DNA of 64,000 bases, from the IMG/VR virus record IMGVR_UViG_3300001589_000007, positions 6,291-70,290 of that record; one strand, written 5' to 3'. This document shows, one piece after another, positions 1 to 64,000 of the stretch (positions are counted from its first letter, which is position 1; each line of letters starts with the position of its first letter). The notes under the pieces are model-generated. The model was not told where the DNA came from, ran no database searches, and was given only the letters and a program-made list of their open reading frames with translations. The position numbers and the translations under genes are program-made. The stretch is from a virus.

Positions 1-44
1 CAGTACGTATTAAGTACATAGCAAACTAAATTTAAAAATATTCC

Positions 45-52
45 GATAAATA
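45..52 (+). promoter_or_regulatory. T4-like late promoter (GATAAATA)
   Basis: GATAAATA, then AGGAG SD and GTG start at 71; the same octamer recurs upstream of many structural genes. Confidence 0.7.
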
Positions 53-70
53 CTGTGTCAGGAGATTATA

Positions 71-3000
71 GTGGCACAACTAGGTAGAATATCTGGACAG
101 GTATTAGAAAATAACTTACTAAGGCAGAATGTAAATTTAGATTTTAGAAATCTAAATGCTAGTACGCCTCTTCTTAAATTTGATGTACAAAATAATCTAA
201 TCGGTGTTAACACCTCATCTCCCTCACAACTTTTAACTGTTAATAGTACTGCTAACGCTACAAATCTATTAACAACTAATAGTGTTACTGTAAATAACTT
301 TAGTATTACTAATACTGGAATAGATGCACTTTCAGGAACATTTACAGTAAATGGCGCTACTGGTGTAAACGCTACTGGTATCGGAACTGACCAATTAATT
401 ATAAGAGATAATAGGATTTATTCTTATGTAAGTGATGCTCCTGTAACACTTTCACCAAATGCTTCAGGTACTATCGGTGCTCTAGTACATACACTAGATA
501 ACCCAAATGCTTATAGTACAAGTTCAGGTGATCAGTTTGGTGAGGTAGTAGCAATAGACGGTAACTCGGCTATAGTCGGCGCTCCATGGGAAGATGACGC
601 AGGTGGATTTACTTCAGGTAAAGCATACATATTCAATGTAACCTCAGGTGCTTTAGTACATACACTAGATAACCCAAATGCTTATAGTACAAGTTCAGGT
701 GATTTCTTTGCTGGGTCAGTTGCAATTTCAGGTAACTATGCTATTGTTGGCGCTCGCGGAGAAGATGAAGCAGGTGGTAATAATTCAGGTAAAGCATACA
801 TATTCAATGTAACCTCAGGTGCTTTAGTACATACACTAGATAACCCAAATGCCTATAGCACAAGTACTAGTGATAGATTTGGTGATAGGGTTGCAATATC
901 AGGTAACTCGGCCATAGTTGGTGCTTATATTGAAGATGATGCAGGTGGATTTAGTTCAGGTAAAGCATACATATTCAATGTAACCTCGGGTGCTTTAGTA
1001 CATACACTAGATAATCCAACTGCTTATGGCACTAGTGCAAATGATTACTTTGGTTCGAGTGTTGCAATAAGCGGTAACTATGCTATCGTTGGCGCTTATC
1101 AGGAAGATGATGCAGGTGGTAGTAGTTCAGGTAAAGCATACATATTCAATGTAACCTCGGGTGCTCTAGTACATACACTAGATAATCCAAATGCCTATAG
1201 CACAAGTGGAGGTGATAGATTTGGTAGTGCGGTTGCTATATCAGGTAACTCGGCTATTGTAGGTGCTTGGGGCGAAGATGACGCAGGTGGATTTAGTTCA
1301 GGTAAAGTATATATCTACAATGTAACCTCAGGTGCTTTAGTACATACACTAGATAATCCAACTGCTTATAGTACAAGTTCAGGTGATACCTTTGGTTCGA
1401 GTGTTGCAATAAGCGGTAACTTGGCTATCGTTGGCGCTTATCAGGAAGATGATGCAGGTGGTAGTAGTTCAGGTAAAGCATACATATTCAATGTAACCTC
1501 AGGTGCTCTAGTATCTACAATAGATAATCCAAACGCTTATGGTACAAGTGCAGATGATGACTTTAGTTATCAAGTAGCAATATCAGGTAACTCGGTTATT
1601 GTAGGTGCAGATGGCGAAGATGATGCAGGTGGTAGTCAGTCAGGTAAAGCATATATCTACAAAATAGAAAATACTATTGAGTTACTAACCAACACTAATG
1701 TTACAGGCAATTTACATGCTACTGGAAATATTACAGCTAACGGAAATATTGTTATTGGTAATGATGATAATGATAGTTTAACATTATCAGGCGAGTTAGT
1801 AACTGATATTATACCAGATGCTACAGCAACATACAATTTAGGTAGCACATCAAAACGTTGGTCAAATTCTTGGGTAAAAGATGTTACTAGTAATGTAGTA
1901 ACAGCTGACCTCGCAACTATTGACGGTGTTAGTTTAACACAAACACAAGGAAATATAGTGTATATTTCCAAAAATGGTAGTGACACAAATACAGGAACCC
2001 ATCAAAATGATACTGTTTTAACTTTAGAAAAAGCAATAACACTAGTATCAGCCGGTGATACAATTCATATATATCCTGGTACATATGTAGAAACATTTCC
2101 TTTAACAATTCCAGTTGGAGTAACCGTTACTGGTGAAGATATGCGTAATGTTATTCTAACTCCCACTGGTGCAACAGAGTCTAATGATGCTTTCTTAATT
2201 AACGGCGAAGTAACTATTGAAAATTTAACTATTAAAGATTTTTACTATAACAGTGGTGCTGATACTGGTTACGGATTTAGGTATACTGCAAGTAGTGTAG
2301 TAACTTCAAGAAGTCCATACATTAGAAATTGTACAGTTATTACTAAAGGTAGTGTAACAAGTGTAAGTGATCCTAGAGGATTTGCACAAGGAGATGCAGG
2401 CAGAGGAGCATTAGTTGACGGTGCAAGTGTTACAACTTCAAGCAAAGAAGCTGGAATGTTATTCCATGCGGCAACATTTATTACTCCGGGTCAACAAGGA
2501 CTAACATCAAAAAATGGTGCTAGGATTGAGTGGCTTAATAGCTTTACGTACTTTGCATCTATTGGCATAGTAACAGAACAAGGATCAACAGGACTTGCAG
2601 GACAAGGTGTAAAATACGGTTCAGAAATACGCTGTATTGGAAGTGCTAATGTTTACGGAACTAAGGCTATTGTAGCAGATGGTGCAGGTACACTAATATA
2701 TCTAGTAAATCATAACTTTGGATATATAGGTGTAGGTAAAGATGTAACGAACGACAAAACTTTACATATACAAGCAAATGAAGTTACTAAATTAAATAGT
2801 GCAGTAGTTGTGTTTACGTCTTTAGACCACGGCGGGGTTTATCGGGTTGGCAGTGCATTAGAAGTAAATCAAGAAACAGGTGAAACAGTAATTGACTCTA
2901 CAAATTTTGATTTTAGTGGAGTCGAAAAATTAACAATATCAACTGGTGGACAATCTGTACAGCTTAAAGGTGAAAAAGTAGAAACTGATTTTATTAAATT

Positions 3001-5530
3001 TTCAGGATCTACATTAGAAACTATAGTAGGAGAATTAACTTTAGATGCAGGAGGCGGAGACTTTAATTTTACTAGTAATACTAATATCTCTGGTAATTTA
3101 GATGTAACAGGAAATGTAACATTAGGTGGAACACTTGTTAGGTTAGGAAATGCAGATACTGATAAGATAGATTTTAATGCTGACATTGAAGGTAATTTAA
3201 TACCAAATTTAAATAGTTTTAGCTTAGGACGTAACGGAAAGCAATGGAATACTATACATGCTAGTAATATAGATCTTGATAACTTATCTATTCAAGGTAA
3301 TAAAATTAAAACAGACGAATCTAATGCAGATTTAGAATTAGATGGTAACGGCTCGTTTCCCGGACATGTTTACTTTACTGCAACAGACGTTTTAGGAACA
3401 GTTACTACTACTGCAACTTCTGGAAGAAATGTTTTTACAGAAGCTAATATAAACGGACAACTTACAGTTACAGGTAATTTAATAGGAAGTGGAACAAGTC
3501 ATACCTTACGTCAAATTAGCACATCATCATTAGTAGCAAATTCTAGTAATAACTTAACTACATTTGATAATATATCGTTTAACGGAAATCAAATTAATAC
3601 AACAACAGGTAATGATGATTTAAACTTAGACCCATCAGGAACTGGAAAGGTCAATTTTTTATCAAATTTAGATGTGGTAAATCTAATTGCTCCTAGTGCA
3701 AGTGTTAGTATTGCTAATGCGTCAGGATTAGATAAAGTAGTTGGAGAAGAGTTACTTTCACAAAATATTATTTTAACAGGTGATGCAGTAATAGAAGATA
3801 TTGCTATAGCTGATAATATGATATCGACTAGAACTAGTAATAGCGATTTAGTACTTAAAGCAAGTGGAGCAGGAACTATAAGGTTCCAAGAAGATGTTAT
3901 ACTTACTGGCGATGTAATAACTCCGGCAACAAGTACTGTTGCATCAACCTCTACTGGTAATCTTGGTGCGAATAGATTAATAGTACAAACACTTAATTCA
4001 GAAAATAAACAAATTATATTTGAAGATGTTATGTTTGCTGGTAATAGAGTTACAAGTACAGATTCTAATAGTGACCTAGAGTTTAGAGCAAACGGATCAG
4101 GTATAGTAAGAGTTAAGGAAAATTTTATTGCTAGTAATGATTTGACTGTAGGAAAAATAACTTCTTTACAAGCAACTACAATAAACAATACACTTACAGT
4201 TGATACTATAACTGCAACAAATATATCCGGCGTAGGTAGCAGTATATTTGAAGGTGTATCTCTTAGTGGAAATGTAATTAGTACTAAAGACTCAGATGCT
4301 AATTTAGAATTACGAGCTAATGGAACAGGTAAAGTTACATTTGGTGAAAACGTTGTTGTTGAAAATGATGTTACAGTTAGTGGTACAACCACTATTGGTA
4401 GCATAAATGTACAAAATACATTTGAAACACTTAACTTTAATTCTGTAAATTTAAATATATCAGGAACATCAACACTAAAATCAAATATTGATAAAGTAAG
4501 AATAAGCGGTAATACAATTAATACTATTGTTACTGACACTGATTTAGAATTACGTGCAAGCGGTTCTGGTGTTATTTCTATGAATGAGAATGTTGTAATT
4601 CCTAACAATATTACAGTTAGTGGAACTCTTAACACAAAAAATATTAACATACAAAATGATGTAGATTTAGGATCGCTTGAAGTACTGGGCAACATACAAA
4701 TTAATGATAATTTTGTAGAAACAACAGTTAGTGATAGTGATCTAGAACTTAGAGCAAATGGAAGTGGAATAGTTGATTATAACGGATTATCTTTTAGTAG
4801 TAATATATTAACAAATACTACAGGCAATCTACAATTAGATCCTACTGATATATTAAAGATTAATACAACTGGTTCTATTTTATTATCAAAAGGCACAACT
4901 GCACAAAGGAGTGGATCACCTACAGTTGGCACAGTTAGATATAACACAACTATAAATCAATTTGTTGGATATGGTCCAACAACAAATGTTGTATTAAGTA
5001 GTGCATTACTTTCGGACAATTATCAGACAGGAATAGAACTTTCTAGTATTGGTATTAGTAATGATTTAAATTTTAAGATAAACGGATCTATTGTTTCTAA
5101 GTTTACTAGTAATAATAAAACCGAATTTAATAAAGTTGAACTTAGTGGTATGACTTTAGATTCTAATAACCTTACAGTTACATCTGCTGATACAGACTTA
5201 ACACTTGATGCTAGACATGCAAGAGTTGCATTTGATAAATTACAGTTTTCTGATTTATATGTTTATGCAGATAATGCAACAGTTTCCTTTGCAAATACAG
5301 GCCAAGGATCAGTTAAATTTAACGATAATAAAGCGTTAGTATTACCTGCAGGAAACAGTGCAGGTAGAGAAACATCACCAGAACTAGGCCATACAAGATA
5401 CAATACTGAGCTTGCATATTTAGAGGTATTTACTGGCGGAGCCTGGACTACAGCCGTCGGAAGTGGCGGTGCAGCCTCGGCTGCCGACATGGCAGATGTC
5501 CTTAATACCTACACTATCATCTTTGGGTAG
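71..5530 (+). CDS. Large tail fibre/adhesin-like structural protein with FG-GAP beta-propeller, pectin-lyase-like beta-helix and repeated DxDLELRANGxG units
   Basis: 1819 aa ORF; seven FGxxVAISGNxAIVGAxxED...SGKAYIF repeats; YISKNGSD..GDTIHIYPGTY beta-helix entry; C-terminal LPAG..R..G.TRYN motif; paralogous to 5649..10778. Confidence 0.8.
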   Translation: MAQLGRISGQVLENNLLRQNVNLDFRNLNASTPLLKFDVQNNLIGVNTSSPSQLLTVNSTANATNLLTTNSVTVNNFSITNTGIDALSGTFTVNGATGVNATGIGTDQLIIRDNRIYSYVSDAPVTLSPNASGTIGALVHTLDNPNAYSTSSGDQFGEVVAIDGNSAIVGAPWEDDAGGFTSGKAYIFNVTSGALVHTLDNPNAYSTSSGDFFAGSVAISGNYAIVGARGEDEAGGNNSGKAYIFNVTSGALVHTLDNPNAYSTSTSDRFGDRVAISGNSAIVGAYIEDDAGGFSSGKAYIFNVTSGALVHTLDNPTAYGTSANDYFGSSVAISGNYAIVGAYQEDDAGGSSSGKAYIFNVTSGALVHTLDNPNAYSTSGGDRFGSAVAISGNSAIVGAWGEDDAGGFSSGKVYIYNVTSGALVHTLDNPTAYSTSSGDTFGSSVAISGNLAIVGAYQEDDAGGSSSGKAYIFNVTSGALVSTIDNPNAYGTSADDDFSYQVAISGNSVIVGADGEDDAGGSQSGKAYIYKIENTIELLTNTNVTGNLHATGNITANGNIVIGNDDNDSLTLSGELVTDIIPDATATYNLGSTSKRWSNSWVKDVTSNVVTADLATIDGVSLTQTQGNIVYISKNGSDTNTGTHQNDTVLTLEKAITLVSAGDTIHIYPGTYVETFPLTIPVGVTVTGEDMRNVILTPTGATESNDAFLINGEVTIENLTIKDFYYNSGADTGYGFRYTASSVVTSRSPYIRNCTVITKGSVTSVSDPRGFAQGDAGRGALVDGASVTTSSKEAGMLFHAATFITPGQQGLTSKNGARIEWLNSFTYFASIGIVTEQGSTGLAGQGVKYGSEIRCIGSANVYGTKAIVADGAGTLIYLVNHNFGYIGVGKDVTNDKTLHIQANEVTKLNSAVVVFTSLDHGGVYRVGSALEVNQETGETVIDSTNFDFSGVEKLTISTGGQSVQLKGEKVETDFIKFSGSTLETIVGELTLDAGGGDFNFTSNTNISGNLDVTGNVTLGGTLVRLGNADTDKIDFNADIEGNLIPNLNSFSLGRNGKQWNTIHASNIDLDNLSIQGNKIKTDESNADLELDGNGSFPGHVYFTATDVLGTVTTTATSGRNVFTEANINGQLTVTGNLIGSGTSHTLRQISTSSLVANSSNNLTTFDNISFNGNQINTTTGNDDLNLDPSGTGKVNFLSNLDVVNLIAPSASVSIANASGLDKVVGEELLSQNIILTGDAVIEDIAIADNMISTRTSNSDLVLKASGAGTIRFQEDVILTGDVITPATSTVASTSTGNLGANRLIVQTLNSENKQIIFEDVMFAGNRVTSTDSNSDLEFRANGSGIVRVKENFIASNDLTVGKITSLQATTINNTLTVDTITATNISGVGSSIFEGVSLSGNVISTKDSDANLELRANGTGKVTFGENVVVENDVTVSGTTTIGSINVQNTFETLNFNSVNLNISGTSTLKSNIDKVRISGNTINTIVTDTDLELRASGSGVISMNENVVIPNNITVSGTLNTKNINIQNDVDLGSLEVLGNIQINDNFVETTVSDSDLELRANGSGIVDYNGLSFSSNILTNTTGNLQLDPTDILKINTTGSILLSKGTTAQRSGSPTVGTVRYNTTINQFVGYGPTTNVVLSSALLSDNYQTGIELSSIGISNDLNFKINGSIVSKFTSNNKTEFNKVELSGMTLDSNNLTVTSADTDLTLDARHARVAFDKLQFSDLYVYADNATVSFANTGQGSVKFNDNKALVLPAGNSAGRETSPELGHTRYNTELAYLEVFTGGAWTTAVGSGGAASAADMADVLNTYTIIFG
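476..1672 (+). repeat. Seven tandem 171-bp repeats encoding FG-GAP propeller blades
   Basis: Units begin with ggtgct at 171-bp intervals from 476 to 1502; high nucleotide identity between units. Confidence 0.92.
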
Positions 5531-5534
5531 ATCA

Positions 5535-5542
5535 TATAAATA
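5535..5542 (+). promoter_or_regulatory. T4-like late promoter TATAAATA
   Basis: Exact T4 gp55 consensus in the intergenic gap. Confidence 0.75.
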
Positions 5543-5547
5543 CATTA

Positions 5548-5648
5548 TATAATAGATGCATAGACCTAATTGTGTTTATTATCATACTGTGGTTAGCCCG
5601 CAATGTAAGGTGGCTAGAGGGACAGGATCCCCGTATTGAGGAGAAAAG
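5548..5648 (+). ncRNA. Candidate structured 5' leader RNA (hairpin, possible H-type pseudoknot, hairpin)
   Basis: GC-rich island in AT-rich DNA; pairings 5549-5560/5571-5582, 5588-5592/5598-5602, 5593-5597/5613-5617, 5619-5622/5628-5631; SD GAGGAG at 5638. Confidence 0.45.
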
Positions 5649-8600
5649 ATGGCTGTAGGTCGCATATCCGGTCCGCTCTTAAAGTCAAATCTCGTTAGAA
5701 ACGGGGTAGACTTAGCATTTGAGACGGATCTTCTATATCTAGATGTAGGTAACAGCCGTGTTGGTGTAAAAACTACAACTCCACAATACGACTTAGATGT
5801 AGCAGGAACCCTTCAAGCAACTAACTTACGAGCTACAACAGCTCTTACAGTGGGTAATATTATATTAGATTCTAATGGACTTAGAAACCCTAATGGAAGC
5901 ATCACATTAGGTACGGCTGATGAAGTAATTTATCAAAATAAATTAACAATCGACTCTATTGAAATAAATGACAATACTATTAGTACTAACGAATCAAATG
6001 CTAACCTAGAAATAGATGCAAACGGTACAGGCACTATTGAATTACTTGCTAACACTAATGTAACTGGTAATTTACATGCTACAGGAAATATTACAGCTAA
6101 CGGAAACATTACATTAGGTGATGCTGATACTGATAATATTACACTTAATGCTGAAATTGCTAGTGATATTATACCTGATGTTCATAATACACATAACTTA
6201 GGTAGTACTAGTAAACGCTGGAATGACCTATTTGCAACTAATGTAAATGCTACAAATGTTAATGCAACATCATTAAATATTGGTTCAATTAATTTAGCAC
6301 AAGTCCAAGGTAATATTGTATATGTTTCCAAAAATGGTAACGATACAAATGCCGGATTACATCAAAATAATCCAGTACTTACAATTACAAAAGCATTAAC
6401 TTTAGCATCAGCTGGTGATACAATTCATGTATATCCTGGAGATTATGAAGAAGTATGCCCAATGACTATACCAGCCGGTGTTACTATTAAAGGTCATAGT
6501 ATGCGTACTGTGAGTGTTAATCCTACTTCTGGAACTAACAATAACGATATATTTTTATTAAATGGTGAAACTACTATTGAAGATCTAACTGTTAAAGATT
6601 TCTTTTTTAATAGTGGAGCAAACGAAGGCTACGCTTTTAAATTTGCAAATAATATCACAGTAACTTCAAGAAGTCCTTATATTAGAAACGTGAGTGTACT
6701 TACAGCAGGATCTGTAACTAGCGGAAGTGACCCTAGAGGATTTGATCAGGGAGATGCAGGAAAAGGAGCATACTTAGATGGACAAGTTGCTCATTCATCA
6801 AGTAAAGAAGCAGGGTGTTTATTCCATGCAGTAACATTTATTACTCCAGGAGTTGATGCCCTTTCAGTAACTAACGGAACAAGAATTGAATGGCTTAATA
6901 GTTTTACTTACTTTGCTTCTAAAGGACTATATGCGTTTGATGGAACACAAGGTTTAAAAAACGCAGGTCAAACAGCAATAAGAGTTGGCGGCTTAACTGG
7001 ATCATTTTCAGCAAGTGAAACGTTTACTTTAAAGAGTGTTGACGGAAGTAGTACGTTAGGTACAGGTACTATTGCTAGTAAAGATGCAGATGGAAAATTT
7101 TATATAAATGGAAAAGTTAGTGGTGTAAGTGAAGTTACAACACGTACAGCAAAAAATCAAAGTGCAGTTGGTAATGCACAATTAAGTACAGCTCAAAAGA
7201 AATTTGGAAGTGCTAGTTTATTATTAGACGGTACAGATGACTATGTAAGTATGGGAGCTAGTGATGATTTTGGTTTTGGCACTGGCGACTTCACACTTGA
7301 ATGTTTTATTAGATTAGGTACAGTCAGCGGAGTACAAACAGTATTTGACTTACGTGCAGGATTAGCTTCAGATATTACTCCTACATTATTAATAGATGGT
7401 ACTACACTAAAATTTAATGTTGCTGATGTTACAAGAATATCAGGCGGGACGTTAGCAGTAAATACATGGCACCATATTGCAGTAAGTAGATTATCTAACA
7501 CAACTAAACTATATTTAGATGGTGCAAAAGTTGGTACAGGGATTTTAGATAATAATAATTATGGATCAAGTAAACCAGTTAGATTAGGTGCTACATTTGC
7601 AGGAACAAATTCAGTTAACGGATACATTGATGACGTAAGGATTAGTAATAGTTCTAGATACTCATCTGATGCAGGATTTACTGTTGCTACAGCAGAGCTA
7701 GTAGGCGATGTAACTACTAAATTTTTAGCACACTTTAACGGAGCAAATGCTTTTACAACTTTTGTAGAAGATATTAAAATTGCACAAAATATTGAATTTA
7801 GCGGAGGAGCAACAGCTAACTATATAGATTTATTTGATGTAACCGATTTTGGTGGTGAAATTAGATCAATAGGTAGTGCAAACGTATACGGAACACACGG
7901 AGCATATGGTGATGGCCCAGGTGTTATTATGTACTTGGTAGGTCAAAACTTTGCGTATATCGGTAATGGAAAAGCAGTTGATAATGATAAATCAACAGTT
8001 ATTCAAGCTAACGAAGTTGTTGAAGATAATAATGCTAAAGTAAATTTTACTAGTGTTGACCATAGAGGAGACTTTAGAGTAGGAGATGCATTTTACGTTG
8101 ATCAAGAAACAGGACAAGTGCAATTTAATACAGCAAACCTAGAAGTCATTACCACTAATGGTTTAACCTTCCAAACAGGTAGTGATACAACGTTTATTGA
8201 TGGTACTAAAATTGAAACTGGTGATTTTAGAATACAAGGAAGTACAGTTAAAACTTTAACCACCGACATGACAATATCAAGTGTTAGTGGATCAATTAAT
8301 ATAGTAGATAACACAAATATAACTGGAAATTTAGATGTAACTGGAAATGTTACTATAGGTGGTGATATTACTATTGGTGATGCTGATACTGACGGAATAC
8401 AATTTACTGGAGATATTGATAGTAATTTAATTCCAAACGTAGATGCAACATTCAATATAGGTACAAATACAAAACGTTGGAATAATGTTTTTGCTAATAA
8501 TTTAGACTTAGATAATATTATAATCTCAGGTAACAAAATTGAAACTACTATTTCTAACTCATCTCTTGAACTAGATGCAAACGGCACTGGAAAAGTTAAA

Positions 8601-10778
8601 GTTCTAACTGATTTAGAAGTTGATAATACACTGGACGTAACTGGGATTGCAACTTTTAATTCACAAGTTAGAACTACAAATAACTTAACAGTTGATGGAA
8701 ACATTGTTCAGTCTTCAGGTACTACTACACTCGATGGTGGCTTAATAGTTAATAACGGACTTACTGTTGCAGGTAGTGCAATATTTGATAACATTGATAT
8801 TATCAATAATACAATTAGTACAAGTGATAGTAATAGCGATTTAGAACTTTCAGCAAGTGGAAGCGGTAAGGTTGTTATACCTGCCGGAACTGATTTATCA
8901 GTAGGCGGCGATGTTGCAATTAGTGGAGGACTAACTCTTACTAATCTAACTGCAAGCGGAAATATTACAGCGAATAGTGTTAATGTTAATACATTGTCAG
9001 TAGCTGGAGCCTTCCAATTTGAAAATATACAAATTGACGATAATGTTATTAGTACTACTATTAGTAATAGTGATTTAGAATTACGTGCAAGCGGCACAGG
9101 CAGAATAATAATACCATCAAACAATCTTGTAATTGAGCAAAATCTTTCTGTACTAGGTGCATTTACACCACAAAATCTAAACGTAAGTGATACAGCTACA
9201 GTAACAGGAAACCTAAACGTAACCGGCACTACGTCAATACTAGGTCAGGCGAATTTTGAAAATATTCAAGTTGCTGGTAATGTACTAAGAACAACAGACA
9301 GTAACAGTGATTTAGAATTAGAAGCCGCAGGAGCTGGTGATGTAAAAATTACTAATAGTAATGCAATTATTGATAATAATTTAACTGTCAGCGGAACAGC
9401 AATTTTAGGAGTAATGACTGCTTCAAACATTAATACTGGAAATATTGTAGTAAATGACACCATGACCATAAACGGTCAAGTAAATTTTGAAGATATTGAA
9501 ATTAATGATAATATTATTACTACTACAACTTCAAACAGCAACTTAGAATTAAAAGCAAATGGAACCGGTACTGTTCTTATACCAAATAATAATGTTGTAA
9601 TTACAAATGATTTAACAATAAACGGTAATACAAACTTTACAAATATTACAACTAGTGGATCGTTTAATGCTGGTGATGCATTAATTACTGGCACATTAAC
9701 TGTAACAGGCGTTGCGAATTTTGAAGATATTAGGATAGATGACAACTTTATTACTACGACACAAAGTAATAGTAATTTAGAATTACGTGCAAACGGCACT
9801 GGAAATATTAGTGTTCCAAATAATAATGTTGTTATTACAAATGACTTAACTGTAGATGGAACAGTAACACTTAACACATTAAATAGCACAGGAAAAATTA
9901 CAGCAAATAGTTTTACTACTGGTGATATATTAATTGACGATAACTTTATTACTACAACTACTAGTAATAGCAATTTAGAATTGAGAGCAAATGGAACAGG
10001 ATCTGTTACTACTGGTAACTTTAGTTTTAATACTAATGTATTAAGTACTGACGGTGATATGGTGCTAACACCAGCATCAGGTATACTACAAGTTAATAGT
10101 ACAGACAGTGTGTTATTACCAAAAGGTACAACTGCACAAAGAAATGCAAGTCCTGTAACAGGTATGACTCGTTATAATACAACAACTAATAAATTTGAAG
10201 GTTATAATGGAAGTTGGGTAGAGTTAAGCACAGAACTTAAAGATAGTGATAATGATACGTACATCACAGCAGAAAATACACCAGGTGCTAACGATAACAT
10301 TATTAGATTTTATAATAGTGGAGCACTTACTGCTAGTTTGGATGCAACTAAATTTAGCACAGCAAAACTTGAAGTAGATGATATAGAAATTGACGGAAGC
10401 ACTATTACGACGATAAGTACTAATACAGATTTAAACTTAAATGCTAATGGTACTGGCAGTGTTGTAATAGATAATTTTAAAATTAAAAATAATACAATTA
10501 CAAATACAGTAACTGATGCAAAAACAGTATTCCAACCAACAGGAAGCGGATATTTTAAATTTGCAGGTACTAAAGGAGTTGTTATTCCGTCTGGTACTGA
10601 TGCTACAAGGCCAAACCCGTCTAATTCAGAAACGGGTATGACACGTTATAATACGTCAGCGGCTAGAGTAGAAATTTTTAATGGAACGAACTGGGTATCA
10701 GTTGCTGGTTCCAGTGGAGGAATAAGTTTTGGTGATGCAGAGGCTTTGGCATTGGAGTACGTTTTAGCGTTAGGATAA
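5649..10778 (+). CDS. Large tail fibre-like structural protein with ConA/LamG-like lectin domain and beta-helix
   Basis: 1709 aa; FGTGDFTLECF..WHHIAVSR..LYLDG..GYIDDVRIS LamG-type motifs; many SNSNLELRANGTG repeats; paralogue of the upstream ORF. Confidence 0.8.
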   Translation: MAVGRISGPLLKSNLVRNGVDLAFETDLLYLDVGNSRVGVKTTTPQYDLDVAGTLQATNLRATTALTVGNIILDSNGLRNPNGSITLGTADEVIYQNKLTIDSIEINDNTISTNESNANLEIDANGTGTIELLANTNVTGNLHATGNITANGNITLGDADTDNITLNAEIASDIIPDVHNTHNLGSTSKRWNDLFATNVNATNVNATSLNIGSINLAQVQGNIVYVSKNGNDTNAGLHQNNPVLTITKALTLASAGDTIHVYPGDYEEVCPMTIPAGVTIKGHSMRTVSVNPTSGTNNNDIFLLNGETTIEDLTVKDFFFNSGANEGYAFKFANNITVTSRSPYIRNVSVLTAGSVTSGSDPRGFDQGDAGKGAYLDGQVAHSSSKEAGCLFHAVTFITPGVDALSVTNGTRIEWLNSFTYFASKGLYAFDGTQGLKNAGQTAIRVGGLTGSFSASETFTLKSVDGSSTLGTGTIASKDADGKFYINGKVSGVSEVTTRTAKNQSAVGNAQLSTAQKKFGSASLLLDGTDDYVSMGASDDFGFGTGDFTLECFIRLGTVSGVQTVFDLRAGLASDITPTLLIDGTTLKFNVADVTRISGGTLAVNTWHHIAVSRLSNTTKLYLDGAKVGTGILDNNNYGSSKPVRLGATFAGTNSVNGYIDDVRISNSSRYSSDAGFTVATAELVGDVTTKFLAHFNGANAFTTFVEDIKIAQNIEFSGGATANYIDLFDVTDFGGEIRSIGSANVYGTHGAYGDGPGVIMYLVGQNFAYIGNGKAVDNDKSTVIQANEVVEDNNAKVNFTSVDHRGDFRVGDAFYVDQETGQVQFNTANLEVITTNGLTFQTGSDTTFIDGTKIETGDFRIQGSTVKTLTTDMTISSVSGSINIVDNTNITGNLDVTGNVTIGGDITIGDADTDGIQFTGDIDSNLIPNVDATFNIGTNTKRWNNVFANNLDLDNIIISGNKIETTISNSSLELDANGTGKVKVLTDLEVDNTLDVTGIATFNSQVRTTNNLTVDGNIVQSSGTTTLDGGLIVNNGLTVAGSAIFDNIDIINNTISTSDSNSDLELSASGSGKVVIPAGTDLSVGGDVAISGGLTLTNLTASGNITANSVNVNTLSVAGAFQFENIQIDDNVISTTISNSDLELRASGTGRIIIPSNNLVIEQNLSVLGAFTPQNLNVSDTATVTGNLNVTGTTSILGQANFENIQVAGNVLRTTDSNSDLELEAAGAGDVKITNSNAIIDNNLTVSGTAILGVMTASNINTGNIVVNDTMTINGQVNFEDIEINDNIITTTTSNSNLELKANGTGTVLIPNNNVVITNDLTINGNTNFTNITTSGSFNAGDALITGTLTVTGVANFEDIRIDDNFITTTQSNSNLELRANGTGNISVPNNNVVITNDLTVDGTVTLNTLNSTGKITANSFTTGDILIDDNFITTTTSNSNLELRANGTGSVTTGNFSFNTNVLSTDGDMVLTPASGILQVNSTDSVLLPKGTTAQRNASPVTGMTRYNTTTNKFEGYNGSWVELSTELKDSDNDTYITAENTPGANDNIIRFYNSGALTASLDATKFSTAKLEVDDIEIDGSTITTISTNTDLNLNANGTGSVVIDNFKIKNNTITNTVTDAKTVFQPTGSGYFKFAGTKGVVIPSGTDATRPNPSNSETGMTRYNTSAARVEIFNGTNWVSVAGSSGGISFGDAEALALEYVLALG

Positions 10779-10782
10779 GAGA

Positions 10783-11112
10783 ATGGCAACATATTTTAGA
10801 AACAAAATTATTAAAAACATAGGAACACAAAAAATTGAAGTGTTTGCAAGCGATGGGTCAACTAACGCTACGGTGCTAGGAATAAATGTAGCAAACATAA
10901 CTGATTTTGCAGTGAACGTAAACATTTATGTTAAAGATGATACAAGTGTTGAAGGGTTTTTTATGAAGGATGTTATGATAGCACCAAATAGTAGTTTTAA
11001 AGGAATGCTTGGAGGAGAAAAATTAATTATTCCTGCAAACAATTCCTTATTGATACAAAGTAATTTAACTGATAGTTGTGATGCTATCATAAGTTATGTA
11101 GATATAGTATAG
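10783..11112 (+). CDS. Small virion-associated/fibre partner protein
   Basis: 109 aa beta-rich ORF directly after the fibre gene; similar in size and pattern to 22213..22533. Confidence 0.6.
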   Translation: MATYFRNKIIKNIGTQKIEVFASDGSTNATVLGINVANITDFAVNVNIYVKDDTSVEGFFMKDVMIAPNSSFKGMLGGEKLIIPANNSLLIQSNLTDSCDAIISYVDIV

Positions 11113-11121
11113 GAGTAATAG

Positions 11122-11856
11122 ATGTCAAATTCAGCATATTTTGGTAATGGAGCAGATAATGTAATGAACGGGTTAGACGGTAGATTCTTTTATGGACTAC
11201 GTAGAACTGACGACGGAGAATTGTTTATTACAAAAGTAGATCAAATGGATCCAAATGAAACTATACAAGTAAACGCACCAGGCGATCCTAGTAAAAATTA
11301 TAAAGACTTTGAACAAGGCACTGACTTCTTTGAAGGCCGCGATCAAAATCATGAATACGTTTATGAAAATTTAACATACGAACAACTACGTTGGGATGAC
11401 AGACATTTATTTTATTATATTAATCCAGAAGGAGAATTAGTTGTAAGATTCAACAGACCTTACACATATCCATCTGGAGTAAGTAGTGACGGAAATAGCG
11501 ATTATAACCCAAGACACTTTAAAGTTACTGTTGCAACTGGCACAACAGGATATGGAACTGGAAATAGATACTATCTAAATGGTATTCTTATACCAACATT
11601 AAATTTATACGAAGGACAGACATATACATTTGGACAAGCAGATTCCTCAAATAATACACATCCAATTAGATTTTCAACAACTCCAAACGGAACACATGGC
11701 GGTGGAGTAGAATATACTACTGGCGTTACTAAAATAAGTACAGCTGGTTTAGAGGGAGCATATGTTAAAATTCAGGTACCTGTTAATGCTCCAACATTAT
11801 ATTATTATTGTGTAAATCATAGTGGTATGGGCGGACAAATAAATACACTTACTTAA
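11122..11856 (+). CDS. Structural protein with C-terminal cupredoxin-like domain
   Basis: AGGAG SD; HPIRFS...LYYYCVNHSGMGG gives His/Cys/His/Met spacing like a type-1 copper site. Confidence 0.6.
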   Translation: MSNSAYFGNGADNVMNGLDGRFFYGLRRTDDGELFITKVDQMDPNETIQVNAPGDPSKNYKDFEQGTDFFEGRDQNHEYVYENLTYEQLRWDDRHLFYYINPEGELVVRFNRPYTYPSGVSSDGNSDYNPRHFKVTVATGTTGYGTGNRYYLNGILIPTLNLYEGQTYTFGQADSSNNTHPIRFSTTPNGTHGGGVEYTTGVTKISTAGLEGAYVKIQVPVNAPTLYYYCVNHSGMGGQINTLT

Positions 11857-11871
11857 AGATTAGGAAAGAAA

Positions 11872-14800
11872 ATGGCTGAATTTAGAATTGATAGAATTAG
11901 ATATAACTGGAAAGGTATGTGGGGTGCCTCAACAGCTTATATTAAAGATGACATAGTTGCATATGGTGGTAAAACATTCGTTGCTTTAACCAGTCATACT
12001 GCATCTGCTGATTTTAATACAGACTTAGATAATATATTAAGTGGAGAATCAACGCCTAAATGGGAACAAGTTGCTGATGGTAAAGACTGGAAGGGCGATT
12101 GGCTCCCTTCAACATTTTATAAAGTTAATGATTTAGTTAAATATAGAGGAATTGTTTATAGTTGTATTGATAGCCATACTAGTGCATCTAGTGTAGCATT
12201 AGGATTAGAGAACGATCAAGCTAAATGGACCCCTTATGCTAAAGGTTACAACTGGTTAAATCTATGGTCAGCATTTACTGAATATAAGAAAAATGATGTA
12301 ATACGTTATAATGGTATTGTTTATATTTGCCTTGTTGATCATCAATCAAATACAACTAGTGCAGGTATAGAATACGATCAATCAAAATGGGCCATACTCC
12401 AAAGAAGTGATTTTTGGAAAAATAATTGGGCTGTAGGAACACGATATGTTAAGGACGATGTTGTAAGATATGGCGGTAACTTATATAGATGTACGGTTGG
12501 TCATACCAGTAATGATGACCTTGCAGAAGGAATAGGTACAGACTTAGGATTAGATTCAAGTGTTGCTAAATGGGAAATGGTTAGCGAAGGTATTGAATAT
12601 AAAGGCGAATGGACTGGTACTAACTACAAAACTAACGATATTGTAAAATATGGATCTAGCTTGTATAAAGCTAAAAGAGGAATGAGTGGAACTGACACAT
12701 TTTTTATTGGACAAGACTGGGACATATGGGTACCTGGATTAGGATACGAAACAGAGTGGAATGCGGCAGTACTTTATCAACCAGGAGACATTATTACGTA
12801 TGGTGGATATACATACACATGTTTACAACTTAGTGTAGGTGAAAATCCTTATGAGCAAGGATTACTTCAAGATGCAGGTAAATGGGAAATATTAACTAGA
12901 GGATATGATTTTAAAGGTGACTGGAATATTACCCTAGTATATCCAATGGGTAGTGTAGTTAGAAAGAACGGATATTTATACGAAGCAAGGGTTGTGATAA
13001 CACCTGGTGATTTAGTTGAGCCAGGTGATAATACACCAGGCGGCAGTGATCAACCAATTAAGGGCGGAGTATATGATGCAGACGGTGAAACAAAGTGGTT
13101 ATTATTAGTAACTGGGATATTTTGGAAAGGTGAATGGAGAGAAGCCGCTGGTGAAGATACTCCTGAAGATGATAGTTCATACTTTCAGTATTATCCGGGC
13201 GATGTTGTTATGGATCGAAGTATTACATATATTTGTAAAAAACAACATTTTAGTAATTTATTTGAAGCAAGACCTATATTTGACTTGGACGAAGAAACAG
13301 GAGCCGCTCAATACTGGACTATATATTTTGGTAACTCAACAGCGGCAGTAAATAACACACTACGTTACAGAGGAGATATTAGGACATATAATACAACATA
13401 TGATGGAAGTACAACCGGACCAACAAACCTTAGTATAGGAGCCGCTGGATCATCATTGAAAGTTGATAATACTAATATAGTAAAATGGGAAGATTTAAAC
13501 AAAACAGTAAATGTCTATTATGTTTCCCCAGACGGAACAGATGCTGTAGGGTTCGGATCTAACCCTGCTACAGCATATGCATCTATTAATTATGCATGTC
13601 AGTTTATACGAGGTGATGTAGCGGCTAGAGCACCTGCTACAATATTCATAGCAACAGGATTGTATCAAGAAATTCTACCAATTGTTGTTCCGGCAGATAC
13701 TGCTATTGTCGGCGATGAACTAAGAAGTGTAACAGTACAGCCTGCCGCAACATATGAAACATCAGATATGTTTAGAATGCATAACGGTTCAGGTTTAAGA
13801 AATATGTCACTACAAGGATTAAATGGAACACTAGGTGATCCTAATAGTAATCTAACAAGACGTCCAAGTGCAGGAGCATATGTTGCACTAGATCCTGCAA
13901 ACGGACCAGATGATACATATGCACACATTACTTCTAAATCTCCTTATGTACAAAATGTTTCAACATTTGGTAATGGATGTATTGGTATGAAGGTAGACGG
14001 AACATTACATAATAGCGGTAATAAGTCTATGGTTGCTAACGATTTTACACAAATTTTAAGTGATGGGATTGGATACTGGGTCAATGCTGATGGATTATCA
14101 GAACTTGTTAGTGTGTTTACATACTACTGCCATATTGGATATCTTTGTACTGATGGTGGAAAAATTAGAGCCTTAAACGGAAATAACTCCTATGGATTAT
14201 ACGGTAGTGTTGCAGAAGGATATAATGTTCTTGAAACCCCAGCAACAGCAATAGTTAATAATCGATCGAAACATGCACAAATCTTTAATACCTATACTGA
14301 TAAAAATGAAATATTTGGATTTGGGTTTACAAATGCAGGACAAGATTATACAAATGCAACAGTTTCGTTAGCAGGTCCAGGAACTGGTGCAACTCCATCT
14401 TATACTGAATTTAGAAAAGGCGGAGTGACGGAAATATTTGCAACAGAAGAAGACTCAAACTTTATAGGTGGTGCAAACTATCAATACGTATTAAATAAAG
14501 CTCAAAACGGTAACGCAACTCAAATTACATTGTCAGGTGCAGATACAGGAACAGAGGCCAAGTATATTGGTATGCGAATAAGAATTAATTCAGGAACAGG
14601 AACTGGACAGTTTGCTAAAATTAAAACTTTTAATCCAGCTATAAAATTAGTTACAGTAGAACAAGAGTCGACCGGCCAACCAGGCTGGGAACACGTCACC
14701 GGAATGCCCATAGTAGTAGCACTAGACGAAAGTAGCTTCTATGCTATCGAGCCAAGGGTAGATATACCACTTCCAAGTTTTGCAACATCAACAACAAATT

Positions 14801-16743
14801 TGAACGCAACAGCTAGATGGCAAGGTATTACATATGGTGCTAATGGATTTGTAGCTATTGCAAAAGGATCAACAACTGGAGCATTATCTACTGACGGATT
14901 ATCTTGGAGTTCAACTACACTTCCAAGCACAGCTGACTGGCAAGCAGTTACTTTTAATAATGGAAGATATATTGCAGTTGCAGAAGCCGGTAGTGCCGCG
15001 GCATATTCAACAGACGGTAATAATTGGAGTACTTCAACACTGCCTACAACATTAGACTGGAGTGATGTATGTGGTAACAGTAATACAGTTATAGCAGTTC
15101 CTAGAACAGGTGACAGTACAGGTTCAACAACTATAGCAAGGTCTACTGATAACGGTAGTGCATGGGCCTCAGTGAATGTTGGCTTTACTGCTGACTGGGC
15201 TAGTGTATCTTATGGATTAAGCAAATGGGTTATTATACAAGGAGGCGGCGATAAAGCCTACTACAGTATTAACGATGGAGTATCTTGGATAGCAAGTACT
15301 CTTCCTTCAAGCCAAGAATGGAATAGAGTAATATTTGCTAACGATAGATTTGTTGCTATATCAGAAAAAAGCGATAGTACAAGATGTGTAACCGCAGTTA
15401 GCTTAGACGGAATAACATGGCATGCAGGTAGCATGGAGACAGGTACGTGGAGAGATCTTGCATATGATAACGGATTATTTGTAGCATTAGATCCACTAAC
15501 AGATATTGTAGCAATGAGTAGAGATGGATTTGCTTGGTATTCAAATATTACTACCTCAGCGGCTGATTGGACTAGCGTAGCGGCATATGACGGAGTTTGG
15601 ATTGCTGTAGCTAGTGGAACAGATAGTGGTACTAGAATTGTTACAGGTGCAAAAGCAGAAGCGATTGCTATTGTAGGTAGTGGAAGAATTGCAACTTTTG
15701 TTATAAGTAATCCAGGTAGTTTTTATCAATCGGCAACTCCTCCTGTAGTCACAGTTTTTGATCCTGTATCAACGTTAGCAGTAACAAACGTAGCAAAAGT
15801 TGCTGACGGTGTGCTTGGATGGCCTACTTGGGGTAGTAGGGGAATTAACTACTTCAGTGTTATTGCTACTATTTCAGGCGGAGACGGATATGCTGAACTT
15901 TTACAAATTACAGATCGATTAATAGTTAGTAACTTATCAGAAATGCCAGGACCTGGTGATAATATTGCCATATCAGGAATAGACGATGTAACCTTTTATG
16001 TTGTTAAGACTATTTCAAGTGGAGGTTCAGCACCAACATTTGATGCTGAATTCCAAATTAGCCCAAGTTTAGGTAGGGCAGAAGCAGTAGCACATGCAAC
16101 TAATGTTACATTAAGAAAAAATTATAGTCAAATTAGACTTACAGGACACGATTTCTTAGATATTGGTTCAGGTAACTTTACAGATACAAACTATCCAGCA
16201 TTATATGTATTTGGGTTTGATTCAGTAAATGAACCGCAACAATTTAATGAAGTGTTACAATATGACGGCGGTAGAGTTTTCTACACAAGTACAGATCAAG
16301 ATGGTAACTTTAGAGTTGGTGAGTTGTTTGAAGTTGAACAGTCAACAGGTACAATATCAATTAATGCTAGTTTCTTTGACCTTAGTGGACTAACTGAGTT
16401 AGCACTAGGCGGAGTAGTACTAGGTGGAACAGGTGCTGTTGTTAGAGAATTTAGTACAGACGGCACATTTACAGCTAACTCAAATAACATTGTACCAACG
16501 CAAAAAGCAATTGGTATATATGTTAAATCACGTATTTCAAGCGGTGGATCAGATGTAGCAGTTAACAGACTAAACGCTGGTAATATTAGTCTTACAGGTG
16601 ATAAAATATTTACTCCACTTAATGGAAGAATTAATTTTAATACATCAGTAAATATACAGGGTGATCCAACAGGTACAGCCCCTCATGGAATAGAAGGTAG
16701 TATAGTTACTATAGCAATGTTCGCAGGTGGATCAGGTGTATAG
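11872..16743 (+). CDS. Large fibre/baseplate protein with about 8 CBM5/12-like repeats, beta-helix and BNR-like propeller
   Basis: 1623 aa; W..xxxY.xxDxVxYGGxxY repeats; STDGxxW propeller repeats at about 14810-15640; C-terminal GHDFLDIG..GGRVFYTSTDQDGNFRVG shared with the next ORF. Confidence 0.78.
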   Translation: MAEFRIDRIRYNWKGMWGASTAYIKDDIVAYGGKTFVALTSHTASADFNTDLDNILSGESTPKWEQVADGKDWKGDWLPSTFYKVNDLVKYRGIVYSCIDSHTSASSVALGLENDQAKWTPYAKGYNWLNLWSAFTEYKKNDVIRYNGIVYICLVDHQSNTTSAGIEYDQSKWAILQRSDFWKNNWAVGTRYVKDDVVRYGGNLYRCTVGHTSNDDLAEGIGTDLGLDSSVAKWEMVSEGIEYKGEWTGTNYKTNDIVKYGSSLYKAKRGMSGTDTFFIGQDWDIWVPGLGYETEWNAAVLYQPGDIITYGGYTYTCLQLSVGENPYEQGLLQDAGKWEILTRGYDFKGDWNITLVYPMGSVVRKNGYLYEARVVITPGDLVEPGDNTPGGSDQPIKGGVYDADGETKWLLLVTGIFWKGEWREAAGEDTPEDDSSYFQYYPGDVVMDRSITYICKKQHFSNLFEARPIFDLDEETGAAQYWTIYFGNSTAAVNNTLRYRGDIRTYNTTYDGSTTGPTNLSIGAAGSSLKVDNTNIVKWEDLNKTVNVYYVSPDGTDAVGFGSNPATAYASINYACQFIRGDVAARAPATIFIATGLYQEILPIVVPADTAIVGDELRSVTVQPAATYETSDMFRMHNGSGLRNMSLQGLNGTLGDPNSNLTRRPSAGAYVALDPANGPDDTYAHITSKSPYVQNVSTFGNGCIGMKVDGTLHNSGNKSMVANDFTQILSDGIGYWVNADGLSELVSVFTYYCHIGYLCTDGGKIRALNGNNSYGLYGSVAEGYNVLETPATAIVNNRSKHAQIFNTYTDKNEIFGFGFTNAGQDYTNATVSLAGPGTGATPSYTEFRKGGVTEIFATEEDSNFIGGANYQYVLNKAQNGNATQITLSGADTGTEAKYIGMRIRINSGTGTGQFAKIKTFNPAIKLVTVEQESTGQPGWEHVTGMPIVVALDESSFYAIEPRVDIPLPSFATSTTNLNATARWQGITYGANGFVAIAKGSTTGALSTDGLSWSSTTLPSTADWQAVTFNNGRYIAVAEAGSAAAYSTDGNNWSTSTLPTTLDWSDVCGNSNTVIAVPRTGDSTGSTTIARSTDNGSAWASVNVGFTADWASVSYGLSKWVIIQGGGDKAYYSINDGVSWIASTLPSSQEWNRVIFANDRFVAISEKSDSTRCVTAVSLDGITWHAGSMETGTWRDLAYDNGLFVALDPLTDIVAMSRDGFAWYSNITTSAADWTSVAAYDGVWIAVASGTDSGTRIVTGAKAEAIAIVGSGRIATFVISNPGSFYQSATPPVVTVFDPVSTLAVTNVAKVADGVLGWPTWGSRGINYFSVIATISGGDGYAELLQITDRLIVSNLSEMPGPGDNIAISGIDDVTFYVVKTISSGGSAPTFDAEFQISPSLGRAEAVAHATNVTLRKNYSQIRLTGHDFLDIGSGNFTDTNYPALYVFGFDSVNEPQQFNEVLQYDGGRVFYTSTDQDGNFRVGELFEVEQSTGTISINASFFDLSGLTELALGGVVLGGTGAVVREFSTDGTFTANSNNIVPTQKAIGIYVKSRISSGGSDVAVNRLNAGNISLTGDKIFTPLNGRINFNTSVNIQGDPTGTAPHGIEGSIVTIAMFAGGSGV

Positions 16744-16767
16744 AAATATTAAGGAGTATAGGGTTTT

Positions 16768-16775
16768 GATAAATA
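16768..16775 (+). promoter_or_regulatory. Late promoter GATAAATA
   Basis: Intergenic octamer upstream of GGAG and ATG 16800. Confidence 0.7.
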
Positions 16776-16799
16776 CAAGTAATAACATTGGAGTTACCC

Positions 16800-19700
16800 A
16801 TGGCAGAGTTTAAGTTAGGAAGAATTAGGTTTATTTGGAAAGATGAATGGTCTTCTTCTACCACTTACTATAAGGACGATGTAGTAAGATACGGCGGTAA
16901 AACTTTTATATGCATAGTTGGTCACATAGCTCAAACTGACTTTATGTTAGATTTAAATAATGCAACTCCTAAGTGGCAACAGTTTGCTGACGGACAAACC
17001 TGGAAAGGTGAATGGGCAGTCTCAACAGTTTATAAAATTAATGACGTTGTAAAATATGGCGGACTGTTATATATTTGTAATACTGGACACGTTTCAGATA
17101 CTAATAATATTGGAGGTCTTGAAAGTAATTTAGGCGACGATAGTACTGCGGCGTTTTGGGATCTATTCTCAGAAGGGTTTGATTACAAAGGTAATTGGAC
17201 AGTTAACACTAGATACAAAGTAAATGATATTGTTAAGTATGGCTCTAGGATCTATATTTGTACAGTATATCATGTAAGTTCAGCAACACTGACTCTTGGT
17301 TTAGAAACCGATCAAGTTAAATGGGATATGATGAGTGACGGACAAGACTGGAAAACAGATTGGACGATTAATACTCGATATAAAGTCGGCGACTTAATTA
17401 AATACGGTGGACAAGTTTATAGAGCAAATACAGGACATACGTCTGCAACAACTATTACATCAGGACTTGAAGCAGATCAAAGTAAATGGGATTATTTTCA
17501 TAAGGGTATTGAATATCGAGGTGAATGGGCAAATGCAACACGTTATAGAATAAATGATGTAGTAAAAGATTCAGGCGGTACTTGGATTTGTACGACTTAT
17601 CATACTTCAGATGCAACACACGAAAATTTAAGATTAGATCAATCTAATTGGGCAATTTTTATTGCTGGATTGGAGTTTGAAGATACATGGGGACCATATA
17701 GTGAATATCAACCAGGTGACATTGTTACATATGGTGGGTATACATATATTGCTAAAACTAATAATACGCAACAAAAACCAGCAGAACAAACGGCACATTG
17801 GCAAGTATTTGTAACTGGGTTTAATTTGCGAGGAGACTACGGAGACGATTCAACAAATCAAGATTACTTAGTTGGAGATGTTGTACGACTAGGAGGATAT
17901 ACATATCTTGCCAAAGCTAACTCAAACGGACAGCGTCCTCCAAACGCAACTTATTGGGATAAGTTAAACGAAGGTGCAAAATGGAAGGCCGCATTTACTA
18001 ATAGCACTTTTTATGATGCAGGAGATGTTGTAACACAAGGCGTAAATGCATACATTTGTATATTAGCCCATACATCTAATAACGGAGTCAACGATCCAGC
18101 AAATGACGGAGCAGGACAATATTGGAACTTCTTATCAGGTGGTGCAGAATCAGGCAACTTAACAACAGCCGGCGATCTAGTTTACTATGGTGGATCAGGC
18201 CCACAAAGACTACCAATTGGAAAACCAGGACAAGTACTTAAAGTAAACGACGATGCAACAGCTCCAGAATGGGCTTACTTTGGATTTGTTAATCATGTTT
18301 ATTACTGTGATAATACTAAGGGTACTGACGGAGAAGCTCCTGGGCACGGTATTACAATGGACCGTCCTTTTAAAACTATTAAATTTGCATGTGAACAAAT
18401 TCAGTTAGGTGCAAATTTACAAGAAGATAGAAAACTACTAGAACAAAATAGAGCATTTATGCAATCAGAAGTAGTTGAATTTATTGATTGGAGTGTTGCT
18501 AATAACAGTGCTCCGTTTACAAGTAGCTTTACATATAACAAGACTAAATGTTCTAGAGATACTGGTATATTAGTAGATTCTATAGCATGGGATATTAGCC
18601 ATGGCGGAAATGTTAAATCAAGAGAATCAGCACTAGCATATTTTGTTGGAGGCGCTAGCCAAGTATCGGGTCAAGAAAGCCAGACAGTAGCGGCTCTTGA
18701 TTATCTAAAGGTACTTGTATCTCATGTGCTAGAAAAAACTGATCCAGCAGTAAATTATCAAACATTAAATAGTATTAGCCCAGCAGTTACACAAGTTAAA
18801 CCGTCGGCACTAACAACATCACAAGCTACAATGTTTAAACCAACAGGAGCGGCATACACTCCTACATCAGGACTACTAGTGCTGACAATTGGTACACATC
18901 CATTTAAGGTAGGACAAACTATTAGTATTGGTGAAAGAAGTTTAACGTTTACGTGTGCCCAAGATAGTCATGCAACTAATCACTTCTATCCAAGGAACAC
19001 TGATCCTGCGGCAGGAAGTTATAGAGCTATTACAGCAGTTACAGCAAATACTATCAGTGTAAATGTAGGTATATCAAGTAATACAACTGCTCACCTATTT
19101 GTAAGTTCTCAGGAAAATGCTGTAGCACCGGTTGGGATTGTAGGTACAACAAGACACTTATTAGCACTCACAACCGATGCAATTACAGCAGGAAGTATAA
19201 GTGGTGTTCCAGCAGTAGTAAAAGCACAAAAAACTATATTTTGTAAAACAGGACAGTTTTTAGAAACACTTCCTATTAGAGTACCAGAAGATACAGCGGT
19301 TGTAGGCGACGAATTGCGTTCGACTAAGATTAGTCCAGCAGGTACAGTAACAGCTTCAGAAGACACTCCAAAAAGTTTAGCATCAATAGCAAGATTAGCG
19401 GCAGTTATGCCTACACTAATTAGTAACGGAAATATTACAGAATCAAGTGGTAATAGTGTAACACAAGTAATAACTAGACCAGCAGGCTCAACAGCCGCAG
19501 GTAACTATATATCAAACTTGTTTACTGAACTTCATGATTATATTGATTATGGTGCAAATGGTGCATCAGGAGATAGTACTGTTCCTGCATTTAGAGGAAC
19601 AAACACTCCGAGAACAGATACAGGATATACATATGCTGTAGAAATACTTGAACAAAATAGAGCATACTTAGTAGCAGAAGTACATGCATATATCGCAGTA

Positions 19701-22190
19701 ACATATCCAAATTACGTTTACACAATTACAGCATGTACAAGAGATGTTAATAGATATATTGATGCTGTTAAAATAGATGCAATTTACGATTCAAACTATA
19801 ATGTGTTTATGGCAGGAAGATATTATTTAAATTCATTAGCAGGTAATAATGCTGAAGATATGTTCTATATGCGTAACGGTTCGGGATTAAGAAACTGTTC
19901 ATTGAGCCAGTTATCAGGAACTTTAGGTAGTGCAAACGTATACGGAACTAAACGTCCAAGTGCAGGAGCATATGTAAGTTTAGATCCAGGTTGGGGACCA
20001 GACGATACAAGAGGATGGGTTACTACAAAGTCACCATATGTACAGAACGTTTCAACATTTGGTACAGCATGTATTGGATTAAAAGTAGACGGAGCCATAC
20101 ACAATGGTGGTAATGATAGTATTGTTGCTAACGACTTTACACAAATTTTAAGTGATGGTATTGGTTTTTGGGTTAGTAACTTAGGTAGAGCAGAGCTTGT
20201 TAGTGTGTTCACGTACTATTGTCATATCGGATATCTTGCAGAATCAGGTGGTAAAGTTCGTGCTACAAATGGTAACAATTCATATGGTGATTTTGGATCA
20301 GTTGCTGAAGGCATTGATGCAACAGAGTCACCAGTAACTGGTAAGGTAGATAACCGACAACTTGAAGCACAAGTTGGAGCTGTTCTTACTGATGGCGCAA
20401 ATGAAATTTTACAATTAGAATATTTAAATGCAGGACAAGGATATACAACTGAACAAACAAGTGGTATTCTTACAGTTGATACGCTTAGTGGCGGTGATTC
20501 AAGTCGTGTAAAAGGAACTTATCAAGGAATTGTAGGAGCAAGTGCAGGATCTGGTACAGGACAGGAGTTTACATTACAAGTTGAAGCAAATGGTGTGTAT
20601 ACTGTTACAGTGACTAAAGCAGGGACAGGACATGCAGAAAATGATACTATTACTATCGCTGATGGATTAATAGGCGGCGGCGGCGGTGTGTCAGCAACAT
20701 TTGATGTTGCAACTATCGGAGCGGCAACACAATATTCGATTGCTGGTGAAGGATTTGGTGCGGCAGTAAGTGCTACTAATATTGCTAACGGAGGCGTATT
20801 TGAAGTACAAGTTGATGCTGATAGTAGTACGTTCGGCGGCGACGGTTATAAAGAAGTTGCAAGTAACGCACAAGCAGGAAATACAACTCAAATTAGTTTA
20901 GCGGCGACAGATGTTAGTGGTACTGGTGCATATAATGGTATGAGTATATACATTCTAAGTGGGCTAGGAAAAGGCCAATACGGTGTAATTAACACATTTG
21001 ACTCCGGTACTAAAATAGCAACAATATTAAAAGAATCAGATGGATCAAGTGGCTGGGAACATGTAAAAGGTTCAGCAATTGAAGCATCATTAGATTCAAC
21101 TACTGCTTATATCATATCACCTAGAGTTATATTTGATGCTCCAGCAAGTGGTACTAGGGCTAGAGGTAGAGCAAGAGTATCAGATGAGAAAGTTGTTGAA
21201 ATTAGAATTATTGAACCAGGAAGTGGTTATAGTGCAGGTAGCCCTCCAGTAATGACACTTGTTGATCCAAACAATACTATTGAAATGGCACACACTGTTA
21301 GAGTAGGCAACGGCGTATTAAGACAACCTACATTCTCAAATAGAGGTACTAACTATATTACAGCTACAGCTACAATAAGCGGTGACGGTTTTGCTGATAT
21401 TAATCAAACAGGAACTAAGATTCGAGTAGATGGATTAACATCAACTCCGCAAAAAGGATCAAATGTAGAGTTTGCAAGCATATCAAATAAATGGTATAAA
21501 CTTGTTGCAATTACTAACTTGACAGGCAACGGACCATTTAGCGGATTACTTCAAGTAAGTCCAACAATTGGAGCTGATGAAAGACCACCGCATGACAATG
21601 CAATTACAATACGTAGACGTTATAGTCAAGTACGTTTAACAGGACACGACTTCTTGGATATTGGTACTGGTAACTTTACTAATACTAACTATCCAGGTGA
21701 TCCGTCTACCCTACCAGATGCTACAAAAGAAACAAGTGATTTTGGCGGAGGACGAGTATTCTATACAAGTACAGACCAAGATGGTAACTTTAGGGTTGGT
21801 GGATTATTTAACGTTGAACAGGCAACAGGTATTGCTACACTAAACGTTGAAGCATTTAACATTAGCGGATTAAACGAACTACAGCTAGGTAGTGTCGCAT
21901 TAGGTGGCGCTGGTGCAGTTATTAATGAATTTAGTACAGACGGTACATTTAGTGCAGACAGTGATAGTATTGTTCCTACACAGAAAGCAATTAAAACTTA
22001 TATTACATCACAAATTGGTGGTGGTGTTGCTACTCTTAATGTGAACAGTGTAACAGCTGGTGTAATTGAAATTACAGAAAATAAGATATCAACCACCAGT
22101 GGAGGCAAGATTAACATAAATAATGTTGTAAACTTCAAAGGTGGAATAGATGGAGCACCTGTAGCATTACAAATGTTCTTACTAAACTAA
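16800..22190 (+). CDS. Large fibre/baseplate protein, paralogue of 11872..16743, with CBM5/12-like repeats and CxRD helical inserts
   Basis: Start moved from 16788 to ATG 16800 (MAEFKLGRIR matches the paralogue's MAEFRIDRIR; GGAG SD upstream). Confidence 0.78.
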   Translation: MAEFKLGRIRFIWKDEWSSSTTYYKDDVVRYGGKTFICIVGHIAQTDFMLDLNNATPKWQQFADGQTWKGEWAVSTVYKINDVVKYGGLLYICNTGHVSDTNNIGGLESNLGDDSTAAFWDLFSEGFDYKGNWTVNTRYKVNDIVKYGSRIYICTVYHVSSATLTLGLETDQVKWDMMSDGQDWKTDWTINTRYKVGDLIKYGGQVYRANTGHTSATTITSGLEADQSKWDYFHKGIEYRGEWANATRYRINDVVKDSGGTWICTTYHTSDATHENLRLDQSNWAIFIAGLEFEDTWGPYSEYQPGDIVTYGGYTYIAKTNNTQQKPAEQTAHWQVFVTGFNLRGDYGDDSTNQDYLVGDVVRLGGYTYLAKANSNGQRPPNATYWDKLNEGAKWKAAFTNSTFYDAGDVVTQGVNAYICILAHTSNNGVNDPANDGAGQYWNFLSGGAESGNLTTAGDLVYYGGSGPQRLPIGKPGQVLKVNDDATAPEWAYFGFVNHVYYCDNTKGTDGEAPGHGITMDRPFKTIKFACEQIQLGANLQEDRKLLEQNRAFMQSEVVEFIDWSVANNSAPFTSSFTYNKTKCSRDTGILVDSIAWDISHGGNVKSRESALAYFVGGASQVSGQESQTVAALDYLKVLVSHVLEKTDPAVNYQTLNSISPAVTQVKPSALTTSQATMFKPTGAAYTPTSGLLVLTIGTHPFKVGQTISIGERSLTFTCAQDSHATNHFYPRNTDPAAGSYRAITAVTANTISVNVGISSNTTAHLFVSSQENAVAPVGIVGTTRHLLALTTDAITAGSISGVPAVVKAQKTIFCKTGQFLETLPIRVPEDTAVVGDELRSTKISPAGTVTASEDTPKSLASIARLAAVMPTLISNGNITESSGNSVTQVITRPAGSTAAGNYISNLFTELHDYIDYGANGASGDSTVPAFRGTNTPRTDTGYTYAVEILEQNRAYLVAEVHAYIAVTYPNYVYTITACTRDVNRYIDAVKIDAIYDSNYNVFMAGRYYLNSLAGNNAEDMFYMRNGSGLRNCSLSQLSGTLGSANVYGTKRPSAGAYVSLDPGWGPDDTRGWVTTKSPYVQNVSTFGTACIGLKVDGAIHNGGNDSIVANDFTQILSDGIGFWVSNLGRAELVSVFTYYCHIGYLAESGGKVRATNGNNSYGDFGSVAEGIDATESPVTGKVDNRQLEAQVGAVLTDGANEILQLEYLNAGQGYTTEQTSGILTVDTLSGGDSSRVKGTYQGIVGASAGSGTGQEFTLQVEANGVYTVTVTKAGTGHAENDTITIADGLIGGGGGVSATFDVATIGAATQYSIAGEGFGAAVSATNIANGGVFEVQVDADSSTFGGDGYKEVASNAQAGNTTQISLAATDVSGTGAYNGMSIYILSGLGKGQYGVINTFDSGTKIATILKESDGSSGWEHVKGSAIEASLDSTTAYIISPRVIFDAPASGTRARGRARVSDEKVVEIRIIEPGSGYSAGSPPVMTLVDPNNTIEMAHTVRVGNGVLRQPTFSNRGTNYITATATISGDGFADINQTGTKIRVDGLTSTPQKGSNVEFASISNKWYKLVAITNLTGNGPFSGLLQVSPTIGADERPPHDNAITIRRRYSQVRLTGHDFLDIGTGNFTNTNYPGDPSTLPDATKETSDFGGGRVFYTSTDQDGNFRVGGLFNVEQATGIATLNVEAFNISGLNELQLGSVALGGAGAVINEFSTDGTFSADSDSIVPTQKAIKTYITSQIGGGVATLNVNSVTAGVIEITENKISTTSGGKININNVVNFKGGIDGAPVALQMFLLN

Positions 22191-22212
22191 ACTTGAAAAT
22201 GGAGAAGAAAAA

Positions 22213-22533
22213 ATGGCAACAGGAAGATTAGGCGCAAACGATATGGCTTCGGGCACACTTACTACGGTATATACGTGTCCGGCTGATACTTATGCGATTG
22301 CGAGTTTAAACCTTTTGAATAGGGGAAACCAAGCTCTTACTATGCGAATCGCAGTAGCGGCGGCTGATACTCCTACACTAGGTGAATATATAGAATACGA
22401 AGTAGAAATATTATCTAAAGGAGTACTTGAAAGAACAGGTATTGTTTTAGCCGCAGGACAAAAAATTGTAGCATATGCTAGTGGACCAAATGTGTCCGCA
22501 GTAGCTATGGGTATAGAAACTTCAACAGCGTAA
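22213..22533 (+). CDS. Small virion-associated/fibre partner protein
   Basis: 106 aa, GGAG SD, follows the fibre gene. Confidence 0.6.
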   Translation: MATGRLGANDMASGTLTTVYTCPADTYAIASLNLLNRGNQALTMRIAVAAADTPTLGEYIEYEVEILSKGVLERTGIVLAAGQKIVAYASGPNVSAVAMGIETSTA

Positions 22534-22551
22534 AGGAAAAGGAAAACAACC

Positions 22552-22884
22552 ATGGGAAGATATATTACAACAGTTGGAACTGCAGGGACTACTACAAGAG
22601 AAATTAGTACAACCTTTAGTGCCAGTGTAAACGACAGAATACTAGCAAATACTGCAAGTAGTGCTTATACAATTACATTACCGACAAACTCAAGTTTGTT
22701 AGTATCAGATACTATTCAAGTTATTGATATTTCAAATAATGCAGGTAGTAATAATTTAACTATTGGCAGAAATAGTAGCAAAATTAACGGTGCATCAGAA
22801 GACTTAGTTATTGACGTAAGTGGAGCTATTGTATCACTAATTTATACCGGCACAACTTACGGTTGGGTAGTTGGCGCAGTTTAA
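22552..22884 (+). CDS. Small structural protein resembling the T4 gp9/gp10-type domain
   Basis: TITLP...IQVID..N...NNLTIGRN..KING...L.Y....GW pattern. Confidence 0.55.
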   Translation: MGRYITTVGTAGTTTREISTTFSASVNDRILANTASSAYTITLPTNSSLLVSDTIQVIDISNNAGSNNLTIGRNSSKINGASEDLVIDVSGAIVSLIYTGTTYGWVVGAV

Positions 22885-22911
22885 AAGAAAGATTATTAAA
22901 GGAAACCAGGT

Positions 22912-23871
22912 ATGGCATCATTAGAAACACTCATTAAAGCTAGAATTCCAGTAGGAACTGAAGAAAATTTAGAAACTGGTAGAATTTATAGTTTCACTGA
23001 AGGTACTACATATTCCAAGGCATGTAAGTGTTGGTGTTGGTGTCCTGGAGCAGGCTCAGGTACCGTAGACATTGAAGTTTGGGGAGCAGGCGGCAGTGGC
23101 GCAAAGATGTGTTGTTGTGGAGGTGGACTTCCAGGTAATTCAGGAGCATACGCTAAGAAAACAATTACAATGAACACAAGCACATACTTATATGGTTGTA
23201 CAGGATTTGCTTGCGGTAATTCAGACGCACTATGTTTTAGAGGCTGTTCAGAACCAACAACTGTTTGCTGGCAAAGTACTTCAACAAACGGTTGTATATG
23301 TTCTAGAGGCGGCAAAGGTGGACATAGTATGTGTTCAACAAATTCAAGTTTATACTGTTGCTTTAGAGCACAAGGATATTGTACAACTAATGTAGGACCA
23401 AACTGTGGTACTGTTTGTAATATGTGTTCAGGTGCATTATGTGCTATTGCATATGGTGGAGATATAAATAGATGCGGAAATATTTCATGCATGGGTTATC
23501 ATGGTTGTTACCCAGGATGTATATGTTTCTTTAGATCTTATGTTGCATTTCCTCCAGGAATGATTTCAGAGTGCGGAGGAATTGTTGGATTTGCTAACTC
23601 TAATGATAGTTCAGCATCACGTTGGTCAGGTATGGGATACGGACAAACAGTTGCTATGTTAGCAGGAGCGGGTAGACAGCCAGGAGGCGGTATACCATGG
23701 AAAGCATGTTACAGAAGTGATATGAGTTGTGGTTGTTACCAAACTAACGGTTGTCAAAGTACTGTACCATACGGAGTTGGCGGACACGGAGCATTTCCTT
23801 GTCCTGGAGTTAGAGACTCAGGCCACAGAGGTGGTATGGGTGCAATCAGAATCAAGTATGTGCAAAGTTAA
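22912..23871 (+). CDS. Cys/Gly-rich putative tail-tip adhesin (copy 1)
   Basis: 319 aa, about 33 Cys by hand count, IEVWGAGGSG glycine-rich-domain motif, CCC triplet. Confidence 0.6.
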   Translation: MASLETLIKARIPVGTEENLETGRIYSFTEGTTYSKACKCWCWCPGAGSGTVDIEVWGAGGSGAKMCCCGGGLPGNSGAYAKKTITMNTSTYLYGCTGFACGNSDALCFRGCSEPTTVCWQSTSTNGCICSRGGKGGHSMCSTNSSLYCCFRAQGYCTTNVGPNCGTVCNMCSGALCAIAYGGDINRCGNISCMGYHGCYPGCICFFRSYVAFPPGMISECGGIVGFANSNDSSASRWSGMGYGQTVAMLAGAGRQPGGGIPWKACYRSDMSCGCYQTNGCQSTVPYGVGGHGAFPCPGVRDSGHRGGMGAIRIKYVQS

Positions 23872-23886
23872 GGAGTAGGAACGAAA

Positions 23887-24846
23887 ATGGCAACATTACA
23901 ATCAATATTACAATCAAGAGCAGGTTCTACTACAGAAACTAATCTTGAACCTGGTAAAATTTGGGCTTATTCCACCGTGACAGATTATACTACATATGGT
24001 GGGTGTCATTGTTGGATTTCACCAGGTAACGGAACAGTAGATTTAGAAGTGATTGGAGCTGGAGGTAGTGGATCAAGAATGTGTTGTTGTTCATCAACTC
24101 TTCCAGGAAACTCAGGCGCATATGTTAAAAAAACAGGACTAGCAGTAACAGGCAGTTGTTATATATGCATGTATGCTGGTAAGAGTTGTAGAAACGCTAG
24201 TCAACTGTGTAACAGAGGATGTTCAGAAGCCGGAATGGCTTGTTGGACAGGTGGCGGTACAAGCGGTTGTATATGTGCAGAAGGTGGTAGATCAGGAACT
24301 AGTTTTTGTAGTACAGGAACAGCACGAAGGTGCTGTATGATGGCTAACTCATTTTGCGGAACAACATACAGTGGATATTGTGGACTTGTATGTAACCATT
24401 GTCCAGGTGCTTGGTGTGCGTGTGCATACGGCGGTGACGTAAACAGAATGGGAAATATTAGCTGTAGTACATACTGGCATTGCTATCCAAACTGTAACTG
24501 TAGTACAATCCATCACGTTGCGATTGCTCCAGGTTACTTTAGTGAATGCGGAGGAGTTGTTTCATACGGATTAGATGGCGATAACGGCCACTCTGAATGG
24601 TCAGGTATGGGTTTCCAGGGATATATACAAGCACTAAATTCAATGAGTAGACAACCAAGTCAAGGCGCGGCCTGGACTGAATGTTGGGACGGTGCAAGAA
24701 TATGTCAGTGTTATGACACACAAGGGTGTACAATGTATGTACCACACGGATCAGGTGGTCCAGCGGCAACACCATGTTCGGGCGTTAGAGATAATGGTTG
24801 GGCAGGCGGAGACGCCATAATTAAAATTAGATATGTAGCATCTTAA
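23887..24846 (+). CDS. Cys/Gly-rich putative tail-tip adhesin (copy 2)
   Basis: 319 aa, about 32 Cys, LEVIGAGGSG motif, CCC triplet; aligns with copy 1. Confidence 0.6.
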   Translation: MATLQSILQSRAGSTTETNLEPGKIWAYSTVTDYTTYGGCHCWISPGNGTVDLEVIGAGGSGSRMCCCSSTLPGNSGAYVKKTGLAVTGSCYICMYAGKSCRNASQLCNRGCSEAGMACWTGGGTSGCICAEGGRSGTSFCSTGTARRCCMMANSFCGTTYSGYCGLVCNHCPGAWCACAYGGDVNRMGNISCSTYWHCYPNCNCSTIHHVAIAPGYFSECGGVVSYGLDGDNGHSEWSGMGFQGYIQALNSMSRQPSQGAAWTECWDGARICQCYDTQGCTMYVPHGSGGPAATPCSGVRDNGWAGGDAIIKIRYVAS

Positions 24847-24871
24847 TAAATAAAACGGAGAGAGAAATAAA

Positions 24872-25555
24872 ATGGCATTAAATATAACATTCGAGGTAAC
24901 ATTACCCGACGAACCTTATCATAAAACTACAACCAAAGGCGATAAGTTTACATGCACTTACACTGGCCCACGCTATGTGTTGATGCAAATAGACAGAGAC
25001 GACTTTCAAGTACGTGAAGGCGGCAGAGGCGACAAACCAACTGACGATTCTGTAAATGAAAAATACTTTGAACAAGACGATTACTTCTACTTACTAGTAG
25101 ATGCAACAAAAGATGCAGATAGTGCATTTTATTGTGCATATGTAACACACGAATATACACATCCAGATGTGGAAGATTTTAGCTGTACAGAAAAAGATGC
25201 AGATGGAGAAGAATTTACTTGGACACACCAGTATGAAGGTACAACAGGTATGCTAGGACATCTATATTGGGCAGAATCATTACTACATAATCCAGGCGGA
25301 GCAGGATGGTCAGGGCCTACTTTTAGAGAACATGTAAACGATTGGGCATCAATGGTTTCGTCATGTAAGGATCAAGCAGAGTCAATTGATGCGGCTCTAG
25401 ATGATAGTAATCAATCAATTTCAGATGCTGATAGAGCTATATTAACTACTAGAAGTACTTGGTTAAAGACAGTAGAAAAAAAATATGAAAAAAACGACCA
25501 TTGGAAAATTCCATTTCCAGAGGCACCATTACCACAGTTTGATCTTCCAGACTAA
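24872..25555 (+). CDS. Acidic hypothetical protein, possibly a tail fibre assembly chaperone
   Basis: 227 aa after the adhesin-like pair; C-terminal W.IPFP..P ending is reminiscent of Tfa-type chaperones; AATAAATA and GGAG upstream. Confidence 0.5.
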   Translation: MALNITFEVTLPDEPYHKTTTKGDKFTCTYTGPRYVLMQIDRDDFQVREGGRGDKPTDDSVNEKYFEQDDYFYLLVDATKDADSAFYCAYVTHEYTHPDVEDFSCTEKDADGEEFTWTHQYEGTTGMLGHLYWAESLLHNPGGAGWSGPTFREHVNDWASMVSSCKDQAESIDAALDDSNQSISDADRAILTTRSTWLKTVEKKYEKNDHWKIPFPEAPLPQFDLPD

Positions 25556-25579
25556 ACTAATTTAACTCTCATCCAGTCT

Positions 25580-25633
25580 AGACTGGGTTCAACGTGTATA
25601 CTTGATATATATTATTGGACCCAGTCTTTTTTT
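25580..25633 (+). terminator. Long stem-loop followed by a T-tract
   Basis: AGACTGGGTTCAA (25580-92) pairs with TTGGACCCAGTCT (25615-27), followed by a T run. Confidence 0.6.
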
Positions 25634-25652
25634 ATGGAGTATAGAGAGTAAT

Positions 25653-26630
25653 ATGACAACAAGATCAAAAGCGTTTTTTTTAAATGGCGGAGCAGGAAGA
25701 ATGCTTTGTTCAATACCAGCATTAGAATTATATGAACAAGAGTCAGGTGATAAAGACTTTGTAGTTGTGTGTGAAGGCGGCACAGATATGTTTAAAGGGC
25801 ATCCAACGCTGGATGCTAGAGCATATGACCCCTGGCATAAAAATTTATTTAAGGACGTATTAAAAGGAAGAGATGTAGTATATCCAGAACCATATAGAGT
25901 TTGGGAATATTATAATCAGTTATGTAGTTTAGCACAAGCATTTGATATTGAATTAAACGCAAAGGGTATAAGAGAGCTTCCTAAACCAACATTAAAACTT
26001 AGCAAAGACGAACTACTTGTTGGCAGAAAACTAATTAATGAGATAAAAGAAAAAATTAAAAAAGACAAGTTATTAATACTACAGCCTTTTGGTAGAGGTA
26101 TTGAAATAATTGACGATACTCCAATGGATCATACTGCAAGAAGTTTTGAGTTTACTGATCTTAAAAAGCTAATGAAAGAGTTAGAGAAAGATTTTGCACT
26201 TATTATGATGAGCGAGCTTAAAATTGATCTAAAAGGTGAAGGACTAAAACGTGAAGTAGCAATGCCTGAAGGATTAAATATTAGGCAATGGGCCGCAATG
26301 ATTAAATATGCAGATCACTTTTTAGGTTGTGATAGTGTAGGACAACATTTAGCATATGTTGTAGGAACAGAAACCACAGCAGTACACGGTGCAACATTTC
26401 CAGTAAATGTATCTTATCCTAACACTGATAACTTTAACGTATTAGATCTAGGAATGGATGAACGAATTTACGATCCTATACGTATTGTACAAGAAGAGTC
26501 GACTCATAGACATAATGAAAATTTAATGGCAATGGACGATAAAATTAGAGACTACGTTCTTGGAGTCGTAAAAGGAACAATTAAACATACTAGCGGTGAT
26601 ATCGAACCTGAAATGATCGAAAAGAAATAA
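25653..26630 (+). CDS. GT9-like glycosyltransferase (heptosyltransferase-like)
   Basis: ADHFLGCDSVGQHLAYVVGTETTAVHGATFP matches the GT9 GxDSGxxHLA..G.P...FG.T motif; N-terminal GGAGR loop; likely start MTTRSK at 25653. Confidence 0.65.
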   Translation: MTTRSKAFFLNGGAGRMLCSIPALELYEQESGDKDFVVVCEGGTDMFKGHPTLDARAYDPWHKNLFKDVLKGRDVVYPEPYRVWEYYNQLCSLAQAFDIELNAKGIRELPKPTLKLSKDELLVGRKLINEIKEKIKKDKLLILQPFGRGIEIIDDTPMDHTARSFEFTDLKKLMKELEKDFALIMMSELKIDLKGEGLKREVAMPEGLNIRQWAAMIKYADHFLGCDSVGQHLAYVVGTETTAVHGATFPVNVSYPNTDNFNVLDLGMDERIYDPIRIVQEESTHRHNENLMAMDDKIRDYVLGVVKGTIKHTSGDIEPEMIEKK

Positions 26631-27493
26631 TGGCAAGATTATTTGTATTAGGTTGTAGTTTTACAAATTATGCATGGCCTACCTGGGCTGATATGTTAGG
26701 TACAGAGTTTGAGATATACGAAAACTGGGGATACCCAGGATTAGGCAATCAAGCAATATGTGAAAGATTAGTTGAATTGCATGCTAGAGAACATCTTACA
26801 AAAAATGATATAGTAATTATTCAATGGACCAGTCATTTAAGAAATGATTATCATACAACTGACACTCGTAGAGAGGGTGTCCTAGAAGGAGTTGGTTGGA
26901 AAACTTGTGGAAGTATTTTTAATTATATTAACTCTGAGTTATATAGTGATGAATGGATTAAGACATTTTGGGATGAAACTAGTTATACAATGCATTTACT
27001 AAACAATATTGTATTAGCACAAGGGTTTTTAAAAAATATAGATTGTAATTGGTATATGACTAGTATGGGAGAAATTGAAAAAATGAATTCAGACTATCCA
27101 GACGGTTTACAAGGAGAAGTAGGAAGCACTAGTAATATATGGAAAGATATCCCGCCATTAGGTATGTATAAAGATTTAATTACAAATGATAGATGGATTA
27201 GACCTGTAGGTACTACTGCTTGGAATAGCAAGATTGACCATTTTAAATTTAAAGGTCCAGATTATAAATTTATTACTGATAGACATCCGAGTATTGATCA
27301 GCATGCTGAATACTTATTAACTGAAGTAAAACCAAAGATTAATAATAGCCAGAATTTAAGTAAATTATCAAAAAAATGGATAGATAAAGTTAATAATATA
27401 TATAAGAATACACATAAAGATTTTGATAATTTTTGTGAAACAATATATAAAAACTTGCCTGAGTGGCAAGGTAATAGATACAGAGGATTTTAA
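26630..27493 (+). CDS. SGNH/GDSL-hydrolase-like protein
   Basis: LGCSFT, NWG..G.GN and DRHPS blocks; overlaps the GT stop codon. Confidence 0.55.
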   Translation: MARLFVLGCSFTNYAWPTWADMLGTEFEIYENWGYPGLGNQAICERLVELHAREHLTKNDIVIIQWTSHLRNDYHTTDTRREGVLEGVGWKTCGSIFNYINSELYSDEWIKTFWDETSYTMHLLNNIVLAQGFLKNIDCNWYMTSMGEIEKMNSDYPDGLQGEVGSTSNIWKDIPPLGMYKDLITNDRWIRPVGTTAWNSKIDHFKFKGPDYKFITDRHPSIDQHAEYLLTEVKPKINNSQNLSKLSKKWIDKVNNIYKNTHKDFDNFCETIYKNLPEWQGNRYRGF

Positions 27494-29311
27494 ATGAGTA
27501 AAAAACCAATTTGGATCGCGGCAATCGCAAGAGGACATAATGCAGGAGTTTGTTTACTTAAGGACGGAGAAGTAATATTTTCAGTTGAAGAGGAAAGACT
27601 ATCAAGACAAAAGTATGACGGTGGACCTTTTGCGAGCATGGTTAAAATACTAGACTACACTGATAAGATTGACTATCTTGTAGTTGCACATACACAACCT
27701 TTACAAGAAACAGCAGGTAAAGTAGATTATAGTGGTGATGATGTTTATACAGGACTAGCAAGAAAATTAGGATTAATTGATCAAAAAGCAAACAATACAT
27801 CTTTTGAACATCCTCAAGTAATTGACTTAGCATTTATGCATCATAAATTACATAGTGCATGTGCATTTTATAGAAGTGGATTTGATAGTGCAGTTAGTGT
27901 AATCGTTGACGGAGCCGGTACATTTGTTCCATTAGGAATTAATAGTGAACAAGTAATGAGTTGGGAAGTTGAAAGTATTATTGACTGCGACTATCCTGCA
28001 GAATTTAGTACTAAATTTAAGGTATATGGCACAAGGGAACCTATTCCAGGAGGCATGACTAAAATGCAATCGGATATGTTTGGCGAAACTGGAGAAAGTC
28101 ATGTAGCCATAGTTTCAGATAGAGCTGGTATTACTAAAGTGTACGAAGCAGTAACACAGTATTGTGGCTGGAGTGGAATTGAAGCAGGAAAAACTATGGG
28201 ACTATTTCCTTATGGTAAAGAAAATAGTAGTATACCTAAATTATTTGACGATCAATCTCTCTATCCTTTATCAAATAGAAACCTAATTGTTCCTAACTAT
28301 CCTAACGGTGCTATAGTAAATAGTGGCATATATGAATTTCTAAATGAAATAAATCAAATGGAAAACCAAGATAAGGATCTGTCTAAGCTAGATAGTAGAC
28401 GAGATATGGCATATGCTTGTCAAGTAGAAACTCAGGAACAAGTCGTAAAATTGATTAAACAAGCTGTTGAAGAAACAGGAAAGAAAAAAGTAGTTATTAG
28501 TGGAGGATATGGATTAAACTGTGTTGCTAACTATCATTACTTAGATGTACTTAAAGACGAAGGAATTGAAATCTATGTTGAACCAGTAAGCAACGATGCA
28601 GGCACAGCAATGGGTGCGGCAATGATGTTTTGGTACGGGTTGGAAGAAGATTCAAATGTAAAACAAACACAATCTTTATATCTAGGTCCTGATAATAACT
28701 ATACAATTGATGATATTATTAGTAAAACATCAGCAGTAGAAGGTATTTCTATTGAAGATGCTACTAACTATAATATTGTTGAACTATTAACACAGAAAAA
28801 TATTGTTACTATCTTTCAAGGTAAAAGTGAAAATGGACCACGTGCATTAGGTAATAGAAGTGTACTATTTGATCCAACATTTGAAGATGGAAAAGACTTT
28901 GTTAATGGAGTTAAACATCGAGAGTATTTTAGACCATTTGCTGGTAGCATATTACAAGAAGATGTACACGAATGGTTTGATTTGCGAGGAATGGATGATA
29001 GTCCATACATGATGTATGCAGTAAATTGTCAACCGGGTATTGCAGAAAAAATACCAAGTATTATTCATGTTGATGGTACATGTCGTATACAGACTGTTAC
29101 AAAGGAACAGAATTCACATTATTACGATCTAATTAAAACATTTAAAGATAAAACAGGTACTCCGATACTATTTAATACAAGTTTTAATTTAGGCGGAGAG
29201 CCGTTAGTTGAAACATTAGAAGATGCTATATGGACATTACAACAATCAAACATCGAGTACTTGTACTTGCCTGAATTTAAGAAACTTATAACGGTTGCCA
29301 ATAAAGAATGA
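27494..29311 (+). CDS. Carbamoyltransferase, NodU/CmcH/TobZ family
   Basis: EEERLSRQK, HHKLH, VDGAG, GGYGLNC, ENGPRALGNRS, RPFA, HVDGTCRIQTV, NTSFN. Confidence 0.92.
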   Translation: MSKKPIWIAAIARGHNAGVCLLKDGEVIFSVEEERLSRQKYDGGPFASMVKILDYTDKIDYLVVAHTQPLQETAGKVDYSGDDVYTGLARKLGLIDQKANNTSFEHPQVIDLAFMHHKLHSACAFYRSGFDSAVSVIVDGAGTFVPLGINSEQVMSWEVESIIDCDYPAEFSTKFKVYGTREPIPGGMTKMQSDMFGETGESHVAIVSDRAGITKVYEAVTQYCGWSGIEAGKTMGLFPYGKENSSIPKLFDDQSLYPLSNRNLIVPNYPNGAIVNSGIYEFLNEINQMENQDKDLSKLDSRRDMAYACQVETQEQVVKLIKQAVEETGKKKVVISGGYGLNCVANYHYLDVLKDEGIEIYVEPVSNDAGTAMGAAMMFWYGLEEDSNVKQTQSLYLGPDNNYTIDDIISKTSAVEGISIEDATNYNIVELLTQKNIVTIFQGKSENGPRALGNRSVLFDPTFEDGKDFVNGVKHREYFRPFAGSILQEDVHEWFDLRGMDDSPYMMYAVNCQPGIAEKIPSIIHVDGTCRIQTVTKEQNSHYYDLIKTFKDKTGTPILFNTSFNLGGEPLVETLEDAIWTLQQSNIEYLYLPEFKKLITVANKE

Positions 29312-29312
29312 C

Positions 29313-29320
29313 GATAAATA
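29313..29320 (+). promoter_or_regulatory. Late promoter GATAAATA
   Basis: Intergenic octamer upstream of 29345. Confidence 0.7.
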
Positions 29321-29344
29321 CATTGTAGACTGTAGGAAACTATA

Positions 29345-29734
29345 ATGGATTTAACCAAATTCCTCAAACGAGGACTTAGAAACACAATATTACTTAAAGG
29401 CGGAACCAACTTTTCATATGAAGGTATGTGGAAAGAAGTTCAGCAAGATTTAACAATTGACTCTTGGCATATGGGAGATTTTTCTTCTGCTGAATATACT
29501 CTTAACATCGAACTTGGTAGAGATGTTAAAGAAATAATAAAGATATTGTTAACAGCTTCCCCAAATGATGCGTCTGTTGTAGTATATGGTAGAGCCAGTA
29601 CTACCAGAGATTTAGTTAGTGTTACTGCTACAGTTGATAATTCTTTAGTACAGTTAATTCTTAATCCAAAAACGGCCGCTGATAAAGGAGCCAAGGCGTA
29701 TTTCTCTGCAACATATTTCCGTAGTCATACGTGA
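29345..29734 (+). CDS. Hypothetical virion protein
   Basis: 129 aa beta-rich ORF with late promoter and SD. Confidence 0.6.
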   Translation: MDLTKFLKRGLRNTILLKGGTNFSYEGMWKEVQQDLTIDSWHMGDFSSAEYTLNIELGRDVKEIIKILLTASPNDASVVVYGRASTTRDLVSVTATVDNSLVQLILNPKTAADKGAKAYFSATYFRSHT

Positions 29735-29744
29735 TACAAGAGTG

Positions 29745-29752
29745 GATAAATA
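29745..29752 (+). promoter_or_regulatory. Late promoter GATAAATA
   Basis: Octamer, GGAG SD and GTG 29773. Confidence 0.7.
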
Positions 29753-29772
29753 TATTATATTGGAGATGTTGA

Positions 29773-30735
29773 GTGGCTATAGAATACCGTCAGTTTGAAT
29801 CAGACTTTGGATTTAAAAGTCCAGGATTTACTGTGGATGACGCAGGCAATGTTGTTGTTACTTCTTTAAGTTATGTAGGGGGAAGTTCATCTAGTGCAAC
29901 TGGTGATTATACTGTCACTGAAACAAGTTCAAATTTTAGATTAGCAAGTGACGATTTTACTGTTGCCGCTACTAATAATCCTAGTATTGAAATTACTAGA
30001 GGAACATCATATTCTTTTACACTTACTAGTTTAAGTACCGTAACGTTTAATATATTAAACACAGACGGCTCTAGTCTATATAATACCGGCCTTGCACATA
30101 CTGCTACAGACAATACTATTACAAACGGATTAGCGGCGCAAGGTAAACAGTCAGGAAAAGTAGTATTTTCAGTTCCGGCTGATGCACCTGCTACATTATA
30201 CTATGGAGATGCAGACGGTTTTCCAAAAGGTACACTTACTGTTGTAGATCCAATTGTTACAGGAACAGGTAGTTTTAGCGACCTTGTTGTAACAGGTGCT
30301 TCTTCATTACAAACACTATCAATTAATTCAACTACTAATTCAACCGATGTTGGAGTAGGTGCATTAATTGTTCAAGGCGGTGCTAGTATTGCAAAAGATG
30401 TTTTTATAGGCGGTACATTAACTTCGTCAAGTTTTAAAGCAAACGGAGTTGGAGTTGCTGAATTTGAAGCAGGGACTAATATAGTATTAACTGCCGGTAA
30501 CAAAATAGAAATTGTTGTTGAAGATGTACAACGTGGAATAATTAGTGCTACTGGGTTAACTGTTCCAGTAGTCGATACTACAATTAATAATACCTCCATA
30601 GGAGCGACAACAGCTTCTACAGGAGCATTTACGTCAGCTACCGTTACTAAGGATGCAACTTTACAAACAGACATAAGTAATAAGAAGTACGTAGACTCAA
30701 CAGCAACAGCATTATCGATTGCACTAGGAATTTAG
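29773..30735 (+). CDS. Short fibre-like structural protein with degenerate cupredoxin-like domain
   Basis: NPSIEITRGTSYSF..VP.DAP.TLYY without Cys/His/Met ligands; GALIVQGGASI and NKKYVD fibre motifs. Confidence 0.65.
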   Translation: MAIEYRQFESDFGFKSPGFTVDDAGNVVVTSLSYVGGSSSSATGDYTVTETSSNFRLASDDFTVAATNNPSIEITRGTSYSFTLTSLSTVTFNILNTDGSSLYNTGLAHTATDNTITNGLAAQGKQSGKVVFSVPADAPATLYYGDADGFPKGTLTVVDPIVTGTGSFSDLVVTGASSLQTLSINSTTNSTDVGVGALIVQGGASIAKDVFIGGTLTSSSFKANGVGVAEFEAGTNIVLTAGNKIEIVVEDVQRGIISATGLTVPVVDTTINNTSIGATTASTGAFTSATVTKDATLQTDISNKKYVDSTATALSIALGI

Positions 30736-30738
30736 AAC

Positions 30739-33700
30739 GTGGCAAAAAAGAGAATTCATAATTATATATTTAAACCAGGAATAGGTTATACTGAAAATTT
30801 ATATCCTAATGCATATTCTTTATTAAACAGTAATAGAGCGTTCTTACTTGCAGAAAGTCTTGCATACATTGACCAAGAAATTATAGATGCTACTAAATGT
30901 CAAAGAGATATCGGATATATAATTGACGGTGTTGCATTTGATGTTGCACTACAAACAAATTTTAGTACACTATTCTTAGGAAGAGCTGAACGTTACTCTG
31001 TTGATAACTCTAATACAGTAATAAGAACAATTAATCGAACTAAAACAAGTGTAGCGGCACTTACTGATGTAGCGGCTGATGCTACATCGCTATCTAGATC
31101 TAATGCGGCATTTACTGAAATACTTGATATTATACAAAATAATTCACCTAATACATTAACATTAACTAATCCAACAGATGCTACTGCTAGTAGAATAGCC
31201 GCTAAAGATAAAATTATAGCAAACAAAGATTTTTTAAGAAATGAAATTATTGCATGGACTAATGTAACTTATCCTACATATGATGCAACTCAATCAAACG
31301 GTGTTTCATCTGGAGCCTGTGATGTAAAATATGCTATTGAAGCGGCCGCCTATGACATATTATATGGCGGAAACAGCGGAAGTTATGACGTAGCAAAACT
31401 ATTCCCTAACTCAGCGGCATCTACGGTGAGCTTATCTGGTACACATCAAACACATGTTGTAGCGGGATACGGAAGATTAAAAACGATCATAGCCCAAGTA
31501 GTATTAGGAACTACAGTTTCAGTAACTGCTGGAAATAGTACAGTCCAAGTTACATCAGGAACAAATGCAGATTCTTCAGACGGAACAGTAGTTACAAGTT
31601 TAATTGATATCTTTAACGATGTACTACAAACAGGTGCATCTACTTTAGCTGGGTTAACTAGAACAGTGCCAGCTATTACATGGGCGTCCACAGGAATACA
31701 AACAGCAAAAGCGGCAATTGATACTAACAAAGCAACAATAGTTGCGGCTGTTACTTTTCCAACTACATATTCATATAACCAAACAAAATGTCAAAGAGAT
31801 TTAGGATATATGCTAGACGCATATAAGTACGATCTTCGCTATGGTGGAAATAGTAAAACATACAAGTATGCTAAAAAGTATTGGGACGGTGATGTTGCAC
31901 AAATTGACGGTAACAGGGTTCCAGAGATTGATACCCATGCACACATTGCTGATTTAATAAACAATTATATTTTTCCACAAGTTACATGGACTAAATTAGG
32001 ATCAGTAGATCAAGTTACTGATGCAACTATAGCATACGAAGGATCAGCAACAACTACACGTATTACAGAATTATCTAATTTACTTATTGATACTATAACA
32101 ACAGGATTAAGTGCGTTACCTACTTTCGTAGACACAGGGGCAGGATATATTAAATTTATTGGAAACTATAATAGTTCCGATATACTTTTAATAACAAACA
32201 CATCAGATAACGAAGTTATATACAGCTTTAATGAACCTCTTAAAGGTGGGCTTACCGAAATAAGCCAAGGAACTGTAGGCGATCCAATTGGACAACAGTT
32301 TTATGCTGATCCTGACTTTGCAAAATATTTACAAGTAACAGATGCAGTTACTACTATTCAATTAAACTTTAATACCGCTTCAGGTTTATCAACAGACGAA
32401 CTACAAATATTTGTTGACACTGACGAACTTGTTGTAAGACCATACGAGTTTGGAACAGATGCTATTGAACGTATGCGAGTTGCACCGCCATTAAGTATGC
32501 TTGATGCTGACTTTGAATACGGACTACAACCTACTAAATGGTCGGCGATTGCTACCATGAGAGGGTATCCATCAGTATACGAAATACCTGGCACAGAAAC
32601 TGATGTAAGCCTAGTAAGGACTGATAGTTCAGCAGGTACCGGCGGTGTTGGTGCATCTTTAATTGTTGTTACTACTGTGGGTGCTCACGGTTTTGAAGAA
32701 GGCGATGCTATCACACTTAAAGGATTAAATCAAGGAGTAATAGGTACAGCAAGGGCTGAAGGTGCATTTATTATTACAGAAGTTCCTAGTCCGACTACAT
32801 TTACATATTATGCTAAAGCAAAGGTAGGTTCCGGCGGAACAATAGACATTCAAGTAGAATCTACACAATTAAGAAAAGCTGGCTTTTACACTGGAGCATC
32901 TATAGGTGAATCACCTGGTGTTGTAGTACAAAGTAACGGTAGTAGTGGTACAATATCACCAGCGTTAGTTGTTCCAACAGGCGAAGATATTATTCCATTT
33001 ACAGTAGTTACTGGTGCGGCACCAGAGATAGGTTCACCATTAACAGGAACAGGAATTCCAACAGGTGCTCAGGTAACTGGTAAGGTAGGTCCGGGAGGAG
33101 TTATAGTAACTCCAGTAATGACTGCTGATACAACCCAAGGATCAACATCAATCGAAGTTCAAAGTGTAACAGGAGTAGCAATAAATCAAGCCGCTGATCG
33201 AGGTGATGGACAAGCAATGATTGTTAATAGTGTTGCAGGCACTACTATTAATTTTAATGATGCATTAACAGCAGAATTTAAAGGTAACTTAGTAACCTAT
33301 ACTGATGTTAACGGTGTTAATGATACTTCAAACGGTAATGGATTGATATTAAACGTTAGCAGAGCTAGCGGAAGCTATACTGTTGATTCTATTGTAATAT
33401 CCGGAGAAAGTTATGAAGTAGGAGATCAGTTAGTTATTTTAGGTGATGTTGTAGGCGGTACATCACCAGCAAACGATATGAGTATTGTAGTTAATAGTAT
33501 TGATACAGCAGGAGAAGTATTATCTTTAACTGTAAGCGGAACGGCATTTGCTGGGAATGGAACTTTTAATTCTGTAACTGCTACATACTTACACAATAAT
33601 GGTGATGGTGGGATATGGAATGTTACATACGATGGCGGTGTATATTCAGGAACATTAGTTGAACCATCGTATTCTAACCAAACAGGTACTACATCAGGTG

Positions 33701-36700
33701 GAGCAGGTACAGGAGCAATATGGAATGTTACATCAACAAATAATACATACGGTATTACTATTGATCCAAATGAAGTTGGAGTGACAGGGTATTCTCAATA
33801 TGACTTAATCAAAATTCCTGGTAATACGCTAGGAGGTGCAACACCTGATAACGATGCACAAATAACTATTACTTCAATTAACTCTGTAGGATTTCCTACA
33901 AACTTTACTGTTGCAGGTAACGGTGCAAATGCACAAAATAACTATATAGGTGTTACATATTCAACTAATGGCTCCGGTGTTGGAGCAACTTTAAATATTA
34001 ATGCTGTGGGGTCAACATATACTGCGGCATTTTCAGTAACAGGATCAGGATTTTCTGTGGGGAATACTGTAACTGTGTTAGGTACACAGTTAGGTGGAAC
34101 AACACCAGCAAATGATTGTACAATTACTCTTGATACAGTTGATACAGGTGGTGAAATACTTACATTTACAGTAACAGGTACAGCATACAATGTTGCTACA
34201 TATAATAATGTTAGTAATGGTACAAATTTAATAGGTTCGGGTGCATCCTTTGACGTAGCTAAAAATGGTACATCATATACAGTATCACTAAATGCAAGCG
34301 GTGCTGATTATGCACCAAACCAAACTATTACATTACCAGGTATTAACTTTGGAGGTGCAACACCCAATAACGATCTTGTGTTAACAATTACTGATGTAGA
34401 TAATGATTCAACACTTACAGCAGGACCATTATTAACATTTAATGCAGTAGGTACAGCAACAAGAGGAACAAACGGGTATGTTGTAAATGACGTATTAAAA
34501 ATTAGTGGTGGTCAATTTACTAACGGACAAAACGTTACTAACGATATGATTATACTTGTTACTGGTGTAGGCGGAGCTGGTAATATTACTTCAAGTTCTT
34601 ATTCAGGAACAGCACCAAATGCTACAGCCACGTATAATGCTGTAGCCCCGAGTGGCGGTACTGGTTCAAGTTTAACTCTTGATGTTACACGAACCGGAGC
34701 AGTATACAGCCTAGTATTAAATGATGTAGGTAGTGGATATGTAGCGGCTGAAACATTAACAATAGTGGGTGCATCATTAGGTGGATCAACACCAGCAAAT
34801 AATGCTACAGTTACAATTGACGGAGTAGACGGATCAGGTGCTGTTACTTCAGCAAGTATTTCAGGTGCGGCAGCCAATGCTGGATCAGCAAATGGACTAG
34901 CATCTGAACAAAATCCAGGTTCAGGCGCAACATTTAACGTTGGATTAAGTGGTGGAAGTTATACTGTAACTATAGCTAGTGCTGGTAGCCAGTATGTTGC
35001 AAATCAAAAGTTTAAAGTACTAGGTGAAAACTTATCAGGTATAACTCCTACAAACGATGCAGAAGTAACAATTAGTAGTGTTGATGCTACTGGTGCAATT
35101 ACTGGTGCTAGTATTACAGGATCAGGGTCTACTGACGTAGCATCATTTGTAAATGTTGTTGTAAGTAATGCTTCGCTTACTGGTAACGGTGCTGACTTTA
35201 ATATCTTAAGAGATGGTACATCAGCTGATAGTAGTGTAGGTATATATACTGTTACAGGTAGTAATCAAGGTAGCGGATACGATGTAGGTAATAGAATAAT
35301 TATTGGAGGAGGATCTGTTGGCGGAACTCCTCAAACAAACGATATTACTATAAGTGTTGCAAGTATAGATAGTGCTGGTGCGATTGTAACATTTACATAT
35401 ATCGGTGATGCATTTGCTGGTACTGACTTACAATTATATTCAACAACTACAATAGATTCGGCAGTTACAGCGCCATTAAGCACAAGTCAAAATATAACTT
35501 TTGAGGCACTAGCAACATTAAGAATTACATTTACTACACCGCACGGACTTGTTCCAGGTGATACATTTATTACTACGGTATCAAGTGATAGTGGATCCAA
35601 TAATCATAACTTAGCGGCAGGATCGTTCTTAGCAATCGCAGTTCCAACAAAATTTACACTAGATTATACAGCTAGATCAGTTGGGGCTATTGTTACTTCA
35701 GGTACTGATATTATTAGTGCTATTGTTTATCCAAGACCTGATAGCTTCTTTATACATAGACCGTACGATGGAGGTGTACAACTAGGAACTGGTGGACCTC
35801 AACACGGAGCTCAAGCAATACGTCAAAGTAAAAAGTATATTAGATACCAATCAGGTAAAGGTATTATGTATACAACAGGTGCATTATTTGCTCCAAGTTA
35901 TGACCTAAGAGGTGCAACAGCTAATGGTGTAGAAACAGGCTCAACAATTACTGTCGTTACAGATGATAACGATCACGGATTACAAATTGGTGCAATTATT
36001 AAACTTATTGGTATTGATACTCCGGGATATAATGGCACATATACTGTTAATGACGTTACAGATGAGCGTACTTTTGAAGTTACTGCTGGTTTAAGATTAG
36101 GTGCTACAACTGCTACTTTAAGTTTTAATGCACAAGTTTCAACTAGTAAATGGCACGGTGCAACAGTGCGTTCAGGTATTTTTGATGATCAAAATGGAAT
36201 CTATTGGGAATACGATGGTACTAACTTATTAGTATGTCAAAGAACAAGTACTAAACAAGTTGCAGGTACTGCAACTATATCACCTGATACAAATGTACTA
36301 ACAGGTACAAATACTAGATTTCAAGATCAATTGAAAGCAGGAGACAGAATTGTTATTAGGGGAATGACACATGTTGTTGCTCATGTTAATAGCCAAACTG
36401 AAGTTAATGTTACACCGGATTATAGAGGTGTTAATACTGCGGTAGGTTGTAAGGTATGTTTGGTAAGTGATAAAAAAGTTAGACAGTCTGACTTTAATCT
36501 AGATAGATTTGACGGAACTGGGCCAAGTGGTTACAACATTGATGTAGCAAAGATGCAGATGATCGGTATTGAATACAGTTGGTATGGTGCTGGTTTTATT
36601 GAATTTATGGTACGTGGTGCTGACGGTAATTTTATCTATGCACACAGAATGCGTAATTCAAACATCAATACAGAAGCATTTATGCGTACAGGTAACTTGC

Positions 36701-38178
36701 CTGTGCGTTACGAAATTACTAATGAAGGTGCATTAGGTAGATTAAAAAATGCATTAGGTACTGGTGATACCATACTTTATTTAGATGATGTAGATTTCTT
36801 TCCAAATGCTGGAACAGTATATATTGATAACGAACTCATAACTTATACTGGTAGAGATGAATCAACTAATACATTTACAGGTTGTAATAGAGCGGCATCA
36901 TTAACAAATTTTCAATCAGGCGCACTAAGAACTTATACAGCAGGCCCGGCGGCAATACATACAGCAAAAACTGGAGTAGTGTTGGTAAGTAACACTTGTA
37001 CTCCACTTATATCGCATTGGGGATCTGCATTTATTACAGATGGCGGATTTGACGATGATCGAGGTTACATCTTCTCATACGCTGAACAAGGTCTAACTAT
37101 TAGTACTACAAGACAAACAGCATTTTTGATTAGACTAGCACCAAGTGTATCAAACGCTATTACAGGTGACTTAGGTGATAGAGAACTATTAAATAGAGCT
37201 CAACTACTACTAACAGGACTTGAAATTACAAGTGAATCAAGTACTGGCGGTATTGTTGTTGAAGGTGTTCTTAATCCTCAAAACTATCCTACTAACCCGT
37301 CATTGGTTGGTTGGTCAGGATTATCAGGACTTGCACAAGGTGGACAACCTAGTTTTGCTCAAATTGCTTCAGGCGCTGGTATTACATGGTCAACTGGTGC
37401 GGCGGCGACAACAACGACACTTACTGCACAAGGTACCATAACAGCTCAGCTAGATAGTGGAATATATAATACAAATAATAATTCAAGTTATGTATTTGTT
37501 AGTGGTATTGATTATAGAACTACATTTGGTTCAAATGATATTGAATTTGTTGTTGGACGTACTATAACTGGTGCAAATATTAGTAGTAATACAACCATTA
37601 ACGACGGATATATTGACAGTAGTGGTAATTATGGGTATTTTAGATTGAGTCGAAGAACAAGTGGTAGTATTGGTACAAACCAATCAAACTACTTTTCGCT
37701 AACTGAAGGTGGCGATCAAGTTAATACAAACTTTGCATTAGTAACACAAGCAAGTTGGGAAGCATCGGGCGGTACAAACGGAACAAATGTTGATCCAGGA
37801 ACATCAAGTCCAAACTTTCCATCAGGTACACTAATTAACAACGTTGAACAAAAGAATTTTGCTGGTACAACATATTATCGACTTACATTTAATAACGCAA
37901 TGGACGGAACACTAACAGCAGGTAGCGGTACAATTACGCTACAGTTTATTCAACCACCGTTTGCTCAACCAGGTGAAACAGTACTATCGTTTATTGCTAC
38001 ACCAAATGAGAGAGCGTCACTAGACTTATCACAGTTGAAAGAACTTACAAATACTACATTAGGCGGTAGAGGAACATTTCCAAATGGTCCAGATGTTTTA
38101 GCAATTAACGTTTATAAAACAACTGGCTCAGATGTAGTAGCTAATTTGATTCTACGTTGGTCTGAAGCTCAAGCCTAA
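30739..38178 (+). CDS. Very large virion structural protein (2479 aa)
   Basis: N-terminal KCQRDxGY helical repeats; about 8 central LGG.TP.ND beta repeats; HG(F/L)..G modules; C-terminal RYQSGKG..YSWYGAG region. Confidence 0.78.
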   Translation: MAKKRIHNYIFKPGIGYTENLYPNAYSLLNSNRAFLLAESLAYIDQEIIDATKCQRDIGYIIDGVAFDVALQTNFSTLFLGRAERYSVDNSNTVIRTINRTKTSVAALTDVAADATSLSRSNAAFTEILDIIQNNSPNTLTLTNPTDATASRIAAKDKIIANKDFLRNEIIAWTNVTYPTYDATQSNGVSSGACDVKYAIEAAAYDILYGGNSGSYDVAKLFPNSAASTVSLSGTHQTHVVAGYGRLKTIIAQVVLGTTVSVTAGNSTVQVTSGTNADSSDGTVVTSLIDIFNDVLQTGASTLAGLTRTVPAITWASTGIQTAKAAIDTNKATIVAAVTFPTTYSYNQTKCQRDLGYMLDAYKYDLRYGGNSKTYKYAKKYWDGDVAQIDGNRVPEIDTHAHIADLINNYIFPQVTWTKLGSVDQVTDATIAYEGSATTTRITELSNLLIDTITTGLSALPTFVDTGAGYIKFIGNYNSSDILLITNTSDNEVIYSFNEPLKGGLTEISQGTVGDPIGQQFYADPDFAKYLQVTDAVTTIQLNFNTASGLSTDELQIFVDTDELVVRPYEFGTDAIERMRVAPPLSMLDADFEYGLQPTKWSAIATMRGYPSVYEIPGTETDVSLVRTDSSAGTGGVGASLIVVTTVGAHGFEEGDAITLKGLNQGVIGTARAEGAFIITEVPSPTTFTYYAKAKVGSGGTIDIQVESTQLRKAGFYTGASIGESPGVVVQSNGSSGTISPALVVPTGEDIIPFTVVTGAAPEIGSPLTGTGIPTGAQVTGKVGPGGVIVTPVMTADTTQGSTSIEVQSVTGVAINQAADRGDGQAMIVNSVAGTTINFNDALTAEFKGNLVTYTDVNGVNDTSNGNGLILNVSRASGSYTVDSIVISGESYEVGDQLVILGDVVGGTSPANDMSIVVNSIDTAGEVLSLTVSGTAFAGNGTFNSVTATYLHNNGDGGIWNVTYDGGVYSGTLVEPSYSNQTGTTSGGAGTGAIWNVTSTNNTYGITIDPNEVGVTGYSQYDLIKIPGNTLGGATPDNDAQITITSINSVGFPTNFTVAGNGANAQNNYIGVTYSTNGSGVGATLNINAVGSTYTAAFSVTGSGFSVGNTVTVLGTQLGGTTPANDCTITLDTVDTGGEILTFTVTGTAYNVATYNNVSNGTNLIGSGASFDVAKNGTSYTVSLNASGADYAPNQTITLPGINFGGATPNNDLVLTITDVDNDSTLTAGPLLTFNAVGTATRGTNGYVVNDVLKISGGQFTNGQNVTNDMIILVTGVGGAGNITSSSYSGTAPNATATYNAVAPSGGTGSSLTLDVTRTGAVYSLVLNDVGSGYVAAETLTIVGASLGGSTPANNATVTIDGVDGSGAVTSASISGAAANAGSANGLASEQNPGSGATFNVGLSGGSYTVTIASAGSQYVANQKFKVLGENLSGITPTNDAEVTISSVDATGAITGASITGSGSTDVASFVNVVVSNASLTGNGADFNILRDGTSADSSVGIYTVTGSNQGSGYDVGNRIIIGGGSVGGTPQTNDITISVASIDSAGAIVTFTYIGDAFAGTDLQLYSTTTIDSAVTAPLSTSQNITFEALATLRITFTTPHGLVPGDTFITTVSSDSGSNNHNLAAGSFLAIAVPTKFTLDYTARSVGAIVTSGTDIISAIVYPRPDSFFIHRPYDGGVQLGTGGPQHGAQAIRQSKKYIRYQSGKGIMYTTGALFAPSYDLRGATANGVETGSTITVVTDDNDHGLQIGAIIKLIGIDTPGYNGTYTVNDVTDERTFEVTAGLRLGATTATLSFNAQVSTSKWHGATVRSGIFDDQNGIYWEYDGTNLLVCQRTSTKQVAGTATISPDTNVLTGTNTRFQDQLKAGDRIVIRGMTHVVAHVNSQTEVNVTPDYRGVNTAVGCKVCLVSDKKVRQSDFNLDRFDGTGPSGYNIDVAKMQMIGIEYSWYGAGFIEFMVRGADGNFIYAHRMRNSNINTEAFMRTGNLPVRYEITNEGALGRLKNALGTGDTILYLDDVDFFPNAGTVYIDNELITYTGRDESTNTFTGCNRAASLTNFQSGALRTYTAGPAAIHTAKTGVVLVSNTCTPLISHWGSAFITDGGFDDDRGYIFSYAEQGLTISTTRQTAFLIRLAPSVSNAITGDLGDRELLNRAQLLLTGLEITSESSTGGIVVEGVLNPQNYPTNPSLVGWSGLSGLAQGGQPSFAQIASGAGITWSTGAAATTTTLTAQGTITAQLDSGIYNTNNNSSYVFVSGIDYRTTFGSNDIEFVVGRTITGANISSNTTINDGYIDSSGNYGYFRLSRRTSGSIGTNQSNYFSLTEGGDQVNTNFALVTQASWEASGGTNGTNVDPGTSSPNFPSGTLINNVEQKNFAGTTYYRLTFNNAMDGTLTAGSGTITLQFIQPPFAQPGETVLSFIATPNERASLDLSQLKELTNTTLGGRGTFPNGPDVLAINVYKTTGSDVVANLILRWSEAQA

Positions 38179-38729
38179 GCGTGTATATTATAGTTTACAA
38201 TACACCTAGGTACGTCAGTTGGATAACCGCCTGCATGTAAATGACTGCCGTCAAACAATACAACCCGGCCTTTTTTAGGAGATACTCGTTGTTTCTCTAC
38301 TAGCTTAAAATTATTTTCTATTGTTTTATCTTCAAAGAATACAGTATCTCCGTCTGAATCATTTACGTAATATATTAATGCTAAATGAGGTAAGGGTAAA
38401 TCTGTATGCGGTCTGTAGTGAGGAAGTTTAGTCTTATGTGGAACTGTAATAAACAGTCTTGCTTGTATTATGTCAATTAGATTCATTTCTAGTTTTTCAA
38501 ATACAATTTGAGGAACTTTGCTAAAATTTCCAAAGTGATCAGTGTTAGTAGTACTACTTTTAAATACATGTTGGAAGCTAACCGGTAATGGATTTTCACC
38601 ATCAAACGCTGTAGGTTCTACTTTACAAGTTAAAGGAAGCATAGCATTAATATCTGTGCTTCCAAAAACTTGCATATGTAGATAATCTTGTATTTCAATT
38701 GGGATTAGATCATCACGTACTATAATCAT
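38175..38729 (-). CDS. 2OG-Fe(II) oxygenase-like protein
   Basis: PHTD, IYYVNDSDGDT, FDGSHLHAG, RCIVNYN. Confidence 0.75.
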   Translation of the reverse strand: MIIVRDDLIPIEIQDYLHMQVFGSTDINAMLPLTCKVEPTAFDGENPLPVSFQHVFKSSTTNTDHFGNFSKVPQIVFEKLEMNLIDIIQARLFITVPHKTKLPHYRPHTDLPLPHLALIYYVNDSDGDTVFFEDKTIENNFKLVEKQRVSPKKGRVVLFDGSHLHAGGYPTDVPRCIVNYNIHA

Positions 38730-39373
38730 TAGTATGCAGTTTCTAAATAATCTACAAATGCCGACAAATTATCAAACGCTAACATTGCTTTTGCAATCTT
38801 TTTATACGCATGTCGACTATTAATTAATTCTTCAGTTTCAACACCATGACCTGTACGTATTAACACAGGCCTTGCACCAACTTTCATAGCGGCTTTTAAG
38901 TCTCTTAGTCTGTCACCTGCATAATATCCTTGTTTAAATTTTACATGAGGAATTTCTTTTTCTGCACGTTTGAACATTCCTGCGTTTGGCTTTGCATACA
39001 TATCAGTTTTATGACTACATGCACTATAGTATAACCCGTCAATACTGGGGCATCCTGCTTCGCCTAACGCTTTAAACATATGCTCGTGTACTTTATCAAC
39101 ATCTTGTTCGGTATATATACCTTTATGAATACCACCTTGGTTTGTAATTATAACAATTTTATGTCCAAGTTTGCGTAATTTTACAATGGCTTCTAAACTA
39201 CCCTTTTCAAATTCCCAATCTTCTACTTTATAAACATAATCGCCTATATCTACGTTAATAACTCCGTCTCTATCTAAGCCAACAACACATTTTGGTGCTA
39301 TATATCCAGGCTTATAAAAGTCAATATCAACATCATTACTCCATACTATTTTTGGTTCAACCATCTTTAACAT
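38729..39373 (-). CDS. gmhB: D,D-heptose 1,7-bisphosphate phosphatase (HAD family)
   Basis: LDRDGVIN, ITNQGGI, KPNAGMF, GDRLRD motifs; operon context. Confidence 0.82.
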   Translation of the reverse strand: MLKMVEPKIVWSNDVDIDFYKPGYIAPKCVVGLDRDGVINVDIGDYVYKVEDWEFEKGSLEAIVKLRKLGHKIVIITNQGGIHKGIYTEQDVDKVHEHMFKALGEAGCPSIDGLYYSACSHKTDMYAKPNAGMFKRAEKEIPHVKFKQGYYAGDRLRDLKAAMKVGARPVLIRTGHGVETEELINSRHAYKKIAKAMLAFDNLSAFVDYLETAY

Positions 39374-39773
39374 TCCCTGTTATTTCTTCAAGCATTCCAG
39401 CTTGGCTATCACCAGGAATAATCCTGTAATTATCTTCAACACTATCAGCAGTGCTTACTTCAGTTATACTACTACCATCTTCTAATGCTTCTAACTGATG
39501 TGGACGCAAAGGCGGATTGTGCCATGTCATGCCTTGTGTAAGAGTGTGTGTAAATAATGTAGCAGTAGTTGTATCTAACCATCTAACAACAAAACTACCT
39601 TCGTTTACAAACCATGTCTCGTCTTTTTCTTTATGAAAATGCATACTAAATTTATTTCCTTTTTTCTCAAAGAACATAATTTTTCCGCAGTACTTGTCAG
39701 TAGTTGCCCAAATAATTTCATATCCCCAGCCTTTGTCTACTTTACCTTCAAGTCTTGTAGGTGTCTCATTCAT
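39357..39773 (-). CDS. Cupin protein (sugar isomerase-like)
   Basis: KGWGYE, SMHFHKEKDETW and HQL cupin metal-binding motifs. Confidence 0.75.
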   Translation of the reverse strand: MNETPTRLEGKVDKGWGYEIIWATTDKYCGKIMFFEKKGNKFSMHFHKEKDETWFVNEGSFVVRWLDTTTATLFTHTLTQGMTWHNPPLRPHQLEALEDGSSITEVSTADSVEDNYRIIPGDSQAGMLEEITGNVKDG

Positions 39774-40597
39774 TAAAGATTCTCCTCAATCCATTCAAAT
39801 GGTGTGGTAAATTTAAATTTACCGATTGTGTTTAATAATTTATCATTGTTACTTTTTGTGAAACTCTGGTATTGACTTTTTACACTATCTGGAATAGGTA
39901 TTTCTTTTACGACAGCATTATGTTTATTAGCAATACATTTAGCAATATTGCCAAAGCTAGTTGCTTCACCTGTACCTACATTCCATATACCACTTTCATC
40001 TATATCTACAAATTTTGAAATAATTCTACAAACATCATCAACACATATAAAATCTCTACATATAGTATCACTACCTTCAAAAGGAAGTACAGATCCTTTA
40101 ATTGCTTGATCTGTAAATTTATGAAATACACTCATTTGAAACCCTTTATGATCTTCGTGGTTGCCATAAACATTAAAAAATCTTAATCCTTGTACATTGC
40201 ATTGATATTCACTCCAATCTAGCTTTTGTACAGTTCTATCAAATAAATATTTACTCCATGCATATGGTGACTGAGGTTGTAACGGACCGTCTTCTGTAAA
40301 ATGCGTAGTAGGACCATATACACTTGCACTTGATGCATAGATAAGGTCAACGCCTTGCATATCACACACATGTAATAATCTTTCACTAAAGTCAAGATTT
40401 TGTTTCATAACTTTTTCTACATCAGTTTCTGTGGTGCTACTAATAGCACCTAAATGTATAACTTTATCAAATTGACTGCAATCAGGAACTACATTTTCTA
40501 TCCATTCGTATTCAGCAATTCCGTGTCCTTCTTTCATAAGGTGTGCAGACAGATTTTTGCCAATAAAACCACTACTTCCAGTAATTAATATTTTCAT
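39773..40597 (-). CDS. hldD: ADP-L-glycero-D-manno-heptose 6-epimerase
   Basis: TGSSGFIG, HLGAISSTTE, YASSASVYG, YAWSK, LRFFNVYG. Confidence 0.85.
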   Translation of the reverse strand: MKILITGSSGFIGKNLSAHLMKEGHGIAEYEWIENVVPDCSQFDKVIHLGAISSTTETDVEKVMKQNLDFSERLLHVCDMQGVDLIYASSASVYGPTTHFTEDGPLQPQSPYAWSKYLFDRTVQKLDWSEYQCNVQGLRFFNVYGNHEDHKGFQMSVFHKFTDQAIKGSVLPFEGSDTICRDFICVDDVCRIISKFVDIDESGIWNVGTGEATSFGNIAKCIANKHNAVVKEIPIPDSVKSQYQSFTKSNNDKLLNTIGKFKFTTPFEWIEENL

Positions 40598-40599
40598 TA

Positions 40600-41424
40600 T
40601 TAAGAACTTGCTCCTTCGATTGCTATGATATTCTCTGTAATACGCTTGTTAAATTCTGATTCGTCTTGGTACGAATATATTCCTTCACTTAATGCTCTAC
40701 TAAAACTTGCACTCATATCTAAATTTTCACTAAGTTTTTTACATGCTAAACTTGTCTCATAACCTCCACTAAGCCCAACAAGTTTTTTAACACTTTTATG
40801 TTGCGATAAGTCGTGATACAAATTAGCTTCGTTAGGAATAGTTAGTTTTAAAATAACTTGTGGTAGAGTATTATCAAACCTTTTACTAATATTATTTGCA
40901 AACGAATCTAAATGAGGTTTGATACTTTCATTTAATAACATTTCAAAATGATGTTTATGTTCAATATCAATAGGAATTTCAGGCTCAATAATCGGAACTA
41001 AGTTTTGGTTAGCAATTTTCATAGCATACTTAAACTGCTGATCCACAATACTTTCAATCATGTCTTCAGTTTTTACAATACTACGCATTTTTGTACCAGT
41101 ACATCCATGCCAGGATGCGTATTCTGTCATGGAAAAAATATCAAATTCTTTTAATAAGCCATCCTCATCGCAACCACTATCAATTTTTAAATAGGATTCA
41201 ATTCCTTTATTCCTAAGTACTTCTACTGCTCCCTTATCAACAGAATCTTTGTAAAGTATTGCCGCCCAAATATTACTACTATTAAATGCAGGAGAGTTTA
41301 TCATTCTCAAACGCATTTCGTGTACTAACTCCATTTTATTTTCTTCTGTATATTCCTGTCCGTAGCGGTCTAAAACTCCGCCTGTTGATCCGCCGCTATG
41401 ATCCATTGCCGCTATAAATTTCAT
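40600..41424 (-). CDS. Fructose-bisphosphate aldolase class I (bacterial type)
   Basis: FIAAMDHSGGST, GTKMRS, VPIIEPE, ILKLT, LSGGY, ASFSRAL. Confidence 0.85.
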   Translation of the reverse strand: MKFIAAMDHSGGSTGGVLDRYGQEYTEENKMELVHEMRLRMINSPAFNSSNIWAAILYKDSVDKGAVEVLRNKGIESYLKIDSGCDEDGLLKEFDIFSMTEYASWHGCTGTKMRSIVKTEDMIESIVDQQFKYAMKIANQNLVPIIEPEIPIDIEHKHHFEMLLNESIKPHLDSFANNISKRFDNTLPQVILKLTIPNEANLYHDLSQHKSVKKLVGLSGGYETSLACKKLSENLDMSASFSRALSEGIYSYQDESEFNKRITENIIAIEGASS

Positions 41425-41978
41425 GTTAAGTCCTCCTCTAATATATAACTAAGATCTTTATCTGGATATGGAATGAAATTAAAATTAATTACACATCTAG
41501 TTTTTTGATCTGTGCATGTTGTTCCTGTATGTTTCCACCTTGCTGGAAAAACTATTAGTCTATTTGCTTTACTCTTGACTGATTTTATTTCTTTATTTTC
41601 GAATCTAGTTTCACCATTGTTTGTATTTAAGTAATAGATAGCAGTTAATGCTCCAGGAACAACAGTATCAGCATGATGTCCGTGTTCTACTATTTTATCT
41701 GCTTTTGGTATTAGATTTGCTTTTATTCTAATAAGCTGTAGAGGCTGTAAAATTTCAAAAAATCTCCACATTAGATTAAATGTTTCTTGATTTGTAGTTG
41801 GTCCCATACTTTCATGAATGTTATGTACAAACTGTATTTGATAGTCTTCGCTACCTTTTGCTTTATCATCCTCATCTACAACATCAGTTTTATAAAACCA
41901 CGGGAATAACTCTCCGTACATAATATCTTTTAGCTCAGTAAATTGCTGAGTAGACAATGCGTTATCTATTACTTTCAT
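41421..41978 (-). CDS. 2OG-Fe(II) oxygenase-like protein
   Basis: HAD, IYYLNTNNGET, NRLIVF..HTG, RCVINFN. Confidence 0.75.
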   Translation of the reverse strand: MKVIDNALSTQQFTELKDIMYGELFPWFYKTDVVDEDDKAKGSEDYQIQFVHNIHESMGPTTNQETFNLMWRFFEILQPLQLIRIKANLIPKADKIVEHGHHADTVVPGALTAIYYLNTNNGETRFENKEIKSVKSKANRLIVFPARWKHTGTTCTDQKTRCVINFNFIPYPDKDLSYILEEDLT

Positions 41979-43104
41979 CTAATATCCTTGTTGTACTGTG
42001 ACCTTCTATTAAAGGAAAAATAACAACTTTAGCAAGATGATTACCTACTACAGTGTCAAATGTATAGTCGCCTCCTTTTACTATAATATCTGGCTCTAAT
42101 CTGGTAATTGCTTCTAACGGTGTATCTTCTTCAAATATAATAACGTCATCTACAAAACCAAGCTCTAAGAGGCTTTCCTTGCGGGTGTCTTCTTCGTTTA
42201 TGGGTCTTAAATCGCCTTTTAATCTCTTAACACTAGAATCGCTATTAATACCCACTATAAGTCTATTTCCAAGTGTTTTAGCATAGTTTAGTAGTTTTAA
42301 ATGCCCAACATGTAGTATGTCAAATACACCATTAGTAAACACAATAGTATCTTCTACATCCTCTTGTTTAAGTATATATGTACCTGCATGTTTTACACTT
42401 TCTGTTGACCCTTTAACAGCAATCTCTAAACATTTCTTATGTGTATAATCTTTTGTAAGGCCATAAACAAATGCGGCCATAAAACAATCACCAGCACCTG
42501 TAACATCAGATACTTCAACAGTTTCAACAGGGACTTCATATACTTCGTTGTCTATTGTAGCAATTACACTATGTCCTGCATCAGTAGTAATAATATTACC
42601 TTGCCATTGATCGAATTCAAACTTAGTATATTCACTATTATTGGGCTTTACTAACCAAGCACCTTCATATTCGTGTGCATAGCGTTTAGGATCTACAATA
42701 ACTTTAGATCCCTGACTATTAATATGTGCAATAATTTCTTTAGAATTATCTAACACACCTTTGTCATAGTCACTTAGGATAACATAGTCCCATTGTGAAA
42801 AATCACTACATAGTACATTCTTAAGTACAGCATTTGAATCTGCATGCTCGTCTTCATCTAGGCGTGTAATATAGTGTCCATCAGATATGATTCTAGTTTT
42901 AATACTACGTGGTTGTTCGGTTTGTAATAGTGTTACATCTACACCTAAGTTTTTAAGATTTTCATATACAAGTCCTGCTCCACCTAAAGACGTAGAAATT
43001 TTTTCAACATTAACAATAGGTACGGGAGCTTCTGGGCTAATTCGTGAACTAGTCCCGTAAATATATTTGTCAACTATTACGTCACCGAAAACTAAAACTT
43101 TCAT
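41962..43104 (-). CDS. hldE: Bifunctional heptose-7-phosphate kinase / heptose-1-phosphate adenylyltransferase
   Basis: RISPEAPVP, LSDYDKG and DVTGAGD (PfkB kinase) fused to FTNGVFDILHVGH..KGGDY (nucleotidyltransferase). Confidence 0.9.
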   Translation of the reverse strand: MKVLVFGDVIVDKYIYGTSSRISPEAPVPIVNVEKISTSLGGAGLVYENLKNLGVDVTLLQTEQPRSIKTRIISDGHYITRLDEDEHADSNAVLKNVLCSDFSQWDYVILSDYDKGVLDNSKEIIAHINSQGSKVIVDPKRYAHEYEGAWLVKPNNSEYTKFEFDQWQGNIITTDAGHSVIATIDNEVYEVPVETVEVSDVTGAGDCFMAAFVYGLTKDYTHKKCLEIAVKGSTESVKHAGTYILKQEDVEDTIVFTNGVFDILHVGHLKLLNYAKTLGNRLIVGINSDSSVKRLKGDLRPINEEDTRKESLLELGFVDDVIIFEEDTPLEAITRLEPDIIVKGGDYTFDTVVGNHLAKVVIFPLIEGHSTTRILDESNR

Positions 43105-43109
43105 ACTTT

Positions 43110-43138
43110 ATTATACCTGATTATCTAGGTTTTGTCAA
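43110..43138 (-). promoter_or_regulatory. Consensus sigma70 promoter for the heptose operon
   Basis: TTGACA (43138-33), 17 nt, TATAAT (43115-10), 5 nt before the hldE ATG. Confidence 0.85.
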
Positions 43139-43565
43139 GTAAATCTATTACTTGGAACACAGTTTGTAATTTATTTAAACTAATTTTACTCTGGAGTGTA
43201 TTACGTAATCCATGATGTAATGGCTTTGGCCAATGTCCAAAACTTACCCATGCATAGCCGTCGTGTTCTTCGTTTAGGCAAGGAATAAACTCGTTATCTA
43301 TAACACACAAATATGTATGAAATAAAAATCTAGAGTCAGTAGATACAAATGTTTCTAGAGGCATTGTTTTAGTAATAGTTGGAATCTCACCAATTTCCTC
43401 AGTGATTTCCCGCTGTAACCCTTCCCAAGGAGTTTCTGCTCCTTCGTTAGTGCCACCTACTAATCCCCATAAGTTATTGTGTTTACCGTTACGTCGATGC
43501 AAAAAGAGAAACCTTTTTGTTTTTAGACTATAAAATAACGCACCACTACATACTATCTCTTTCAT
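43125..43565 (-). CDS. NUDIX hydrolase
   Basis: WGLVGGTNEGAETPWEGLQREITEEIG Nudix box. Confidence 0.85.
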   Translation of the reverse strand: MKEIVCSGALFYSLKTKRFLFLHRRNGKHNNLWGLVGGTNEGAETPWEGLQREITEEIGEIPTITKTMPLETFVSTDSRFLFHTYLCVIDNEFIPCLNEEHDGYAWVSFGHWPKPLHHGLRNTLQSKISLNKLQTVFQVIDLLDKT

Positions 43566-43573
43566 AAAAATAG

Positions 43574-45016
43574 TTATCCGTTAAGTGCTACTCTCCAAGT
43601 TCCTTGTGGATATAATCCCTCGACACTAAGTAGCCATTCTTCGCCATTCCAGCGATACTGTACACCTGTGTTTAGGTTAGTGATATATGTTATTGTTGTG
43701 TTATTAATGGTAGCTGATGCATCAAATATTACGCTCCATGAACTTCCGCTCCATTCAATAATATCATTCTCACTAGCAACTGTATCTGTATTATCTAAAT
43801 TTTTCCAAGCATCGGCTCCATCTGTATTACTAGCATCACCTATTGCTCCAAGTAATAATACCCGAGTTCCTTGTGTTTTAGTTGCAGGAAAAGTTTTAGT
43901 AGGATCAATAATAAAGTCAACTGAAGTTAATGAACTAAGTGCCCTATCTGAACTATCAATAATAGTATTAGCAGGAAAACTATCTATATCCCAATTAACA
44001 ACAATCTGTGTATCGTTTAGTTCATTAAGAGCAAATGTACCTGTTATTGCACTACTGGTATCTAGTTTAGTAAGGAACACTCGACTAATTCCTGCTTGAT
44101 ATTGTCCGGGGTGTGTATCAATTATATTTCGCCAACTTGTTTGTCCTATTTTACCCTTATCTGATAATTCAACAACTGTTCCATTAACAAATAAATCATA
44201 ACCTTGATAATTTGTTGTTACAATATGTGGTGTAGCAGAAGTTTCTACTGCTCTACTCTTATTTTTATCTAATGTACCTGGAACAGCAGAGTCATCAAAT
44301 GCATTTATAAGAGGAGTGGATAACCCTAATTCTACAGTTCCTTGCGATTCATCATATATGCTAGTAATAATATTTGCAATAACACCTAATCTTTTTACTT
44401 TAACAGGAGGTGATATGTATATAGGAGTTGTAAATGTAAGTGTTGCAACATCTATTTGATCATCAATACCTACCGGTATAGCACGTGAACTAAAATTTAC
44501 ATTATCTAATGTTACAACTGACAAACTAGTCCAATCAATATAATTATCTGTAGTTTGTAATTCTAAACTAGGATTAAATAACATTAGTATTTGTTCTAAT
44601 ATTTGTAATTTTTGATCAGTATTTGTAGACCAAATATCTAAATTAACAGTTAACATATAAGGCGTCGGCATTAGTCTTTCAACTGTATAATTTTTACCTT
44701 CAAAATTTAGATATTCTTTGCCAGTACTGTCATATGCTTTTTCTCTTACGTTAACTTTACTAACAAAACTTTGATCTGCTGTCCTGTCTCTATCTAATGC
44801 TAGTCCAGAAATATATAATGCCATTCGAGGAGCACTAGGTATTTTATTTTCACTATTACCTTTAATGATACTAGCAACTTGCCTAGTTAAATCTCCATAT
44901 AGCACTGGAATAACTGTCTCTACTCCCTTACCATCTTTATAAGAATAGCTACTAAACATCCTTACTAGCTGTGTAATATATCGTCTTACTTGTCCATCAT
45001 AAAAATGTTGACTCAT
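43574..45016 (-). CDS. T4 gp15-like tail sheath stabiliser/terminator with C-terminal extension
   Basis: HFYD.Q.RRY..Q, PRMA, PTPY....L.IW......LQILEQIL..FNP; adjacent to neck genes. Confidence 0.7.
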   Translation of the reverse strand: MSQHFYDGQVRRYITQLVRMFSSYSYKDGKGVETVIPVLYGDLTRQVASIIKGNSENKIPSAPRMALYISGLALDRDRTADQSFVSKVNVREKAYDSTGKEYLNFEGKNYTVERLMPTPYMLTVNLDIWSTNTDQKLQILEQILMLFNPSLELQTTDNYIDWTSLSVVTLDNVNFSSRAIPVGIDDQIDVATLTFTTPIYISPPVKVKRLGVIANIITSIYDESQGTVELGLSTPLINAFDDSAVPGTLDKNKSRAVETSATPHIVTTNYQGYDLFVNGTVVELSDKGKIGQTSWRNIIDTHPGQYQAGISRVFLTKLDTSSAITGTFALNELNDTQIVVNWDIDSFPANTIIDSSDRALSSLTSVDFIIDPTKTFPATKTQGTRVLLLGAIGDASNTDGADAWKNLDNTDTVASENDIIEWSGSSWSVIFDASATINNTTITYITNLNTGVQYRWNGEEWLLSVEGLYPQGTWRVALNG

Positions 45017-46176
45017 TAGTTATCTGCCTTTGGTCTAAGTGCTTTTGATAAGCCTTGTCGCTCTTGTACTGTCTCGCCACCAATTTGACTTGAAGCTGTG
45101 TTGTTAATAAAGGAACCTTTTTGTGTAGTACGTGTGCTAGTATTAGATAGTGTAACACGAACATCGTCTTGAACCTTTAACCATCTAGTACCATCATATT
45201 TAAATAATCTTTTTGGTAGCATATCTGTCCTTAAAAAATAGTCGCCTTTTATTCTAGTTGTTGGAAATGAAATCCCTTGCCCAAAAGCGGCACCGTTTGG
45301 TGCTTCTCCTGTACCTAATAGATAACCTTGATAACCATCTCTAGAAGGCCTATCAGCAATCTCATCAGCACTTATGCTAATATTTGATGCGTCAAAGTCA
45401 GTCTCATCAGCAGTCTGTAACGCTACACTACCGTCTGGATTACTAGCTAGTGTATAGTAATGGCTAATATCGTATCCACTTTTAGACGCATCTGCTTCAG
45501 CTTGTGCAACTACTGCATTATTAATTTGCATTTCTTGTTCATATGTACTTAACAGATCTCTAAGTGTAGTATCTGAGCCTTCTTCTGCTGGTAAGTCAAG
45601 TACTTCTTTAAATTCTTGGCTATCTACTATAGATTTTAATTTTAGTCTATATAAATGCGGATACCAAGTTGGACTAAATCCTTCTGCGGCTCTATTAATA
45701 TCATCTACAACATAAAATCTCTTTAATGCCATTGTATTATCATCAAGTGCATATTCGTCTTTTAGATGCGGTAATTCTATAACATCACCGTTCATAAGTT
45801 TTCTACCTAATGTTTTTACACTGCTATTAATATGTACAGTCATAAAGAGTGTATCATTTTGTAAAAATAGACCGAATTGACTAAGATCAAAATCTACATC
45901 TTGTACGTTATAGATACCACGCATCTCGTATATAGATGTATCATACTTACGATCTCTGTTTTCTAAAAATAACATGTCTTGTATATTTTTTACAGTAACT
46001 CCGCCGCTGTAGTTAGGCTGATCAGCAGTCGCATCAGCAGTCTCCGTATTTTCAGGTCCGAGGTACTTATGAACATATACGTCAGTTCCTCCTACGGTAA
46101 ACATCTCAAGGACCTGTTTGTCTAAAAACGTGTAATCCTTGCCCTTTTCTGGTTTATATAATGATAGTCTTGGCAT
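45016..46176 (-). CDS. T4 gp14-like neck protein
   Basis: LSQFGLF, GDVIELP motifs; synteny with gp13/gp15-like genes; start likely MPRLSLY at 46176. Confidence 0.62.
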   Translation of the reverse strand: MPRLSLYKPEKGKDYTFLDKQVLEMFTVGGTDVYVHKYLGPENTETADATADQPNYSGGVTVKNIQDMLFLENRDRKYDTSIYEMRGIYNVQDVDFDLSQFGLFLQNDTLFMTVHINSSVKTLGRKLMNGDVIELPHLKDEYALDDNTMALKRFYVVDDINRAAEGFSPTWYPHLYRLKLKSIVDSQEFKEVLDLPAEEGSDTTLRDLLSTYEQEMQINNAVVAQAEADASKSGYDISHYYTLASNPDGSVALQTADETDFDASNISISADEIADRPSRDGYQGYLLGTGEAPNGAAFGQGISFPTTRIKGDYFLRTDMLPKRLFKYDGTRWLKVQDDVRVTLSNTSTRTTQKGSFINNTASSQIGGETVQERQGLSKALRPKADN

Positions 46177-46181
46177 ACACA

Positions 46182-46202
46182 TATTTATCGTTACGATAAA
46201 TA
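46182..46202. promoter_or_regulatory. Back-to-back divergent late promoters forming a palindrome
   Basis: TATTTATCGT-T-ACGATAAATA: perfect 10-bp arms, GATAAATA on each strand. Confidence 0.8.
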
Positions 46203-46221
46203 CTAGTGGAGATTATTTAAT

Positions 46222-46980
46222 ATGGCAAACACAACAACGAAGAAACAAGAAGTATTTGACTACGTTCACGCTATGTTAGGTGGTGGAATGGTTGATGTAG
46301 AACTAGATCCTATACATTATGAAACTGCAATAACAAAAGCATTAACAAGATATCGTCAAAGAAGTGAACATTCAGCAGAAGAATCATACTTGTTTTTAAA
46401 AACGGTTGTAGATCAAAATAGTTACATACTTCCGTCAGAAGTTATGGAAGTTAGAAAAATATTTCGACGAAGTGTTGGTTCACGTACTGGTGGCGGAGAT
46501 GGCGGAAGTATATTTGAACCATTTAACTTAGCATATACAAACACATACCTACTATCTAGCACTAACATTGGAGGGCTTGCAACATACGATATGTTCAGTC
46601 AATATCAAGAATTAGTCGGACGTATGTTTGGTAGCTTTATTGAGTTTAAATGGAACAATGTATCAAAAGAACTTACATTATTACAACGCCCTAGAGCAGA
46701 AGAAACCATGATGCTATATGCTTATAATTATAGACCTGATGATTCCTTACTATCAGATTACCTAGCAATTGACTGGCTTAAAAGTTATACTCTTGCTACA
46801 TGTAAATTTATGTTAGGTGAAGCAAGATCGAAGTTTGCAACAATCGCCGGACCACAAGGCGGATCTCAGCTAAACGGTGATACATTGAAAGCTGAAGCAC
46901 AAGCAGAACTAGAAAAACTAGAAACCGAAGTTTCAATGGCTGTTGCAGGCGGAACTGGTTATGGATTTACTATAGGCTAA
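46222..46980 (+). CDS. T4 gp13-like neck protein
   Basis: LGGGMVDVEL, WLKSYTLA..K..LG..RSKF...GP.GG..LNG. Confidence 0.75.
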   Translation: MANTTTKKQEVFDYVHAMLGGGMVDVELDPIHYETAITKALTRYRQRSEHSAEESYLFLKTVVDQNSYILPSEVMEVRKIFRRSVGSRTGGGDGGSIFEPFNLAYTNTYLLSSTNIGGLATYDMFSQYQELVGRMFGSFIEFKWNNVSKELTLLQRPRAEETMMLYAYNYRPDDSLLSDYLAIDWLKSYTLATCKFMLGEARSKFATIAGPQGGSQLNGDTLKAEAQAELEKLETEVSMAVAGGTGYGFTIG

Positions 46981-46993
46981 GCCAAAAAACTAC

Positions 46994-47022
46994 TTGACAA
47001 TGTACTAAAGAAGTTATATAAT
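46994..47022 (+). promoter_or_regulatory. Consensus sigma70 promoter
   Basis: TTGACA (46994-99), 17 nt, TATAAT (47017-22), 6 nt before ATG 47029. Confidence 0.85.
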
Positions 47023-47028
47023 GTAAGT

Positions 47029-47652
47029 ATGCAGTATATAACAACTCCAATGTGGTCAGTTCCACTATTTAAGACAAATATAGGTAAGCCTGATCCCATT
47101 ACTATGGCTTGGGTTAAGAATTTAGATTATCCTCACGAAGCCTCAGGACATGATCATACTGACGACAAGTACATATTAGATCAACCTAAATTTAAAAAAC
47201 TAAAAGCAAAATTAAAAGAAGTATGTGATTTCTTTGTACACGAAGAATTAGGAATCAAAGACGATATTAATTTTGAAATACAAAATAGTTGGATTAATAG
47301 ACATCGTGCAGGAGAACACAATACATTACACTGGCATTCAAACGCCATGTTAAGTGCAGTATACTATATTCAAAACGAGCCAGGAGCAGGAGCAATTCAG
47401 TTTCAACGTTCGCATTTATACTATAATTTATTTCATGATACAGTAAGAGTTGACTATAAAGATAAAGTACAAAATCAGTATAATTTAGATCTATTTGCTA
47501 TTGAACCAGTTAGTGGCGATCTTGTTATATTTCCATCACATGTTGAACATATGGTTACACAAAATCAAACACCATCAGAACGTTATAGTCTAGCATTTAA
47601 TCTATTTGCTAGAGGACATGTTGGTGCAGGGACGTCACAGATAAAATTATGA
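47029..47652 (+). CDS. Putative 2OG-Fe(II) oxygenase (TIGR02466-like)
   Basis: SWIN, HWHSNAMLSAVYY, IFPSHVEH, RYSLAFN. Confidence 0.78.
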   Translation: MQYITTPMWSVPLFKTNIGKPDPITMAWVKNLDYPHEASGHDHTDDKYILDQPKFKKLKAKLKEVCDFFVHEELGIKDDINFEIQNSWINRHRAGEHNTLHWHSNAMLSAVYYIQNEPGAGAIQFQRSHLYYNLFHDTVRVDYKDKVQNQYNLDLFAIEPVSGDLVIFPSHVEHMVTQNQTPSERYSLAFNLFARGHVGAGTSQIKL

Positions 47653-48299
47653 ATCATCAAGTAATTCCTTTATTTTCAGTACCTCTTTTTAAGTCTAATA
47701 TTGGAAAAGTTGATCCTATCACTTTAGCTTGGATTAAAAACTTAAATTACCCTTCGCAAGCAGTCGGACATGACGGAAGTGATGATCATTTACCTAAACA
47801 TAAGCAGGGTATGCATATACTACATAACAAAAAACTTAGGAAACTTAAAGACCGTATACAAAACTGTATTAACTATTTTGTACACGAAGTGCTTGATATA
47901 GAAGATCATATTAACTTTGAAATACAGGCAAGCTGGATCAATAAAATAGAACTTGGTGATGCTGATATTATAAAACACGGCCATGCAGGCTCAATGATTA
48001 GTGGAGTTTATTATATAGATGCTGACGATACTACAGCACCTATAACTTTTGAAAAGGCATATATGTATCCAAACTTATTTCATAATAGTGTACCATTAAC
48101 ATTTAAGAAGCAAAATTATAATCAATATAATATAGAAGAATTTACATTAAATCCTCTCCCAGGAGATATATTATTATTTCCGTCTCATCTAGAACATACA
48201 GTACATCGTGTTGATACTAAAAAAGATAGGTACGGAATAGCATTTAACTGTTTTGCTAAAGGCGAAATAGGATACGGATCAGAACAAATAACGTTATAG
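47649..48299 (+). CDS. Putative 2OG-Fe(II) oxygenase (TIGR02466-like), tandem paralogue
   Basis: SWIN, HGH...ISGVYY, LFPSHLEH, RYGIAFN. Confidence 0.78.
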   Translation: MNHQVIPLFSVPLFKSNIGKVDPITLAWIKNLNYPSQAVGHDGSDDHLPKHKQGMHILHNKKLRKLKDRIQNCINYFVHEVLDIEDHINFEIQASWINKIELGDADIIKHGHAGSMISGVYYIDADDTTAPITFEKAYMYPNLFHNSVPLTFKKQNYNQYNIEEFTLNPLPGDILLFPSHLEHTVHRVDTKKDRYGIAFNCFAKGEIGYGSEQITL

Positions 48300-48307
48300 G
48301 AAAAAAT

Positions 48308-48901
48308 ATGATTATCGGAGTATGTGGTCTTATTGGCGGTGGCAAAGGTACTGTTGGCGATATTTTAGTAGAACATCACGGGTTTAAAAAAATATCATTT
48401 GCAGATAAACTAAAAGATGCTGTTGCACTTATGTTTGATTGGGATAGAGAGTTGCTAGAAGGCATTACTGATCAGAGTAGACAATGGCGAGAAAATAAAG
48501 ATGATTTTTGGTCAAAAGAAACTGGCAGAGATATTACTCCAAGATTAGTATTACAAGAGTTTGGTACTGAGTGCATGCGGAAAGGTTTCTTCGACGGTAT
48601 TTGGGTTAGTATGGTAAAAAATGAGATTATAAAAAATCCTAAACAAAACTATGTTGTCCCTGATGTTAGATTTCCTAACGAAGGAACAATGATAAATGAT
48701 TTAGGCGGACATGTCTGGAGAGTTAGACGAGGAACTGATCCAATGTGGTTACGCATATATGAAGATATTGGAGAAGAACCATCTGACGTACACCAGTCAG
48801 AATACAAATGGTGTAGTATTAATCATAGTGCAATTATAGAAAATGACCAAAGCCTTGCTTATCTTAAAAATCTGGTAGCAAGTCACCTTGCTTCCATTTA
48901 A
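48308..48901 (+). CDS. Deoxynucleoside monophosphate kinase (T4 gp1-like)
   Basis: GLIGGGKGT P-loop, SFADKLKD, TPRLVLQEFGTE, DVRFPNE. Confidence 0.88.
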   Translation: MIIGVCGLIGGGKGTVGDILVEHHGFKKISFADKLKDAVALMFDWDRELLEGITDQSRQWRENKDDFWSKETGRDITPRLVLQEFGTECMRKGFFDGIWVSMVKNEIIKNPKQNYVVPDVRFPNEGTMINDLGGHVWRVRRGTDPMWLRIYEDIGEEPSDVHQSEYKWCSINHSAIIENDQSLAYLKNLVASHLASI

Positions 48902-49199
48902 CTCCGATCTTTTGCATAACACGTTGACAGTTTGCACATACAGTTTTTAAGTTAGTAAACGAAGAATTATTCAAGTCACCGTCAATATGAAATACATTGA
49001 ATTGTTCAGGATGTTTACTAGTATAGTTACACTTCTCACAATTATTTTTTTTAATATATCCTGCCTGCTTCCATTTAGGGATTCCATGTTTAACTCCGTG
49101 TCGTAGACACACTTCACAGAGCCTTCGATAATAGGTTCTGCCGTCTTTTTTATAATTTATTGCCGCAGGACGTTGTCTACATACACATAATGGTCTCAT
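48864..49199 (-). CDS. Small zinc-binding HNH-like protein
   Basis: CxC and CxxC pairs; VFHIDGDLNN...NLKTVCANC. Confidence 0.7.
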   Translation of the reverse strand: MRPLCVCRQRPAAINYKKDGRTYYRRLCEVCLRHGVKHGIPKWKQAGYIKKNNCEKCNYTSKHPEQFNVFHIDGDLNNSSFTNLKTVCANCQRVMQKIGVKWKQGDLLPDF

Positions 49200-49266
49200 A
49201 TTGTATTTACCTCACCTTTTCTGCCCCTTTAATTCATGGTATCTCAAGGTAATATTTCTAAATTCA

Positions 49267-49274
49267 TATAAATA
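49267..49274 (+). promoter_or_regulatory. Late promoter TATAAATA
   Basis: Upstream of the sheath gene SD AGGAG. Confidence 0.75.
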
Positions 49275-49314
49275 ATAATGAACACTTTACTAAGACTTAT
49301 TAGGAGAAAAAGAA

Positions 49315-52300
49315 ATGGCGTTATCATCCCCAGGTGTTGAGGTTAAGGTAATAGACGAATCGTTCTATACACCAGCAGAACCCGGCACCGTACCAATGAT
49401 TTTTATAGCCTCCGCCCAAGACAAGAAGAACGGCGCAGGAACAGGTACCGCACCAGGTACATTGGCTGCAAATGCAGGCAAACCTTACTTGATCACATCA
49501 CAGCGTGATTTAGTAGAAACATTTGGTGAACCAAGTTTTAAAACAGATACAAACAATAATCCAATACACGCAGGTGAACTTAACGAATATGGTTTACAAG
49601 CGGCATATAGCTTATTAGGTGTAAGCAATAGAGCATATGTAACTAGAGCATCAATTGACTTAGGGGCATTGGCAGCAACTGCATCAGCTCCTACAGCAAA
49701 TCCTGCGGCTGGCACATATTGGTTTGATACTGCAACTTCAATATTTGGAATTTTTGAATGGAACTCAGCGGCGGCATCCGTAATAGGTGGCCAGAGCTTT
49801 ACTAACAAAGTTCCAACAGTAATTACTGATACAACAAAAGTTAGTGCCGGAGCACCAAAAGGATCAGTAGGATCAATTGGTGATTATGCAATAGTTGCAA
49901 CTACAACCTTAAACAAGCTATACTACAAGAACTACTTAGGTACTTGGGTACAAGCTGGTACAACAGCTTGGAAAGCAAGCCACGGTACTGTTGCTGGTTC
50001 AGCTAATCCAACTATTGTAGGTGGCAAAACACTAGTAATAAATTCATCTACTGTGACAGCTAGTGGCACTACAGCAAGTTCATTAGCAGGTGATATTAAC
50101 ACTGCGGCAATTAGTGGTATTACAGCGGCGTCAATTGACGGTGTATTGACAATCTTTAGCACAGGTGCAAACGTTGTACTTGCAGAAGGTACAGGCGCAT
50201 TAGGCGAAGCTGGAATGGCAGCCGGTACTTATTATGCTCCAGCATTAAGTATTGCTCCTCACACAAGTGTTCCATTATATAAGAGCGGTGATCCAAACTC
50301 ACGCCCATCAGGTAGTATTTGGATTAAAACAACACAGCCTAATAAAGGTGCAAATTGGAAAGTTAAAGTATGGAATGATGCAACTAAGTTATGGGATACT
50401 AGCGCCGCACCAATATTCAATACTCCACAAGAGGCACTGTTTAACTTAGATAAGACACTAGGCGGAGCAGGTTTGGCACTAAGTCAAATTTTCATCAAAG
50501 CAAACGACGGTGAAGCAACTGTTACAGCAGGCGATTTTAAAATTTATAAAAGAGCGGCAACAGGTAACACTACTATTACTAGTGGTATTATTACAACAGG
50601 TATGTCATCGGCAGCATTTACAATTAATATTTCAGAATCAATAGTTGGTAATGCGGCAATGAGTGCTGATGTAGCAGTAAGTGGAACCACAACAGGAGCG
50701 GCAACAGATTCCGACGTAGTTGCAAATGCAATTAATGCGGCAGGTTTAACAAATGTTAGTGCTTCTGTAGACGCTCAAAATAGAGTTGTTATCATACACA
50801 ACGACGGTGGAGACTTTAGAATTAAAGATCAAACTGGAGCGGCTTTTGCTGAAATGGGCTTTAGTGCTTATGTAAATGCAAATAGTGGAACAACTAATTT
50901 GTATACTGCACCAGCAGGTGATGCAGATCATGAGTTTGTAGCTTCAAACTGGAAAGTACTAACATATACAGCGTCAACTACTGCTCCAACAGCATTAGCG
51001 GCAAATGGTACATTATGGTATAATTCAATTACTGACGAAGCCGACATTATGATACATAACGGTACTACTTGGGTAGGATATTTAGATTCAACAAGCCCGT
51101 ATTATAGTGCTAGTGCAGGCGATCAAACTAGCCCAGGAGGTCCTATTGTAAGTGCAAGCGAACCTTTAGCGGCAACTGGCCAGTCAGATGGAACTGCTCT
51201 TAAGAACGGTGATATTTGGATTTCAACAGCAATTTTAGATGCATATCCAACTGTATACAAATACAGTACTGCACTTACTAAATGGGTGTTAGTTGACAGT
51301 TCAGATCAAACTACTGAAGACGGTATACTTTATGCAGATGCACGTTGGGGATTAGCAGGTGCTACTAGTAATGTAGCAGGAACTATTGTAGAGTTATTAA
51401 CAAATAACTTCTTAGATCCAGATGCTCCAGATCCAGCACTATATCCAAAAGGTATGATGTTGTTTAACTTACGTAGAAGTGGATTTAATGTTAAGAAATT
51501 TGTACGCAATTATATTGATACAAATGCAGTTAACAAAAGATTTAACTCAGACGAAGCAATGACAAGTTATTATACACACCGTTGGGTTACAGAATCAGCT
51601 AACCAAGCAGATGGTAAAGGAAGCTTCGGACAAGGCGCACAGCGTAAAGTTGTTATCCAAAGTCTACAAGCAATGCTTAATAGTAACGATGCAATTAGAG
51701 ATGATGAATCAAGACTCTTTAATGTAATTGCTACTCCAGGATATCCAGAGCTAATTGGTGAAATGGTTACATTGAATACTGATAGAGGATTAACAGCGTT
51801 TGTATTAGGTGATAGTCCACCAAAACTAACACCAGATGCTACTTCACTTAACGAGTGGGGAACTAATGTTAACTTAGCAGTTGAAGATAATGCTAACGGA
51901 CTTGTAACAAGTGATGAATACTTAGGTGTTTATTATCCATGGGGATTTAGCAGTGATAATGCTGGTAACAACGTTGTTGTTCCACCAAGTCATATGATGC
52001 TAAGAACTATTGCACTTAGTGACCAAGTTAGTTATCCATGGTTTGCACCAGCAGGTACAAGACGAGGAGGCATTACTAACGCAACAGCAACTGGTTATAT
52101 TGATAACGAAGGCGAATTTAATTCAATAGCATTAAACGAAGGACAACGTGATACACTTCAAGGTATTAAAGTTAATCCAATTACGTTTATGACAGGTGCT
52201 GGATTAGTTGCATTTGGACAGAAAACTAGAGCTAAAAATGCTAGTTCTTTAGATAGAATTAACGTTGCAAGACTAGTTGTGTATATGCGTAGTCAACTTA

Positions 52301-52569
52301 ACAAACTTGCTAAGCCTTATATCTTTGAACCAAATGATAAGATAACAAGAGATGAGATCAAACAAGCCGCAGAGAGCTTGTGCTTAGAACTTGTAGGATC
52401 AAGAGCGTTATATGACTATCTAGTTGTATGTGACGAATCAAATAACACACCAAGTAGAATAGATAAAAACGAACTATACTTAGATATAGCAATTGAACCA
52501 GTTAAGGCTGTGGAATTCATATACATTCCACTTAGACTTAAGAATACAGGAGAAATTGCAGGTCTTTAA
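49315..52569 (+). CDS. Tail sheath protein (gp18-like)
   Basis: LSSPGVEV..ID; PWFAPAG..RG, VNPI, GQKT, DRINVARL, FEPND, PVKAVEFIYI. Confidence 0.93.
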   Translation: MALSSPGVEVKVIDESFYTPAEPGTVPMIFIASAQDKKNGAGTGTAPGTLAANAGKPYLITSQRDLVETFGEPSFKTDTNNNPIHAGELNEYGLQAAYSLLGVSNRAYVTRASIDLGALAATASAPTANPAAGTYWFDTATSIFGIFEWNSAAASVIGGQSFTNKVPTVITDTTKVSAGAPKGSVGSIGDYAIVATTTLNKLYYKNYLGTWVQAGTTAWKASHGTVAGSANPTIVGGKTLVINSSTVTASGTTASSLAGDINTAAISGITAASIDGVLTIFSTGANVVLAEGTGALGEAGMAAGTYYAPALSIAPHTSVPLYKSGDPNSRPSGSIWIKTTQPNKGANWKVKVWNDATKLWDTSAAPIFNTPQEALFNLDKTLGGAGLALSQIFIKANDGEATVTAGDFKIYKRAATGNTTITSGIITTGMSSAAFTINISESIVGNAAMSADVAVSGTTTGAATDSDVVANAINAAGLTNVSASVDAQNRVVIIHNDGGDFRIKDQTGAAFAEMGFSAYVNANSGTTNLYTAPAGDADHEFVASNWKVLTYTASTTAPTALAANGTLWYNSITDEADIMIHNGTTWVGYLDSTSPYYSASAGDQTSPGGPIVSASEPLAATGQSDGTALKNGDIWISTAILDAYPTVYKYSTALTKWVLVDSSDQTTEDGILYADARWGLAGATSNVAGTIVELLTNNFLDPDAPDPALYPKGMMLFNLRRSGFNVKKFVRNYIDTNAVNKRFNSDEAMTSYYTHRWVTESANQADGKGSFGQGAQRKVVIQSLQAMLNSNDAIRDDESRLFNVIATPGYPELIGEMVTLNTDRGLTAFVLGDSPPKLTPDATSLNEWGTNVNLAVEDNANGLVTSDEYLGVYYPWGFSSDNAGNNVVVPPSHMMLRTIALSDQVSYPWFAPAGTRRGGITNATATGYIDNEGEFNSIALNEGQRDTLQGIKVNPITFMTGAGLVAFGQKTRAKNASSLDRINVARLVVYMRSQLNKLAKPYIFEPNDKITRDEIKQAAESLCLELVGSRALYDYLVVCDESNNTPSRIDKNELYLDIAIEPVKAVEFIYIPLRLKNTGEIAGL

Positions 52570-52578
52570 ATTCTAAAA

Positions 52579-52604
52579 AATGGGGGCTAGAAATAGCCTC
52601 CATT
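52579..52604. terminator. GAAA-tetraloop hairpin between sheath and tube genes
   Basis: AATGGGGGCTA-GAAA-TAGCCTCCATT; A-run on the 5' side, no strong U-tract on +. Confidence 0.5.
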
Positions 52605-52608
52605 AAAA

Positions 52609-52616
52609 GATAAATA
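52609..52616 (+). promoter_or_regulatory. Late promoter GATAAATA
   Basis: Octamer, AGGAG SD and ATG 52637. Confidence 0.75.
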
Positions 52617-52636
52617 CTAGCAACAGGAGTTATAAT

Positions 52637-53266
52637 ATGGCAATCTCAACACTCTCAAAAATTACAGTACCTCTAGCAAGTGATACTTCAGCGTCGACAC
52701 AAGGTTTGTTGATGCCGAAGTTACAATATCGCTTTAGAGTAACACTTGAGAACTTTGGTGTAAGTACACCAACAACAGAACTAACAAAACAGGTAATTGA
52801 TGTAACAAGACCAGTTGTAAACTTTGAGGAAATTGAAATCCCAGTTTACAACAGTAGAGCATACCTAGCAGGTAAGCATGCATGGGATCCGATTACACTT
52901 AACTTGCGTGAAGATGTAAACAACAATGTACAAAAACTTGTTGGCGAACAGTTACAGAAACAGTTTGATTTCTTTGAGCAGTCAGGTGCGGCATCAGGTA
53001 TTGACTACAAATTCTTAACTAGAATTGAAATACTAGACGGTGGTAACGGAGCAAATACTCCAAATGTATTAGATACATTTGAGTTATATGGTTGCTTTGT
53101 ACAAAATGCAAACTACAACACATTAGCATACAGTGCTAATGAGCCAGTTACAATAGCACTAAGCATACGTTACGATAACGCAATCCAGTCACAAGGTGGC
53201 GGAATTGGAACAGCAGTAGGTAGAACTCTTAACAGTCTAGTTACTGGTGGCGGCGGCATAGGCTAA
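52637..53266 (+). CDS. Tail tube protein (gp19-like)
   Basis: Follows the sheath gene; YRFRV, RP...F, AGK..W..IT, L.Y...E..TI...IRYD. Confidence 0.85.
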   Translation: MAISTLSKITVPLASDTSASTQGLLMPKLQYRFRVTLENFGVSTPTTELTKQVIDVTRPVVNFEEIEIPVYNSRAYLAGKHAWDPITLNLREDVNNNVQKLVGEQLQKQFDFFEQSGAASGIDYKFLTRIEILDGGNGANTPNVLDTFELYGCFVQNANYNTLAYSANEPVTIALSIRYDNAIQSQGGGIGTAVGRTLNSLVTGGGGIG

Positions 53267-53292
53267 AAACTAATTGCCATATTACTATTATT

Positions 53293-53317
53293 AAAAGGAG
53301 CTTCGGCTCCTTTTTTT
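53293..53317 (+). terminator. Rho-independent terminator with cUUCGg loop
   Basis: AAAAGGAGC-TTCG-GCTCCTTTT followed by further T. Confidence 0.9.
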
Positions 53318-53351
53318 ATGACTCTCTTAATTAACGTTTATAAATATATGC

Positions 53352-54302
53352 ATGACAGATTTAGATAAAATTAATAAAGGACATTTTGATAGTGGTCCTA
53401 TATCCAACGGACAATTAGATCCGATTTTCTTGTCACCTTATAATATTAATACTCTTGAGGAATTAACAGAGTATAGTTCCTTTCATAAACTTCTTGCAGA
53501 CAATTTAAAAAGAAAATTTAATATTCCTGAAGACACGTTAAATTGGGAGTATCCGTATATACGTAAAGAAGAAGAAAAAAACTTTAATAGCGATCCTTGG
53601 ACATACACTATTAATCAATACGGATTTAGAGACATTTGGCGTCAAAAAGCTAAACGTCCTAATTTAGGATTTTACGGATGTAGCTATACTTACGGAGAAG
53701 GTGTAGAATCTAAAAAACATTGGACTACTCTAGTTTCTAACAGATTTAAATTTAATAAATTTAATTTTGGTATAGGCGGATCAAGTGCATTGAGAGTTGC
53801 TAGAACTTTTGTAGCAACTAATAGAGTTTTAAATTTAACTCATGCCATTATATTATTACCATCTATGAATAGAGTAGATTATAGTTTCATATATGATAAA
53901 CAAAATAGGAATTGGACTAGGTCAGTAGGGTTGTTGCCTGCCATAAATCCAGAGTATGGTACAAGACATGGTGAAGAAGGCTTACTTAAAAAACATAAAG
54001 AAATTTATACAGCATTTGATGATAACCTTTTTATTATGAATCTAATATATGCCGTATCTATGATTACTGAATCTGCAAGAGCAAATAATGTAAAAATAGT
54101 ATTTGCTACATGGTGTGCTGAAACATTATATACACTAGACAAAATAAATGCTCCAAATTTGTATCCTAATGTAGGACTTAACCTGAAAGATTATGCAAGA
54201 GATGGAGCACATCCAGGACCAATTACTAATCAAATTTTTACTGATAATATTACAGAATGGATATCTAGCACTCAAAAAAACAGTACATGGCCAGTTATTT
54301 AA
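53352..54302 (+). CDS. SGNH-like hypothetical protein
   Basis: GCSYTYG, NFGIGGSS, RDGAHPG; TATAAATA at 53339-46 lies 5 nt before the ATG. Confidence 0.6.
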   Translation: MTDLDKINKGHFDSGPISNGQLDPIFLSPYNINTLEELTEYSSFHKLLADNLKRKFNIPEDTLNWEYPYIRKEEEKNFNSDPWTYTINQYGFRDIWRQKAKRPNLGFYGCSYTYGEGVESKKHWTTLVSNRFKFNKFNFGIGGSSALRVARTFVATNRVLNLTHAIILLPSMNRVDYSFIYDKQNRNWTRSVGLLPAINPEYGTRHGEEGLLKKHKEIYTAFDDNLFIMNLIYAVSMITESARANNVKIVFATWCAETLYTLDKINAPNLYPNVGLNLKDYARDGAHPGPITNQIFTDNITEWISSTQKNSTWPVI

Positions 54303-54347
54303 TCTACGCACTTTATATTATAGATAAATATTAGTAAGGAGATCTAT

Positions 54348-55484
54348 ATGGCTAATATTTTAAATGGCTTCTTTGATAATTTAGTAGGCGGAGTATCTAA
54401 CCCAAAAGGAGATATGGCCGACTTTCAGCATGCGGCACGTTTATATACTGACGATTCATTTAGACTAGCTCCTAAAACTAAATTTCTTTATCATGTTGTA
54501 TTTGAATTAAATCCTAGTGCAACAAAAAATTTACCTCAATTAGATCAACGTCACAAAAATGAAATTAATCTTTTAGTTAAGTCAGCAGATCTACCTAAGG
54601 TAAGTATAAACACTGTAACTAAAAATGCATATAACCGTAAAAAGAATGTGCAAACACACTTAGAATACGATCCTGTTAACATTACGTTTCATGATGACAA
54701 CTTAGGTATTACCACTATGCTAATGGAAGCATATTATAGATACTATTATCAAGACGGAGGTCATTATGCAGACGGTGCGTCAGCACCATTTCAATCAAGA
54801 ATTACATATGCAGGAAGTGATAATCACAAATATCGCTATGGACTAGATAACGACAGTTTAGTTCCATTCTTTAATAAAATTACGATATATCAAATGGCCC
54901 GTCATCAATACACTGGATTTACTTTAGTTAACCCATTAGTAACAGGCTTTCAACATGATAGTGTTGACCAAGCAGATGGTGCTGGATTAATGCAAAACCA
55001 AATGACATTTGCATATGAGAGTATATTCTATAGTAGAGGTGCAACCGGACAAGGTTCGCCTAGAGGCTTTGCACAAGAACATTATGATAATTCACCTAGC
55101 CCACTAGGTATACTAGGCGGCGGGTCTTCAAGCCTATTTGGTGGTGGCGGAGTATTAGGAGGAGTAAGTAGTGTACTAGGTGACTTAGCTGGCGGTACAT
55201 TTAACTTAGGAACTGCATTAACAGCGTTTAACACATATAAGAATGCAAAGACATTAACTAAGGAAGGCCTTAGAGAAGAAGGATTTAATATATTAAAGGG
55301 TGCTATTACTGATATAGGAAAACAATCGTCCAGCGGAGTAAGAACTACTAATTTTCCAAAGTCATCAGCAAATAGTAATAGCAAAACTTTAACAAGCGGC
55401 GGTAGTATTGACACAAACAGTTCTGTATATGCAAGTAAAGTAGTTACTGCACAAAATAATAACTTTATGGACGGAGTAATATAA
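54348..55484 (+). CDS. Tube-fold baseplate/tail tube initiator protein (gp54/gp48-like)
   Basis: LVKSADLP, YDPVNITFHDD, FAYE tube-like motifs; Gly-rich C-terminus; GATAAATA at 54323. Confidence 0.6.
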   Translation: MANILNGFFDNLVGGVSNPKGDMADFQHAARLYTDDSFRLAPKTKFLYHVVFELNPSATKNLPQLDQRHKNEINLLVKSADLPKVSINTVTKNAYNRKKNVQTHLEYDPVNITFHDDNLGITTMLMEAYYRYYYQDGGHYADGASAPFQSRITYAGSDNHKYRYGLDNDSLVPFFNKITIYQMARHQYTGFTLVNPLVTGFQHDSVDQADGAGLMQNQMTFAYESIFYSRGATGQGSPRGFAQEHYDNSPSPLGILGGGSSSLFGGGGVLGGVSSVLGDLAGGTFNLGTALTAFNTYKNAKTLTKEGLREEGFNILKGAITDIGKQSSSGVRTTNFPKSSANSNSKTLTSGGSIDTNSSVYASKVVTAQNNNFMDGVI

Positions 55485-55951
55485 TGGCATATGGTAGTTC
55501 AGGTGGATCAAGTAGTTCAAGCGGATCGAGTAGTTCAAGCGGATCAAGTAGTTCAAGTAGTTCAAGCAGTACAGGCGGATCAATAACTAACTCAGGAATA
55601 AACTTAGTACCCAAAGATAGTAGTAATAAAGTTAAACAATTTTTTAATAACTACTTTACTGAGCCTATTAGCTTCCCAGCTAATCAAGTAGATGCTGTTG
55701 TAGGATTTTTTCAATCTAGAGGATTTGACGATGCTAGTTCTACCGGTACAGCAACAGTTCTACTACAGCAAGCAAAGATTGATGATGTTAATGTATTCAC
55801 ATTGATTGATACTCTTAAAGGCCTAGAGGACATACAGATAAGCCAAATTGTTGCTGAGATATTAAATTATAATAGGCAAAAAGTTAGCACACTTGGGTAT
55901 AAGATTACCTCAGGAAATACTAGGGTAGAAAATAGAAACATAGTGGTATAG
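55484..55951 (+). CDS. Hypothetical protein with N-terminal Ser/Gly tract
   Basis: 155 aa ORF coupled to neighbours; GGAG SD. Confidence 0.65.
   Translation: MAYGSSGGSSSSSGSSSSSGSSSSSSSSSTGGSITNSGINLVPKDSSNKVKQFFNNYFTEPISFPANQVDAVVGFFQSRGFDDASSTGTATVLLQQAKIDDVNVFTLIDTLKGLEDIQISQIVAEILNYNRQKVSTLGYKITSGNTRVENRNIVV
55505..55567 (+). repeat. 18-bp tandem repeat (GGATCAAGTAGTTCAAGC, about 3.5 copies)
   Basis: Units at 55505, 55523, 55541 encoding GSSSSS. Confidence 0.85.
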
Positions 55952-55953
55952 TT

Positions 55954-56394
55954 ATGGCTCGATTTGCTCAGGGTAAATATACACTTAAAAATCCAGAAAA
56001 ATTTGTAGGCAACAAGTCACCCACTTATAGAAGTAGTTGGGAGTTTACATTTATGCGATTTTGCGATGAAAATCCAGCAATTAAACAATGGGCTAGTGAA
56101 AGCATAAAAATTCCTTATAGAAATCCATTAACAGGTAAACATACAATATATGTTCCTGATTTTTTTATTGCATATGCTGATAAAAACAGCAAGCAAAAAG
56201 TAGAACTAATAGAAATTAAACCAGCAAATCAAACTCATCAAAATAAATTAGGCAAGAGTGTGCATAACAAAGCGGCTTGGATAGTCAATCAAGCTAAATG
56301 GGAAGCGGCATTTGCGTGGTGTAAACAAAAGGGCATAACATTTCGTATATTAAATGAAACAGACATTTATCATAATGGAAAGCGATCAAGATGA
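55954..56394 (+). CDS. Head completion nuclease (T4 gp4/TnsA-like)
   Basis: YRSSWE, WASE..IPY, YVPDF, EIKP..Q, NQAKW.AA..WC. Confidence 0.85.
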   Translation: MARFAQGKYTLKNPEKFVGNKSPTYRSSWEFTFMRFCDENPAIKQWASESIKIPYRNPLTGKHTIYVPDFFIAYADKNSKQKVELIEIKPANQTHQNKLGKSVHNKAAWIVNQAKWEAAFAWCKQKGITFRILNETDIYHNGKRSR

Positions 56395-57011
56395 ACTTAG
56401 AACAATATAAAACACAGATGACAGACATAGCAATGAGCCACGGTAAATTTGTAAGAGGTGCAAAGTATGTTAGACATTGGGACTTACATTTTTCAGAAAA
56501 AGAATACGTGGTTAAAAAAGCTGAAGAATTTGGTATGTTAGATGATGTTAAAACAGCAATTGATATTGGCACAGGTGTAGGAATGCTACCATATGTGCTG
56601 ATGCAAAAAGGTATACATGTTGAAGCTACTGATATAGAGGAAGAAATTACAGGACCAATGTTTAAAAAATGTTGTGATTTAATTAACTTAAAAAGATATC
56701 ACTTATACATTTACAACGGAAAGCCTATGGATTTTCCAGGAAAGTACGACTTGTTTATTGCTAGTAGAACGGAATTTGACCGAGAATTTTTAGAACCTGG
56801 TGAAGTATTTGATTATAAGTTTTTCTTTAATGACGTATTTCAATATGTTGATAAAGTGTTTATAAAAACAAATAACGCAGGATCAGGAAAAGGATATCCT
56901 GAATGGCTAAAACCTTACTTATATAACCCAGGAAAAGAAGGTTTTGGTAAACCTTATAGAGCTTGGTATATATACATAACAAAAGAGCAATGGCTAAATA
57001 ATAGCAGTTAA
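56391..57011 (+). CDS. SAM-dependent methyltransferase-like protein
   Basis: AIDIGTGVG motif I, followed by EATD and KYDLFI. Confidence 0.65.
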   Translation: MNLEQYKTQMTDIAMSHGKFVRGAKYVRHWDLHFSEKEYVVKKAEEFGMLDDVKTAIDIGTGVGMLPYVLMQKGIHVEATDIEEEITGPMFKKCCDLINLKRYHLYIYNGKPMDFPGKYDLFIASRTEFDREFLEPGEVFDYKFFFNDVFQYVDKVFIKTNNAGSGKGYPEWLKPYLYNPGKEGFGKPYRAWYIYITKEQWLNNSS

Positions 57012-57021
57012 CGGAGTTACT

Positions 57022-57507
57022 ATGACACAAAAACTTGAAGAGCTTTTAAATTTGCCAGAATCAAAAGAAATTATTGATAAAGAAAAAGCGGAAAAAGCAG
57101 AAACAGCAATAATTGAGCAGAAAGAAACTAAGCGTGATATAGCAGAGTTTGATAAGATTGCAAGTGCTTTGCCAGCTGTAAAAGGGTTAGGCGAAAAAGC
57201 TGATGCAGAATTAAATGACATTGCAGAAAGAGCTTTGCAAAGTTATGAAGACCTAATGGATCTAGGCATGAATGTGGAGAGCAGATATAGTGGTAGAGTT
57301 TTTGAAGTGGCTGGAGGAATGCTTAAAACGTCTCTTGATGCCAAAGTCGCAAAGATGGACAAAAAATTAAAAATGATAGAACTTCAACTTAAAAAAGATA
57401 AACAAGACCAGTCAGATACTAGTGATAATGGCAATATAGTTAATGGACAAGGATATGTTGTTACTGACAGAAATAGTCTATTAGAGAAGCTAAAAGGTAT
57501 GACTTAG
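57022..57507 (+). CDS. Putative terminase small subunit
   Basis: Helical 161 aa protein with R.FEVA..MLK and C-terminal DRNSLL; upstream of TerL; GCTAAATA at 56993 and GGAG SD. Confidence 0.5.
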   Translation: MTQKLEELLNLPESKEIIDKEKAEKAETAIIEQKETKRDIAEFDKIASALPAVKGLGEKADAELNDIAERALQSYEDLMDLGMNVESRYSGRVFEVAGGMLKTSLDAKVAKMDKKLKMIELQLKKDKQDQSDTSDNGNIVNGQGYVVTDRNSLLEKLKGMT

Positions 57508-57527
57508 GATAAATACTTTATAAGGAA

Positions 57528-58103
57528 ATGCATATGAAATCGTTTACAGATATATTATTAGAATCAAAAAAAGTCTATCAATTTAAAATAGGTTTTTGTG
57601 GTACAATGCCCGAAGGCTTAGAAGATAGAATAGAAACTTGTTTAAAGAAGTTTGATCTAATTGGCATGTCAGCAGGCAAAAAAACACCAATACAAGAACG
57701 TCCATTAGATTTTCCGCAGAGACAAAATTGTGAAGTTACTTATTGGGAATGTGACATGAGTTACCCAACTACTTCGCAAGTACTGCAGGAATATATTGCA
57801 GATTGTTGTAGTTGCGATCAAGCAGATTTTATAATTCGAAATGCAAACGATCCTAGAGAAGAATATCAAGAACCAAAAAGTGATGCACCTTATGAATCAA
57901 GATTAGACACTGAAGAAATGGAACAAACTGATCCAGATGCACAAGATAAAGTAGCAGGAAACAGAGTAATGGACCTTCTTAAAGAACTAGAAACTGCACG
58001 TTCAGAACGTAGTGTTGACGCTATTAATGGTACACCAAAAGGTGAAAGTGCAGATATCGGCGATGCAGAAAATACAAATAGCCCAATAGGAGGTACAAAA
58101 TGA
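57528..58103 (+). CDS. Hypothetical late protein
   Basis: GATAAATA at 57508-15; MKSFTDILLES N-terminus resembles T4-like head-targeted proteins (start may be 57534). Confidence 0.65.
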   Translation: MHMKSFTDILLESKKVYQFKIGFCGTMPEGLEDRIETCLKKFDLIGMSAGKKTPIQERPLDFPQRQNCEVTYWECDMSYPTTSQVLQEYIADCCSCDQADFIIRNANDPREEYQEPKSDAPYESRLDTEEMEQTDPDAQDKVAGNRVMDLLKELETARSERSVDAINGTPKGESADIGDAENTNSPIGGTK

Positions 58104-59179
58104 AGGACTTATTAGATAAGTTATACGCAATAGAAAAAGACTTAACGGTCATTAATGAGTCAACAGATCCTCTTAATGAAGTTTCGTCGATGAATATATC
58201 AATGACAGGTGATAATGCAGATGAAGTTGCTCAGCTTGTAAACATAATGAGAGCTGGCGGCGATGTAATGCCTAGACCATCAATGGAACCAAAAATGCCT
58301 CCATCACAAGATATGGATATGGGTAAAGCATTAAGTATTATGGGTCCACCAGATATGGGTCCAGATATGGGTCCAGACATGGACTCAAAAGATGATATGC
58401 TTAAAGGTGAAAAAGAATCAACTGATTGGGCCAACTCACCTGATGAACAATATATGGATCATAACTATATGAACAATGATCTAGCAGGTGGTATTAATAG
58501 ATCTAAATCACAACATTCACCGGCGGCCGATGGTGATAATCCAATGGCAGTCGAAGGTGGCGGTCGTGATATGGATTGTGATGCATGCGACGGCAAAGGA
58601 AACAATGCAGGCGAAGAATGTGCCAAATGTAACGGTAGTGGCGAAGCTGGCCCAGGCGAAGATGATTATGGTAATGAGTCAGTTGATGCACAAATTGAAT
58701 CATTAAAAGATGAACTTTATGCGGCACTTAAACAAAAGCAAGGTGGCGATCTTGAAGAGGACGATATCGAAGAAGGCAGTATTAAACTTATGCATAAGTT
58801 ACATGGCGAAGGTAAAAGTCATGAAGAGATTGCAAAACAGTTAAACATGGAGCCAAGTGAAGTAAAAGCGGCAATGGCTAAAACTGAAGCAGAAGATCAA
58901 CCAGCAGATGAGTCCGATGAAGATGCTACATACAGTATTAGAGGTAAAACTCCAGAAGCTGATGCAGAACTAGCAAGAATTGCTAAAAATGCAGGCATGA
59001 GTGTAAGTGAAGCTAAAGACGATGACAGTATGGACGAAATGGGCTGTAAAAGTAAAATGAAAAAACTTAATGCAAGCGGTTGTTCAAAAAACGAAATGTA
59101 TAAAAAAATTAATGCAGAATACGGTTGTGGTAAAGAAAAGTTTGAAAAACTATACGCAAGTAGTTGCGGTAGCCACTAA
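58100..59179 (+). CDS. Acidic, modular putative internal head/scaffold protein with DnaJ-type Zn finger
   Basis: CDACDGKG..CAKCNGSG; HTH-like SHEEIAKQLNM segment; PDMG repeats. Confidence 0.6.
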   Translation: MKDLLDKLYAIEKDLTVINESTDPLNEVSSMNISMTGDNADEVAQLVNIMRAGGDVMPRPSMEPKMPPSQDMDMGKALSIMGPPDMGPDMGPDMDSKDDMLKGEKESTDWANSPDEQYMDHNYMNNDLAGGINRSKSQHSPAADGDNPMAVEGGGRDMDCDACDGKGNNAGEECAKCNGSGEAGPGEDDYGNESVDAQIESLKDELYAALKQKQGGDLEEDDIEEGSIKLMHKLHGEGKSHEEIAKQLNMEPSEVKAAMAKTEAEDQPADESDEDATYSIRGKTPEADAELARIAKNAGMSVSEAKDDDSMDEMGCKSKMKKLNASGCSKNEMYKKINAEYGCGKEKFEKLYASSCGSH

Positions 59180-59200
59180 TATCCCCCAGATATAAAACTC

Positions 59201-59227
59201 AATAGCGTCTTCGGACGCTATTTTTTT
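59201..59227 (+). terminator. Rho-independent terminator with cUUCGg loop
   Basis: AATAGCGTC-TTCG-GACGCTATT followed by a T run. Confidence 0.9.
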
Positions 59228-59241
59228 GAGTAAATACTAGC

Positions 59242-60006
59242 ATGAGCAACCTAAGTGTAATACAAAACTGTAAAACAGTCGAATCATTTCCGTACCCATA
59301 TGTATCTATTGATGAGGCATTACCTAAAAAAGTTTATAATGAACTAGCAGAATCATTTCCTGAAGATGCAGTTTGTAGTAACGAAGCAGGCGACCAAGGA
59401 ATTTGTTTCCGTTATAAAAGTCGTCAAGCAAAAGAAGAAGCGATTATTCCAAATATATGGAAAGAGTTTTTCGAATTTCATACTAGCAAAGAGTACTTTA
59501 GAGATTGTGCCAGACTATTTGAAACAGGAATACTAAAATATTATGGAGAAGAGTTTTACGAAAACTTAATATCAGATAGTGTAGGTATACGTAAATTATC
59601 AAAAGGAAAGTATGTTACAGACTGCCAATTTGTTATACATGAGCCTGTAGACCAAACTGGCACATCAAGAACTCCGCACTTAGATAACCCTAAAGAAATA
59701 TATGCCGGGCTATTGTATATGAAAAAAGATACAGATAACGCACAAGGTGGAAACTTTACAATACACGAAACTATTAAAGAAGTAGAAAATTTTAAACCCA
59801 AACCTAACACTGGTAGAGAAGTAGAAGATAATATACACACACCGGTCTTAGAAATTCCATATAAAGCAAATAGCTTTGGTATGTTTTTAAATGTTAAACA
59901 TAGTGTACATAGTGTAACTCCGAGAATTAAACCTACTGAACGTAGACGTAGTATTAATATTATTGGCGAATTTATGAAACACGGTAGAATGTGGGAAGTT
60001 GAATGA
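59242..60006 (+). CDS. 2OG-Fe(II) oxygenase-like protein
   Basis: PYPY..IDEALP, PHLD, GLLYM, HSV, RRSIN. Confidence 0.72.
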   Translation: MSNLSVIQNCKTVESFPYPYVSIDEALPKKVYNELAESFPEDAVCSNEAGDQGICFRYKSRQAKEEAIIPNIWKEFFEFHTSKEYFRDCARLFETGILKYYGEEFYENLISDSVGIRKLSKGKYVTDCQFVIHEPVDQTGTSRTPHLDNPKEIYAGLLYMKKDTDNAQGGNFTIHETIKEVENFKPKPNTGREVEDNIHTPVLEIPYKANSFGMFLNVKHSVHSVTPRIKPTERRRSINIIGEFMKHGRMWEVE

Positions 60007-61583
60007 GTAAAAGTTTAGATGGGGTCCTAACTAAAAAAGCAAATAAGCGTGAAACGTTCAGTGAAGATCAAGTACAGGATCTAATGAAATGCATGGATCC
60101 TAAAGATGGATATGATTATTTCGCACGTAGATTTGCATATATACAGCATCCTGTAAAAGGTAAACTATTATTTGAACCTTACGAATATCAAGATCGATTA
60201 CTTAAAAGTTATCATGATCATAGATTTAATATTAATATGTTGCCTAGACAAACAGGTAAAACTACCTGTGCGGCAATATACCTATTATGGTATGCAATGT
60301 TTACTCCTGATCAAACTATTCTAATTGCGGCACACAAGTATACAGGCGCACAAGAAATTATGCAACGTATTCGTTACGGATATGAATTATGTCCTGACCA
60401 TGTACGTGCAGGTGTTACTAACTACAACAAAGGTAGTATAGAATTTGAAAACGGATCTCGTATTGTTAGTGCCACTACAACGGGCAATACAGGACGTGGT
60501 ATGTCTATATCATTATTATACTGTGACGAGTTTGCATTTGTGCAACCTAACGTTGCTACCGACTTTTGGACATCAATATCTCCTACACTTGCAACAGGTG
60601 GTCGTGCTATTCTTACAAGTACACCTAACTCAGACGAAGATACATTTGCTACTATATGGAAACAAGCAGAGGATAAATTTGATGCAAACGGTAACGAACA
60701 AGAGGTTGGCATTAATGGATTTCATAGTTTCCGTAGTTATTGGGAGGAACATCCGGATAGAGACGAGAAATGGAAAGAAGAAGAACTTGGACGTATTGGT
60801 GAAGAAAGGTTTAAACGAGAATATGAATGTCAATTCTTAGTTTACGATGAAACATTAATTAGTTCATTAATACTTTCTACTATGGAAGGCGATAGTCCTT
60901 TAATCAATATGGGGCAAACACGATGGTATAAAAAACCTACTGCTGAATTTACGTATGCTGTTGCCCTTGATCCTAGTATGGGTACTGGAGGAGATAATGC
61001 GGCTATACAAGTATTTGAACTACCTAGCTATGAACAAGTAGCTGAATGGCAACACAACACTACAGCTATACCTGGGCAAATACGTATACTTTCTGATATA
61101 TGTAGTTACATTACAAAAGAAACAAATAACGATAATGGGCTATATTGGAGTGTAGAAAATAATGGTATCGGAGAAGCGGCACTAATTGTTATTAATGATT
61201 TTGGTGAAGAAAATATTCCTGGATTATTCGTTAGTGAACCTATGCGTAAAGGTCATGTGCGTAAATTCCGTAAAGGATTTAATACTACACATGGTACTAA
61301 AATTACGGCATGTAGTAGACTAAAGACTATGGTTGAAAACAATAAAATGATTATACACAGTAAACCGTTTATATCAGAACTTAAGAGCTACGTTGCAACA
61401 GGATCAAGCTATCAAGCTAAACTTGGACAAACAGATGATCTTGTTAGTGCAACATTACTAGCACTAAGAATGATGGCAGTTTTAAAAGATTGGGATCCTA
61501 GAATATATAATACTTTTACGCAAGCTGATCAAATTGAAGATTACGAACCGCCAATGCCGATCTTCATTAGCAGTAGTTATTGA
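60003..61583 (+). CDS. terL: Terminase large subunit (gp17-like)
   Basis: PRQTGKT Walker A, LLYCDEFAF Walker B, TSTPN, ALDPSMG, DDLV. Confidence 0.93.
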   Translation: MSKSLDGVLTKKANKRETFSEDQVQDLMKCMDPKDGYDYFARRFAYIQHPVKGKLLFEPYEYQDRLLKSYHDHRFNINMLPRQTGKTTCAAIYLLWYAMFTPDQTILIAAHKYTGAQEIMQRIRYGYELCPDHVRAGVTNYNKGSIEFENGSRIVSATTTGNTGRGMSISLLYCDEFAFVQPNVATDFWTSISPTLATGGRAILTSTPNSDEDTFATIWKQAEDKFDANGNEQEVGINGFHSFRSYWEEHPDRDEKWKEEELGRIGEERFKREYECQFLVYDETLISSLILSTMEGDSPLINMGQTRWYKKPTAEFTYAVALDPSMGTGGDNAAIQVFELPSYEQVAEWQHNTTAIPGQIRILSDICSYITKETNNDNGLYWSVENNGIGEAALIVINDFGEENIPGLFVSEPMRKGHVRKFRKGFNTTHGTKITACSRLKTMVENNKMIIHSKPFISELKSYVATGSSYQAKLGQTDDLVSATLLALRMMAVLKDWDPRIYNTFTQADQIEDYEPPMPIFISSSY

Positions 61584-61594
61584 TAAATACTTGC

Positions 61595-64000
61595 ATGTTA
61601 GATTTAGACAATATAAGTGAAGAGCTTTTTAATAAAATACGTGGCAGATTTAAAGATATTACGATCGGGGATTCAACCGGTACTGTAACTAACATTCCTA
61701 AGGATGCTAGATATTTTGATTTTAAGTACAATGATAATAGTAATATAAGTGTAAGTCTAAGCGAAAAAGATGGAGTTGTTGTAATGTACAACAGCGAAAT
61801 TTTTACTAAAGAACAGAGTATACAAAAAAGTAATTGGTATAGCTTTTTAAAAGAACTTAGAAGTTTTGCTAGGAAAAGACTTTTAAACTTTGATACAAGA
61901 GATATTACAAAGTCCAATTTAAATAAAAGAGACTATAAATACCTAGCAAAAAATTCCGGAGATGACAACATGACAGAATCAAAACTATACGGCACTGGTA
62001 AAGTTAGTTACCAAAACGTAGACAATGCAAGAATAGTAGTTAAACATACTGAAAGCATAAACCAGGAACGAGCTGGAGGACGCACACAGAAAATTGGAAC
62101 TATTCATATTGAAAGTGCAGAAGGCGAACGTTTTAAATATCCATATAAACATCTAAATGGTGCAAGAGCAATGGCAAGACACGTAGCTGAAGGCGGAAAC
62201 GCATATGATGATTTTGGTAAACATATTATTAGTATGTCAGAAGAGCTTAGTAAGCTAAAGAAATTCAAATCACATATGTCAAGAAACGGTGTCATGGCCG
62301 AAGGTCTTGCAGAATATAATGACGCAGTAAATGATCGTATTAATACAGTTAAGCGTACAGTAGAAACATTACAGCGTAAGAATGCATATGTAGAAGCAGT
62401 TACAAATTTTGAATCAACAATACTTGAGGATGTTCCGGAAGATGTCTCAAGTAACTGGATTGATCAACTTACTATTAGACAATTCAACGAAGAGTTATCA
62501 GATGTATTTCCGTATATCTATAAACTAGTAAATGAATACACAAAGGCAAAAGAGCTTAGTCCAGAGGATTTATTAGGTGAGAAAAAATCATCACCTGCAG
62601 GCGGTCCGGCATGTTGGAAGGGTAAGAAAATTGGTAATCCTAAAACCAAAATGAAAGGCGGCAAGCGTGTAAATAATTGTGTGCCAGAAGGTACTGAAGA
62701 AGAGCTTGTGCAAGGCTTTGAAGAAATGATGGGACAGTTTAAAGAAACTACTCTTGAAAGGACTCAAGGCGACGAGTACGAATGTGAGTTTGAATATACC
62801 GGTGATGACGGTGAAACACAAATGGGCGAATTAATTTATAAAGTTATCGACGGCAAAGTAGATCCTAAATCATTAAGAGGTGAAGCAGATCCTACTAGTG
62901 ATTCTAATGGCGGTAATGCTAAAGTTGATGATGAACTTGCAACAATGCAAGTAGCACTCGGTGGTGACTTCCATGAGGAAGCAGTAGAGTTTGCACAAGA
63001 ATGTTACGATGATGAGCAGGCAGGAAAACCGCAAGTAGGTCAGTACGATAATTACAATCTTAAGCCTGAGACTGAAGACGATGTTGGTGAAGCATATATC
63101 AATAACGCAAAAGATGCAGTTGATGTGTTAGGAGCATTACGTGGTAAAGGTAAAAAGATTGAACGTGGCCAAGATGATGACCAAGGCAACTTAGCAAACG
63201 AATACGTCGGTAATACTTGGGACGTATATACATGGTTACAAAATAAAACACAAGACTTTCGAGGCATGGATAAGAATCAAAAAGAAATTATTGACAATAT
63301 GATGAAACTACGTGGCGAAGCTAAGAAGCTAGAAACAAAGCCGGGATCAGGTAGTAACGGTCGCTTTGGTAATCAAATTGTAAACACTTTATATCCAGTA
63401 ATGGAGTTAATTAACTCATTAGGTCTTAAAGATGATGATACAATGGATGTTAAGATTGACAAAGAAAAAGGCACAATTAGTAAAGATGACGGCACTGAAC
63501 CAAAAGAGCAAAAGACTCCACTAGGCGAATTTATTTTAAGTTACTTTGATAAAGAAACAGGCGAATTTCCAAAAGGCGAAACAGCAATACTTACTATGGT
63601 TGAAAAAGACTACGGAGAAAAGTTTATTACTCCTGCAAAGCAATTTATTGAAAAAATACAATCAACCGTAGAATCATACAACATGCGTAAAAATCCACAA
63701 CGAATGGAAAGTGAAGATGAATTACCTAAAATTACAGATGAAATGAATGGAATGATTTCTGATTGGATTGAAAAATTCTCTAAGTTCATAGGCGGTAACG
63801 GAGACACATTACCAGACGGTTATATACAGTGGGCATTGAACTCAGGCATTACTACAGACTTTGTTGAACAAAATGAGGCTGAAGCAATGAGAGAAAAATA
63901 CGGCGAAGATGAATTTGAAAATGATCCGATGTCAGAAAAATTTCTTAATGAAATGCCAATTACAAAAGCGGCCTTAGAAATGATTGAAAAAATTACAGGC
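61595..64000 (+). CDS. Long hypothetical late protein, truncated by the window end (absent from the ORF track)
   Basis: ATG 61595 (MLDLDNISEELFNKIRGRF) 5 nt after GATAAATA; the frame is open in the segments I translated and ends ...EMIEKITG at 64000. Confidence 0.8.
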   Translation, partial: MLDLDNISEELFNKIRGRFKDITIGDSTGTVTNIPKDARYFDFKYNDNSNISVSLSEKDGVVVMYNSEIFTKEQSIQKSNWYSFLKELRSFARKRLLNFDTRDITKSNLNKRDYKYLAKNSGDDNMTESKLYGTGKVSYQNVDNARIVVKHTESINQERAGGRTQKIGTIHIESAEGERFKYPYKHLNGARAMARHVAEGGNAYDDFGKHIISMSEELSKLKKFKSHMSRNGVMAEGLAEYNDAVNDRINTVKRTVETLQRKNAYVEAVTNFESTILEDVPEDVSSNWIDQLTIRQFNEELSDVFPYIYKLVNEYTKAKELSPEDLLGEKKSSPAGGPACWKGKKIGNPKTKMKGGKRVNNCVPEGTEEELVQGFEEMMGQFKETTLERTQGDEYECEFEYTGDDGETQMGELIYKVIDGKVDPKSLRGEADPTSDSNGGNAKVDDELATMQVALGGDFHEEAVEFAQECYDDEQAGKPQVGQYDNYNLKPETEDDVGEAYINNAKDAVDVLGALRGKGKKIERGQDDDQGNLANEYVGNTWDVYTWLQNKTQDFRGMDKNQKEIIDNMMKLRGEAKKLETKPGSGSNGRFGNQIVNTLYPVMELINSLGLKDDDTMDVKIDKEKGTISKDDGTEPKEQKTPLGEFILSYFDKETGEFPKGETAILTMVEKDYGEKFITPAKQFIEKIQSTVESYNMRKNPQRMESEDELPKITDEMNGMISDWIEKFSKFIGGNGDTLPDGYIQWALNSGITTDFVEQNEAEAMREKYGEDEFENDPMSEKFLNEMPITKAALEMIEKITG

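Follow-up and report, generated by a model that had tools for sequence, protein, structure and literature searches.

Bacteria make ADP-L-glycero-beta-D-manno-heptose through a pathway comprising GmhA, HldE, GmhB and HldD. Among phages, the T4-like Caulobacter phage Cr30 also encodes a heptose-7-phosphate kinase, a glycosyltransferase and an epimerase, and it uses a true SIS-fold GmhA (101.8 bits) beside the heptose kinase, with no cupin. Cyanomyoviruses carry a string of "LPS genes" (PSSM2_309-313 in P-SSM2; also in S-SSM7, S-SM2, S-CAM3, P-TIM68 and Sf-CH8) encoding a nucleotidyltransferase, a PfkB kinase, a phosphatase, a cupin, an HldD-like protein and a fibre protein, often with a dioxygenase. 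In this string HldE is split and the phosphatase is a HAD protein of 103-116 aa (TIGR01689-like) that is labelled "phosphoheptose isomerase". The pelagimyophage paper PMC7029224 names rfaE as an LPS-related gene, and the words cupin, aldolase and isomerase are absent from its main text.

Here we analysed a stretch of 64,000 nucleotides (the window) of the viral record IMGVR_UViG_3300001589_000007. It contains what we interpret, from gene content and order, as a phage ADP-heptose synthesis module of a marine T4-like jumbo phage, with neck and tail genes on one side and a giant fibre gene on the other. The components of the cyanomyovirus string are shared by the window, whose cupin is 38-41% identical to the cyanomyovirus cupins. 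As in the bacterial pathway, HldE-, GmhB- and HldD-like genes stand in one tight operon; in contrast to it, the window has a cupin and no SIS-fold GmhA, its three homologs fall below the NCBIfam cut-offs, both HldD and the kinase domain of HldE are shortened, and the Zn loop is missing from GmhB.

Gene content of the heptose module

The minus strand between positions 38175 and 43565 encodes eight proteins, namely a 2OG oxygenase, a GmhB-like phosphatase, a cupin, an HldD-like protein, an aldolase, another 2OG oxygenase, HldE and a Nudix hydrolase, and the genes overlap or are spaced by 0-20 bases. The initial annotation had described an operon without an SIS-fold GmhA in which an aldolase and a cupin are packed among hldE, hldD and gmhB, and this layout was confirmed by the open reading frames and the Pfam and NCBIfam profiles, with no match to TIGR00441. 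Megablast found no cultured phage record matching the cluster. We describe its surroundings from the best 80 of 597 viral cupin loci, which were counted as contigs, many of them near-copies of each other.

HldE (41962-43104, minus strand) is predicted to join heptose-7-phosphate kinase and heptose-1-phosphate adenylyltransferase. With 380 aa against a profile of 475 positions its kinase domain is shortened and its NF008454 score of 272 bits is below the equivalog cut-off of 521, and its two domains, kinase and adenylyltransferase, are each matched (TIGR02198, 177 bits; TIGR02199, 156 bits). Upstream lies its conserved neighbour, the Nudix hydrolase gene (43125-43565, minus strand; PF00293, 56.9 bits). 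The HldD-like ADP-heptose 6-epimerase, a short SDR protein (39773-40597, minus strand; PF01370, 124 bits), also scores under the equivalog cut-off (TIGR02197, 230 against 274.6 bits), with the next family, GalE, far behind at 78 bits. The HAD-IIIA phosphatase (38729-39373, minus strand) has GmhB as its best-matching family, with scores under the curated cut-offs (NF006506, 138 against 178 bits; TIGR00213, 104.7 against 149.6 bits), and the nearest solved structures are the GmhB proteins 4pnh and 3l8e (E ~1e-22). It keeps the HAD motifs DRDG at residue 34, TNQ at 77, KP at 128 and GDR at 153. Compared with 4pnh and 3l8e, its loop YYSACSHKTDMYAKP contains CxH and no CxC. The earlier remark that this GmhB departs from the usual CxH..CxC zinc motif was borne out with regard to CxC, and the feature is common to the whole phage family: the Zn loop was short or absent in all 30 distinct family variants, in which C and H are mostly lost too and the typical form is YYSASS[HASR]K.DMYAKP. 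Taken together, the HldE-like, GmhB-like and HldD-like enzymes encoded here very probably make ADP-heptose.

The last gene of the module encodes a 2OG-Fe(II) oxygenase (38175-38729, minus strand; PF13640, 30.5 bits) and abuts the giant fibre gene; a homologous gene comes after gmhB at 25 of the 80 cupin loci. The second 2OG-Fe(II) oxygenase (41421-41978, minus strand; PF13640, 31.4 bits) lies between hldE and the aldolase gene, as it does in 26 of the 80. The window holds five 2OG oxygenase genes. On the other side of the module a gene for a T4 gp15-like tail sheath stabiliser adjoins (43574-45016, minus strand; PF16724, 87.5 bits), so that the module sits within the block of virion genes. The open reading frame of the giant fibre-like protein of 2479 aa (30739-38178, plus strand) is convergent with the module, and homologs stand beside it in 64 of the 80 loci. 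Among the fibre genes lies a carbamoyltransferase gene (27494-29311, plus strand; PF16861, 196 bits; PF02543, 96 bits). A possible GT9-like heptosyltransferase (25602-26630, plus strand) is a candidate user of ADP-heptose, its weak PF01075 match (16.9 bits, E 0.004) staying under the cut-off of 22.

The cupin and gmhA across viruses

The cupin (39357-39773, minus strand) scores 25.5 bits against Cupin_2 (PF07883), slightly under the cut-off of 27.2. It carries the metal-binding motifs G-x5-H-x-H-x4-E-x6-G and P-H, and in the alignment of the cupin family two of the ligands, H47 and H92, never vary, the other two, H45 and E52, being at least 90% conserved. These His/His/Glu/His motifs, together with the barrel in the AF2 model (pLDDT 93.4), identify a metal-binding cupin, which we regard as a candidate sedoheptulose-7-phosphate isomerase. 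Both Pfam and the model place the protein among the cupins and not in the SIS-fold GmhA family, and any GmhA role would be one of analogy, not of family membership.

The gene belongs to the core of the module. All 80 loci contain hldE and hldD, with Nudix in 76 and gp15 in 75, and the cupin stays beside hldE and hldD through rearranged gene orders and through split and fused forms of HldE. In the window's own record of 70,290 bases no TIGR00441 match was found at E<=10; the record is a fragment with an estimated completeness of 21%, so this absence says little by itself. The marine viral records of the window's lineage are all fragments, at most 51% complete. Among 45 related viral records there was no real TIGR00441 match (the five matches obtained, at 12.4 bits, are located within an ORF for a fibre protein of 2554 aa), and tblastn with two GmhA queries gave none in ~170 loci. 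A contig of 335,231 bases with identical gene order contains no gmhA, and the two matches in its MAG sit on other contigs. Moreover, six complete cyanophage genomes that carry the cupin gave no gmhA, Cr30 serving as the positive control at 101.8 bits, and the 12 phage records matching GmhA include no cyanophage. In a set of 80 viral gmhA loci, hldE-like genes occur at 32 and the cupin at one; on the viral contig L210 a cupin gene lies 4.8 kb from an SIS GmhA-like gene. Hence the suggested mutual exclusivity of the two genes is nearly complete, with the cupin in 1/80 viral gmhA loci and gmhA at 0/80 cupin loci. The host may nevertheless supply GmhA: in the phylum of a Melainabacteria-titled MAG, possibly related to the host, a GmhA-like match (E<=1e-10) occurs in 94 of 301 genomes sampled.

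Relatives of the cupin point to sugar isomerases. Type II phosphomannose isomerase (PF01050) and D-lyxose/D-mannose isomerase (PF07385), which share the metal cupin motifs, matched 32 and 31 of 74 relatives, respectively (E<=0.01), and the relatives P0154 and P0176 exceed the PF01050 cut-off. The window cupin itself matched neither family at E<=0.01 and did not reach the PF01050 gathering cut-off of 23.6 bits, and its proposed substrate differs in being a seven-carbon ketose phosphate. Solved isomerase cupins for mannose-6-phosphate, lyxose and glucose-6-phosphate are among the structural matches of the model (Z 12.8-13.8; 7zvy 13.8, 7nzo 13.6). The highest score belongs to the cupin domain of the nucleotide-sugar epimerase CapF (Z 15.6, rmsd 3.1, 118 residues aligned, identity 15%; Foldseek TMq 0.68-0.69), and many cupins are nearly tied in both Foldseek and VIA-align. 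With CapF at Z 15.6 and the isomerases at about 13-14, the fold gives the isomerase no preference. We also tried to derive a function from sequence and profile searches of solved structures and discarded this approach, since it returned generic metal cupins only, led by oxalate decarboxylase and quercetinase.

The resemblance to CapF of the S. aureus capsule (PF14667; PDB 2zkl), in which a cupin likewise works alongside an SDR in nucleotide-sugar synthesis, suggests a different role. The cupin would be a CapF/WbuC-like nucleotide-sugar epimerase or tailoring enzyme that acts with the HldD-like SDR on ADP-heptose via a keto intermediate, the isomerisation being left to a host GmhA. PF14667 was detected in 21 of the 74 relatives, though not in the window cupin, and weak matches to the WbuC family TIGR04366 were found. 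In addition, hldD adjoins the cupin in the window and most loci, a relative at L173 has an SDR gene on either side, its locus lacking a heptose kinase, and the GmhA-like genes in the possibly host-related phylum fit a host isomerase. However, CapF has its cupin fused to the SDR, and an SDR domain was present in none of 24 longer family members scanned, where the fusions were to HAD, nucleotidyltransferase and Asp/Asn-hydroxylase-like domains (for instance nucleotidyltransferase-cupin in P0217 and HAD-cupin in P0154 and P0188; a search for further loci with the P0154 fusion returned its own contig only). Furthermore, no SDR is encoded near the HldE and HAD-cupin fusion of L175 or the kinase-cupin pair of L169. 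Absence of the cupin from 79 of the 80 viral gmhA loci is a pattern unexpected for a tailoring enzyme, and heptose is absent from cyanobacterial LPS according to the abstract of the review PMC4515613. On balance we consider a tailoring role rather unlikely.

It is highly improbable that the cupin has nothing to do with sugar activation and is a linked passenger only, such as a small metal-dependent dioxygenase or a binding protein. The leading position of oxalate decarboxylase and quercetinase among the solved structures would agree with such a passenger, as would the five oxygenase genes of the window and the distant relatives L171, L172, L174 and L196, which lie apart from heptose genes. Against it stand the constant company of hldE and hldD, the fusions to domains of pathway enzymes and the identity of 70-93% among the 120 best homologs listed. 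We thus return to the isomerase as the predicted function of the cupin, with a chance slightly better than even. The initial annotation had proposed a non-orthologous replacement of GmhA; core membership, near-exclusion of gmhA and the kinship of the relatives with isomerase families all support this proposal. No relevant paper came up in a literature search for cupins in connection with heptose, GmhA or sedoheptulose-7-phosphate isomerase.

The class I aldolase

The gene at 40600-41424 (minus strand) encodes a class I fructose/sedoheptulose-bisphosphate aldolase that is above the Pfam gathering cut-off (PF00274, 28.6 against 22.2 bits) and below the NCBIfam equivalog cut-off (NF003784, 232 against 392 bits). 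It resembles the Staphylococcus/Porphyromonas type and aligns with PDB 2iqt over residues 3-266 (138 bits), including the active-site motifs AMDHSGGS, LKID, GTKMRS, EPE, ILKLT, LSGGY and SFSR, whose conservation across 56 distinct phage homologs is 95% or more. We take these motifs to contain the Schiff-base lysine and the acid/base residues, with the corresponding roles. Class I aldolases of this type accept erythrose-4-phosphate.

These properties would allow a self-contained route that leads from triose phosphate all the way to ADP-heptose, in which the aldolase would condense DHAP and erythrose-4-phosphate to sedoheptulose-1,7-bisphosphate, a phosphatase (GmhB or one of the host) would release sedoheptulose-7-phosphate and the cupin would isomerise it. 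In favour of it, the aldolase is intact and packed tightly between hldE and hldD. Nonetheless, 71 of the 80 cupin modules have no aldolase, and the class I aldolase is listed in none of five cyanophage clusters (P-SSM2, S-CAM3, S-SSM7, S-SM2 and P-TIM68), nor did any cyanophage record match it. None was found in the MAG of the 335-kb relative, which has the module. The nine distinct aldolases borne by modules (9/80) form one clade (SH-aLRT 95); linkage with the module thus traces to one event, which suggests a single relocation. Out of 80 aldolase loci, 11 are in heptose context and 69 outside any heptose cluster, where the neighbours are GAPDH, PEPCK, PRPP synthetase and thymidylate synthase genes. 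Conversely, three of 25 aldolase-bearing records, all of them fragments, gave weak cupin matches of 33-37 bits. Against phage records the aldolase matched only two, Staphylococcus-labelled and unannotated, which we presume might be host DNA, and a literature search for phage class I aldolases as metabolic genes found nothing relevant.

Outside the window's lineage the phage aldolase usually follows a small HAD phosphatase, which was found upstream on the same strand in 60 of the 67 non-heptose aldolase loci with room upstream. The relatives of these phosphatases are those of the cyanophage heptose modules, a point in favour of the self-contained route, but in the tree the two form separate clades. 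The pairing hints at a link with bisphosphate sugars. In the phosphatase-less cupin records G008, G012 and G018, which are fragments at most 51% complete, no small HAD and aldolase were found elsewhere, and in two further fragment records searched alongside (also <=51% complete) a GmhB-like gene stands beside the cupin. As a separate candidate for precursor supply, the "transketolase" encoded beside the heptose module of P-TIM68 was rejected, being an E1-dehydrogenase/transketolase-pyrimidine-domain protein and not a plain transketolase.

The self-contained route is accordingly quite unlikely, and the proposal of the initial annotation that the aldolase supplies the C7 ketose was for the most part not borne out, in particular as a built-in entry to the pathway. 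As far as homology and gene neighbourhood indicate, the aldolase is an intact, common central-carbon gene of these phages that was relocated once in the window's lineage, and it is probably an accessory of the module rather than its dedicated entry.

Proposed route and its significance

Our preferred reading, to which we assign a probability of about 0.5, is an ADP-heptose module with the cupin in the place of GmhA and with an accessory aldolase. The cupin would convert sedoheptulose-7-phosphate to D-glycero-D-manno-heptose-7-phosphate, the seven-carbon counterpart of the step from fructose-6-phosphate to mannose-6-phosphate performed by cupin-type mannose-6-phosphate isomerases, and by carrying out this isomerisation it would stand in for GmhA. 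HldE, the GmhB-like phosphatase without Zn loop and HldD would then complete ADP-L-glycero-beta-D-manno-heptose, the probable users of this product being the weakly matching GT9-like enzyme and the carbamoyltransferase encoded amid the fibre genes. The aldolase may boost the supply of sugar phosphates and would not be a required entry step. We regard as very unlikely a phage heptose route that bypasses two host steps, in which the aldolase and a capless HAD phosphatase would yield sedoheptulose-7-phosphate from triose phosphate and erythrose-4-phosphate and the cupin, as an isomerase unrelated to GmhA, would channel it into heptose; the part of the phosphatase would fall here to the GmhB-like protein without Zn loop and in other phages to the small HAD protein upstream of the aldolase. 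If this bypass were true, two enzyme functions of phage carbon metabolism would be recognised for the first time, that of the aldolase-phosphatase pair and that of the cupin.

The case of the aldolase illustrates that a position inside a pathway operon need not mean membership of the pathway, and its pairing with a small phosphatase in other phages offers a separate lead on the redirection of host sugar-phosphate pools. If the cupin is indeed a sedoheptulose-7-phosphate isomerase, several long-standing database labels would be corrected, those of the cupin ("nucleotidyltransferase" or "cysteine dioxygenase") as well as that of the small HAD phosphatase ("phosphoheptose isomerase"). Moreover, the first step of heptose activation would then have a second, unrelated fold, and hundreds of ocean phage contigs as well as cultured cyanophages would encode this cupin isomerase.

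The heptose module of a T4-like phage

The window encodes giant fibre proteins, a gp15-like tail sheath stabiliser, a tail sheath and a large terminase of a T4-like phage, and its source record is a 70,290-base fragment, 21% complete according to CheckV. Eight abutting or overlapping genes fill positions 38175-43565 of the minus strand in the order 2OG-Fe(II) oxygenase, GmhB-like HAD-IIIA phosphatase, cupin (39357-39773), HldD-like epimerase, class I aldolase (40600-41424), second 2OG oxygenase, HldE and Nudix. Genes were assigned from Pfam and NCBIfam profile matches; HldE, GmhB and HldD were each clearly the best family, with scores of 272, 138 and 230 versus curated cut-offs of 521, 178 and 274.6, respectively. 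These profiles, together with the conserved aldolase motifs, confirmed the gene content given by the initial annotation. Its remark that GmhB lacks the usual zinc motif also held: a short loop replaces the Zn-binding CxH...CxC loop of solved GmhB, and the Cys and His residues are mostly missing too in 30 distinct GmhB variants from related loci. The HAD catalytic motifs of the phosphatase are intact. The E. coli GmhB is weakly active on fructose-1,6-bisphosphate as well.

Likely candidate consumers of ADP-heptose are encoded at 25602-29311 among the giant fibre genes: first a 342-aa ORF that weakly matches GT9 heptosyltransferases (E 0.004), then a 287-aa ORF, then a carbamoyltransferase gene. 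Four proteins of 1600-1800 aa (71-22190), with FG-GAP repeats, a laminin-G/concanavalin-like domain or CBM_5_12 modules, are candidates for unusually large, carbohydrate-binding fibre proteins. The 64-kb window holds five 2OG-Fe(II) oxygenase genes (38175-38729, 41421-41978, 47029-47652, 47649-48299 and 59242-60006), two of them within the heptose module. In addition, an ORF with a TnsA-like endonuclease N-terminal domain (55954-56394) lies within the virion and packaging gene block and may encode a homing-type endonuclease.

Cupin and GmhA in phage heptose loci

Neighbourhoods were analysed for the best 80 of 597 viral relatives of the cupin. Both hldE and hldD adjoin the cupin in all 80, Nudix is found in 76 and gp15 in 75, counts that represent contigs and not independent events, as many loci are near-copies. 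The linkage persists through rearrangement: in cyanophage modules with the cupin HldE is split and the phosphatase is of a different type, and other contigs show the orders hldE-cupin-HAD-hldD and nucleotidyltransferase-cupin-kinase-hldD. The cupin is thus a core part of the heptose module.

The initial annotation proposed that the cupin replaces GmhA, the SIS-fold sedoheptulose-7-phosphate isomerase, and suggested testing whether the two genes exclude one another; their distribution favours replacement, with one exception. No GmhA match was found in the best 80 of the 597 cupin loci. Conversely, among 80 loci examined of 294 viral relatives retrieved with five aligned GmhA sequences as query, 32 had an hldE-like gene nearby and a single one, L210, a cupin of the window's family. 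In this locus (5868-13766) the cupin stands 4.8 kb away from the SIS gene, beyond a lysozyme-like gene; the SIS gene itself has a GHMP kinase 1.1 kb upstream and a cytidylyltransferase-like gene 1 kb downstream. In Caulobacter phage Cr30 the SIS GmhA adjoins a heptose-7-P kinase, and the cupin is absent.

The reported lack of gmhA was borne out by scans with TIGR00441, which gave no match in the window's own 21% complete record, no genuine match in 45 related viral records, weak evidence as each is at most 51% complete, and none in all six complete cyanophage genomes (S-CAM3, Sf-CH8, P-SSM2, S-SSM7, S-SM2, P-TIM68) whose cupin is 38-41% identical to that of the window; Cr30 served as positive control (101.8 bits). 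Five matches of 12.4 bits were rejected as gmhA because their positions fall in a 2554-aa fibre ORF. Stronger evidence than the 45 fragmentary records comes from a 335,231-base MAG contig that keeps the window's order (gp14-like, gp15, Nudix, hldE, oxygenase, hldD, cupin, gmhB, fibre); the two GmhA-like matches of this MAG are both on other contigs. GmhA may come from the phage's host, and in a sample of 301 genomes of the phylum to which a MAG titled Melainabacteria belongs, 94 had a GmhA-like match. Cyanobacterial LPS is described as free of heptose in the abstract of a review (PMC4515613).

The 11 cupin matches in the genome collection (L165-L175) are all on MAG contigs whose labels name unrelated phyla. 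Since phage-type or heptose-module genes are present on at least six of them, these contigs look like phage sequence that was binned with cellular genomes; L165 (335,231 bases) and L166 (153,204 bases), the largest two, have a tail-module gene order in common with the window.

The class I aldolase and small HAD phosphatases

The aldolase passed the Pfam cut-off (28.6 versus 22.2) and scored 232 against the Staphylococcus-type class I aldolase equivalog, below its cut-off of 392. Active-site motifs are kept in the alignment with PDB 2iqt (138 bits) and are at least 95% conserved in 56 distinct phage homologs. Such homologs are common on viral contigs (84 relatives), and heptose genes surround the aldolase in 11 of the 80 loci examined. 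The suggestion that it supplies the C7 ketose fared poorly, since the aldolase is present in just 9 of the best 80 cupin modules (of 597) and gave no match at E<=0.001 in the MAG of the 335,231-base relative. Furthermore, in a quick maximum-likelihood tree of the 56 distinct sequences the nine distinct aldolases from heptose modules all belong to a single clade (SH-aLRT 95) that is nested among aldolases of other contexts, so their placement in the module looks like a single event. In nine other annotated loci the aldolase is found within metabolic-gene islands, with neighbours including GAPDH (directly upstream in L029, one gene off in L060), PEPCK, PRPP synthetase, thymidylate synthase, DHFR, clamp loader and regA. 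Such surroundings suit a general role in gluconeogenesis or the pentose-phosphate pathway better than one as the dedicated entry to heptose, a step for which the aldolase is an unlikely enzyme.

Among 69 non-heptose aldolase loci, a small HAD gene, homologous to those of the cyanophages treated below, is directly upstream of the aldolase in 49 and further upstream on the same strand in 11; it is absent in seven, and two loci have no room for it. The adjacent HAD is a capless, TIGR01689-like protein of 110-120 aa whose gene often overlaps that of the aldolase (for example L034 9661-10792; also L068, L073, L081 and most of L006-L082), with 9iqw, a 'capsule biosynthesis protein', as the closest solved structure (E 4e-11). 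The two genes could encode an aldolase-bisphosphatase pair, which, if the partner is bisphosphatase-like, would yield fructose-6-P or sedoheptulose-7-P irreversibly. This leaves slight room for the aldolase scheme of the initial annotation without tying the pair to heptose.

In a FastTree phylogeny of 41 sequences, the aldolase-adjacent small HADs separate as a clade from those of heptose modules. Small HADs are also the cyanophage proteins of 103-116 aa labelled 'phosphoheptose isomerase', a label repeated in a genome announcement (PMC7378029): L083 6652-6996 (P-SSM2 PSSM2_311), L001 5688-6008, L002 5658-6008, L193 4625-4960, L194 3026-3337 and 4667-4996, and L195 5333-5671. They are not SIS proteins; the three scanned against NCBIfam (P-SSM2, S-CAM3, Sf-CH8) matched best the HAD 'capsule biosynthesis phosphatase' TIGR01689 (E 1e-8 to 1e-6), the P-SSM2 protein has a DxDGT motif, and the S-SM2 and P-TIM68 copies had no SIS match in Pfam. 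They are most likely enzymes of the GmhB step. The cupin adjoining these genes is labelled 'nucleotidyltransferase' or 'cysteine dioxygenase'. In S-SM2 (SSM2_206-207, L194 2355-3337) the second small HAD directly follows a class II aldolase/adducin-family gene, a further aldolase-phosphatase adjacency with an aldolase of different fold.

Identity of the cupin

The cupin has both cupin motifs, with the ligands His, His, Glu and His; H47 and H92 do not vary among its closer relatives, in which H45 and E52 are at least 90% conserved. The commonest function-specific Pfam families among 74 family members were the mannose-6-phosphate isomerase C-terminal domain (32) and D-lyxose isomerase (31), followed by the CapF-type polysaccharide-synthesis cupin (21), and the window cupin itself matched none of these three models at E<=0.01. 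Mannose-6-P and lyxose isomerases yield manno/lyxo-configured aldoses, with the same stereochemistry as the GmhA product. The confident AlphaFold model (pLDDT 93.4) matched many near-tied cupins. The top score was that of the CapF cupin domain (Z 15.6), ahead of Thermococcus phosphomannose isomerase (13.8), lyxose isomerase (13.6) and cupin phosphoglucose isomerase (12.8), so the fold does not decide between a CapF-like nucleotide-sugar epimerase and an aldose-ketose isomerase. Against the CapF-like alternative, an SDR domain was found in none of the 24 longer family members scanned; these include nucleotidyltransferase+cupin, HAD+cupin and cupin+hydroxylase-like forms, a domain make-up that favours early pathway steps. 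Moreover, one contig carries HldE and a HAD-cupin fusion without SDR, and another a PfkB kinase-cupin pair within a replication module. We judge it slightly more likely than not that the cupin is an aldose-ketose isomerase.

The aldolase locus L081 (5895-12954) holds two cupins with DAHP-synthase-family (KdsA-like) and CTP_transf_3 (KdsB-like) genes, and may represent a KDO-type sugar set of a phage in which a cupin takes the place expected of an SIS arabinose-5-P isomerase.

Literature searches on the cupin with heptose, sedoheptulose-7-phosphate isomerase or GmhA returned nothing relevant, and a pelagimyophage paper (PMC7029224) refers to rfaE as an LPS-related gene only. On comparative grounds, the cupin as a stand-in for GmhA is a well-supported hypothesis, under which the module would follow a known pathway in a new form.
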